Shown here piece after piece: positions 1-64,000 of a DNA stretch of 64,000 nucleotides. A program made the position numbers and the translations under genes. The notes under the pieces are model-generated. The model saw only the letters and a program-made list of their open reading frames with translations, did no database searches and had not been told where the DNA came from. Position 1 is the first letter of the stretch; the number at the start of each line of letters is the position of its first letter. This DNA is from Marsupella aquatica (lineage: Eukaryota; Plantae; Marchantiophyta), in the NCBI GenBank assembly GCA_973895155.1, contig OZ316897.1, positions 7,306,470-7,370,469 on the forward strand, read 5' to 3'.

Positions 1-724
1 GTAGGCAGCTTTTAAATGCAGTAGGCATATGTTTGTTGTCATGTGCAGTAGGCACAGGGTTTCTATGTGTAGTAGGCAACCTGGGGAAAATATCTCCTCT
101 GGAATTTGTGAAATTAATTGGTGGGAGTAACCATCATTAACATTTTCAATAAGTGTTTTTGTAGGTGCCTTAGATCATTTTTTTAATTTTTTTTTTGGCA
201 TGGCATGAAATGTTCTTGTGAATGTTAATGCAAATCAACATTGTCTTAGTTGGCTTTTAATAACTCTGAAATCAATATTGCATGGCAATGTTTCCTTTGT
301 AAAGAAAGGTGCTTTTTGCTAAGCTCGTATTTTGCTAAAAACAAATAAATGGAATTCGGGGTTGGTTTAGTGTTTAGGTTGTTTGAAGTGTATTTCCCTG
401 GTTAAGTGCACATTTTTCTTTGTAAACACAAATCTCTTTGATGGGTTTTTCAATTAAGGAGGGTTTGCACTTAGCGGTATATTCTCGACGTTTTCTCGAC
501 GTTTCAGCGTTTTTGTTGCAAGATTTGACTTTGCTGCGTGCGTTCCCTTCGTGCTCTTACCCTCTTTTCTCCGAGCTTCTATTGGTTCGTGCTCCCAATG
601 GTCAACTCGTAAGCTCATAACACCAATGCCCCTACCCCTGGTCGTGGATTGTTCCATCTTGTCCATGCATACTGCCAATCTCACGAGAACTGTTGTTTAC
701 CGAAACTGGCATTCTGTGTCCTTT

Positions 725-1280
725 TGTGCTATAGATGCCGTAACTTTGGGACTCCCATTGGTCATCGCTATCCTCCTTACTTTCCTCATCCTTGTGTTCG
801 CCTTTGATAACGAGGTCACCATTTTCTATGAACATTTTGACCTCATTCTTTGTGAGGCCTGGGAGGTCAATTTGCATGCGGTAGGAGTCATCCATTTCTT
901 TAAAATCCCACGGTGGTCTAGAAGAGTTCAGGAATGGTGACGCCACTTATGCAGGTGCCATAACGGTTCATCGAAAAACTTGATCCATTGTGTCGATCAT
1001 TGATAGGAGACTCCGGTTGGGGAAGAAGAAATCAAAGGCACAAAAAATGCCTAAGGGAGAGAACTTTCCGCGGCGCGACAGAGTGTCCGAGTCCCCTCTT
1101 CTCTTCTCCACTTTGTTTCCTCGTACTCGAGCGACATCTCCTGAGCAACCGAGGCCTTTATCCGCGGCTTACCGTAATGTAGTTGCATGACACAATTCAC
1201 CGCATTCCTTGCATTGCTATCTTTCAACGCAGCAGACCTCCGGACAATTGTAGGAGTTTCCAGTGGCTTCGCACTCAATT
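725..1280 (-). pseudogene. Captured, 3'-truncated organellar (plastid-type) small heat-shock protein fragment (HSP20 / alpha-crystallin)
   Basis: Transit-peptide-like N-terminus, Met-rich region (FSPLG..FPNRSLLSMIDTMDQVF) and ACD start (RPPWDFKEMDDSYRMQIDLPGLTKNEVKMFIENGDLVIKGEH..W..QSYGIYST). Stops/frameshifts are present and the domain is cut after YST. Confidence 0.85.
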
Positions 1281-2170
1281 CAATGTGCTTGCATAGTTTT
1301 CTTGGTCACAGTTTTCGGTAAGAAGAATGAGAAATCAATCCAATTAACTTCATCAACTCCAGGGACTCACAAACAGATTGGTAGTACCGGTGGAGAAAGA
1401 GCAAGAGAACGTAGTGAAACGGACTGGACCAGGACTACTGACGCATGTGTGAACTAATGTGGCACAGGCCAGTTCAGAATGCAAAGTAGGACTACGATGA
1501 AAATTCATTCACGGATAACAATGAAAGAATCACTGTGTGACTTTGGGAACTAAGACCCTAAGCGGGGACAGCATTGCCTTTCCCGCAGTCCTCATTGCAT
1601 GGCAGGAATGAAGAGACACAGCAGGAATTCCGCAGGGACCATGATATCTTCGTAATCCTTGCCACTGTGCAGAATTAACCTAGGAATTTGATAACTTCCG
1701 AGGCAATAGGTCGCTTCAAAACTGAAATATCGACGAGGCATCATCGCAATTCTGCACTTAAAGTTGACAGAGATGCCAAGATTGAGGGAATCCATTGCTC
1801 AAAAAATTTGTTAAAAATGAGAAGAAGACATCCAATAGCAACCATGAAACTTAGGACGAGCGGGATCCCAACGTGCATAGCCCAAGCCAACAACAAACGA
1901 CGCGGACGCCATTTGCTCACAATACATTCCGCTTTCCCTTCACACAATTGGCCGCATTCAAGCTAACATCAATGCCATCTTCGTCCACGTTCCGCCACAA
2001 TCCAGAGTGCAAAGCGAGCTGCAGCGCTTCAAGCAGCTCTCGCAAAAAAACCAAAAAAAAACTTTGGCACATTCAAATCACGTCTTCAGGGCTCTCCCTC
2101 CTTTCTTTGTCTTAGATTGAATCAGTCATGGCCTAAAAATTCAGCCAGTCTTAGGCTCGTGCTGATAACG

Positions 2171-2313
2171 TGTTGTGGGATAAATGAGACAAAGAGTTGG
2201 TTCCATCTTTACTCTTGGTAGAATATGTACATGTGGCTACGGCCTAAGTAGTTAGGGTAGTTACATAGGTAGTTATCCCAAAGGTAGACTTAACTCAAGT
2301 ATGAGTTACAACA
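2171..2313 (-). repeat. 5' LTR (143 bp) of the non-autonomous element
   Basis: TGTTGT..ACAACA termini; near-identical to 15182-15324 and 18700-18842 in inverted orientation. Confidence 0.93.
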
Positions 2314-2670
2314 AGAATCTTTTTTTCTTCATTTTTTTTTCTTTTTTGCATCGCAACTTGGCGGCCTCTCTGAAATGAGGTGGCAGCTGATATCAGGTAC
2401 GCTAATGAAAGTGCCTGATAACTGATGAGATTACTTATCTCCACATAATTGAATTCTTAGAGACTTACACTAGCCCATAATTCTACATTGGATTGGAATG
2501 AAATGTTAGATAGCCTCATAAGTTCCTTCAATAGTTTTTAATATATTTAATGTAGTCTTTTTGATTCCAACATGAATTTGACTTGTAAGATTGAATGATG
2601 CTCAGCCTTAAATGACCCGCTTTGCCTGTGTTTACTCTCATTATATGTATTTCTCTCCTCTGGTCCTTCA

Positions 2671-2978
2671 TGTGGGGAGAAATCAGATCAGGAAAAACAC
2701 TTCAAACATACACGTGCTCAATAGTTATGTGGTTCGCCTCAAGGTTGGCTACGTCCACGGGAATACAAAGCTTTATTAACGGTTATATGTCTACTCAAGC
2801 ATCACCATAGCTCTCATCTCTTGCTATATCACCGTGTTCTCTCTTGAGAACTCTCTTGTGTGTTCTCACATCACATAGAAGTTGAAGAGATAAGGACCAA
2901 TCTCTTCAACTAGGGTTTACTCTAACCCTAGTTAACATACTAACCATAGTTCAACCCAAGACTGAGTTACCCTCTACA
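2671..2978 (-). repeat. 3' LTR of the host copia element
   Basis: Starts TGTAGAGGG just after PPT CAAGGGGGAG and contains the copia-type GTGGACGTAGCC..GAACCAC motif. The CA end at 2671 is tentative because no partner LTR is available. Confidence 0.6.
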
Positions 2979-3179
2979 AACTCCCCCTTGATTCACGTCT
3001 TGGGAGGGTTCATAACATTGTCTTTTCCTTACAAATTCCTCCACGGGAAGTTCAAGACAGTAGGGCCAAAAGACCCTCCCCCTAATGCAAGGGTTAACTA
3101 GAACTAAGCTGTAGCCAATAAGCAATCGGATGGAGTACTCATATAGAGACATTTTCTTGGTTAACTCTATATTTACAAT

Positions 3180-3589
3180 ATTTGTAAATAATTACAATGC
3201 CTTGAAAAACTATTGGAGTCTAATACTTTGGTAAAAGCATCCACTGGATTAAGCTTTCCATCAATCTTGACAAGCTCAAATTCATCATCCAAAAATGCCT
3301 GTCAGACGGGCTGTCGGATAAAATGATAGCGGACATTAATGTGCTCTACCTTGCCATCCATCACCTGATTCTTGGCGGTGTAAATTGCACTTTGATTGTC
3401 ATAATGAAGATTCACACAATCTTGTGATAAGCCCATCTTCGTGAGAAGCTTTTTCAACCAAATGGTCTCTGATGCTGCTTCTGCTGCCGCTACATACTCG
3501 GCATCCATAGTAGACTTTGAAACACACTTTTGGAGAGTAGATTTCCAATTAATGCATCCACCAGCAAGTGGAAATACATATCTAGTTGT
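3180..3589 (-). pseudogene. Copia RNase H (host element)
   Basis: YVFPLAGGCINWKSTLQKCVSKSTMDAEYVAA..DNQSAI..HINVRYHFIR; continues the RT frame interrupted at 7466. Confidence 0.9.
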
Positions 3590-3699
3590 TGTGAGAATAT
3601 GAATGGAATGAACATGTGTATAGTCGGGAATAGGAGTACATATAGTGGGACCAGGGTGACCGGCTGGTCCGGTCGTCCGGTCAAAGGTAGAGTCTAACA
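3590..3699 (-). repeat. 3' LTR (110 bp)
   Basis: Identical to 7356-7465; TG..CA termini; PPT adjacent. Confidence 0.95.
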
Positions 3700-4010
3700 C
3701 TCCCTTTTGGATATATAGTGACAACTATATAGACAACATAGACTATACCTATTATATCATGTTCATAGGAAATACATGATATAAGTACAATCGAGGTAGA
3801 CTGCCTTGTTAAAAAACCTTTATCAACTCTAGCTTAGTAAAAACTCTACCAGTGTAGCAGAGAAAAATATGAGTGCTAAAGGAAAAAGAGTGCAGCCTAA
3901 CAGTCCTCGTCGTAATAAATGTCAATGTTAAGTAAAGTTAGATGCTATAGTAAATCTAGTTTTAACATTTGTCTCATCAGTAGGTCGTCAACAGCATATC
4001 ATCAGCATCA

Positions 4011-5712
4011 TCAAGTATCATGTGGAGCAGCAACTTCCATAGTCATCATGCGTCGCACGCTCCGTAGTCCAATCGCCTGGCAGTGTCGGTGATGAACTGA
4101 TGGTGGTAGTGATTTGGTGAAGAGATCCGCACAGTTGTCTGCACTTGAAATCTGCAAAATGTTGATCTCTTTTCCATGTAACTCGTGGGTGTAGAAAAAC
4201 TTTGGAGCTATATGCTTCACGCGATCGCCTTTGATGAATCCTTTCGTGATCTACTGTATACATGCTGCGTTATCTTCAAAAATGTTAGTAGGCTTCGTTA
4301 GTGGTGGTAGGCCGCATTTGGTGTTGATGTGGTTTATAAATAATCGTAACCAAACGGCTTCACGACTAGCCTCATGTAGAGCTAAAATTTCTGAGTGATT
4401 CGATGAGGTTGATGTTAGGGTCTGTTTCACGCTTTTCCAAGAAAAAGTGGTACCCCCAATAGTAAAAACATATCCGGTTTGAGATTTTGCGGTGTCCGTG
4501 TCGGAAAGATATCCGGCATCCGCGTATCCTATGAGTTCGTGGTTTGCACCGAATGGGTAAAATAACCCAGTATCGGTGGTGCCACGCAGATATCTAAATA
4601 CGTGCTTAACTCCGTTCCAGTGTCTGGCTGTGGGAGTTGCACTATGTCTGGCTAGTAAGTTAACTGCAAATGCAATGTCTGGCCTAGTCTGATTTGCTAG
4701 GTACATTAATGCTCCTATCGCAGAAAGATATGGAGTTTCTGGTCCTAATATGGGTTCATGTTCTTCGCGCTTGCGAAAAACATCAGTGGTGTTTTCTAAT
4801 GAACGTACAACCATTGGTGACGTCAATGGGTGTGCTAGGTTCATATTGAACTGTTTTAGGATCTTTTCAGTTTGTGTGGTCTGATGGAGCATCTTGCCAG
4901 TGGGTAGGATCTCTAGTTGTAAGCCTAAGCAAAAGTTTGTATGTCCAAGGTCTTTCATCTCAAATGTGGATTTAAGACTGGTAATAGTATCTTCTGTAAG
5001 TTGGGGTGTCCCGAATATATTTAAGTCATCAACATAAATAGAAATGATGACATATTCATCATCCACATGTTTAATAAATAAACATGGTGTAATGGCATCA
5101 TGGGAAAAACCCATGGCAATCATTTCATCAGTAAATCTTTGATACCATACTCTGCCACTTTGTTTCAGGCCATATAATGCCTTCAACACGCGGATAGCTA
5201 GTCCGCGGCGAGTATTCCGTACGGTTGACACAGCGGTGTCGTTATTATGAGTTACATGTGTAGATGACACATGAGGTGTAACTTGAGATAATTGTGTTAT
5301 AATCTTATGTAAATATGGAATATGCGATTTAGCGCCTTGAGCTAAAGCTCGGCGTCGTTGCTCCAACTCAGGAGGTGATCGCATGTATAGACAAGTGTCT
5401 AAAGTGCCATATAGATATGCAGTTGCAACATCTAGTTGTCGCATCTGTAGTTGGTGGAAAATGGCAAATCCGATAAGATATCGGAATGTTGTGCTATCCA
5501 TAACCGATGAGTAGGTTTCATCGTAATGAATTCCCGGTTGTTGTGTAAATCCTTTCCCTACCAGACGTGCTTTATAGCGTACAACTTGGTCTTTATCATT
5601 TCTTTTGCGGACAAATGTCCACTTGTAGCCAATTAGGTGTATGTCTTGCGGTGTTGGCTCGACTGGGCCAAAAGTGTGTCTGCTTAGTAGGGAATCTAAT
5701 TCTCCATTGATA
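4011..5712 (-). pseudogene. Bianca-type reverse transcriptase-RNase H, 5'-truncated, one internal stop
   Basis: RYKARLV, LYGLKQSGR, YVDDLNIFGT, YADAGYLSD and KHIAPKFFYTHEL (the KH.xPKFF and DDLN forms are typical of Bianca). ORFs 4251..5744 and 4011..4220 are in frame across one TAG. Confidence 0.92.
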
Positions 5713-7355
5713 GTTTTTTTTTTTTTTTGAATGTATAACTGCAAGGTTTCTTTTGTATTATCTTTTTCCTTTGTTAAGCTGTGCAGTAATGAGGTTTTTC
5801 AGTTTGTGCAGTTATTAGTGGTTATTTACTCATGACCTGGTTAAGTGCACATTTGGCTTTGTAAAGTTGAGTTCCTTTGTTACGAAATGCACTTATGGAG
5901 GTTTTGTGGTTATTGGTCGTGCACTTAGCGGTTTTCAATCGGACTCGACGTTTTGTCGATGAAATGTAGTGCAATTCTCCCCTCTTGGTGATCCCATTGC
6001 TGGTGTTCCTTTGGTGCCTCTTAAAATCTCGTCTTGCTTCAATTAGAGTTCTGACTTGTTACTCTTGTTTCGCTCCCTTCCAAGGTTCGCGTGTCTGCAC
6101 TGGGTCCTTGATATACCTCTGCATCGATTTTGCTTATCATTCCCGATTCTCTGTTTTCACGCCATCGCCATCGTCATCTGTTCGCACTTTGAATTCTGGT
6201 CCTGAAAAGTCAGGCTTCGCGTCTGTGCTCGGCTGTCTTCCTTCTCCATATTCGTGCATCGACTCTGGTCGCACTTAGCTATAAAACTATCCTGCAAGTC
6301 TCCGGACTCATCCGTCATTCCTAGTGTTACGCTGTGACCTGCAGATGCTATGTCGGCGTCGAGACTGCCATGTTGGGCCGATGGATCGGGACGAGGCAGT
6401 GGTTCTCTTATGATTTCTGATGATGTAACATAATTTCAATTGGACCTTCGTAAGCTTCCTTCGCGCTCATGCTTTCTCCTTTCGTGACTTGCGAGGGTCA
6501 CGGACCATCGGGATCGCTCCTTTCCTTTCGATTTTCCTTGTGTCCTTATCAGGATTCGAGGCTCCAATGTTGATCCTGTTGCTCTTCTTTTGATCTCTTC
6601 CTTTTCTGCTATATTGTCCTTACGAGTTCAAGTCTCAATGTCCCTGTGGCATTTCTTTGAAATTTCGGTGCTCCCTGTTTCTTCCGTTTTCGGCTTCACT
6701 CGTAATTCCTCTTGCTTCGCCTTCTGGTCCTGATCACTTCACCTCTCGATTCAGGCATCATCGATCCATCCCTATCCACTCTCCTTCAATTTTTGGAAGA
6801 TTATATGGCCTCGTCTCCTCTATTTTCGAAAGTACTTATGGTATCCTCATTGTACTTTCTTGCTGCGCCTGTGATTGACGGACCTTATCACCTCCGATCT
6901 CCGTAAGCCTTTGAGAGTTTCCTCCGATCTCTGTAAGCTTTTCAAAGTTTCTTTGCTCCTTTCCGATCTCGAGTTCGCTAAATGATACTGAGGCCGGCTC
7001 TCGCTGATTGGGGCTCAATTCTCAATTTTCAAAATGACTCTGCTCGATCTGCTTCTCTTGATCGATCGCTCCAATCCTTTTTCCAATCTCTTATCGCAGT
7101 CGTGAGGATCTCGTATGCTGCTTCTTTCCGATCTCTCTCGGTTCTCCTCCAATGAGTCCGGATCGATGTCCTTATGAATTCTAGTCTCTCACTACGCTTC
7201 CGATATTGTTTAAGTGTCGAGGCCTTATCATTATTTAATGAGTCCTCGCTCCCTTTTTCATGCAATCTCCATAACCCTTCAAAAGTTTCTTAGCCTCCGT
7301 CTCTTTTCTTCTTCTTTTTCTTGGCTCCGCTGGCTGAGACCTCGTGCTGATAATG

Positions 7356-7465
7356 TGTGAGAATATGAATGGAATGAACATGTGTATAGTCGGGAATAGG
7401 AGTACATATAGTGGGACCAGGGTGACCGGCTGGTCCGGTCGTCCGGTCAAAGGTAGAGTCTAACA
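7356..7465 (-). repeat. 5' LTR (110 bp)
   Basis: Identical to 3590-3699; PBS immediately downstream on the minus strand. Confidence 0.95.
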
Positions 7466-10414
7466 GTTGTCAATCTCTTCTTATCTAGATCACCTACGTA
7501 GTCTGCATCCACATAACCTTGAAGCACTTTCATATTGTTTGAACTTGCATCAAATAATAAACCCTTCTTAGTGGAACCTTTGCTGTAGCGCAAAATTCAT
7601 GTCACTGCTTCCCAATGAACTTTTTTTGGATTTGCCACGTATCTACTTACCTTGCTAATGGAATAAGCTATGTCTGGTTGGGTGCATACCATGAGATACA
7701 TTAAACTACTCACAACATTTTCATAAGGAACTTTGGACATCAAACTTTTTTTTGTTGCATCCGATGGACAAAATGCTGCAAAAATATTAAAATGCCTTGC
7801 CAAAGGAACACTCACAGCCTTAGCATGTGCCATGTTTAGTTTTGAGAGCACCTTCTCTACATATCTTGTTTGCGTCAGCCAAAGTTTGGCTTTGTCTACA
7901 TCCCTAACAATCTCCATGCCTAGGATCCTCTTGGTTGTGCCCAAGTCCATCTTAAACTCAAAACTGAGTTGGGCCTTAAGCTTATCAACTTCGCCCCTAT
8001 CCTTTGTTGCAATGAACATGTCATCCACATAAAGTACAAGGATGACAAACTTAAAACCTGTGTTGTTCACACGCCTGATGTAAAACACATGGATCGTACA
8101 CGCTTTGCACAAATCCAAGCAATTTCAAAAATTCATCAAAACGTGTGTTCCACTACCTTGGGCTCTGCTTTAATCCATACGAGGATTTTAGCAATCTGCA
8201 TACCAAATTTTCCTTTCCCTTTTGCATAAAACCCTCTGGTTGCCTCATGTAAATCACCTCGTCCAACGATCCATATAAGAATGTCGTGACAACATCCATT
8301 TGATCTAAAACCAGATCAAATAAAACTACAAGAGCACATAGCAGACGTATTGTTGAATACTTTGCTACGGGTGAAAAAACCTCATTGTAGTCTATACCTT
8401 TCTATTGAGTAAAACCCTTGGCTACCAACCGAGCCTTAAATATCTTCTCAGCATCCTTTGCGGGTCCATCTTTCTTTCTATACACCCACTTGTTGTCAAC
8501 ATCCTGCTCGTCACTAGGTAGACTTGTGAGTTTCCAAGTCTTGTTATCATGAAGTGATTTTATTTCCATGCGCATCGCCGCCTGCCATTGTTGCTTCTCC
8601 ATAGAAGCTAGGACCTCTCAAAATGAGGATGAATCTCCATCTTCTATCACCAATGCATCAATAGATTCTTCATCCAAATCCACTTGATCAGAAGAAAGCC
8701 AAGTTCCATACCTTTCTCGGGCTTGATGTTTGCGAGTTCCTCTTCGCATTGAAGACTCTGGCTGATCTGATTGTAGTGTGCTTTGCCTTATAGTGGTATC
8801 ATCATATTCTTCATCTAACACATCCTTTCCCCTTAAATCCTCTAGAGGAGGAGATTGCTCTTTGTTAGTAGTAGGGAATTGATCTATCTCCCCCTCCTTC
8901 AATGATTTTTCTTCATTGAAGGATACATCCCAACTAGCAAGTAACTTGCAATCAACTGGATCCCACAATCGATAACCTTTAACTTCACGTTGATAACCAA
9001 GAAAAATGCATTTTTGGGCTCTAGGATCTAGCTTAGTCCTATTGTTGCTAGGAACATGTGCATATGCTTCACAGCCAAAAACCCTAAGTTTTGAATAATC
9101 AGCAGGTTGATTGTGCCATAGCTCAAAGGGGGTTTTATATGTAATTGCCCGACTAGGAGAGAGATTTACTAGATAAGCATAAATGTTGAAAGCTTCCGCC
9201 CAAAAGATTTGTGACAATTTAGAGTGGCTCAACATGCTCCTTGCTTGCTCCAACAATGTGCGGTTGAGTCACTCAGCAACACCATTTTGCTCAAGAGTGT
9301 ACATAGTTGTGAGATAGTGAGTAATTCCCTTATTTGCACAATACGTGTTGAACTCGCCAGAGATGTATTCACCACCATTATCTGATCATAGATATCTCAC
9401 ATTCTTTGCAGTCTATGTCTCAACTTGAGCTACCCATTATTTGAAGATGGAAAGCACTTCAAACTTATGGGCAATGAAGTAAATCCAAACAAACCTTGGA
9501 TAATCATCGATAAATGATACATAGTATTGTTTGCCTGAATGCGAGAAAACCGGAGCATGACCCCACACATCGAAATAAATATACTCAAGTATAACTTTAG
9601 AATGATAAATGGCAGTTGGAAATGGAGTTCTTGTTTTCTTGCCAATAATGCAATGATCACAAACAACTCAACTTGCACACTTGCAATCCTGGTAGGAGAT
9701 GTCACTTGTGTAAGATTTCCAAACTTTTTTCACTCATGTGACCAAGCCGAGCATGCCATAAATTGATTTTCTCCTCTTGAGATGTGACCAAATTGACTTT
9801 GGCAAGAAGGGTGGTGCCTTCCAGGACATAAAAGTTTCTTTTTTTCTTGCCAATAAGAACTTCATTTGATCCCTACGTGACTGTTAACACCCCATCAGTT
9901 GCACTCCATTGATAACCCTTCGCATCCATGTAGCCAAGAGAAATCAAATTTTTACACATTTCTAGAATGTGTCTGACATTTGATAGAGTATAGTACTTGC
10001 CACCGGGTAGTTGAATCTTTACATATCCAAACCCTAAAACTTTGCAAGAATGATTATTTCCCATCAAAACAGATCCGTTGATAGGAGTCTAGGATGATAA
10101 AATTTCACGCATATAACACATGTGATACGAGCAAGCCGAATCCAAGATCCATTGACAATCCTCAACTTGAGAAGCGGTACACAATGCAAATCCTTCACTA
10201 TCCTCTTCTCGAACAACTACTTGGGCTGAAGAACCAGCAACTTCCTTGAATGTGTCTTTGACGCGACAATCCTTCTTCATGTGACCCACTTTGTCATACT
10301 TCCAACACTTTATCTCACAAGTAGACTTGGATGGTGATTTAGATCGAGATCTAGATCTAGATCTAAACCTCCTCCTACCAAAAGATCGGTCCTGGAACCT
10401 TTCTTGCTCCATGG
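7466..10414 (-). pseudogene. Copia gag C-terminus, protease, integrase and RT (host element), multiply disrupted
   Basis: Degenerate zinc knuckle (CWKYDKVGHMKKDC), WILDSACSYHM, LRVFGCEAYAHVP..KLDPRAQKCIFLGY, FKARLVAKGFTQ, LYVDDM. Confidence 0.92.
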
Positions 10415-13400
10415 TGTCATGCCATCGGCCTAGTCCTTTGGCTGATCTACGTCTAAGACGGACACTTCCCTTGTTAGTATTTGGGTTCAGGCAAGGAGGG
10501 ACGTGCGGAGTGCATATAATTCTCCTAGACTAGCGCTAAGTGTGCATACATTTACTTACAAGCACGCCTAGGTATACTTTATGTTCCATCGCCGAAACGT
10601 ACCTTAGTCAACACGGGGTCGATCCCGGCTTACGGAGCCTTTGTGTTACCGCCTTTGATCCGGATCCATTAGTACAAGTGCTCAACCCCGACTCGCAATC
10701 CCGTACCCGTAACCTGCACCCCGTGCATGCTTGGCATAACGTGTTCGGCCTGGCATTGATACTTGCATACGAGACTCATACATGCATTCATACATAAACA
10801 TAAATCTTGATTTAGACGAAGGAATTGAGGGGAAAGAATTTCATTCATATATGATCATACACTTACGATTGGGTGACCCAACACCTCGTGAATGAACGGG
10901 CCCAAGGCCAAGGGGTATACACTACAACGGAGCCCGGCTCCGCACTTGCTCAGCGAGCTTAGTCATATACCCTCCCCTTGGCACTCCGGCACTTCATCGA
11001 GTTTGGGACTCCCCGCGCGTACCGCGAATGGCCAACTTCTGAGTCTAAAATCCCCCCCGGTGCCTCTACCGGGGGGCTGCTAAATACTAAGGGCTGAGGA
11101 CCAGCCTGGCCTCGTGCCCAAATCTACGCTAATATATCCTTGCTAAGCTGGTTACGGCTTGTTCTATTAGTCTAACCTATTCTACACAGGCTGGCTAGTG
11201 TGTTAGCACCGCTATCTTCTGGCAAGCACTTGTCCTAACAGCCTGTTGTAGCTACTCCTAGTTCTATTCTAATCCTAACTCTCCGCTAATGCCTGGTGCG
11301 CTTGCCAGAGCCGTTCGAGTGGGAGCGGCCATCCCGCTGCCTACGGAGTCTATCGTTGTCCATCTTGAGGAGTTGGACTTGGTCTAGCAGAGATTTGTTC
11401 TCTCGCTTCGCCGCATCCATCTCCTCAACTGCCTCCTGGCATGCCTCTTCTAGTTGCTGGGCGTTGCTCGTCAACTTGTCCACCATCTGGGTCTGCTTCT
11501 CGGCTTCGGTTTGAAGGCCGCGCTACTTCAGCCTATAGGGCGGCAATCTCCGTAGTGTCACACTGGGCCCGTTCTTTGGCCTCCTCCAGGTCTTTCTGCC
11601 AGATGACAATTTGATTCTTCAAACTGTCAACCTGGGTCCGGAGCCGTGCAATCTTGGCCTCCTTCCCAGCTTTGGCCTGTTCGGCTAAGGCGGTAAGGGC
11701 GTGCGTATTTGTTAACAACTCATCGGCGGCTGCAACCTTGGGTCGTAGTTGCAGAATTGAAGCTTAGCCTTCTGAGTCTCAATTTTTCCCTTTAGGTACA
11801 CAGACTCAACCCGGTACTGTTCTATCCTCTGAAGGGCCTCCAACTGGGCCCGACCTACCTTTACTGCGGTAACCAACTCCTGGTTGAAGAAGTAGGCTAC
11901 CTTCCGGGCCATGAACTCCCCGGTATCCTGGGAAATCTGTTGGGAGAAATCTCCCAAAAGCCCGTTCAGAAATGTACCCGATACGAAGAGTTCTGGGTGG
12001 TCCAGGTTGTGCCCGTCCAAAGTTGGACAAGGGCAGATGTCAACCCTCGCGGGAGCCGGGGTAGTGACATCCAACCCTGGAGATGTAGTGTTGGAAGGGG
12101 CTGGAGTGTTCTCCTCCATCATCGTGCTATCCTCTAGAATAGCCACCGGTGGGTCTTCTGGACCCTCAGGCTGTGGCAAGGCCTCCACCGCCCTGACTTT
12201 TGCACTCAGCCCGGCCTGGTTGATTGCATCTAAGGTTGCAATCACTGCCTCATCCGGTACCTCCTCGGCCACGGCTACGGCTACTTGTGGAGGTGGGGTA
12301 GGTGAGGCCTGCGTGGCCGCCAGACTTTGGGCCTCGGGTTGAGGCCGTCTCTCCAAGGCCGGGAAGACCCACCTAGTCGGAACCAACTTAGTTACGTTGG
12401 CCCGGGGAAGGGTTCATCGATCGAACCGAGCATACCACTTGAGAATGATCTTGATGTGGCTCGCAAAATACCCCTTCCCGCCGATGTACAGCGCCTTCCT
12501 TTGTTGTTTCATCTCTTCATGGAACTTCTTAGCAAAGTATGATGCCCATTTCTTAGGCCAATAGTTCTCGACCTGGATAACTTGGGCAGCGGAGATCTTG
12601 CCCCGGGTTCCATCATGTGCAGGGCGTACCTCTGGAACTCCAGCCGCTCGGCTATCTCCGGGATGAGGCAGGTCCTCATCACAAACCCGTTGTCCACTGA
12701 CCCCTTGGAGGGAAAACTCGAGGATTGGTACTTGGCTCTTTTGCCCTCGGGAGCCCGTGATTCGACTTGTTGATCTCCCTCAGGTAGCCCGAAGATCATC
12801 TTGAGCCGCTCCTCTATGAGGGACATATTTCTCCCCCGTAGCCAAGTCTCCTGACGGACGTCATCATAATTCTTGATGAACTCCGTCATGCCCTCCCCGT
12901 AGTACCTACAGGTGTTCCAGGGGAGAGAGGCGAGGTGCTCAAACCCCTGAGTCTTCAAGCACACTGCATGTTTGGGGTGGAGGATGTTCTTATGCACGTT
13001 TTCCCCCATGCGGTGCATTGTTACCTTGGCCGCGGCTACCATGGCCATGATTAACTCGGATACAACTGCGGGTTCTTTCCTCTTCTTTCCCCGAGACCGG
13101 CTCCCGTGATGGCTCTGAGAGGGTGACATTTCCCCATCCTCTCGATCGGGTATGGGTAGTGCCATCGCTGTTAGTATTGGGGCCGGGGCGGCTACGGTCA
13201 CCGTGTTGTCCATCGAAGCCGCTACTCGGGTACGGGCCTGGGGAGGGGCAATGTAGTGCCGGCTCCCTGGGTGCGCGCTCCTCTGGGCTGCCTAGGCAGG
13301 GGTGGGGTAACCTCATCGTCGTCGCTGAGGTCCATAGCGTTGACGATGGATCGCACTTATATGGGCGGGGCGACCGGCGGTGGGGACCGGCTAGGCTAAG

Positions 13401-14400
13401 GCAGAGCCTGAGCCTGAGCCTGTGTTGGTGCAGGTACGGGCACGGGCACGGGCTCGGCTGGGCCGGCACCAGTGGTTGATGGTCTGGTTCCCATGAAGTT
13501 TTGCAGGTGCTGGTAGAGGTTTTTCGAAGCAAGTGTAGGCGGTCTTGTCGACAGGGTAGTGTTGAACTCGCTATTGATGATATCCTAGACCTGAGCGGGG
13601 ATGTGGTCAAAGTGGTGCCGCTGTAAGTCGATCGTGCCCAGGATAGTGAAGACTGCGTCCAAAAGCCAAAGCAATGCCTCCCAAAAGCCGATGTATTTGC
13701 CCCCATCGAAGAAGTACCCTGATATTTCTTCGGGTTGGTAAAGCTTGCTTTGGGACGGGTAATCAAAGTTAAGGAGGTAGTGGTGGCAGCGTGCTAGGCG
13801 GATGGCTCTCTGGTACTCACGTTTGATTTTGTATCGACGCGGGTTAGCGTATTTTAATGAGTTGGCCAAGTGTCCCCCAATAGACAGGAATTGCATCCAG
13901 AATCATATGGCAAAACTGGAAAGGATCGTGTGCGACATTCAGAGGCGATAGAAGGCGACTAAGGATGGGCGAGAGAACTTGGATCAAAGCTTGCGCATGT
14001 ACTGAAGAACTGGTGCACTACAAAGGATCGGCCCCCTTTTATACCCTGAGAGCTTGTTCGTCGCCCAACGCCTCCTCGTCGCTTATAGGCCAAGCCTTTC
14101 ATGCTTGCAGTGTGCCGGCCACTCCGCCAGTCCGGGTCAGCGCGTGTCAGTAGCCGCATTCCAGAGTTCGTTATACGGACCCAAGGGGGGTCCATTGCAC
14201 GCTCGCAACCCGGGCGTGCGAATGGCGACTCGCCGCCAGCCCGAACACAAATGCCCCTTATTGACTAATGATTTCCTACTCATAATGGCTACCTAAATAC
14301 TATTGTTACGCCAATAATGATGGCCTAAGATACCCCTAACGCGCGTGCTAGGCATGGTTAGGCCGAATCACTCATTACCCGCCATACCGGCGGCGTCACA
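10415..14400. mobile_element. About 4-kb solo-LTR-like insertion containing protein-coding ORFs
   Basis: TGTCATGCC..GGCGTCACA termini; 5-bp TSD CATGG (10410-10414, 14401-14405) splitting the copia gag. No internal direct repeats, no gag/pol. Confidence 0.82.
11286..13896 (-). pseudogene. Disrupted accessory ORF set inside the solo-LTR-like element (Pro-rich ORF; Athila-ORF1/Transposase_32-like domain; coiled-coil tail)
   Basis: TATA-like TATAAAAGGG near 14040 on the minus strand. Motif EFIKNYD..T.LRGRNMSLIEERLKMIFGLPEG has a protein-level homolog at 37000-37370. Confidence 0.6.
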
Positions 14401-15082
14401 CATGGGAAGTGGGTTAAACCTTTTATTTTCATGAAATGGCTCCCTTGCCTTGCCTCTTTCTACCAACAGTGCTGTTGATGATGAGGTTGAGGTAGGATGA
14501 GCTGAAGAAACCAGCTTAGACTACATGTCATCGGTCAACAGGGCACTCACCACATCATTGTAGGATATAGTTATTTTATCACGGAATAGAAGAACTCAAG
14601 ACAAAGACTGGTACGAAGGTGGTAGTGAGCTCAAGAGTTGTAAGGCTTTCTTTTCTTCGCTCAAATGCTCCCCCAAATTCTCAAGGTCAACCACAAGATC
14701 ATTAAACTGATCGATATGATCTTGAATCTTGACTCCATCAGCCATTTTGAATTGCATGAGCTTCAGGCTTGCATACATTCAATTTGACATCTCTTTCTTG
14801 TAGCAATTGTTGCGTAATGCTCGAAACAAGTCTATCACCGTTTGTGTTGATTTTTCCTCAAGCTGCTTCTTCACATTGTTTTTCAGGTACATGCCAACAA
14901 TGCTTACCGCTTGATCCCGAAGATCATGCCAATCATCATCTTCCATCTCCTTGGGTTGAGATCTTAGTACCTTGCCTAGGCCCATCGCCCTAAGTGCTGT
15001 TACATTCCCACATTGTATAGTCCATTCAACCATTAAATTTTTCCACCTCAAACCTTTGACCTCCAATCCTAGTAGTCGTCAT
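14401..15082 (-). pseudogene. Copia gag N-terminus (host element)
   Basis: FEVEKFNG start; LMQFKMADGVKIQDHIDQFNDLVVDL..KALQLLSSLPPSY (UBN2-type gag). Confidence 0.88.
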
Positions 15083-15324
15083 TGCTGGAATGCCAAATAT
15101 AGTGTGGATTCGCCTTCCGCAAGAAATAAACATCAAACGCTCAGATGTGGGATGTGAAAATAAGGCCAAAAATGAAAGTTGTGTTGTAACTCATACCTGA
15201 GTTAAGTCTACCTTTGGGATAACTACCTATGTAACTACCCTAACTACTTAGGCCGTAGCCACATGTACATATCCTACCAAGAGTAAAGATGGAACCAACT
15301 CTTTGTCTCATTAATCCCACAACA

Positions 15325-15339
15325 CGTTATCAGCACGAG
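15325..15339 (+). promoter_or_regulatory. Primer-binding site complementary to the anticodon arm of tRNA-Ile(IAU) (half-tRNA priming)
   Basis: CGTTATCAGCACGA is the complement of TCGTGCT(I)ATAACG; the same PBS occurs at 2156-2170 and 7341-7355. Confidence 0.8.
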
Positions 15340-15904
15340 CCTGAGACTGGCTGAACTTTTTTAGGCCATGACTGATTCACTCTAAGACGAAGAAAGAAGG
15401 GAAAGACGTGATTCGAATGTGCCAAAGTTTTTTTTGCGAGAGCTGCTTGAAGCGCTGCACGAGCAACTTTTCTTTGGGAGAAAGGCCAAGGAAGAATTGA
15501 TCCCGGCTATGGTGAATTGAATATCAAGGCGCCATCTTATTCTTAAACTACATCTTTGATTGATAAGATTTCTAGCGAGCACCAGCTCACTGACGGCTGG
15601 TCGTGAGCGCACAACAGATTGGAGTACGACAACCTACTCTGTTTCCTGTGTTTGCTTCCAGTTCTACTCGAGTCTGCCGCTGGAGGCATTCAAAATGGAC
15701 GAAGCAGTAACAGGATGTTGTGATTTCTTTCCCGACACTACGCTTTCCCAACACTATGCTGACAGAAAAGCAGCATTCCCCTCCAGGGTGAAAAGGATAA
15801 GAAGAGCAAGACGACAGCAATAGAGAGAAGACGATCAAAAAGCAGAAAGAAGAATTCAATTAGGACATCGCGACCTCATAGGGACAGGCCTCGCTCGATA
15901 GCCA

Positions 15905-16021
15905 ATGATAGCCGCACGGGATGCAGCTATCTTGGAGCGAAATTCGGCTATCACGGAGAGAATAGCTGCATATGAGGAGAGAGACACTGCCCTTCTGCTA
16001 CGTGACGTAGCTTACGCTTAA
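15905..16021 (+). pseudogene. BPC: Captured fragment of a class II BBR/BPC (GAGA-binding) alanine-zipper coiled coil
   Basis: MIAARDAAILERNSAITERIAAYEERDTALLLRDVAYA matches the ERDAAI.ERN.AI.E..AA..ERD.A.LQRD pattern of BPC4/6. Confidence 0.75.
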
Positions 16022-16120
16022 GAATGGTTCAAATTATAGATACTTGAGCAGTAATGGCCCAAATCGTACTAGTTGTGATTTTGAAGCTGTATGCTAGAGA
16101 AAGATTGACATGTAATTTAC

Positions 16121-16690
16121 CTCAAGACCAAGCTGCGTGATTAGAGCCTGGACATGGTCAGCTTTCTCGGAGTGCGAAAGCTTCGTGGGGAGGCGCACCT
16201 CAGCAGCGAACATGAAGGTCTCAGTAACTGTTAGAAAGGGGAAGAGAAGGTCTTCCTGCATCACGTACGCGCTGTTGAGCTTGATATAGCTGCCGGTCAT
16301 TTGCTGCCCATCCAGCCGCACTGTCTCGCCCAGACTCCGTTGCTCAATGCGGCCGGCCAGAGCGTCCAGGAAGGTGGACTTGCCAGCACCGCTCGGTCCC
16401 ATGATTCCCGTCAATTGGCCTCTGATAGCCTTTCCCAAAATCCCTTGCAGAAGGTCGACGGGATAGGACTCCCATTTTCCGTCGATCTTCTCCTGCTTGA
16501 CGACAGTGTACGTGAGATCTTCGAACTCGAGGCCCAATTCAGCGGTAAATCTCGTCGGCTCTGCACCTTGAATGGCATCAGCATTTGGTACTCCAAAATT
16601 GAGTTCTTTGTAGCCGCTACGGGACGGCACCTTGTTGATGTCCTCCAGGACAGTTTTCAGCGTCTTCCTGCCATCCTGCCGATGATTCAT
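16121..16690 (-). pseudogene. STR: Captured exon 1 of a half-size ABCG transporter, STR (stunted arbuscule) clade, antisense to the element
   Basis: LEFEDLTYTVVKQEKIDGKW..LL..I.GKAIRG..GIMGPSGAGKSTFLDALAGRI..SY.K..SAYVMQEDLLFPFLTVTETFMFAAEVRLP..QLGLE. There are 190 open codons, then a GT donor at 16120; the rest of the gene is absent. Confidence 0.8.
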
Positions 16691-19600
16691 ATTTCAAAGT
16701 GCTCAATCGGATCCGAAGCAAAACAAAAAAAAAATGCTGCCAAGATGCTTCGATCCTGAAGACCTTCCAAAAATGCCTTACGGTGTCATTCCACAAATTG
16801 TCGAGTCTGAGATCAAATAGTTTGTGGCAACAACATCAGAGACTTAAATTAACAGGCGCAAAATGTTTTGGTTTCGGGGGCCAAGTGAGGCACACTGAGC
16901 GTTTGCCGAGATGATACGTGGTTATACTGACGCGTCTGCACGAGTTCCACATTTGAAGTATATAATACGGTTGTATTTTGTAAGTTCACGGAGATCCGCG
17001 TTTTGGAACGAGTCATCAGACCTCCTATTTCCAGTCCGTGAAGGCGACCTCATACGGAAGATTGATTCATAAGGAACACCCATACGCCTAATTACCAATT
17101 GAAAAAGATAGGAGGAGAGAAGACGCTACAGAAATCGAACGCAGATCGTGAGCAAGGCAGGCAGCATCACGAACATATAAAGATAGACAGTCCATGATCG
17201 AACGCGAAGGGAGAAACTGAAAACTTTGAAGGAAAGAATGCGAGACATAGGAGAGAAACAATAAGCACCGAAACCAAGGAGGATAAATCCAAGAACATTG
17301 AAGGAAGCACAAACCCGAAAAAGCAAAGAGAGAACCCTGAAGAACGATGAGGCGAGACCGAAACTGATCGAGCCAAAGAGAGAACGTGAGGAACGCCAGG
17401 AGAGAGAAGGACGTCCAATGCAGACGGAGATCGTGGTACAAGCTAAAGACGAGACGCTGGGCAAAGGAGGCAAACAAAGAGAAGCCATCAAACCAAAGGA
17501 AAGTCCTCCACCTTTTCTTCTAAGAAGACCATTTTACACTAAGGAATGGAGAACTAAAGAACAAAGAGACTTTCTCTTCAAAAGGAAAGAAAAACCAAAC
17601 AACAAAGCATGAAGTAAGGACATAAAGAAAGAAGCTAAAGTACAGAACCTACATGGCGACAAATGATGATTACTTCCACCAATTAATTTCATAAATTCAG
17701 GGGGAGATATTTTCCCAGGGGTGCCTACTACACATAAAAGCCCTGTGCCTACTGCACATGGAAGCAAATGGGTGACTACTACACAGCCAGCCAGAAAGGA
17801 AAAATATTTGACAAATTGAGGGGGAGACCTCAAGCAAGACTTGCAAGATGTGCCTACTGCACAAGTGCTTTTCACAACAATCAATATTCAAAAATGGAAC
17901 TACATTCCATGAGTTAGAAGCATATGGCCAAATTATGAAAAATGCATTAAATCACCAATATTGGATGACATGTCATGACGACTAAAATTGGAAATATCAA
18001 AGACCCCACATCATATCATAATAAGGTATCATATGATCATATGAAGTATGGTATCACATTACAAGGTACTATCAGGTGAGGTATGACTTGGTAAGGCACC
18101 ATGACAGATGGTACGCTATACCTTGATAGGAAATCCCTATGATATATGAGACCTAGGATTGGACACTCCAAACGATTCCAAGGCCAACGGATTTCAATCA
18201 ACCATATCATCTTCATTATGAACTAATACCTTGTTTTTTCCTTGCATGTAATCAATGACCATTGAGGAATCTTCATTGCCTGATCGGGAAGAGACGCAAG
18301 ACACAAAACAGCATCAACTTTGCTAACACCAACCAAGGAGGATCTTCAACAAGCCTATAGTGTTGACAAACACCTTAAGAGACTTTGTAAAAATTACACA
18401 TACACTATATGCTTAAACCCAATTATGTTACACCCATTGGGATGGTAATACTCTTTCCTCCCACAAAGAAAGTAGGGGAGGTTTTAATGAGGTTACATCC
18501 CCCACTTACACTTTACCATGCAACATGAATTATAAGACATCTATTAGGAGAAGTTTGACATTCATTTATAGTAGACTTGAGATGGCTACACCATTTATAA
18601 AATAGTCTAGACATAAACAAAACCTATTGTATACCACTGAGTATGCCCAAAGTAGACTCTTGATTGTAACATTTAAACCCCAATGTTACAAAGGGGGAGT
18701 GTTGTAACTCATACCTGAGTTAAGTCTACCTTTGGGATAACTACCTATGTAACTACCCTAACTACTTAGGCCGTAGCCACATGTACATATCCTACCAAGA
18801 GTAAAGATGGAACCAACTCTTTGTCTCATTAATCCCACAACAAGTTGGTGAATTTTGAAATTGATCACTCTTGTGTGTAGCACACAAGGTAACGCTCCAA
18901 ATTCTGAAAATGGTTTGTCAAATGGACTCTCAAGTGCCGAGAATTTTTACTCCGGTCGGAGGGGGGTAAAAGATGAAATAATTACCCCTCTAGGGAATCT
19001 ATTATGCCAAAGATTCTACTAGGATACTTTTTCAAAATTGAACGCACCAATACTTGCCTACCAACTCTCAAAACGGTGAAAAATCAAGGGAGAAACAAAT
19101 AGGTGAAAGTGACTTATATTAACTTATCCGCCATGTCGCGCCATAACCCGGGCCTTAAATCTGAGTTAGTTCATCGGCGCACGTACAACCACCAGTAAGG
19201 GTAAGGTTTTGGGCAAGGAGGTGTGTAGTGGCCCTAGCTAGTCCAAGTAGGACTATGTAGATATACGCACCGGTATAATATTACACGATCATTACTGATA
19301 TCATAGGTATGTTTGTTTTCCACCGTTGGAAGGCTCCCATAGCTAGTGACTCGAACTAACTCCCGGCTTGGGGACTTTCAAGCCATTGGCGTGACTTAGA
19401 ACTTTGCGACATGCTCTTTTTCGACAATCCCACCAGTAGTCCGCACCCTGTACGTCCCTTAAAATGGTGTCTTTGTCCAGGCACGGCATGCATACAACAC
19501 CACTTACTTGCAAGAGATCAGAGGAAAAAGACCGTTTTACTCAGATAAGAAGAACCAGTCTACATAGTTGACTCGACTTCTAAGGGATCAGCAGGCCTAA

Positions 19601-20540
19601 CGGCAGTCGATGCCCAGTCTCTACGAGGCCCTGCCCCGCACTTGCCCAACAAGCTCGACTCTGACTCTCACTCCTCACTACTCTGTGATCTTACTCAGAC
19701 CGGGACTCCCTACACTAGTAGAAACCGGGGGGTATTTAGACCCCATTAAACGACTATTCAGTACCGTATAGGACTTGGAAACGACTGGGAAGGACTCCAG
19801 TCCTTTATAGGACTGCGAGTCGTATGTTTTGTTACTATAATCAACTGAGTCCTTTATAGAACTGGTTTATAAGTCGTTTAATAGACTGGATTTTCAGTCT
19901 ATTTTAGTCTTTGTGTGGGTAGCTTTGGTGAGTCGTTTTCAGTCTTTTATGGGCTGAGATGGTGAGTCGTTGGGAACGACTAAAAAGGTTATGGAGGGTA
20001 GTCTTTAAATATACTTTGTGGGGTATGTATAAGTCTTTCATGTCAACTGGATATGAGTGATGAAGACCCCACTATACTACTTGGAATGAACCCACTCTTG
20101 TGCACAAATAACATATTGCATTCATGTTTTATTGTGTACTTGGAATGAACTCACTCTATAAGTTCACCATTCATCATGTTAACATTAGAATACATAGTTT
20201 CAGAAAGCCATCTTCTATACCATGTACACTAATATGAATTCACAGATTCAAACTTCATAGACTACAAAGAAGGTCACAAAGTATTCCTCTATACCATACA
20301 CACTAATACTGAAATGATACAAAACAGATTCAAGTATCATAGACAATCACCATAGAGCCATAGTTTGACATCAATCACTTGTTTCATACATACAGAATTC
20401 AGAAATATCAATGTCACACACAACGGCTCCTTCATCCTCTTTACCAAATGGAAAAATTGGTACAGATATTTCTTGGATCTTTCCAAGGCAATGTCAAAAT
20501 GTGACACAATTCACATGATTCTATCTACACTTGCATTCAG

Positions 20541-23500
20541 TCACTGCAGACTAACACACTCTGATGGCCAAAGCACAAGAGATCCTACTACATCTGCAAT
20601 TATTTCCTGAGGTGGATCATCGTCTCTATTAGGAAATGGCAAATTACAATCAGATACAATCACTGTAGTCAACAACACTACTACATGGTCATCCGGGACC
20701 ACTTTGCCATGGAATTTTGCATGATCCGGTCGCAAAATGCCTGTACCCACACATACCTGCGAGTCATCCTCCCATGATAGAAGATTATGGACTGGCTCTG
20801 CTGTGGCTATCACCTCCACCTTACCCTGGCTGTTTTTCTTGGCTTTCCTGGGTGGCTTATACATGACATTATTCATACCTTGGTTGCGAGTCATGACTTT
20901 GGCATGAGTGTTTTGTGCTGGTGATCGAGAATTGGCTACACTCTTCTTCAAAGAATCTGCATCCATATTTGACACTTCTGATTGTGTAGCAGGATTTCCC
21001 TGCAACATCATCTCAGTATCTGCCAACATTGTACTTGCTTCAATTGAAGCATCTACAATCTTACTTGCATCCAATGTTGCTCCCAAGTTTCGACGTCGCT
21101 TCACCCTGCTCCCACTTGGTTGAGAGTCTGTCAACTCTGCATCAACTACAATTCAGTGTCATGTCCAACATAAGTCAATCACTCATCACATGTGCTAAAT
21201 GTACATGTCACCAACCACAAAGTTGTCACTATCTCCTTACCATTATGAACAGCCTTCTTCCCCTTCTTTGCCATTGCCATATGCTCCATGTCTGCTTCTG
21301 TTGATCAATAAACACACCACAATATTCAAGTTGAATCTATTAACCACTGAATTGTTTCTCAACATTCATATAGAGGAATTTAAAGCATCAGCTTACCTGA
21401 TACCTCCTTGGCTATGGTCACTGAGGCACTGGGCACATCTTCTTCATTATTGCTCTTTGAATCACTTGATACATCAATCATGATGTCACTTCAGATCCCA
21501 GTTCATCCAACCAGTTCTTACAGAAAAGATTACCTCCAACCGGCTTAAGCTTCACAAAACTCCATGCACTTTTCAAATGTAATGTACTGGATCATAGCAG
21601 GTTACCTGTCTCAGCAACCTTCTTGCCCTTCTGCTTACTGATTACAGGGTCCTTCTCTGCCTCCACTCTTCCTGCATTCAAACCATTCACTCAATTCATG
21701 AAAACTTACTTCTAACATTTGAACATAGGACACAATGAACAATGGGCCGGTGTCATTTCCATACCTGTGTCAGATTTGCCAATTCCCTTTTTTGTTAACA
21801 AGGGCACACTTTGTACAATGTTGCCCTCATTGTTTGGTTGGGAACCACCCAATTTTTCAATCACAAGCTTGAAATTAGATTCCACTGATGCAAGAAGGTT
21901 CGCTACAGATGCCTCCACAATATCCAAACGATCAGCCAATTTACTTTCCACTCGAGGGAGTCCACACTCTAATGACTTCAACCGTTCACACATCTCTGTG
22001 AGAGTTGTAACAGTTCCCTGTCATAACACAGCTTACATATCTCAGATAACTGTCCCCAAGAACTGGTTGCTTACTTCCTACTACATTTCTTTCTGATGCT
22101 CAAGGCCAAATAGTCACAGAACATACAGAATTACAACATAATCACCTGTTTGGAAGTTACACTTGTCACCTCACTCCTTTGTTTCATGAACTCCTCTCTC
22201 ACTTCTTGTGCTGATGGTTCTTCACCTGTCAATTTCTTCTGCAGTCCACATCAACATACATATGAATGAAACCAAGTGTTGATTGTCAATGAAAATGTAA
22301 TAATGGTAGCAAGATGATAAGTTTGAGGCTTACTATCAGGCATGTCACTGCCTTACCAATTGTTCTTTCACTGGAGCATAACTTCCTCTCCCAGCCTGTG
22401 AAAGGTGTTTCACTTTGCCTCGAGCATTTGACATCAGTTCACTCTTGCTTTGTCCAGGCTCCGACATGAACCCTTTGATTAACCGTGTCCATTGATCCAG
22501 TTCCAATGATGGGGGTGGTGGCATTCTCCTGTTAGAACCATTGTCTATCCACATCCTTTTCAACCTATGCCTCTCTTGTTTCAAAATCCTCATTGCATAA
22601 TCTGATATGCAATCTTCAACTGGGCCCTTACCATCATTACCAACATACTCCCACCGTTCAAGAATGTCCTTGCAGATAGCAGCCCAATCAGCTTTGTTCT
22701 GACTCCTAAACTCTGTAATGCTCAAATCTAACCAACGCAATACTTCTCCTCTTAGGTCAGAATGCCAACGGTTCTTACCATCACATGTGGGAGTTATCCA
22801 ACCTTCAGAATTCACTTCTACTCTACCAAATTTGTTACTGTCTCCTACCTTGGTACTCCCTGAAGCGCTACTAGGTGTCCCTCCACGGCCTGGTGTCCCC
22901 CCACGGCCTGGGGTCCCACCACGGCCTGATCTCCCCCCACGGCCTGGATTGCATTGTCCAAACCTCTCTGGAGTCCCTGCACATTTACAAGATCCATTTA
23001 CAGTCACTTACATTAGGTAAGTATGAATCATAAATCCTGCTGCCAAATATACATTGGACTTCAGAGCAATTTTGCAATGACCAAGTTACCTCTCCCTTGG
23101 CGCATAGATGGTTCTGGACCACCTGTCCTATTGCTTTGTCTTGATGAATTAGGGCCGTTTCTCCCGCCTGTGAATGATTGCCTCCTATCTGAACGTGGAT
23201 GGCCTTTGTTGTTTTCGTGATTGTCCCAGTCAGAGTCTGCATACCAACAGGTACATGCCACACTCATGGACCTGTAAGATAAACTCTTTGCCCTAGCTAC
23301 ACATCAGATAAGTCCATATTGAGCTAAATCTCTACTACCATCACAAAATCACTAGCACAAGGCACTTACTTGTCCAATCATCCTCCTCACCTTTCTATTG
23401 CCCTCTGTACCCGTCTCTACCACGCTCTGGGTGTTCATATTCATCCCATCCATCTTCTGCTCCATCATAGTCATCATCATAATTATCAGGCGTCCCTTGC

Positions 23501-23720
23501 CAATAACTCTGGCTCCTTCTAGGGTATGGATTATGTGATTTCTCTCTAGCTGCCCACCTACCTGGGACTTGATGAGGGCCCTGTGCATCCTGCACAGGTG
23601 CATTTTTCTGTGAACCCCCTGCATCTGGGTCTCCATCCATATCCAATCTTTCCTCTTCACCCCACTCTCCAAGCCCCATGTCTGTCTCCATGTCATCACC
23701 CTCTTCCCCCATAGCTTCTG
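20541..23720 (-). CDS. Multi-exon TnpA-like (Transposase_24/TNP1-type) CACTA accessory protein; exon structure approximate
   Basis: Acidic exon, GRGGTP repeats, RHRLKR..PPPS...QW.RLI..F......KSE.MSNARGKVKH.S..GR.SY motif, and C-terminal HGK.VP.D..VV.L....SDC.LPFP..IADVVGSLVLWP. Confidence 0.72.
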
Positions 23721-23889
23721 CACAGCACCCACAACCAAACAGGGAGAATCAGCACACTAAATTCAAAGTATCAATCAATTTCATGCATATCCAACTATCC
23801 TAAACATCATTCCAGGTAGCAATTCCCGTTCTGTGACTCTGTGCAGGTAGTCATCCTCAACCTCATACTTGCCAATCGCCAGCTGTTGC

Positions 23890-26800
23890 CTATTGCAAAT
23901 CATCAACCTCATCATATTCCATTTGCCCAGGTTCATCATATGTCTCTCTCAATGTTAAGGGGATGTAGTCAGTCCCTGCCCAAGTTGGAAATACAGTCTC
24001 ATGACTAGGATGCTCGAATGCAGCATGGTCATCCAAACTGAACTCTACTTTACTTCCATCCATCCGCCTGTTCCGTGCTTGGCTATGGCATACCACCCTC
24101 CAACCATGTGACTCCTCCACATCTGCAAAGAAAGCCTGTTCAACTTGGCTAGGGAAAACAAAAGGCTCAGACCATTCTGGTACTCTGGACCTAAAATTGG
24201 CCAACAAGAACCCATCATGATCACGCTTCATGGTGGCCCTTGGTCTCTGCCACTCTGATTTCACCCATGATCCCTTCATCAATATCACTGGGACACTTGT
24301 GTTACCATAATTCAACACCCAAATGTCGGTCAACTCCCCCACGTAACCCATCTTCATCCACCCCCTCTGTTCTTCAGAGTTTCTCTGCTCAAACACAGAA
24401 ATCAAACCACAATCATATGATACACAATGGTCACCCTGCTCATCCCTCACTCGATAATGATTTCCATAAGCTCTCATCCGTTTGTAGGTCAGAATAGACA
24501 ATCGTGGTGGCACAGATAGAAGATACAAATCCTTCTCCATATCTGGGTGATGTCTACTATGCTCTCGAATTGTCACCCGAATCCACTGCTCGAACTGTGG
24601 GAAGGGATCCTGCTGCCCAGAGTGTGCAGCTTTTTGCATATCATATTCCCTGCAATATGAGGTACAGGCATAGTTAGGTCTAAACAACACATGACAACCT
24701 AAGATCACCCTTGGAACAGACAAGAAGCATCACAACAAAGGCAAGTCAATTCAATCACTCACCTCCACCATGGTTGCATAGGCTCTGTGTTTGCCAGCAC
24801 ATATGAATGAGCCTTGTCTCGAATCGCAACAGGCAGCTGAACAGCACGTCCCACACCTTCAACAACCTCGCCACTCACTCCATCATCTTCACCAGATTTC
24901 CAAACTCTTGTCATAGCTTCACCAGACCCAGCCATGTACTCTGTTAGGAATCCCAACGTCTCATCCTTAATGTACCCCAATGCCATGGAAGCCTCTGGCC
25001 TGTAGTATGTTCTCACATGACCTTTCAACAACTTCATGTATCGCTCCATAGGGTACATCCATCTGGTACTGACTGGCCCATACTGCCCTAGCTCTTCTAC
25101 CACATGGATTAGGAGATGAGTCATAACATCAAAGAAAGCAGGGGGGAAGTATATCTCCAAGTCACAGAGGACATAAGCAGCATCCTGCTTCAACTGCTCC
25201 AATCCTTGGGGATCCCACACTTTCACACATATACGGCGAAATACATTGCACAGTCGAAGAATGACATTACGAACTGGTTTCTGCATGAGACCTCTGAGGC
25301 ATAGGGGCAGAATGTGCTGCATCAACACATGGTAGTCATGTGTTTTCATACTGCCAAGTTTATTCTTTGTAATATGCTTCTTGAAGGCACCAGCATAGCC
25401 AGAGGCACTTTCAGACAGCTCAATCTATACAAGAATGTCTTCCATTCATCCTGTGTGCACACATAGGGAGCTTGGAACTTGAGAAGTACATTGGGATTGC
25501 TTGCATGGGGCTTCAACCAAAGGTGAGGGCGAATCCCCTTCTGTTGCATATCAGCTCGAACTGCTCCTGTATCTTTCTCACCCGACAAGAACTTCAACAA
25601 GCTCTCACAAATATTTTTCTCAATGTGCATGACGTCCACATTGTGTTTGCTGGGCTTGAATTCCTGCACTCCACAAAGCAAAGAATTCAACAACAGAAAC
25701 ACTAATTAACCACAGAGGAGGATTGTAACCAACATCAATCCACCATTGCTCCAATCTAAAATTGCAATCATACAGGGGCTGGAGGCTAAGTACATTACCC
25801 TCCAGTACTCCAACTCCAAGTCCATCAAGGTCTGTCTTTTCACACCGTGTTTCACCACTGGATCCTCAGGTTCTCGATCAGTGGCACTTCTCTTGTCCCA
25901 ATCAGCCTTCCTGGCTGCCCACCTCAGGACTTGCTCTCTGGTGACCCTCTGTGGTGGGCCACGAAGCTCTGTTTTGTTGTTGAAGTGTGCAATTTGAGAC
26001 CGTGTGTGCCTGTAAGGATGATCAACAGGCAGATACCTTCTATGCCCCTGAAATTTCATACTGTGCAGGGCATGCGACCACTCACTTGTCACATTTTTCC
26101 CACATGGTGTGCACCCCACATAGCCCTTAATTTGTCACTCGTCCAGATATGATGCCATGGCCTAGGTAATCTGCTATATCCAGCAAACAAATTGCATGCA
26201 GTCTAAAGGGGCTGGGTCGAAGAAGCCCCTTCAGAACATCATGGGTTAACACCCCTTCTATCCACAAAGTCTTCCACTCTTCCACTGCTGGAGCCAACAT
26301 GATATCTATGAATTGCTCGGTCACAGAAGCTGGTCCAGGGATTAACAGCACCATCATGACAAAAAACCTCTTTGTAGTCATCCATGGGGGAAGGTTGTAA
26401 TTTAGCAGCGTAACCGGCCAACATGAATAACGGTTGTTTTTGTCTCCAAATGGGTTTACTCCATCCAGTGATAGACCAAATCGAAAGTTCCGCTTCTCTG
26501 CAGCAAACTGTGGCCACCTCTCATCAACAAATTTCCAATGGTTGGAATCTCCAATGTGACGCTGCAGGCCATCACTGCTCTTGTTATCAGGAGTCCATGT
26601 CATCAGCTTGGAAATGGCAGGGCATCTAAACAGACGTTGTAGTCTAGGAATGAGAGGAAAATGACGAAGAACCTTGGTAGGATGTGTACATTTCCCTACA
26701 TTCTTGTACCTGTGCTTACCACAATGAGGGCATGTCAATTTATCTGCATGCTCTTTGCGAAAGAGAACACACCCATCAGGGCATGCGTCAATAGACACAT

Positions 26801-27593
26801 AGTTCAGCCCAAGGTTAGACATCAATTTCCTAGCCTCGTACATATTTTTTGGAATTGAATTACCATCTGGTAACACATTTCGGCGCAGGAAGGTCAACAA
26901 CTCTGTCACAAATATATTGGGAACATTGTGATTGCCACAGATGTTCAACAACAACACGACAAAACCCAGCTTGGAGCAGTTCGACCCCTCGTAGATAGGA
27001 ATGCAAGCTTCTTTGATGTGTTTTGGGCCCCCAAACACCCACTCCCTCTCTGCTGCACCTTCCCCAATGTCAAAGTCAGGTTCAGCTTGGCCGTCGCCAA
27101 TGTGTGGCTGCGGTTCATTGTCCTCTTCTGATTCCACTGTGTCGTAAAAAGCATCAAGGTCTTCAAAAATCTCTTGAACCATTCTTGGGACATCCATCCC
27201 ACCGTCCTCAGTGACTGCCTCTGCCTCTCCATCTTGGTCATCCACGTTCTCATGTTGGACCCCAGGACCATCCTCTGCACAGTCTATGTCCTGCTCTACG
27301 TAGTCTTTACGCCTAGCTGTATTAGAATCCACAAAGTCAGCTCTCCACTCTTCATCAGAGGAGTCTTCTTCTGCTGGTACATTCCAAACCCTCCACCGAG
27401 GGTGCCTTTCATGCCGCAGCAGGTGAAAGTGCACAGTGTTCAAACTCAACGACTTGAATCCTTGGCACTGTGTGCATGGGCATCTCATCCTCCTACTCCT
27501 ACCTTGGGCGGCCCAGGCTTGTTCACGCATCCACAATTTAGAATCATGATGCCTAATCCTAAATGGGTTGTGAAGAGGCAACCTTGGAGCCAT
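23890..27593 (-). pseudogene. CACTA TnpD-like transposase (Transposase_21 + DUF4218 + DUF4216), introns and about 2 frameshifts
   Basis: IDACPDGCVLFR, LRHFPLIPRLQRLF, RFGLSLDGVNPF, SCWPV..YNLPPW, DVMHIEKNICE, KTHDYHVLMQ, FPPAFFDVMTHL, RWMYPMERYM, EPFVFPSQVEQAFF. Confidence 0.95.
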
Positions 27594-27919
27594 CACTATA
27601 CACACGCACTCAACACCCTGTCATTTTATTATGCAAGTGAAAAATACACTTCCTGTTAAGGATTTCACCCCCAACTGTACTTGCCAAAATACGTAACGTT
27701 CCAAAAAAACAAAAAAACAAAAAATATAGGTGCCTGAGTCATGTACCTATTCTCAAGTGAATGAGACAAAATTCCTAAATGTTTGAGGGTGTCAACTCCT
27801 CCGCTGTCCTCACATGTACTGCCTCTGCACGTACATCCATGACCATATCAGAGTCCAATCATGTATAGTCATAGACACAGGTGCCAGGTGCGAGACCGGT
27901 GTGAGATGTCCTCATCTTA

Positions 27920-28327
27920 CTACCACATCAAATACGGATACCAATCCTGTTGTCGATGCCACTCAGCCCTGAGGTACTCAGGCATGTACATTAAGTCATC
28001 AAGGTCTAAACCTTGCTCATGCCATGGTGGTCTTCGATCCATGCCTACAAGCAGTGGCAGCAGTGCCCTCCATGGTGCACATGTTGCTACCAAGTCCCTC
28101 CACTGGGTACTAATTAGTCTATATTTGCAGATATCTTGTGCGCCAGACACCACAAGAACCCTCGGCCAGACATGTGTAAGAACTATATCATCTGCCAAAT
28201 CAGGCAACAAGGAACCACCTACAGCATCGTGCTTGTCTAACTCATCTGCTGAAAAGTAAATGTCCTCTTCCGACTGTGCATCCTCATTCACCACAGCATT
28301 CACAACACATCCAAGGTCTGCAGGCAT
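27920..28327 (-). CDS. Small F-box-like protein carried by the CACTA
   Basis: SLLPDLADDIVLTHVWPRV..YRLISTQWRDLV resembles the plant F-box consensus (LLP.LPDD.....RV...R.V...WR.LV). Confidence 0.5.
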   Translation of the reverse strand: MPADLGCVVNAVVNEDAQSEEDIYFSADELDKHDAVGGSLLPDLADDIVLTHVWPRVLVVSGAQDICKYRLISTQWRDLVATCAPWRALLPLLVGMDRRPPWHEQGLDLDDLMYMPEYLRAEWHRQQDWYPYLMW

Positions 28328-28629
28328 TATCTCGGATGGAGCTACACTCTGTCTGGTTACCAATCCACACAAGTAAGCCCAAGCAGTAGCCATGCACGAT
28401 GCAACCCGTAGGAGGACCCTACATAGGGCCTGACGGTCTGGAAGAGGCAGCATACCCACCAAAGTCTTCAACCAAACAGAGCCCAGCAAGTAGATTCACA
28501 ATCACACCCCACGCAGCAGGAAACAACAATCACTTCAACTGCGACCAACCATGACAAGATGAGTTAGTTCAAGGATCACATTTATTACAAAATTGTGATT
28601 TATACAAAAATATGAGGGACTCCTACTCC

Positions 28630-29493
28630 TCACTCTCTCCCACCTTTGCTAAGCATACATCTCCGCTGAATCTTGGAGGGCCAGGCCTCAAAAATATCAA
28701 AGTCCCAAGCATGCTGTCGCTTCCCTCTAGCAGCTGATTCCAGAAGCCAATCAGGGGAAAGCACCCAAAGATTGTTGTTCATGACAAAATCACGCACTAT
28801 TGTCTTAAAGAATTTTCTGCATATTTTCATGTATGACAGACCTACAACATGAGTGGAGGTTTCTGTTAGACTCTCCTCCACTGTCCCACCTAGCTCAACA
28901 ACTATGGACTTGTACAGTCTACACTTAGTCTCCCCAATTCCTTCTTCTGCAAATACCACACTGAACCCCTTCATAATGGTATTTCTCTCCTTGCCATGCT
29001 CATTCAATATAGCATCTGCACGCATAGGATGGTGTCCTATGTTGACAACAGGTCCATATTGGACAGAAGCAAAGTTGGGTTTCTCTGCCGCTGCTTCATA
29101 GGCTTCCTTTTCAACCAAAGCCTCTGTAGTGGCCTCCTCACTCTCCCACAACTCATATTGCTCAGTACTCTATACACACCTATGTTTAACAGAATCGGTC
29201 AGCCAAGAGACTTCAACTACTTTTAGACCTTGGTTGGTAATGGCAGAATCAATGAAGGACCATGACCACTTGTTCATCACATCCAGCCATGTCCCCGCAA
29301 CAACATGTGTAGTCTGTGGAGTGATGTCCTTGACTTCAGTCCCATGGAACTCTGAGAATCGTTTTTGTACGATTGGCCAACTCACTTGGGTGAACCCATA
29401 GTGGCCAGGAATCAAAATGGCTTTGATTCCAGCCAACAGAGGCGGGTGGTCAACCTTTGTACGTTTCCTAGAGGCCATGTACACACGGGCCAC
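28630..29493 (-). pseudogene. Tandem BRCT-domain protein (DNA polymerase lambda-like BRCT), one in-frame TAG
   Basis: Two BRCT units (TPQTTHVV..VVEVSWLTDSV; GGTVEESLTETSTHVV..VLSPDWLLES). ORFs 29170..29493 and 28630..29151 share a frame. Confidence 0.8.
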
Positions 29494-30076
29494 CTAATCA
29501 CTGCAGACCGGAAGATAATGCGTTCACCTGATAATCGGAGGGCCCTTAAAATGCTGCGTTTATAACTTGGTCCAGTCCAGTCGTCTGGTGAGTCTCTGCT
29601 CCGATTCCAAATGGGAGAAATATTGGGACAAACGTACTAGACACCTGCAAGCATGCACCTCATAGTTTGAATATGTGCCTTCACAATATTGAAGGTGACA
29701 AGTGCAATTGTTTTGTGATGCCACATACAGATGTTGTAAATGGGCAGACATTCAATGAGAATACAAAATGTTGGTACACTTTAAGGGAATTCTCACAAAT
29801 TAAATAGCCTTGTAACTTATATGCTCATAATGAGAAGTCCTGATTTAATTTAAGCAGTGTCATGTAAGTCGTGATCAAAATGATTGCAGAGTTAAAAAAG
29901 TTCCTAGAAGGCTTAAGGGGAGTTTTTGAAGGCATGTACCTAGGAACAAGTAATGAACTTAGGGTACTTGTTGCCTAAGCATCCTCTCCTACATAGGTCC
30001 TTCTTCTCAAAATTGGAATGTCTGCAATCTCCAAGGTATCCACATCAGGTGCACTATGCATGTACATTATTCAGGT

Positions 30077-30757
30077 TCAAAGCCAAGAAATGTGATCTCT
30101 CATGGGAGTGTGCAAAGTAGGATCTATGGCATGGCGATGACAATAGAAGATCCATCGATCAACACCATGTGCAGAGTGATCATAGATGTGTCTGTCACAA
30201 GCATAGCCTTCTGCTTGACGCTCCTTCAAAAAATGAAAGTGCCACATGGTGGGACACCTAACACAGTGGACTATGTCCACCCAGAAATCTTCATCGTGCT
30301 GACCACATGCCTTGCACTTATGAAGTGGGCAAGCTGTGGCAAGATCGGGCAAACATGAAAAACAAAAGAACCTCACACAATATCTGTCAGGGCATTTCCT
30401 AACAAGTGGTGGAGCATCAACAGAGCCCTCATAAGACCCCAACTTCCCACACTGTGCACACTTAGCCTGCTTCTCCAAACAATCAGTGCACATCCAGCCT
30501 CCCTGGTGTGCTGACGGGAGGCCCACCCCTGGACAGTTGTTTTCTGCAGCAAGGTCAGACTCCGGGTTGAGGTGGAAATGCCTCATGCAAGGGCCCTCAC
30601 ATATGGCTAAGCCACCACCATCGTCACAAATGGCACAACAATGAGCTGCCTTCTGAAAAATCTGACTTGCGGAGAAGTTACTACCATCTGGCCCAACTAC
30701 ACCTGTGTTGCTCACCTCTGTCCCCCGCTTCTTGGCTCGGATTTTAGGGCGTGCCAT
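30077..30757 (-). CDS. Stand-alone EDM2-type composite PHD-finger protein (226 aa)
   Basis: CAICDDGG....CEGPCMRHFH, C..CGKLGS, CPLHKC..C, CVRCPT.WH and IFYCHRHAID..LHTPMRDH follow the EDM2 PHD cassette end to end. A basic NLS-like N-terminus and an AG acceptor 2 nt before the ATG are present. Confidence 0.85.
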   Translation of the reverse strand: MARPKIRAKKRGTEVSNTGVVGPDGSNFSASQIFQKAAHCCAICDDGGGLAICEGPCMRHFHLNPESDLAAENNCPGVGLPSAHQGGWMCTDCLEKQAKCAQCGKLGSYEGSVDAPPLVRKCPDRYCVRFFCFSCLPDLATACPLHKCKACGQHDEDFWVDIVHCVRCPTMWHFHFLKERQAEGYACDRHIYDHSAHGVDRWIFYCHRHAIDPTLHTPMRDHISWL

Positions 30758-31420
30758 GCCTATGCATGAGACAGATAGTACAATTTAGCAGAGTGCACAG
30801 ACAATACAATTTAGTGCAGTGTACAAAAAGTACAGTGTAGCATATAGACTAGAGTGGCAATTGCTACTGCAATGAAATGTTCACACACATGTGCAGAGTA
30901 GACATACTTTTTGGTTTGTTGAGCCCACACTAAAAACTGATCCCCTCGTACAATAGCTCCACCTACACCTCAATTTTGTGGCTATGATTCACCAAAGGAG
31001 ATCTGCAACAAGATTTAATGCATTTGAATCACATATAATAGTTGTGACATGTAAAATAGGCATTTTTTGAACAGGATTGGTATCAAGCACTGTGATCAGG
31101 GTTGTAATTTATACATCCTAAATAGATAGTGAATGAGACAAATAAGTTAGGCAGAAATCACTTTTTCCAGGTTATCACATGGCCCATTAATTCCAGTCTT
31201 TGAAAGGAGACTTTTAAGTGAGCTTGCTAGCCTCTTAAATTAGGATATTGTACTTAGTGCAGCCATAATAGGATAAGTTATGTACTGTTGACCCTAAACC
31301 CTGGACCCAAAATTGGTCATAATTCAAAATCTTAAGTAAATATCCTCTCTGTTCAAGTCAAAGTGTTAAGTTATAGGTCAATGGTCTCTGGTTTGTGCAT
31401 GCGGTGTGACAAGTGGTCCT

Positions 31421-31870
31421 CTAGAGCGTGTGATCCAAACATGTGTAGACACCAAAGTGACCGGTGGTGGGGTCTGGGAGGGCAGGACAAGTGACATCGC
31501 CAGGCACACTGCAGGATGGCGAGTGGTTCCAGATGATACATTGTGCTCTGTGAAAAAACCGACATCCAAGAGAACGATCATCCAACTCTAGGCCAGAAGC
31601 CCTACAAGCAGGACAGTCATATTGGCAACTGTGCACACACCCTTGGGCCCTAATTTGTGGCGGGTCATGTACGAGAGACAGAAATACCAAGGATGTTGGG
31701 AAGGGTGGAGAAGCAGGTACAGGCCGGCTGTAGTTGTTCCTGGCAACAACTGGGTACTCAAAGTACCATGCAGACTGGGCTGGAAGGATCCCAAGTCTGA
31801 CATACTCAAGGCGCAACATCTCTGCCTTGCGTGCAAGCCGCACATGTTCAGCGTTGCGGGTCCTCACCAT
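31421..31870 (-). CDS. Hypothetical Cys/His-rich protein in the CACTA cargo region
   Basis: 149-aa ATG-initiated ORF co-oriented with the other cargo ORFs; no family recognised. Confidence 0.35.
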   Translation of the reverse strand: MVRTRNAEHVRLARKAEMLRLEYVRLGILPAQSAWYFEYPVVARNNYSRPVPASPPFPTSLVFLSLVHDPPQIRAQGCVHSCQYDCPACRASGLELDDRSLGCRFFHRAQCIIWNHSPSCSVPGDVTCPALPDPTTGHFGVYTCLDHTL

Positions 31871-33369
31871 AAGTGTTGCTTTTGTGGAGATGTTGTGTGT
31901 TCACGTCCTCTGATAAGCACCTTCGATCAGCAAGGTGAGCAGGAGCTGTACTTGCCTCACCAACAGCAACCAACCTTAAATTATCAGTTCCCACTCACTG
32001 TGTCATTCCATTGGTTCCAGCTAGGGGTCACAGTGTAAACATAGCATGAAACACTCCTAATCAACTTGCTTACAAACTACAATATCCAGAAAGAGTGAAA
32101 GTCTCACCCTCCAGTGAGCAGCAGAGAGGTAGTTCACTAGATGTGTTGATGTGCAGTTAAACCTCCACTATTGCTTACTTCTGGTGTATGCTGCTCAGAA
32201 GAAGACATATTAGTAGCAGCAAATTGCAAATAATGGCCATAAGCAAACCGTGAGAGTTTGCAGAATGCTACGACAAATCCATCACAGCAGTGCTCCACAG
32301 GAATGAAATAAAGCAAAATTTGGTGACCTCGGCCAATGACAAGGCCAATGTAGTGAACAATCCTTGACCGATCAGGATATGGATTGGAATTACAATTAGT
32401 CAGCTCTTCTTCTTTGTTTTCTAACTCTGGGGCAAATGAGCATGACCAGGGAATTGGCTCATTGAGTTGCGCAAGACCGACCACTGCAGCATAAACAAAC
32501 TCATGAAGAGGCAGAAAGGATAGCGTTGCCACAAGCGCAAAATCCCGACAGGTTTAAGCTGCAAAAAACTAACCCCTCCAAATGTGATTGCAACGGTGTT
32601 GAGGTCGTCTGTTCACCACCCCACTCCACCGTGGGAGCATTGGGCACAAGGCATGTTCGGATCCAGGGAGGAGCAAAATAGTCATGTGAAGCAACAAGTG
32701 TGGAGAGACCAGTAAGTAAACAAAAATAGGGAAGAACAATGCGGTGATCATGAGCAGCAGGAAACAAGAAAGTTGATTTGGGAGGGATTGTAGGGACAGA
32801 GCTTTTGGTGGGCTTGGCTGCGCGTTCATATCGGAAGATAGATGCGAGAGAGTGTGAAGAGGGTGGCAACCAACAAAGGCAGTGGCAAGCAAGCAAGCAA
32901 TACACGATGATAACGGCAATCGGCAATGGCGGTGGGAGGCAGCAATAGGCTAAATGAATATTCAGTACCAATCCGCAGCTCGTCCGATGAGAATGAGTGA
33001 CATGAGGAAAATGCCAACACACTGACCCACTACCAAGAAGAAAGAAAACCAATCTCAACCACCCTCTATCATCAATGACAGGACATATATTCAAAAATCC
33101 AAGCTGCAATTGACGGAAACAACAACATAAATAGAATTCTAAACATAAACTGCTCATGAAGCTTTTGGGATCATATATTCCAAGAGCAAATGTGAACATG
33201 CCAATATATGAAAGCTCTGGCATACAGGGCATTGCATTCCATAGAGACGTCTGCACCAAAGAGCTTGGAAGCAATTGCCTATCTGCTGGAAGCAGGAAAC
33301 ATATATGTAAATCCCAAGCCCATACTACATTGGAGATGATCAGCTCACTCAGACAGACATTGCATTTTG

Positions 33370-33520
33370 ATTAACCAAATGTAGCAGGCTAGCAGTGGGA
33401 CGAAGGATAGGGCCAACACTAATGCACAGCAGTGAACAACTATGATTAACCAAATGTCAGTAGCAGGCCAGTAGAGGGACGGAGGATAGGGCCAACACTA
33501 ATGCGCAGTTGTGAAAGACT
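33370..33520. repeat. Imperfect tandem duplication of about 75 bp
   Basis: GATTAACCAAATGT..GGATAGGGCCAACACTAATGC occurs twice. Confidence 0.8.
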
Positions 33521-36069
33521 GACAAATAGAAAGCAAACGAGAGCTTCAAATATAGAACATCAAACCTTCAGCAGCGGTCGATGGGCTTTGATTCGTAGGT
33601 CGCCTGGCTCGGTCCCTTGTCGCAGCTCGCCCAGCTCCACAACACCGTAGACAAGGAGTTGGTTGGTCCAATTTCCACCATGCAGCGTTAGCAAAACGGC
33701 AATGCTTGATCTTTGCCCTCCGCCCTTTGCCCGAACCCCAAAATATCACAAGCACAGCTCCAACGTCCAACCGGCAACCCTCCCCCGAGCTTGCTTAGAC
33801 GAAAATCAGCATAGCATAGCTGAGTTCAACGGAAATCATCTCAGCACCCACCCCAGCTGAACAAAGCTCACACAAGAGCTCATACGGGAGCTCACTATGG
33901 GAGTAAAAGAAAAATAGGAGGGCCATGTGGCGCAACTACATGGACCTGTCAAACTCAGCGCCTCCTGAGAAGAACATTCCTGTCCAACCGCGACTGTAAA
34001 ACCCTTCAAAACACTATGAACAAACACTCACCTCTGACTTGTAACTTTGTCAATGTGGCCGACAAATCCCAGAGCGCTGCCGAGCTTGGTCGTTGCTCGA
34101 GTTGTAACAGTGCTCAGCTCAGCGACGGTGACCCTAAACCAAATCCTTCGTCTCTAAGTCCGCACGTCTCTTAGTCCGCAGCGCCGACCACAAGAAAGGT
34201 GGAACACTAAACCTCACTATACAGTAGTGGCCGTGAATGCCCGTGAATGCCTGCAAAGACAACACAATAAAGTGCAAAGGGTTAGAAATGTGGCGGGATT
34301 AGGGTGTGACAGAGTGTGGAGGTGCAAAGTGTATGCAGAGTTGACCCTCCAATGGATGCTCCAACTCGCTCCCCTCCAACGGTCGCGCAAGTAGAAGCCC
34401 CAGCCCCTTGGGATTCCCTTACCGTAGTTCGCTCCAAAGCCAATGCCTTCTGTAGCAGGAGCGATCACCTCTACTGAAGCAGCTTCAATCGAACACACAA
34501 CAACGAGGCGGGCAGCGACAACACTGACAGTGAACGATAGACTACTCAAACGACCTCAAAATGGAACAAAAGCACGAGAAAACATTGAGGCAGAAGGCAA
34601 GTCCCTAGCACCAGGCAACCAAAGGATCGGGACCAAAGGAAGGGACGACATGCCATTCCAACAACGGGAAGGGGGAACGGGACACGGGAACGGGCAATAT
34701 TTTGATGGTGGGGATGGATGCCGACAATCCAATGGTCCCTAAACCCCCATCCCCTTAACATGCAACCCCCGACCCTTGACATCAAACCCCCCCTAAACCC
34801 CCTTTAGTGAAAACCCAGCCACCCCCTAGCCTTGACATATAAACCCCCTAAACGTCTTGACAACTCGACTGTGGCCATACTATCTTTGCAATGCCAGGGG
34901 CCATTTTTAGAGTGCCGCTTGCAAGCTCAGGCTCTCAAGATCCTCCCAAGGCAGCAAACAAGTTAGGGTCCCTAAACATGTTCCTTTACCCTAAACCATT
35001 GCGTCACTATTTCAATCGAGTGTTCTTCGGCTGGACAACCCCCTAACCCTAAACCAACACCCCCTTGAGACCGGTACAAATCTACCTTTGTGCATCTCGG
35101 CCTTTTATAGATGGAGTTAGTAATCGATCCCTCCGTAGTCCACTCTCCATGAACCTCACTCCAAAACCTTTTTGGTCACAAACAAGGCCATTTATTGAGT
35201 TATGCCCCTTGCTATCACCCTCTTTATAGAATTACCCCTCCTCAACATAAGTGAACATTACCCATGATGTGCTAGACTATTCACCGTTCACAAAGTAGCA
35301 AGGTTACTTCTCATAGTCTTTTAGTGAACCATAAAACACTAATAGTCTTTTGTAGTCTTCAACAAAACCGGTGCAATGGGTGCGAGTCGTTTCAAGTATG
35401 GAAAAAGGACTTAGTGGGCTTAGTCCTATAAGGTATGGTCTAAATTGCCCCGGTTTCTACTAGTGCTATGCCTCACAAATTCTCATACTGAGATAAAAAC
35501 AAGTCTCTCCCACTCCCACATCGGAAGGGAGAACCTAAATACTACTTGCGGAAAGGAACTGGGAGGTACTACCTCTCGATGGCGATGCCTAACTGACTAA
35601 CTACCTTCTGACTTTGTTGACCGCATTCTACAGACCAATTGACCGTCAGTGGCAAGGGTCACTGACCTGGGCGTCAGCAGTTAAGTCTACTATCAGTATT
35701 TCTAGTCCGTTTGATGGACTCTATCCTACATCGGATGATCCTAACTAACTTTGTCCTAATCCTTCCTACCGCACTGCTAATTGCCGCCTAATGACAGCTA
35801 TTCTGTCCTTAAGTCTAATCCAAAAAGATAGTGCTAACCCCAACTGCATCAAGCGGCACCTGCTCACTCCCTCCACTAACCACCCCTTGTGCATGTTATG
35901 CTATCGGTCCAGGGTTTGTCCCCTTGTCAGGACGAGGCCTCGAGCCGCCTTGATCAGAGGTGGTTCCCGCCCCACCCCACTGGCTTACAAGCAGGGTAAT
36001 GCGGTCCTGCAAGGCCTTGTTATCTTGTATCGCCTCCTCCGCCTTGTTTGCAACTTTGTCGGCCTCAGC

Positions 36070-38175
36070 CTAGAGTCGTGCCACCTCTAAATTGAGCTGG
36101 CCAATGCTGTCACGGTGAGTCTGATTCTGCGTCAGCAGTTTGTCTTGCTCGGCGGAGATACTAGCCACTTGCTGAGCCGCCTGCATGAATTGGTTGTTGA
36201 GGTCGGCCAGGTTGGTAACCCAAGCCGAGGACTCTGAGCGTAGCTGAAGCACAGTGTCATCCAGTTTCTTGAGGTCCGCCTGAGCCGTGAGAAACTCTTG
36301 GCTTAGTCCTTTCTGCTGTTTGATGGTGCAGACTAACTCATCACGGCAGGTGGTGGCTGCCTCCTCCAGCTATTCTATTGCCATCTGGAGGCATCCGATC
36401 TTGTTCCTCTTTCCATGAGTTCCTCCTCCAAGCGGTTTACGATCCGGGGTTGGTGCTTTAACATGAAGAAAGCCGGTTGGAAGTATTGCGAGACCTGCTA
36501 TCCGATGTACGCCGCTAGTTCCCCCGACAAGTTTTGGCTAAACTTCTGGACCAGGTCATGGGCTACGGTTCCAGAGACTACATGGTAGTCTTTCGGGCAG
36601 AGGTGCATCCTCGGTCAGGACGACGACTTCCTCCATAGTCCGCAATGGGGGAGGGACAGGTTCTTCAAGTGGCGGTGGAATTGGAGGTGGTTGCATTGGG
36701 GGTAGCGGAGGCTCAGCGATGGGGAGTGGCAGAGGTGTAGTCCACGGTGCTGCGGGTTTGGGGTTTACCCGAGATGTGGTAGTCCGGTCACTCGGTGCAG
36801 TAACTTTGGGCATGGGGGTGACGCTAGCTAGTTGGGGTTGAGGTGGCCATATTCTTTCCTTTGGCCTCCCGCCGTGCCTTGTACCAACCTAGGATGATGG
36901 CAATGTGACTCCCTAGATAGGTCTTTCCCCCGATAGGCATACATGTTTGAGCCCGCTTAAGCTTCCCCAGGAACCGGCGGCTGAAGAATTGGGCCCAATT
37001 TCGTCGCTTGTACTATTCCACCTGTACAATTGTACAAAGGGAGATCTCGGACCTTGGTTCGTTCATGTGTAGGGTAGTTCGTATGAAGTTTATCAGCCCC
37101 ATACAGACTAAGTTGGTACTACTTATACCCGTTGTCCATCTTGCCCTTGGGTTTGAAATGCCAAGGTGTATAATCCTTATCCTAGATCCAAAGTTCAACC
37201 AACACGGGCCCGGTTGGCAAACAAAAGATTTGCGCCAATCGATACTCCATAAGTGATAGGGTCTGCCCCAATACCTTGGTGGCAGGCGCGTCAATGTCAA
37301 AATTGGAGATAAAATCATAGACCTCCCTTGGCTCGGCAACATTAGGCCTCCATAGTAAATGAGCAAACTACTCCAACTGATGCTTAAGGTAGTCCGCATG
37401 GTCCAGTTTCTTGATTGCGGACCAGACTACCTTGGGGACGCGGATTACCTGCAGCAGGTTTGGCTGTTGATGGTTGGAGGGCCGTCGGGTTGGCCGGGGC
37501 AGGAGTGGGTAAAGGGGCAATGTTAGTCTACGTAGTCTGCTCTGGACCTGGCGTATTCCTTGTCCGCTTATGGGAGCGTTGCTCTAGTTGCGGACTAACG
37601 CGTCCCTTGGAACTTGAGGAACACTTGGTATTGTTCACCAGACGGACTTGGGTCTGGTTCAAGGGTACGCCAGTAGTCGAAGTAATAGGCCGAGTGACTG
37701 GGGGCATTGACGGGGTATCCATATCCCAGTTGAAGGCGTTTGAGCTTTCCCCAAGAAATGTGAGATTACGCGCCGCTTCCCATTGTCTACTGATGTCCTC
37801 TTTGCGCCTCTCGGCCACAATCTGTTGCTCGATGTAACCCGGGATTTTTTCAAACTCCACTTGAGTCAGCTTCTGACCGCCCTTTAGCCTAAAGAACTTC
37901 ATAGGGACCTTGAGAATTGCTTATGCTACTGATCTAAATCCCTCCTCGTTGATGTACAACTCGGTAATGTAGTCCCATAGCTCATTGTAGTTGGAATCCC
38001 TGGTAAGCGCTGCCTTCTCAGAGTTAATCTGTGCTACCTTGGCCACCAATTTTGCGTATCTTTGTTTGTAGGAGGCTTTCTCGGGGCAAGAATACCAATA
38101 AGTTTTGGAGAGCTTAGCGCCTACCTCGCCAAACAAGGTCCAAAATCCAAGAGCTATAAGGGTCATACTAACCAT
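36070..38175 (-). pseudogene. Disrupted accessory ORF set homologous to 11286-13896
   Basis: DFISNFD..TKVLGQTLSLMEYRLAQIFCLPTG..KGKMDNGY..LHMNEP aligns with EFIKNYD..LSLIEERLKMIFGLPEG..KGSVDNGF..LHMMEP; a Pro-rich linker and coiled coil follow. Confidence 0.65.
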
Positions 38176-38828
38176 CGTAGTCCGGTTGTTGAGTCTGCTC
38201 CCCCGGCCTCCTTACTTTTGGGAGTCGACAGTCCCCTAATTGCTTGTGAAGACCTTCCCCGCCCCGACTAATCTCATCACAATACGCACTTAACCCTTGA
38301 TATTCTTTGATAAAATTGAGCTTGATTAAGGCAAAATGCGACAGCAACTGGCAACGTCCACAAATCCTCGAAAGTGCGAAGGGGCAAATAGGATATCGCA
38401 CCATTGACTGGGTTCTTATGGGGGCGCCAAGGCCGTTAGTCATTATTAATTGCTTGAGGTTGGACGTCTCGGTCCAAGCGTGAAACCCTAACAGATTTTT
38501 ACTCCGCCGCCGCCACCGTACCGTGGGTGATCATAATAACGTGCATCGTATCTCCTAATTATTAAGTCAGCTATCCTATTCCTAGTCTATTCATAATTGC
38601 AAAGATGGCTCTACGCACTATTCTACCATGCGGTGTCGTGGGGATTCCTTTTAGAAGGCTAGAATCCATATTGTGTTATTTGAGTTTATGTGAAGAGGGT
38701 TTTACTTAAAAGCTTCATAGTAGTACTATTAGAGCATATATGTTATATTCTATATCTAGTGTGTACATTCTACAATGGTATACAGTAGTTTCACCATTTA
38801 CGCATAGTAGTTTTATAAACTAGATGCA

Positions 38829-39116
38829 TACTAATTCCACCAACTACGCATAGTAGTTGCACCAATTACGCATAGTAGTTGCACCAACTACGTATAGTAG
38901 TTGCACCAATTACGCATAGTAGTTTCACCAACTACGCATAGTAGTTGCACCAATTACGCATAGTAGTTTCACCAACTACGCATAGTAGTTGCACCAATTA
39001 CGTATAGTAGTTTCACCAACTACGCATAGTAGTTGCACCAATTACGCATAGTAGTTCCACCAATTACGCGTAATAATTCCACCAACTACGCACAGTAGTT
39101 CCACCAACTATGAATA
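38829..39116 (+). repeat. 22-bp tandem array in LTR U3 (about 13 units; about 9 units at 46217-46416)
   Basis: Unit TAGTAGTT(G/T)CACCAA(T/C)TACGCA, no spacers. Confidence 0.93.
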
Positions 39117-39416
39117 GTACTAGCACACTTATAGGAGCTTGATGCTTGCCACTTGGCTTCCATCCAAGGGTCAAGGCATCGATCCATGCCCTCTTGGAAA
39201 ACACAAAGGGGCACTATAAATAAAGTGAAGAGGAACACACTCTCTTCATTCGCATTGTTTGATCTATCGTGTTGGACTTGCAACACTGTAAGGAACTCTT
39301 CCCCTCTTGTGCACATGTCTTGTTTATTATTTACCTCCATGCTTGGGTACTAACTTGATTGTTAGCCTTAGAACTATTTTATATTTTATGTTTATTAGTC
39401 TTGAGATCAATTTAGT

Positions 39417-39659
39417 ATGCTTGTAATGAATAATATGATAAATGGAGTACCTAGAGTTTATCCCCCACCTGCTGTGTCATTTTTCAATCCTTTTTTAATT
39501 AGAATTCATTGTCTTAGCAAGTATACCATGAGAATGCATCTTTTTTATCATTTTGGGTTTGAGTTAATGGAAACAGTTATGAATAGCGATGCACCATTTG
39601 TATACCCGATTGTTGTTTATGGAAATGAATGGAATGTAACTATTTTTATTTTATATTAG
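39417..39659 (+). CDS. LTR-encoded small protein, paralog 1 (80 aa)
   Basis: Aligns with 39660..39905 (IR..C..K...R..L...[FY]G.E, then P 11 residues later, hydrophobic C-terminus). Confidence 0.5.
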   Translation: MLVMNNMINGVPRVYPPPAVSFFNPFLIRIHCLSKYTMRMHLFYHFGFELMETVMNSDAPFVYPIVVYGNEWNVTIFILY

Positions 39660-39905
39660 ATGGATTTTAATAGACAATCTGTAAATGTACCGGAGTTAGA
39701 TTTGAATAGGCTTCTTAATAATGTGTCTGATTTTCCTTCATCTATTGACATTAGAGTGGTATGCCGTAAGAAGGTTGATTGTAGAGATGTTTTAGTTAGA
39801 AAGTATGGAGATGAAAGATACAATGTTATACTTAGGATGCCAGAGCCTGTGATTATATCATCTATGGTAAATCTTAAGATCATAGTCTTTGTTTTCTATA
39901 ATTGA
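39660..39905 (+). CDS. LTR-encoded small protein, paralog 2 (81 aa)
   Basis: Ungapped protein-level homology to the LTR ORFs of element B (KVD.R.VL..K[YF]..E.Y..I.....P.I). Confidence 0.65.
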   Translation: MDFNRQSVNVPELDLNRLLNNVSDFPSSIDIRVVCRKKVDCRDVLVRKYGDERYNVILRMPEPVIISSMVNLKIIVFVFYN

Positions 39906-40362
39906 CTTATCTAATTGTAGGATTCGTTGGAAATTGCAATCTATGACTTGACTTGGGAAGTAAGTTATGTGGAAAGAGGATAGGCAGATTCGAGGCTTAG
40001 TGTGAGGAAGCCGCTCATCGTAGAGTGGGACAAAGGCTGTGAGAGATATTTTAGAGGATAACGGTGAGAAAAATTGATCGACATAGGGGATCGCAAGGAT
40101 AATGTGAGGTGAGAAAAGACATATTTTGGAAAGGTTTCTTCCAAGATAGGAAAAACAAGAGCTCGGTGCTTCCCAAGAACTAAAGATTCCCCGACATAAG
40201 TGGTGACCATACTGGGGAACTCTTGGGGCCTATTTTTGGAAAAAAAAGGAAGTATTGCATTACTAGAAGAGGCTAACTTGCTTTACTAGACAATTGGTCT
40301 AGAGACACCTAGGTGGTGGGCGCCTATTCATTGCGAGAGAGTAAACAAGTTGATATATAGCA

Positions 40363-42583
40363 ATGCCTAACAGTACTGACATGGGAGACTCAAGTATGTC
40401 CCCCAACACTATGGACATGGATACCATGTCTAGAATGTTGTTAACTTTGATGCAGAGTATGAAACAAACCGATACAGCAGAAAATCAAAAGAGAGAGCAA
40501 GCACATTGTGCAACAAGGTGCTTGAGGAAGGTTCTTGAGAAGAATGGGCAATTTGATGGTCGTAATGTAACTCGTTACATGAAGACCTATTGGCAAGAGG
40601 CTACTATTGAGCAACTTTCAGAAGAGGTTGCAATTCGTCAATTTACAACATTGGTGGAGCCAGAATTAAAAGGGATCGTTGATGCCATAGTTCTTGAGGC
40701 ATCAAAAGACAAGACATGGAGGTGTTTTGAGAAATGCATGAAGGAGGAATTCCAATTGGAGGATGCTGATCGAATTACACAAGTGACATTTTGTGATTGG
40801 GTCCATGAGAGGAACAAGAAATTGGGGCCACAAGAACTATTGCGAGAGTTCAACAAGAAGTTCAATCAACTTCATCCGGATGCAGAGGTGTACTCTATTT
40901 CTTAGAGCTGCAGATGAGAAACTAAGGGATGAGTTGGAGAATGCTTTGGATCTAATTGATCCAGATCGTACTGACTCTTCTACAAATTGGGAGAACATTG
41001 AGAAGGCAGTGATGAAGGTAAGTCATCGACATAGAAAAAGAGACTTGGATCAAGAGGCTATCAGTGGAGTTCCAAGTCAAACCAAAACATCAATCACTAC
41101 AAGGATGGATAATACTACTAGTGGGGGTGAGAAGAAGGAGATCAAGTCCACAGCACAAGAAGGCAAAGGAGGAGCAGTTGAAGAGCTTGCTGATTTGATG
41201 AGGAACTTGACCATTCTTACAACCCAAGTTCTAAACCAGACGCAAGCAACCAAGACTACAACAACAACAAATCGCACATGGAATTGCATGTGGTGTGACA
41301 GCAAGGAGCATAGAAGAAATGATTGCACTGAACTTTCTGCAACACTTCGAAATCGACTTGTGAAGTTTGTTGGTGAGCAAGGACAAAAGAAGCTTGCATA
41401 CTACAACACTGAGGAACTTATACCACTCAACAATAATCGTGGAGGGATGAGAGCCTTAGTGGAGAAAAAGTTGGCAACAGAAGGAGTAGACACAGCAGCA
41501 ACTGTAATCGAGCCTAACGTTTTTGCTGCAACAAGTTGTTTTTCAAAAAAGGTACTTGATGAGACAGGAAAGAAAAAGCTTGTTGACTACATTCATCAAC
41601 AAACTGGATGGGATGCTCCTGTGTTAATAGACCCAATTACTGCAGAAGTTGGAGCTACATGGGAAGCAAGAGTGGAGGACAAGCGCAAAACTCCTTCAAG
41701 TGATGAGCCAAGAGGAAAGATGCCAAGAAGAGAAACTTCAGATTCACCAATGGAGGAAGAGAAGAAGAATGAGAAGTCAACCAAAAAGGGACCTGGGTGG
41801 ATACTAGGCCGTGATGTGGAACAAACAATTGAACCAGAGAGAATTGCTGATAAGTTTTGGAAGCAAGAAGCCCGTGGTTTTACAAATGAGGAGTTCTTTG
41901 GGAGTTTGAGGAAAGACATACAAGAAGCAATTCTTACAAGATCAAAGAAGAAACGTTTTTACAAAGAGGGTCCTCATGCTCTAGCTGGAGAGATGGAGGA
42001 TTCAGACAATGAAGGAGAAACTAAGAGCGTGAGCATTTGTGCAGTACAAGTTGAAGACAACAAAGTTGAGGTAGATTCCTATCATGCTAAATCTATAAAA
42101 GAAATGGAGTCATATTGGGCAAGAGCTTGTGATGAAGTTGAGGTGGAGCTGATTGGAGTCAAAGGTCCTATCAAGGCACTTATTGATTCAGGATCAGAGA
42201 TGAATCTAATGTCAAGGGAGCTCTACAACCAAGGAAGGTGGAAGGTGGATCGAGACATCCAATGGAAGGTGAAATCAGTGAATGCAAATCACAATTCTTT
42301 GTGGGGAGCTTGTCCTGATGTGAAGCTTAAGGTAGGAAATGTGCTTGAAGACATCAATGTCTTTGTTCATGATTCCTTACCTTATCCACTTCTTCCAGGA
42401 CAACCTTTCATTACAGAATGGAGACTAGAGACTAAGGTTCTTGATGATGGCACTCATATGGCCAAAGTTAAGAGTAAGGATAATCTTCGTGTTATCCAAT
42501 TTCCAACAGTTCGCCCGGATCATGTGAGAAATAGGAAGGAGCTAAGAGCAAGTGAAGAGATGAAGGACCAAGAAAATTTCTGA
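40363..42583 (+). pseudogene. Gypsy gag-protease (one frameshift near 40880)
   Basis: FDGRNVTRY gag motif, CMWCDSKEHRRNDC zinc knuckle, ALIDSGSEMNLM protease. Confidence 0.9.
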
Positions 42584-45500
42584 TTGGCATCCCGTTAATG
42601 AGGGTGAGCAGGCAGGATGCCAATGTGAGTGACTCACCAAACATAAGATTTTCCTCGTCTTCGTTTGTAGCTATAGGGAGAGATAGAGAGGTTTCATATA
42701 TGCAAGTTAGAGAGGCATCAAGAAAATTGAAAAAGAGAATTGAAAGAAGTAAGGCTATGTTAGTTAGTCAAGGTGTTATGGATTTAAGTGATAACATGAG
42801 GGTGTGCTAGATGAACAAGGTTGTTGTCTCACTTTGCAGCAAGTTATAGTAGATTTGAATGATGGAAAGGGTGAGATAGAAGTAGGCCCATTGCTATATC
42901 AGCATATAGAAGAGTTGGTTGAGGTGAACACAAAGTACAAGACAATAGATAAGAAGGTTAGACCAGCAGCCACACCTCTACCAGCTAATGCAAGAGATAT
43001 TTTAAGAAGTGCTAGCAAGGAGCCTAGTTTGAGAGATAAAAGAAAAATTGGACATACATTCACAGAAGATACTTTGAACCAATTGCAAATTGGTGATGAT
43101 GGACTACTTACCATGATCGAGAAGGAGGCATTCAAAAAGATGATCAAAGAGCATGGGAGGGCATTTTCCTTTTCTATGGAGGAGATAGGATGTGTGGATC
43201 CACAGAAGGTAACACCAATGGTTATTTTTACAGTTCCACACATACCATGGGATTTGAAGCCAATTTCAGTTCCAAGAGCACTAACACCAAAGTTGATAGC
43301 ATTGTTGAAAGAGAAGTTAGATGCTAAGATACTTGAGAGATCAGATGCACCATACTCCAATCGGTGGTTCACAGTGCAGAAGAAGAATGGGAAGCTACGT
43401 TTCATTCAAGACATGCAGCCACCAAACAAAGTAACAATTCGGAATGTTGGAGTTGGACCTATGGTAGACGAGTATGCTGAAGACTTTGCTGGGAGGGCCA
43501 TCTATTCCATTGGAGACTTGTACTCAGGGTATGATCAATTCCAACTTTCTCAAAGTAGTAGGGATATCACCACCATGAGAACTCCACTTGGACTTTTGCG
43601 TATGTGCACCTTGCCACAAGGTGCTACTAATTCTGTCGCACATATGCAAAATGCTATGAACAAGATTTTGGAGTCTTTCATTCCACAGAAATCTAGACCA
43701 TTCCTTGATGATATGCCAATCAAAGGATGTTTGGAAGAACTCAAGGATGAGACACTTCGAAAGGATGGGATACGTCAATTTGTTTGGGAACACATGAAGG
43801 ATGTAGGGGCTATACTAAAGAAGTTGATTGAGGTAGGAGTTACACTCTCAGGGGAAAAATCAGCATTTGGCTTGAGAGAAGTCAAAGTGGTTGGGCAGAT
43901 GTGTGGGCCCTATGGAAGAAAGCCAAGTAAGGAGAAGGTGGAATCAATCAGCCAAATGGAGGATTGTCAAACAACTTTAGAGGTACGAAGGTTTCTAGGA
44001 GGTTGTATCTTCTACAGAATATGGATACCACATTTTTCACATGTTTCACATCCATTATATGGCTTGCTTAAGAAGAATGTAAGATTTATATGGAAAAGTG
44101 AACATGTAGAAGCAATGCAACACTTGAAAGAAGCTTTGTTAAGTCCACCTGTGCTTCGCCCATTGAAGTATGATGGTGTACATCCAATAGTTCTTACAAT
44201 AGATGCGAGTCCATATGGAGCAGGATGGGCATTGGGACAAGATGATGATGATGGGCATAGAACAGCTGCTCGTTTTGGAGCAAAGATCTTTAACGAAAGA
44301 CAACAGAAGTATCCGCAGATAAAGAGAGAGCTTTGGGGAGTAAAACTAGCACTTAGGCAAGAGAGAGATTACTTGATAGGAGCTAACATGATTCTAGAAA
44401 CTGATTGCTTACCCTTACTTGGGATGATTATAAACTGTGATACTCCCGACATTGCTATGCTTAGGTGGATAGCTTTTATCCAAATGTTTAATCCAGAACT
44501 GAAGCACATAACTGGAAAAGATAATCCAGTGGCTGATATGTTGTCAAGAGCTAGATATAAATCAGGCAAGCATAGTATTGAGTGTTCACATGGTGAGATT
44601 GAGGAACAAATTAAGGAGTTGTTATTCTATGAAGATCTATATTCAGGAGAGTTGCTAGTTATAGGACGTTATTTGAGTACATTGGAGAGAGACACTAGAT
44701 GGAGTGATGAAGAATTCAGCAAGATTCGAAAGAAGGCTTACAAGTTCTTGGTTCGAGATGGATACTTATGGAGGCGTCCAAAGGCAAGGAGTCAAGTACC
44801 TCTGAGAGTGCTTGATACTGAGGGAGAGAAAGTTCAAGTATTACAAGAGGCACATGATCTTGAAGCAGCAGGGCAACGTGGAGTTCAGGCTACATATGAA
44901 AAGTTAAGAAGATTCTACTGGTGGGCTGGAATGTATGTGGATGTTCGAGAATATGTTGGATCTTGTGAGATTTGCCAATACTACTCAAAGATTCAACATA
45001 GAGATGGCTTGAACCCGACACATCCTCTATCTTTACATTTTCAATGGGGTATAGATATCGTTCATATGCCACCAGGGATTAGAGGTGCAAAATATTTAGT
45101 GTTAGCTAGAGAAGACTTGTCTTCGTATGTGGAAGGGAGGGTATTATCTTCTAACAAGACTGAAGCCATATGCAGGTTTGTGTTAGAAGATATCATTGCT
45201 AGACATGGATGTTTTAGGCGCATGAGAGCTGACCGTGGAGAGTTAGATAGCAAAGAGGCAAAGGCATTCTTCAAGAAATTTCATATCCGCTTAAAGCTAA
45301 CTACATCTTACAATCCAGAAGCAAACGGCAAGAGTGAGAGAGGTCATCTACCAATTGTGCATGCCTTAGTCAAATCATGCAAGGGAAAGGCATCAAGATG
45401 GCCAGACTTACTACCTTTAGCTCTATTAGCAGATACAATGACTTGTAGTTTGGTGACAGGATATGCACCGGCAGAATTAGTGAGTGGGCATCTACCTTTA

Positions 45501-45964
45501 ATGCCATTAGAGGAGAATGTTTTTAGTTGGAGGACAGTTGACTGGGAAGATCAGATATCACATGAAGAGCTACTTGCAAGGAGGATGGAACATTTCCAAA
45601 CAACTCCAGAAAAGATTGACATTGCAATGGAGAAAGTGAAGCAAGCACGAGAGAAGAATAAGGTCAGATTTGATAAGACTCATCGATTGAGACCTATTCA
45701 AATCAAAGAAGGAGATTGGGTTTAGGGTTTATTGCAGAAGGAGGGTTGGAGCAACAACATTCGACAAAAGCTAAGTTTATGAGAAGATGGAGAGGGCCAT
45801 TTGTGGTTATTACTATTCACCCAAATGCAACATACACAGTTCAAGAGTTAGATGGAGCAATTCATCAAGTTCCTTATGCAGGCAAGAGGGTTAAGCTTTT
45901 CAAACAACGTTTGAAATTTCATTTACAAGATGTGTATGATTTGAGTGATGTAGAGGACTTTTGA
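42575..45964 (+). pseudogene. Gypsy RT-RNase H-integrase (stop at 42808, frameshift near 45722)
   Basis: DLYSGYDQF, LPQGATNSVAHMQ, PFLDDMPIKG, IDASPYGAG, NPVADMLSR, YNPEANGKSERG, RWRGPF. Confidence 0.95.
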
Positions 45965-46778
45965 AGCTGGGTCATAAGGTTGGTGCAGACCGGAGGCTGC
46001 ACAGGTTTAGTGGGGGTGATATATCGTGGGGATTCCTTTTAGAAGGCTAGAATCCATATTGTGTTATTTGAGTTTATGTGAAGAGGGTTTTACTTAAAAG
46101 CTTCATAGTAGTACTATTAGAGCATATATGTTACATTCTATATGTAGTGTGTACATTCTACAATGGTACATAGTAGTTCCACCATTTACGCATAGTAGTT
46201 TTACAAACTAGATGCATAGTAGTTGCACCAATTACGCATAGTAGTTTCACCAACTACGCATAGTAGTTTCACCAATTACGCATAGTAGTTTCACCAACTA
46301 CGCATAGTAGTTGCACCAATTACGCATAGTAGTTGCACCAACTACGCATAGTAGTTGCACCAATTACGCGTAATAATTCCACCAACTACGCATAGTAGTT
46401 CCACCAACTATGAATAGTACTAGCACACTTATAGGTGCTTGATGCTTGCCACTTGGCTTCCATCCAAGGGTCAAGGCATCGATCCATGCCCTCTTGGAAA
46501 ACACAAAGGGGCACTATAAATAAAGTGAAGAGGAGCACACTCTCCTCATTCGTATTGCTTGATCTATCGTGTTGGACTTGCAACACTGTAAGGAACTCTT
46601 CCCTTTTCCGCAAGGACTTCTAAGCACTTTTGGTACCGAGAGATATGTGTGATCTACTCTAGATAATGGCAATAACACTAGAGTAGTCGGGGCCAGTCCC
46701 ACACTCCACAAATCTCTCATCCAAGTGATAATCTTCTCTACTTGCTTCTATCAACTCTCGGCTATGATCTCTCTTCTA

Positions 46779-46994
46779 TTACACTATTATGAACACACTC
46801 ACATCCCCATCTGTGCATCTATATAGTATTAATGGATCCGACGACGCGATAATTGCAGTGTATCCTTCTTCCTCAAACTTCTGTGTAAGAACCTGCCTAA
46901 TATCTACCTTCCTCTTTACTATCAACTTAATGCTCACCGTAGAATGCAAATTCAGAATCCGTGGACTCTCATTCAAATCAATATTGACATTCAT
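46779..46994 (-). CDS. LTR-encoded small protein (71 aa), 3' LTR copy
   Basis: Intact; homologous to 39660..39905. Confidence 0.65.
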   Translation of the reverse strand: MNVNIDLNESPRILNLHSTVSIKLIVKRKVDIRQVLTQKFEEEGYTAIIASSDPLILYRCTDGDVSVFIIV

Positions 46995-47799
46995 ACTTCC
47001 TATTATGCTTACTAACTAAGAGAGGTTCAACGGCAGAGCCGTCCCTACTTGATCACAGGTTCATGGATATTATATCTATGGTATTGGCGGCATAGCCGAC
47101 CTTGCCAGATTCAAAGCTCCATCTTCAAGGTACTCGAGTGGTGGTAGTGCCTTCCATGACCAAGAATCAAGAAACTTAGAACCCTTCCACCATAGAAACC
47201 GATGGCATAGCCATTCCGTTAGTCCTAGAACCAATGTTCAAGCATTCCTCCAATGCAAATGCACATAATATGCGCTCTATGCACTCTCTATCCTCACACT
47301 CATACACTTGAAATGCTGGAAAATTGACTCCCCTGGAAGGGCGAGCCTCCCTCTTATTATAGTTGGAGCCAGGCCACGCTGGTCCCTTTACAAGAGTATC
47401 CTAGAAGATACTAGAATTAACTCAAACTTATTAGAATTTATTAGAACTTACTTTTTACCAGGTAAATTCTAGAACTCATTTTTTTACCATGGTAAATTCT
47501 AGAAGTTACCAGAATTTACCTTTTTATTATGGTAAATACTAGAAATTACTATTTACTAAGGTAGATTTTAGAAGTTACTAGAATTTATCTTTTTACTATG
47601 GTAAATTCAGAAGTGACTATTTACTATGGTAAATCTTGAAAATTACCATGATTTATAATTTTACTTGGTAAAACCCAAAATCTCTTTTTTACCACAAAAA
47701 TCTCTACTTTTATATTTTCACACAAAACCAAACTATTCTCCATATAATCTAATTCCCTTATGACATTCACCCCCATTGTGCAGCCTCCGGTCTGCACCA

Positions 47800-50700
47800 A
47801 CCTTCATTTTCCCATCGTCTTCCAAGTTATTGTCTAGCGCCTCATTTCCTCCAAACCCACTCTTTTGTTTGAAAAGCTTGACTCGTTGCCCTGCATAAGG
47901 TGTACAATGCTCTGTTCCATCCAACTCTTGAATGCTGTAAGTCGCATTGTCATGAACCTTAGTCACCACATAAGGTCCTCCCCACCTTCTTGCAAACTTC
48001 TTAAGTGCTGAATGTTGATTATCCAAACTGTTGTCTGAAATCAACACCCAATCACCTTTGTGGATGAGAATTGGTCGGAGTCGATGGGTTTTATCAAAGC
48101 GAATCTTGTTCTTCAAGCGCGCCTCTGTCACCCTCTCCCTTGCAAGCTTTATCATTTTTGGTTTAAGACTGAAGTGCTTAATCCTTCTTGCAATCAATTC
48201 TTCAGTTGAGACCAGATCTCTCCACTCTATGGTGCGCCAGCTACAGACATCTTCCTCAATTGGCATGAGTGGTAGATGCCTTGAAACTAGCTCGACTGGT
48301 GGAAATCCAGTGACCAAACTACAAGTCATTCTATCAGCCATGAGTGCCAAAGGTAGCAAATCAGGCCATAGTGAAGGCTTACCATGACACGCTTTCACTG
48401 ATGCATTGACAATAGGTGGATCTCCTCTTTCATTTTTGTCATTTGCCTTTGGATTGTAAGCTCTGGTTAGCTTGAGGCAAATATGAAATTTCTGGAAGAA
48501 CTCTCTTGCCTCATCGGAATCTAACTCTCCACGATTTGCTCGTATTTGGGAGAAGCAGTCATGTCTAGAAATGATATCCTCCAAGATGAATCGACAAACT
48601 TGTGAAGTTGTGTTTGATGTCAGTGCTCTTCCCTCCACATATGACGACAAGTCTTCCCTAGCTAGAACTAGGAACTTGGCTCCATGAACTCCCAATGGCA
48701 TATGAACCAGATCAAGCACCCATTGAAAGTGAAGTGCTAATGGACGAGTTGGCCTTAACCCATCACGATGCCGAATTTTGAAGTAGACTTGACGAATTTC
48801 ACAAGTCTCTACATACCTTCGCACATCCGTATAGACTCCGGGCCACCAATATAATCCTCTGACCCTGTCATATGTGGGCTTGAACTCCTCGATGGCCATC
48901 TATCTCCTTATCATGACATTCTTGTAGAATCATGATCTTGGTGTCTTCATCTCCCACCACTCTCATCAGTATCTGGTTTGACTTCTTCGCTCAGCGCCAT
49001 AAGTACCCATCTTGTAGAAGAAAACCATAAGACTTCTTCATAATCTTTTCAAATTCTTCTTTGCTCCATTCTGGATCTTTCTCTAATGTATTAAGATACC
49101 TTCCTATAGTGAGAAGCTCATCAGAGTATAACTCCTCTCTAAAAGTTGGCATCTCTGATACCTCATTTGCTTCTACTCTGCATTCCTCATGCTCATCATA
49201 TCGAGCTCTAGATAGCATATCGGCTACTGGATTGTTCTTTCCTACTATATGCTTCAGTTTTGGATTAATCATTCTGATGAATGCTATCCATCGTAGCATT
49301 GCTATATCAGGGGTATCACAATTTGCAATCATCCCTAATAATGGCAAGCAATCCGTCTCAAGAACTACATACGCATCAATCAAGCTATCTTTCTCTTGTT
49401 TTAATGCAATTTTTGCACCCACAACTCACGCTTGACTTGAGGGTACCTTCTTTGCCACTTGGTGAAGATCTTTGCTCCAAATCTCGATGCATATCTGTTG
49501 CCTTCCTTATCATCTTGTCCAAGCGCCCATCCTGTAGCATAAGGACTTGAATCCACCGTGATGATTATCGGCTGCCCATTGGTGTTTAACAGACGCAGGA
49601 CTGGTGACTTCTATAGTGCTTCCTTTAATCTGCTCATTGCAGTTGTATGGTCTATTGTCCATACAAACTTGGTCCTCTTTCTCAAGAGTTGATATAGGGG
49701 TTCTGCAATATGAGCAAAGTGCAGAATCCAAATACGATAGAAGACACATCCTCCGAGAAATCTCCTTACTTCTTGCACTGTGGTGCAATCTCTCATCTTG
49801 TTGATTGCATCCACCTTATCGTTGTTTGATTTGCGGCCATATTTTCCACACATATATCCTACGACCAATATCTCCTTAAGTCCAAAGGTAGACTTCTCAC
49901 CAGAAAGAGTTACTCCTGCTTCTATCAACCGATGTAGAATGGCTTCCACATCTTGCATATGCTCCCAAATGAACTGCCTCATTCCGTCCTTCCTCAATGT
50001 CTCATCTTTTTTACCTTTCGCACATCCCTTGATTGGTATGTCATCAAGAAATGGACGAGTTTTCTTTGGAATAAATAATTGCAAAATACGATTCATAGCA
50101 TTTTGCATATGTGCCACTGAGTTTGTTGCTCCTTGTGGAAGGGTACACATCTTCAATAACCCAAGTGGAGTTGTCATTGTAGTGATGTCTCGGCTTCCTT
50201 CTGCAAGCTGAAATTGATCATATCCTGAGTAGAGATCTCCAATTGAATAGACGGCCCTTCTTGCAAACCCCTTCGCAAATTCATCCACAATTGGACCAGT
50301 TTCTACATTGCGAATGGTAACTCTATTTGGTGGGTGCATATCCTGTATGAACCTTAGCTTCCCATTCTTCTTTCGAATTGTAAACCACCGATTGGAGTAT
50401 GGTGCCTCTGACCTCTCCAAAATCTTGGCTCTTAGCTTTTCTTTTAGTAGTTCCACTAGTTGCGGTAGCAAAGCCTTAGGAATCGGAATAGGTTTCAAGT
50501 CCCATGGTATATGCGGAACTATGAAAATCACCATTGGTGCTATCTTGCGTGGATTAGCACACCCAATCTCCTCAATATTGAAGGCAAAAGCCTTCCTATT
50601 TCTAGCAATCATCTCTTTGAAGGCATCTTGCTCAACCATGGTAAGCAAGCCATCTCCTCCAATCTTGATTTGCTCCAATGTCTCCTTTGTGAAGACATGG

Positions 50701-52740
50701 CCTATTCTCTTGGAATCTCTCAATCTTGGCTCTTCTTGTGCTCTTTGTAGCAATTCTCCTGCTTCCAAAGGAAATGGAACCGCGGCTGGTCGAACCTTTC
50801 TATCCACTGTTTTGTACTTTGTGTTGACGTTCACTGCTTCATAGACTAGATGAGATACTAGTTCATGAAGTTCTCTCCCAATCTCAATTTCTGATTCGCC
50901 TTGCTCAATTGACAAAATCACTTGCTCCACAGACTTGCCTTCTCCTTGTTCTTGTAGTATACCAAGAATTGTCTCGCCTTCTTCAATTTCCTTTGCTGCT
51001 TGCATCATACCTTCTCTTCTCCTCAATCTTTTTTGTAGTTTTCTAGTTGCTTCCTTTGTATGTAAGGAGACAACCTTATCTGTCCCTATGCCAACACATG
51101 AGGATGTGAAATACTTCTCAATACTGACTTCTTCAGCTTGTGGTGGGGTTATCCTCTTGGCGCCTTGATCTCCCACCTTTGTTGTCGGGACGCCTAGTGG
51201 AAACCCCAAGTATTTTTCTTCTTTGGAGCCCTAAGCTCCCGCCTATTTCTCTCGTTTCCTGGCCAAACAGTCAGAAATTGGATGATTCTCATACCATTGT
51301 GGCTCTTCACCTTTGCCACATGTGTGCCATCATCCAACACCTTAGTCTCCATTCTCAGTTGTGTGATGAATGGCTGCCCTAAAATGATTGGATATGATAG
51401 ACTATCATGGACAAAAATATTAATAGGCTCAATTACGTTATCTTCACATCTGGGCAAGCACCCCATAATGCATTTTTGGTGGCATTGACAAAATTCACCT
51501 TCCACTGGATGTTGCAGTCCACAACCCACTGCCCGTCTTCGTACAATTTCTTTGACATCAGATTCACTTCCGATCCTGTGTCAATTAATGCACGGACTGG
51601 TCCCTCAATCCCCTCCATCTCAATTTCACATTCATTGCACCCTCGGGCCCAATATGATTCTTGTGTCTCCTCAACCTTGGACGCCAAAGACCCACTTCTT
51701 TCTTCACCTGTAGCTTCATAGACTGCAACGGTTTTCTCAACTTGCTCCAAATCATCTTCATGGTCCACCTCTAGTTGATAACTTTCTCCGATATCACTTT
51801 CATCCTCTTGCGAAAGCTGAAGTGTGTGTGGACCTTCCTTGTACAATCTCTTTTTCTTTGCTTTGGACAATATGATGTCCTCCACATCTCTTCTCAGACT
51901 GCCAAAGAATTCCTCATTAGAAAAACCCTTCACTTCTTGTCTCCAAAACTTGTTGGCAACTTCTTGCGGATCAAGTTCCATCTCCACCTCTCGGCTCAAT
52001 ATCCATCCTGGTCCATTTCTGCTTGCCGACAGTGGTTTGTCAGAATCCTTTGAACTTGCCACAGTACTTGGATTGGGATCGTGATTCATTGGATCTTTCT
52101 CTTCAAATTGTACTTCCTTTCTTCTAAGCGGTCTCTTGACGGCTTCCACTCGTTGTTGTTTCTCCCTGGATTGAACTTCCTCTTGTGACTGCGAATCACT
52201 CTTCCTCTTTTTGTCAACCATGGCTTCCCATGCAGCTCCAACTTCTGCTGTGATTGAAGTTATGAGTACGGGTGTATCATAGCCACTCTTTTACCGCAAA
52301 TGCTCCGCCAATCTTCTCTTCTCAACTTCACCTAGCTTCTTCTCGCATATTGTCTCACTTTGAGCATTGTAGACATTGGGTTTGAACGCAGCAGTAACCA
52401 TTGCTGACTCCCTTTCTCTCAAATGCTTCTCCACCAAAGCTTTCATTCCTCCTTTGTTGTTGTTCAATGGCACAGGTTCACCAGTATCATAGAAAACAAT
52501 CTTCTTTATGCCTGGTTCATCAACAAACTTGATCATTTGCTTATGGAGTGCCATAGACAGCTCTGTGCATTCTTGCTTGGTATGATCTTTGCTATCACAC
52601 CACATACATGAATAGATTCTACTCTTGCTAGAGCTTCCTCTTTCATGAACATCCTCTTGAATCACTTGTTGTCCAAGCACTTTAGTGGTCAGGATTTTTA
52701 ATCCTTCCATCAACTTGGATAACTCGTCCACCGCATTCTC
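47800..52740 (-). pseudogene. Gypsy gag(partial)-PR-RT-RH-INT, multiply disrupted
   Basis: CMWCDSKDHTKQEC, ALIDTGSEVNLM, PFLDDIPIKG, NPVADMLSR, RWGGPY. Confidence 0.93.
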
Positions 52741-52767
52741 CTAAACCCTAAACCCTAAACCCTAAAC
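52740..52767 (-). repeat. About 4 units of plant telomeric repeat (TTTAGGG) at a deletion junction
   Basis: CCTAAA(CCCTAAA)3C sits between the LTR end and mid-gag. Confidence 0.85.
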
Positions 52768-53082
52768 TTATCACTTGTAAGAGACCTCATGCTTAGAACC
52801 AATTTCCTTGAGAGCCTTGTCCCCTCCTGGCCATTTTTCAAGTTCCTTGGGTTCCCCTGTGCCTCTTGCGGTTTTCTCCAGATAAACTGGGTGGGAAGGG
52901 CGTACCCTTTCCCGCAAGGACTTCTAAGCACTTTTGGTACCAAGAGATATGTGTGATCTATTCCAAATAATGGCAATAACACCAGAGTAGTCAGGGCCAG
53001 GTCCACACTCCACAAATCTCTCATCCAAGTGATAATCTTCTCTACTTGCTTCTATCAACTCTTGGCTATGATCTCTCTTCTA

Positions 53083-53298
53083 TTACACTATTATGAACAC
53101 ACTCACATCCCCATCTGTGCATCTATATAGTATTAATGGATCCGACGACGCGATAATTGCAGTGTATCCTTCTTCCTCAAACTTCTGTGTAAGAACCTGC
53201 CTAATATCTACCTTCCTCTTTACTATCAACTTAATGCTCACCGTAGAATGCAAATTCAGAATCTGTGGACTCTCATTCAAATCAATATTGACATTCAT
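53083..53298 (-). CDS. LTR-encoded small protein (71 aa), 5' LTR copy
   Basis: Intact; one amino-acid difference from 46779..46994. Confidence 0.65.
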   Translation of the reverse strand: MNVNIDLNESPQILNLHSTVSIKLIVKRKVDIRQVLTQKFEEEGYTAIIASSDPLILYRCTDGDVSVFIIV

Positions 53299-54360
53299 AC
53301 TTCCTATTATGCTTACTAACTAAGATAGGTTCAGCGGTAGAGCCGTCCCTACTTGATCACAGGTTCGTGGATATTATATCTATGGTATTGGTGGCATAGC
53401 CGACCTTGCCAGATTCAAAGCTTCATCTTCAAGGTACTCGAGTGGTGGTAGTGCCTTCCATGACCAAGAATCAAGAAACTTAGAACCCTTCCACCATAGA
53501 AACCGATGGCATAGCCATTCCGTTAGTCCTAGAACCAATGTTCAAGCATTCCTCCAATGCAAATGCACATAATATGCGCTCTATGCACTCTCTATCCTCA
53601 CACTCATACACTTGAAATGCTGGAAAATTGACTCCCCTGGAAGGGCGAGCCTCCCTCTTATTAATAGTTGGAGCTAGGCCACGCTGGTCCCTTTACAAGA
53701 GTATCCTAGAAGATACTAGAATTAACTAGAACTTATTAGAACTTACTTTTTACCACAGTAAATTCTAGAACTCACTTTTTTACCATGGTAAATTCTAGAA
53801 GTTACCAGAATTTACCTTTTTACTATGGTAAATACTAGAAATTACTATTTACTAAGGTAGATTTTAGAAGTTACTAGAATTTATCTTTTTACTATGGTAA
53901 ATTCTAGAAGTGACTATTTACTATGGTAGATCTTGAAAATTACCATGATTTATAATTTCACTTGGTAAAACCCAAAATCTTTTTTTTACCATAAAAACCT
54001 CTACTTTTATATTTTCACACAAAACCAAGCTATTCTCCATATAATCTAATTCCCTTACGACAACGTACTCTTGCACCCCTGGGTATGTATAAAGACCTCA
54101 CCGGGCTCATCATGATCCACTCCATACTCTCCTGACAACGTACACTTTGTGTGTGGAGATGAAACTCAACCTGAACCTGAGAATTTTGGGCACCAGGTCA
54201 CAATGCCTACAATTGCTGTAAATTAAAGTTCTCACCATAGATTCAACAACTCAAATCATCATCCTGGGAAGATCTCCTAGAACTTCTTGAGAGATGTTCT
54301 ATTACTCTAACGAGTCAGTGCCTAGAACTGTCACGTATGTATCCCAACCTTCGTCTTGCA

Positions 54361-54754
54361 TGTAGAAGTTCCTCAAAAAGTAACCCTTAGCATGTTAGGT
54401 ATCTACTCAAGGTCTAGGGTTACGACATGTAACCGTAGTTAGGCTAACCATAGTTGGAGACATGGTTAGGTTAACTGGGATGCACACTATATCCCAAGCG
54501 GTGTTTGCTTGGATAAGTGGAACTTAGGCTCATGGTTACGGAGCCACTTGAGAGATGAGGAGAGCTTACACTGTGGAGACTTGGTTATAGGGGATCGGAC
54601 GAGCTTAGAGTTCAGTAAAGCTCTCTTGTGTGTTCCTGTGGACGTAGCCTTGAGGAGGTGAACCACGTATCTCTTGTGTCAACTACTTGCGCATTAGATG
54701 TGTCATGTGCTTATCGTTGCAATTGTCATCTATGCTCAACATAGCAGCCCTACA
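54361..54754 (+). repeat. Probable copia solo-LTR remnant
   Basis: TGTAG..CTACA termini and the GTGGACGTAGCC..GGTGAACCACGT motif also seen in the 2671-2978 LTR; no matching TSD found. Confidence 0.5.
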
Positions 54755-55486
54755 TTTTTGGAAAAAATTGAATCACTAATTCCTACAGAATCTGCTAATT
54801 ATGTGTGACGTGTGACCTTCCCAAGCATGGGTGTGTTCACAAGTTGTCATTCCCATAGCCTGATTTTACAGGGAAGTGTATGGGAAGAGGATACAACAAA
54901 CTAGGAGCACTAAATGAAATAAGTATTGAATTTAAACACATCAACTATATTACAATTTTGTTGCGCTTGAAGGGCGAGCAAGATAGTCTAAGTATTGCTT
55001 ACAAGTTTGTTTTGGGAAAATATCAGTAGGGCCCTTAAGGCCAACAATGTTAGAATACCGAGACGATACAAATGAAATGAATCTCACCATGAAAAATTCT
55101 CCACACCCATTAAAACAAATTGGTCAAATAACAACAATGGATAGCTTTGAAAGTCGGTCTATCAATGGACCTGTCTGGCTGGCTGGGGTTATCTTTGGCA
55201 GCAATTTGGAATTCCTTGGTAGTGAGTGCTTTCTAATCCTTGGCAGTAGACAATCCTCTTTTTTTTGGAATAAAACCCACCCACGGGAAGGGGGGCCAAA
55301 GCCATACAAGGCAAATGAAAATGCCAGAAAAAACAAAAAAGACAGTGGGCCAGTAGCAGCCAGGAACCTAAACTCCCAGTCAAAGCAATATAAAGCGGGT
55401 ATAGAGATAGGAGTCGGGACCAGAAGACCTCTCCAAGAAAGGGCATCAAGAGCCGTATTTCTAACACTAAAAATGGTGGTGAGTGC

Positions 55487-56465
55487 TCAACTATAGAGCC
55501 TAGCATCTGTACGCGTCATCCAGATTACTCTCTCCTTACTTACTAGATCTTTAATTCTGAGAAGTCTAGTATGTTTCCTGCTAGGACCTGAAGCCTCACA
55601 TAGACCATGGAGAGAATCTAAAAGTTTTGACAAGACCAGGTTCATGTTAAAAGTTCTGGTTTGCTTAGAATTAAAAACTTGTTCGTTCCTTGCAAGCCAT
55701 AAGGCCCACATAGTGTGGAAAATCATAAAGATTTTGAGGGACTTCGCAACTCCATCGTTTCCTCGAAGTTCCAAAGTGGTAAAGAGACCAACTTGTTGCC
55801 AGTTGAGAGTGCCCAGACAGGTTAGACCCACTAGAGTCTAGCAGCGTTGAGCAAACAAGCAAGAGAGGAATAAATGTGGGATCGTCTCCAAAACATTTGC
55901 GCAGAGCAAGCAATGGCCATCTCCTTTACCGATCCTCCTTGCTCTAACCCCGGTAAAAAGACCCTGAGCTACTATTCTCCAGAGAAAGGTGCATGCTCTG
56001 AGAGGAAGATTGGTGGACCAAAGCAAGATCCAAAGTTTGCTCCAGTTCCTTTCAGCGCGTGAATGGCCCCAAATCCTATTGAGCCTGATAAAGTCTGAGC
56101 CTTTAGGTCTCAAAAGCTGATATGTTCGTGCATTGGACAAATGAAAATTTTCCAGCCTCTCCTCCTTGTCTGACTAGCGCCATTGTGTGGCTCTCGACCT
56201 GAAAAAGTCCCTCTCATCTGATGTGCCCTGGATTTTTCCAATGAACAGCAGGCATAGCTCCCAAATCCTCCATTCTGCACCTCTGATGCATAATAGCTTG
56301 CCAGTATAGTAATGTAGAACCAAGTCATGTTCTCCCCTAAGATCCGCAATTTTCCTTATGCCAATGCTTCCAAGCACTTAATCATAGAGCAAGCGTAGGA
56401 TCATCCAGATGCTGAAAATTTTCTAAACATCTGAGCACGTCTTCAATACTCCACTAGCTAGCCAC
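55487..56465 (-). mobile_element. L1-type LINE ORF2 3' fragment (zf-RVT region)
   Basis: LW...LP.RACTFLWR....L.TG..C.LC...ETI.HLF.SC and WALWLARNEQVF. Confidence 0.85.
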
Positions 56466-56529
56466 CCTAGAAGCCATCAGGGAGAAAATAAGATGTGAGC
56501 TTGGCAATAGACAATCTTAGGCAGCCAGT

Positions 56530-58650
56530 GAGCAACTTGTCATGCGCATACACATTGTTACACAACATACATTGTTTGTCACACACATCCAAACATATCC
56601 ACAATGCAACATCACAAACACAAGAGAATGAAATACAAGTGGAACTCATCTCCACACATGTCCAAAACCCACAATAATCTTCACAACAATCGGCACAACG
56701 ATCCCGGTCAACAATACCCCATCAATCTCGCACTGATCCGATCACACACGTATGTCAAGCCAACGCACCTTGCACTAGTACTCAAGGAATCCACGCTGCA
56801 CAAGCGGAGCTCACAGCCACCATAGCCACACTTGAGCTTCTCTCTCTCCAAGGCTCAACATCGAAAGATGACCTTTCGATGCCTCACAAGGGAGAACTAC
56901 TCTCCCACAAAAACCTAATGAAACCCTATCGGCTCCCTTAGCACACATACAAAACATACATACTCAACTAGCACTATATACTACAACAACATCTAGAATG
57001 GTGATTGTGACAGCTGTCGTGCGCATACACATCACTACACAATATACATCGCTTGTCACACACATCCAAACATATCCACAATGCAACATCACAAACACAA
57101 GAGAATGGAATACAAGTGGAACTCATGTCCACACATGTCCAAAACCCACAATCGCCCCCCTACTGGGAGTAAGGTCCCCTAACTCTAGCTAGCCATGAGT
57201 TCTACAAGGCTGGTATACACCTTTTTAAGTGTGAAGATCAGGAGTCTAGGTGCAAGTGAGCCCCATCAATCACCTTCATGCAATCCATATTTGCCAAGAG
57301 AACATAAATGATAACTAGTCGGCTTCACCGACACTGAGGACACAACCATGATCCACTAGGAATCACCTGCAATGGTGGTGTCAAACATGACATTGCCATC
57401 CTCTAGAACAATTATCATAAATCAACATGATAGTAGTTGCTCCCTGAGCAGATCCACACAACATACATTTCAAGCCAGCACAAACATGTGCCAAGATTGG
57501 ATCTATTGTACCATCAATGTTGGGAAGGTGACATGGTACACAGTTGTGCACATGATCCTTCCAAACCATACCATCGCGTCCCTCCAAACATTGGGACACC
57601 AGAAGGCAACACTTCATGCACACATAAGATTTTCCGGTCTACGGTCATATAAAGTATCGTGGGTGTTGTCTACAGCAAATAAACATAATCACCAGGATGA
57701 AATTATCGAATGCTTGCACGGTAACCTCCTCCACGAATAGTGGCATACCTCAAAGTATCATGATGTTGGGCAATGGCAAGGTTGTCAAAAGCCATGGGCA
57801 TGACTCTCTAAAATACCCGTGCTCTCTTTGAACACACCTTGACCCAAACATCAGGATCATCCAAGTTCAAAACTGATGCACCATCACGACAAATAGCTGT
57901 TGGCAAATCTGGCTCTCTACCATAGAGCAAAAAGTAAGGTGAGAAGGATGCAAGTGATGCTTGCCAACTAAAACAGTATCCCATAGCTAACCAAGGTAGT
58001 TGGAGATCCCAATCTCCCAGATGACCAACCTGCAAGCCATACGTACTTACACAATCCTCTCTTCACAATTTGCACAACTCTCTTAGCTAATCCATCTGCC
58101 TCAAGATGATCACGAGAGGTAGTACGATGATCAATCAGAGCTTGCTCACACAAATTCTCAAACTCTCCACGGAACTCAGTTCCTTGATCAGTCAACACCT
58201 CAACTGGTGCTCCAAAATGACTGAGTACACAATCCAAAAATGTAGCAACAACTCCTCCACTGGCTCTATCTGGCAATGTCACTAGCTCAATCCACTTGGA
58301 AAAGTGCTCCACCATGACCAAAACATATCGATTATGATGTTGGGTAAGAGGTAATGGACCAACAAAATCCAAATTCCAATAATATCCCAAACCCATGATT
58401 GGCAACAGATGCAACTGGGGAGTGGGAGCATTAAATGATGCTCTCCCTCTATCACACACTTAGCTATCAACTGTTGGACATGAGTGTGCATACCACGCCA
58501 CCAATACTGTGACTGCAACAAGCTATAAGTGCGCTTCACACCAAATTGACCCAACTCCTCGTGTGCATGTTGCATCAAATGTATTCGTTGTGATGGTTTT
58601 GGTACCACCAACACCCTACCATCACGCAGTACTCTCAGAAGATGCATTTG
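56530..58650 (-). mobile_element. Gypsy 3' fragment: integrase with C-terminal PHD finger, PPT and LTR
   Basis: LDFVGPLP..RYVLVMVEHFSKWIE, VLTDQGTEF, PHD remnant CMLC..ML..DNCSRGW. PPT at 57153-57161; the LTR starts at 57150 and its first about 140 bp recur at 56673-56530. Confidence 0.8.
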
Positions 58651-59146
58651 TCGAAAGAGAAGAATTCAGAGATGCAGATGCCAATAGTGTGTCTGTGCCC
58701 TGAGTAATGTGAATTGTTTGCATGGACATTAGTGAGGGGAAGGATGACATGTAGTAAAGTAATTGTCAAGCAACGTTAATAGAGAGATATGGATGGATGC
58801 CTGGTGATTGTGGTTGCAATGTGTTATACAGGAAGACCATAGATGACATGTTTTTGTGGTCCAGTAGGATGGAAGAGAGTGACACAGAGATGTGTGAGTA
58901 TGAAAGGAAAGCTATGGAACGTTGAGCATACATAAAAGTCGCAGAATTGGAAGCCTCCCTGAAAAAGGATGTGGCTAAATTGTAAGGGAGCAATTCTCAA
59001 CCACAACCCTCCGCTGAGTTTGTGTGACATGAATAGTTCAATGTGGCACTAAAATTGTGACTGTATTCTCATATTGGAGTGTTGTAGAACCATAGAATTT
59101 TCAAAGAAACGAAAGGAGTGCGCAAGAAGGGTAACCAGTACTATCT

Positions 59147-60731
59147 TTGGGCCTGAACGTGCGTCGAAGTGAAAGGTTGAGCAAGAAGGTTGTACCTACA
59201 ATGGCAGAATATGGAGATGACATGGATCTTGCACAGGTGGGTGCAGACACCAGACAAGAAGATGCAGATGATGAGTATTTTCCAGAGGAAATGGATGAGG
59301 ATGGGGGTTATGAAGATGAATACATTGTAGAGCAGCCCCAAAAGAAACAAGTAGTTTTCCCAACAAGGTCCTGAGTTAAACTCTCTTGTTTACATGTTTG
59401 ATATCTTCACTACACATATGTACCTTACTTAGGTTGTGACATTGTAGTTGGTGATGTGATGTAGCGTCCTGTCAGTTCTACTTTGCCTGCAAAGCCTGTG
59501 CATGCACCATACCAGGAGGGGGGCTGACCTCTGATCAAGGTTGGCAAGGTGGTAGTAGTGGTAGATCCCAGGCTGGTGCCCAATACTATGGCAGGGGCAA
59601 AGTCAAGGTTATGCCCGTGGTAGAGGCAGAGCAGGTCCAAACCCACAGTCTCGTGGGTATGGACGTCCACCTCAACCATGGGGATGTGAGTATATCTGCA
59701 TGCCAGTTCTTTCTTAAGGCATGGTACTTATGAAGTTCAGACTGCATATCAATTTTTGCATTGACATTGTTTGGGATGTATTGGATTCATACAACATGAA
59801 ATTCTGTCCATCTGCCATTGCATGCAGATTCTGCCCAATCTGATTGGACAAATGTTGGTAATTATGATCAGTTTCAATGTCCATGTACAAGGACAGACAT
59901 GGGTTGAACCAGGTTGGGAGGATGGTGGTGGATCTTGGAATCAACAAGGTTGGGAAGGTGGTGAAGGTAATTGGCAGGGTTTTTAAAATATAGTACCTAC
60001 AAACGCTGGAAGAGGGGCAGGTAATGTTTGAAGTAGTTGCAATGGAAGAACTCATTCTATCTGTAGTCCATTCATGTGGGTATATTCTGAACATGTACAA
60101 TGATAGCAAATGTATGTGTGCAGGTTGGATAGTCAAACCATCGACTCAAGTATTCACTAATGCCCCTATGTAGATGCAGCATGGAAGGGGGGCAGGTATG
60201 TCAGTGAATGTTCACTTGTTTTCCTACAGTTTGTACTTAGTTTTCAGTACATATGTTTGCACATGCATACCTAGAAAGTGACAACATCCAACCCTTGTAC
60301 TAGGCTGGACAGGTGGTCCAGGGTTGCAACAATTCCAGAGTGTAGTCCCTGCACAGATGTCTATAGGCAGAGCTACAGGTATATATGTTTGAAGAATTTT
60401 TCTTGAAGTGAAGCATTGAATGTTGCCGACATTTAATCTGGTGTATGTAGTTCTCAAGCATGAATGGCATTGTATTTTCCCAGGTGACTTTAGAACCCCA
60501 GGTAGGGTGAATCAAGGGGTGCCCATTACACCGCCTAGTACTACCAAGAGCAGTGCACAAGGGGAGGTGACAAAGAAAGGGACAGTAAAGTTGAATGAGA
60601 GACAATGGGTGGATGTTGAGTGTCCTCACAAGAACCGATGGCATGCTGATTTGAAAGCTGAAGTATTGTGCTGGTTAGATGTGAGTGTTATTAATTTTTA
60701 AAAATAGCATCCAAAATATTGGAAGATTGTA
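59147..60731 (+). pseudogene. Fragment of a second CACTA TnpA-like gene, cut by gypsy C
   Basis: GTVKLNERQWVDVECPHKNRWHADLKAEVLCWLDVSVINF is homologous to GRVEVNSEGWITPTCDGKNRWHSDLRGEVLRWLDLSITEF in 22345..23007; an acidic first exon is also present. Confidence 0.75.
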
Positions 60732-63700
60732 TGTGGAAAACAGGGGGACCTTGCCACCCAGCGCCCTCACCAATCCTAGCACTCACGCCTAAGTACCCCT
60801 GGTGCCCAAATGCCTCCACAAAATACCTCGAGAAAGCACCCTAGTGCCCCTTGCACCGCCAGCGGCCCCTCTCATACGAAGCCGCACTTGCTCTCCAACA
60901 CGGCCGCTACTCAATGGTCCTCACTGTCTGCACAAGCAACCAAGCACCTCGGTAAGTAACCCTTTAGGATCTAGAACTCGCCAAGTCTAGCATCCTAACT
61001 CAAGCTCAACAGACATTGGTAAATAGGTCAGTGATAGGTCCTCCCGATGCCATAAGCCAAAACCAGAACCCACATCCACTGTTCGTCCAGAACAGCTTCC
61101 TTGGGCGCGGTCTGGGTTCCCCTTGTACCTATCCATCATCAATTGACCGCCCTGACCCCTAGACATGCTCATGGCCCAACTAGCGTAGCTTGTCCTAAAG
61201 CTTGTCCTAAAGCTTGTCCCAACACGTCGGGACCAGAATGGCCCCGACTCTAGCAACCAACTCCCGGTTCTCGCTCCACGGATGGTCTAGGGGCCGAGCA
61301 CCCTTGGAAATCAACTTCCATGCCTACTTGGCCTTGCCTCCCCTGCGCAAGCTCCATTGGGATACTGAATGTGGCTTGGTTGTTATTTGGCAGGATTTAG
61401 CAAGTAGGCGAGTTAACACCTGCAAATCCCAAGAACCCATGGTGCCCCCAGACCCAGATGAGCTCAAAAGGGCGTAGCCCTTGTTGAGAGCTTTCTAACA
61501 CACCCAAGAAGTCCTCCAACGGACTTCCCGTTGGGAAGATATCGCCATTTCCTTTTGGCGGTTTTCCTTAGTGTCGCGACCGCCACGGCTCACGACTTCG
61601 GCTCGCCCTTAGCACCCAGGGAGACACCACTCCCTTCATATATGCTTATGGAAACCTGCCACCCTTGGACTAGCTTTGGTCCCTAAACATTTGGCCCCTA
61701 ACCCGGATCCTATCGCGCACAATGGGCGCGCCACCAACTGACAACTTTCTCGTGCTCATGCCCAGGTCCTCAGGTCTCATCGTCGCTTGGGGCCCCCAAT
61801 CGGCCCAACCCGGATTGGGCCATAACTTGCGCCCCAAACATCCATTGCCCATGGCGTCAACTTCATTTGCCTTGGGCCCAAGAGGAGCTCACACTCAAGC
61901 CCTCAGAACTGAAAGTCCATCCAGAGGTCCGGAGGGTTGTCCTTGAGCCCAGCCCATTTCCCCTTGACCCGACCAGCTCTCAGCTAGTCCAAGTCCTTAC
62001 TGTGTGTCACCAGCTTGGCTCCTTCCCTTTGCTAGCGCCACGTCTCGTTGCCCACAAGTCTCCCCATGCTAAGTCCTCCCTGGATGGCCTATCCAAGCCT
62101 GGACCATAAGGGAGCTTGGCGTCGGAGTCAGCAACGCAGGAGCTAAGTGTTAAGGTAGTCAAGTTCCGTGACTTGCACCCCCCCTTAAAAATGGTCACGT
62201 CCGCGTGACCTTAGTAAACATTCCAACACGCCTAGATCATTTTGGGCCTTAAAATTTTTATGAGGTAACAAATGGTTTGCCCATAAGGCTGATGCAAACC
62301 AAGTTGGTATGCGCATTTCAGACTTAGGAAATTCCAACCTATCCCACTTATCCAAGTAGGATGCCAGTCCAATTGGGTAAGCTAACTCCAAACTTGTCGG
62401 ACCCATTGTTCTCCCCTTGGGGTACTCCCCTTTGGTTCAAACCAACCCACCCACAGATGTAAGGCGGGCACCATCTACTTCCACTTGCAAAAAACAAATC
62501 GGCCGCCCAACAACCTCTAGCACCAACGCAATCCGACTTTATCCTTAAGAGGCCGAGAGGAGCGAAACTAGGATACAACTCACAAAGGTAGCTACAACTG
62601 CCTATACCAGTTCACAATGGCGGTAGGCCGCTTTGCTTATGATAGCTTCCAAGGATCTCTAAGGCATTACCCAAATTTTCTTCCGGTTCCCAAGTACTCT
62701 CGGCCTGATCATAGCCAGCCCACTTCACCAAATACTCTAAGATTTGCCTTCCCAACTTGCGTTTGTAACAGTCTCGCCTTTTCTGGAATGAGCGATTCCA
62801 GAACTTTACTCATCGCATTCTGCATATGCGTCACTGAGTTAGTTGCCCCTTGCGGAAGAGTGCACATCTGCAAGAGGCCCAAAGGAGTCCTCATAGTCAT
62901 TATGTCCCGACTTTCCTACAACAATTCAAACTGATCATGGCCCAAAAATAGATCACCCATAGAGTAGATTTCCCTCCCGGCAAACTCCTCGGAAAATTCA
63001 TCCACAAGTGGTCCTACTCCCACATTCATGATCGTCACTTTGTTTGGCGGCTGCATGTCTTGGATGAACCTCAAACTCCCATTCTTTTTCCGAACCGTAA
63101 ACCATCTGTTTGAGTATGGAGCATCCGACCTCTCGAGAAGCCAAGCACTTAGTTTTTCCTTCAATAGTTCCGCCAGCTTTGGAGCTAAAGCCCGCGGAAC
63201 TGCAATCGGCTTCAGATCCCACAGAACATGCGGGACAGTGAAGATGACCATCGGTGTTATCTTACTTGGATCTGCACAACCAATCTCATCAATTAAGAAT
63301 GAGAAAGCTTTGCCATGCTCCATAATCATCCTTCGAAACGCTTCCTGTTCCACCTCAATAAGCAACCCATCAGAACCTATTTTGAGTCTTGCTAGACTCT
63401 CCTGGGTAAACTCATGCCCTATTCAACCTTCGGGTCTCAATCTCGGTTCTAGTCTGGCTCGTTCCATCATCCGGCAAAGGTATCACTGCGAGTCTCACCT
63501 TCTTGTCGACGGTCTTGTACTTTGTCTTTGAATTGACAATCTCAGAGACGAGCGAGTATTGATACTCGCTCAACTCTATCTCCATCTTCCCACTTTCCAA
63601 GTTAGAAACCACACTCTCGAGTGGCTCATCACATCTGGTTTCCACCAAAACCCCTTCCAGACTCTCATCATCATCAAGCTCGTTAGACTCGGCCAAAGTT

Positions 63701-64000
63701 TGACTTGCTTCTTTCACATATCTCTTATGCCGCCCGATCATCTCACTCCCACCAACATAGGTAACTTTGCTAGTTTGAGTGCAACCTACAAACAAATTGG
63801 AAAAACACTTGTTATCCTGTGGAGCCAAAACACAAGCACTCCGCTGGTCCATGAACTTCAGTGGAGCGCAAACCCGTTTCCTTGTTCCTTTTCCTTGTTA
63901 GAGTTCCTCTCAACCTCTGTCCTTGGTTTTGCACATTTCCAAGGAACACAGCAGGGAACTGCACCACCTAGATCCCATCGCTACTCCAAATTTTCACCAT
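60732..64000 (-). mobile_element. Gypsy element C: PR end and RT start joined directly to a chromodomain, PPT and about 1.44-kb 3' LTR
   Basis: RT motifs as in A/B up to PEKAR; chromodomain about 62630-62770; PPT TTTTAAGGGGGGGTG at 62176-62190; LTR about 60732-62173. Confidence 0.78.
62630..62770 (-). pseudogene. Chromodomain (not in the ORF track)
   Basis: Manual translation KRKLGRQILEYLVKWAGYDQAESTWEPEENLGNALEIL. Confidence 0.85.

Follow-up and report, generated by a model that had tools for sequence, protein, structure and literature searches.

The 64-kb window, meaning the whole stretch of DNA that was analysed, contains a complete LTR retrotransposon of 3661 bp at 15182-18842, termed A, and a relative on the minus strand at 1-2313, termed B, which is clipped by the window start. 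The interior of A is a mosaic that includes fragments of two host genes, and its features are as follows.

15177-15181, no strand: left copy of the target-site duplication (TSD) AGTTG, read from the sequence
15182-15324, plus: 5' LTR of 143 bp with TG...CA ends (TGTTG...CAACA), 100% identical to 18700-18842
15325-15341, plus: primer-binding site (PBS) CGTTATCAGCACGAGCC, half-tRNA type without a TGG start, identical in B at 2154-2170
15325-15459, plus: leader of 135 nt common to A and B, 93-100% identical to B 2170-2020
15460-15904, plus: internal segment S1, apparently multi-copy; no Pfam match, no match to B, 3-6 times as deep in contigs as the ABCG piece
15905-16018, plus, sense: BPC2-type coding fragment (residues ~17-54, coiled-coil part), 87-89% amino acid identity to liverwort BPC proteins
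16019-16120, minus: first 102 nt of ABCG intron 1, with GTAAAT after ...QLGLE, where the similarity to ABCG proteins stops
16121-16690, minus, antisense to the element: exon 1 of an ABCG half-transporter with start codon and Walker A motif; Pfam ABC_tran, E 1e-13
16691-17039, minus: region preceding the ABCG start codon, probably co-captured, far end approximate; no Pfam match
17040-17661, plus: internal segment S4, purine-rich (68%); no Pfam match, depth like S1
17662-18699, plus: non-coding 3' backbone, including the block shared with B (17662-17783); greatest contig depth in 4 of 4 runs
18690-18699, plus: polypurine tract AAAGGGGGAG
18700-18842, plus: 3' LTR, identical to 15182-15324 at 143 of 143 positions
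18843-18847, no strand: right copy of the TSD AGTTG, read from the sequence

As judged from its LTR ends, a TSD within the 4-6 bp class, the PBS and the polypurine tract, A is an LTR retrotransposon. It is a non-autonomous element with no coding capacity: a Pfam search of all stop-free pieces of at least 45 aa revealed no gag, protease, integrase (INT), reverse transcriptase (RT) or RNase H (RH), and the copia proteins of the window gave nothing below E 0.02 when compared with A by tblastn. Because its LTRs are identical, A must be young. Three occurrences of the LTR pattern were counted in the 64-kb window, against an expectation of zero, and contigs linking 15175 to 18842 represent paralogous empty sites, consisting of the same flank without the element. 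The 3' backbone harbors a 120-nt internal duplication with the polypurine-tract-like AGGGGGAGA. In their missing coding capacity and dependence on a helper, A and B resemble the TRIM and LARD elements, and their short LTRs are like those of TRIMs, but the length of A exceeds the whole-element limit of TRIMs (~1-1.5 kb), which rules out this class, whereas both the element and its LTRs are too short for a LARD.

The PBS of A would fit the anticodon arm of plant tRNA-Ile(AAU), with a C opposite the inosine; no tRNA gene was found in the window or in the other loci examined. In Bianca elements the PBS pairs with a half tRNA-Ile, being complementary to the 5' half and lying opposite the edited wobble base, and 96% of the elements are flanked by a 5-bp TSD (PMC6317226), the length also seen for the AGTTG of A. 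A PBS-like site similar to that of A and B is present at 7339-7358 in a third element, which encodes a copia RT. The Bianca clade is defined by the placement of RT, RH and INT, and for A, which is without protein domains, the term Bianca-type refers to the primer site. The predicted mobilization in trans by Bianca is inferred from this primer site, and no autonomous partner with the same LTRs was found in the window.

The corresponding features of B, all on the minus strand, are listed below.

2171-2313, minus: 5' LTR, 3 differences from the LTR of A (97.9% identical)
2020-2170, minus: PBS and leader, similar to those of A
139-2019, minus: internal region unrelated to that of A (blastn at word size 7 finds nothing in common), without gag-pol
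722-931, minus, sense to the element: fragment of a small heat-shock protein (sHSP) gene, residues 27-96 of a 137-aa sHSP; Pfam HSP20, E 2e-10
17-138, minus: start of the shared 3' block, ~120 nt visible and the remainder beyond the window

In blastn comparisons, A 15182-15435 is 93% identical to B 2313-2054, and A 15429-15459 is 100% identical to B 2050-2020, before the similarity breaks off sharply past GCTGCA (15459 in A, 2020 in B). No match is found between 15459 and 17662 at word size 7, and the similarity then resumes with 89% identity between A 17662-17760 and B 138-40, a block which extends to 17662-17783 and 138-17 (84%) in a repeat search. The sHSP piece of about 210 nt shows 80% amino acid identity to a liverwort-like 137-aa sHSP (P0121). 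In addition, the interior of B has an 82-nt block with an 18/18-nt motif in common with the third element; considered as a conserved hairpin, this block was rejected, its folding being no better than that of shuffled sequences (z -0.8 and -1.4).

The BPC piece of A consists of 114 nt with sharp ends and shows 86-89% nucleotide identity to two liverwort BPC2-type genes, and the liverwort BPC proteins matching it contain the full GAGA_bind domain. For the ABCG piece, 195 homologues were retrieved, the named ones being members of the ABCG family; the closest protein among them shows 66% identity, and none is near-identical. Those of admitted length are fragments named ABCG1, ABCG16, ABCG17 or ABCG18, or are unnamed, the protein-atlas clusters are annotated generically as ABC, and a search for proteins identical to the 198-aa ABCG ORF found no record. 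A genomic ORF of a related species reads past the GTAAAT donor in the same way as the ABCG exon of A. Its position antisense to the element and the 102 nt of intron 1 that it retains show that the ABCG piece is no copy of a mature mRNA, and retrovirus-type transduction from spliced mRNA was rejected for it on these grounds. The BPC and sHSP pieces are both in sense orientation and too short for gauging intron loss, and their parental matches come from other liverworts. None of these gene pieces could encode a working protein, as they are too short and too fragmentary, and no hybrid ORF was seen across the cargo of A.

Internal parts of A and B are homologous to host genes that are not transposon genes, namely a BPC2-type exon, ABCG exon 1 and an sHSP gene. 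The original prediction holds in much of this anatomy: the identical LTRs and perfect TSD of A, the 143-bp LTR, PBS and leader (estimated at about 130 nt) shared with B, the abrupt divergence of the two elements and their return to a common 3' block, the BPC and sHSP cargo, and the recent activity of LTR elements that are non-autonomous and have a Bianca-type primer site were all recovered, as were the differing interiors of two relatives with host pieces in both, and the pieces of two unrelated genes within A. A third piece had been predicted as antisense STR; its orientation is confirmed, and it encodes an ABCG nucleotide-binding domain, for which STR would be one candidate name.

How common these arrangements are can be judged from contig depth in several sequencing runs, on which the family structure presented here is based, although contig depth is not equal to copy number and the library types of the runs are off record. 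In runs X1 and X3, depth is about 18000 over the LTR, about 3000-6000 over leader, S1 and BPC, about 700-1000 over ABCG, the lowest value of the whole element, and 5000-38000 over the 3' backbone, which is probably common to other families, since its depth exceeds that of the LTR. Position 15986, within the BPC piece, is covered by eight distinct X1 contigs, and the S1-plus-BPC arrangement looks common to several copies, whereas the ABCG piece may be the latest addition, possibly restricted to A. The BPC/ABCG junction is spanned by a 525-nt X3 contig that differs at 2 positions, which shows that this join is no assembly error. In run X5, which may come from another species, a single-depth contig is 95% identical to the ABCG piece over 16018-16684, breaks exactly at 16018 and is unlike A from there on; coverage in this run extends over about 16018-16900, where the sequence upstream of ABCG and the exon are equally low in depth. 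Metagenome scans with the LTR-PBS junction and the LTR core gave 0 matches.

Taken together, A and B are probably members of a small family in the liverwort genome, made up of non-autonomous Ty1/copia-type LTR retrotransposons with a patchwork interior carrying host gene passengers. The two elements have kept the cis-acting parts alone: the 143-bp LTRs, the Bianca-type half-tRNA PBS, the ~135-nt leader and, at the 3' side, about 1 kb of non-coding sequence that includes the polypurine tract. They would be copied by a protein-coding relative. Patchwork DNA with short host gene passengers occupies the place at which gag-pol would be expected. As to when the pieces were acquired and how they were captured, we infer that they may have entered on separate occasions and the lineages amplified afterwards, the likely mechanism being a switch of template to co-packaged RNA, either unspliced or antisense, or filling-in at the DNA level.

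A somewhat unlikely alternative for one part of this mosaic is that the ABCG piece entered A after integration, as break-repair filler or by gene conversion, thereby displacing the remainder of a longer BPC passenger. This would agree with the low contig depth of the piece, with its genomic character (intron and upstream sequence) and antisense orientation, with its start exactly at the BPC cut, and with the lack of contigs that run straight from 16018 to about 17040. However, the identical LTRs leave little time since insertion, and repair scars such as small duplications are not seen at 16018/16019.

It is also unlikely, to a slightly greater degree, that A and B are recombinants of two older non-autonomous families whose LTR-leader and 3' ends were swapped when homologous template switching took place during co-packaging, in which case the interiors would be uninformative on fresh host capture. 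Chimeras of this kind are documented: the long form of the TRIM element Veju and BARE-2 are described as products of abnormal template switching between co-packaged RNAs (Sabot and Schulman 2007; PMC13317346), and A and B resemble them in having the same ends and different interiors. The motif shared by the interior of B and the third element, and a 3' backbone deeper than the LTR and hence shared by other families, point in the same direction. Nevertheless, the LTRs of A and B differ at only 3 of 143 positions, recombination leaves the original entry of the host gene pieces unexplained, and the sequences imported into Veju and BARE-2 are unknown or derive from other transposable elements, whereas A and B carry identifiable host gene exons.

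The scheme put forward in the original prediction, a fixed hot spot past the leader at which RT repeatedly switches to host RNAs and back, generating many mosaics between two boundaries, appears improbable. It is consistent with the sharp split of A and B at one point and their rejoining in the common 3' block, with the pieces of two unrelated genes in A, and with a drop in depth from 29 to 4.5 past the leader in run X5. However, a common boundary is not definable from two copies, because any two sequences diverge at a single point; a fixed cargo slot would require at least three different cargos, and the few loose contig ends listed lie at 15542, 15773 and 17679, not at 15459 or 17662. The repeated shuffling claimed is not supported by the depth data either: in X1 and X3, the best-matching runs, depth scarcely falls across 15459, which suggests that most leader-bearing copies continue like A through the BPC piece, only the ABCG piece being at the lowest depth, and that other variants break elsewhere. 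Finally, the predicted capture from RNA gains no support from an antisense piece that includes the start of an intron and thus does not derive from spliced mRNA. There is a slim chance that the leader end is a true template-switch hot spot into which host RNA, including unspliced or antisense RNA, is repeatedly swapped; if so, the family would be a working counterpart of Pack-MULEs at the RNA level, in a land plant of an early-diverging lineage, and could disperse the starts of host genes in antisense, the ABCG 5' end being one example. That the mosaic merely reflects mis-joined repeats is hardly credible, even in a repeat-rich region where no listed contig spans the whole of A, since independent runs cross the BPC/ABCG (X3) and leader/S1 (X6, contig 15374-15502) junctions and mis-assembly would not produce a perfect LTR pair with a TSD.

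Among known systems, the host gene pieces of the maize element Bs1 are intronless, in sense orientation and fused into a translated chimeric ORF, whereas A resides in a liverwort, has a Bianca-type PBS, carries its largest piece antisense with an intron and forms no hybrid ORF. Pack-MULEs and other Pack-TYPE elements are cut-and-paste DNA transposons with TIRs, which capture at the DNA level and bear hundreds or thousands of cargos per genome; A and B share with Pack-MULEs the non-autonomous state and the conserved ends around variable, often mosaic host gene fragments, but are LTR elements with just two or three interiors evidenced. The likeness of A to Bs1 is that of a non-autonomous element with fragments of unrelated host genes inside, none of them full length, as Bs1 is characterized, together with its low copy number (Jin and Bennetzen 1994; Elrouby and Bureau 2001, 2010; PMC13317346). 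In maize, 425 LTR elements with gene fragments have been recorded, of which 0 combine fragments from two or more nuclear genes (Baucom et al. 2009, PMC2774510), in contrast to the two nuclear genes represented in A. Gene fragments within intact LTR retrotransposons of maize (PMC2774510) and of rice and sorghum (surveys cited in PMC13317346) are mostly found in families without recognizable coding domains and stem from many independent captures, cases which A and B resemble in this respect.

The capture of gene fragments by non-autonomous LTR elements is already well known, as exemplified by Bs1 and the 425 maize elements, and a new class of mobile element is not established. A represents a clear and young case of such capture in a liverwort. 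It is unusual in combining two unrelated genes in one element, which is rare in the maize survey, and in carrying the larger piece antisense with an intron, which argues against the textbook route via spliced mRNA. To our knowledge, capture of this kind has hardly been described in the liverwort lineage. Transcription of the antisense ABCG 5' end from the LTR, if it occurs, could contribute to silencing of the parent gene by small RNAs.

Element A and its sister B, which extends past the start of the window, are delimited by the following features:

15182-18842, plus strand: element A, with two LTRs and a flanking duplication
15182-15324 and 18700-18842, plus strand: LTRs of A, 143 bp each and identical
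2171-2313, minus strand: 5' LTR of B, the third occurrence of the LTR start

The LTRs of A start with TGTTG and end with CAACA, with AGTTG on either flank; three copies of the LTR start are present in the window, where chance predicts none. As originally predicted, A and B have common ends, diverge suddenly after GCTGCA and later converge on a common 3' block. In a blastn comparison of the two elements, 15182-15435 of A aligned with 2313-2054 of B (93%), 15429-15459 with 2050-2020 (100%) and 17662-17760 with 138-40 (89%), and nothing matched between 15459 and 17662 of A. A repeat search lengthens the last match to 122 nt (84%), and the 3' return is traceable for about 120 nt only, because B is truncated by the window edge. 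The shared 3' block also contains a 120-nt duplication (17686-17863), each unit of which opens with a PPT-like ATTT.A.AAATT.AGGGGGAGA and bears GTGCCTACT(A/G)CACA motifs; contigs from three public runs differ there by one 40-nt unit.

The primer binding site CGTTATCAGCACGAGCC, located directly after the 5' LTR of A and identical in B, does not contain the TGG of a whole-tRNA site, and the polypurine tract AAAGGGGGAG lies immediately upstream of the 3' LTR of A. The primer site presumably fits the anticodon arm of plant tRNA-Ile(AAU), with C opposite inosine. A half tRNA-Ile site with an edited wobble base occurs in 92% of Bianca elements, and 5-bp duplications in 96% (Neumann et al., 2019, PMC6317226). 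Both A and B are non-autonomous, because no stop-free piece of either matched gag, protease, integrase, RT, or RNase H in Pfam, and neither element was matched in tblastn by the window's copia proteins. A similar half-tRNA site (7339-7358) is present in a third young non-autonomous element (3590-7465, minus strand, TSD ACAAC at 7466-7470 and 3585-3589), which has identical 110-bp LTRs, a long purine-rich leader, an internal poly(A) around 5720-5735 and, behind it, the rear portion of a copia RT/RNase H (ORF 4251-5744, Pfam RVT_2). It is inserted in an older copia element; RT, integrase, and RNase H pieces of that older element are located at 7597-9256 and 3302-3589. The window is nearly all transposon-derived and further includes:

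23890-27605, minus strand: CACTA-type transposase (Transposase_21, DUF4216)
42804-45725, plus strand, and 47733-51209, minus strand: two Ty3/gypsy pol regions, within 40793-51209

At least four segments separate the leader (15325-15459) and the non-coding 3' backbone (17662-18699) of A, and are listed here with the interior of B:

15460-15904, in A: S1, without recognisable origin
15905-16018, sense: BPC piece, 38 residues from the coiled-coil part of BPC2-type proteins
from 16019, antisense: ABCG piece, the 5' end of an ABCG half-transporter gene
17040-17661, in A: S4, 68% purine
139-2019, minus strand: interior of B, without similarity to A
about 210 nt in B, sense: sHSP piece (Pfam HSP20)

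The nearest gene matches are from leafy liverworts. The translated BPC piece is 82-89% identical to BPC2-type proteins of liverworts over about residues 17-54; these include MpBPC2 and two Calypogeia fissa proteins, all with a full GAGA_bind domain. At the DNA level, the piece matches the C. fissa genes at 86% and a Logan contig at 89%. It is a scrap of 114 nt with sharp ends, in sense orientation, since both DNA matches start and stop at the same bases while the C. fissa genes can be aligned with each other well past these ends. The sHSP piece shares 80% identity with a 137-aa sHSP over residues 27-96. The BPC and sHSP cargos postulated before are both present. An 82-nt block directly upstream of the poly(A) of the third element (5836-5917) recurs in the interior of B (397-478; 71% identity, 18/18 at one end) and folds no better than shuffled sequence. 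Exon 1 of the ABCG piece runs from a start codon at 16690 to 16121 and includes Walker A (Pfam ABC_tran; 195 homologues). The adjoining 102 nt (16120 to 16019) are intron sequence of the captured gene, because the protein similarity stops at ...QLGLE, followed by GTAAAT, and the genomic ORF of a related species continues into the same letters. Upstream sequence seems to have been captured along with the start codon.

Seven public runs, none recorded as RNA, contain parts of the stretch, and contigs from four of them were aligned to 15100-18950. The mosaic of A is not an assembly error, since the BPC/ABCG junction lies within a 525-nt contig of run X3 that has two differences, and position 15459 within a contig of X6. 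Contigs of several runs link 15175 to 18842, representing the flank without A, and confirm its insertion boundaries; they are probably paralogous empty sites, because the flank itself is a high-depth repeat. A is inserted in this other high-copy repeat (15100-15181 and 18843-18950), with flank contig depth in the thousands. Depth in X1 and X3, runs whose library types are not on record, does not equal copy number; it is about 10000-19000 in the LTR, 2600-6600 in the leader, S1 and BPC piece, 700-1000 in the ABCG piece, 3000-5000 in S4, and 5000-38000 in the 3' backbone; position 15986 in the BPC piece is covered by eight different X1 contigs. Provided that DNA was sequenced in these runs, the pattern is read most simply as S1-BPC and S4 occurring in several copies, the ABCG piece being close to single-copy level, and the 3' backbone occurring in other families as well. 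In X5, the leader has a depth of 29 and the sequence past it less than 5, and a single-depth contig of 815 nt (95% identical over 16018-16684) departs from A exactly at its junction, as expected if it came from a parental ABCG locus or from a copy with a different join. Contigs of X1 and X3 showed the ABCG 5' end (16019-16900) in the A-like form only, and it is present in X5 at single-copy depth with 95% identity; some accessions or species of the host may not have an intact parent gene.

The original prediction placed the cargo in a fixed slot, which the sequences of two copies do not establish. Two relatives with different insides always part once and rejoin once, so A versus B cannot define a slot; after independent deletions or replacements, their boundary would be the nearer of two breakpoints. 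Recognizing a slot would take at least three different cargos with identical boundaries. The few contig loose ends displayed lie at 15542, 15773, and 17679, none at 15459 or 17662. As X1 and X3 depth is almost flat across 15459, the 5' half of the cargo may be common to most copies, which would argue in part against the original proposal. Still, there are at least two unrelated interiors, and the ABCG piece is likely a further, lineage-specific addition; host DNA was thus acquired more than once.

An RNA-based capture, as envisaged originally, would suit the BPC and sHSP scraps, which are both in sense and may have been copied from co-packaged mRNA after a template switch, but not the ABCG piece, whose antisense orientation and retained intron sequence, probably with upstream sequence too, exclude an origin from spliced mRNA. 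Its source might be an unspliced antisense or read-through transcript inside the particle, or a DNA-level event prior to transposition. A third source, of low but appreciable probability, is filler DNA added to this copy after insertion, as its depth, the lowest of the element, and its start exactly at the cut end of the BPC scrap would suggest. Whichever source applies, the gene pieces are passengers, because none can encode a working protein.

Gene fragments inside LTR elements have been described since Bs1, an element with three gene pieces compared to the two of A. It is accepted that captures of the Bs1 kind and chimeric elements arise by template switching, and gene fragments in LTR elements have also been surveyed in rice and sorghum (both PMC13317346). 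In maize, 425 LTR elements with gene fragments, most of them in families that lack coding domains, represent at least 189 captures (PMC2774510), and none of that set contains two unrelated gene pieces, unlike A. Less usual in A are these two unrelated pieces in one element, the antisense piece with intron sequence, a primer site of the Bianca type, and a liverwort-like host.
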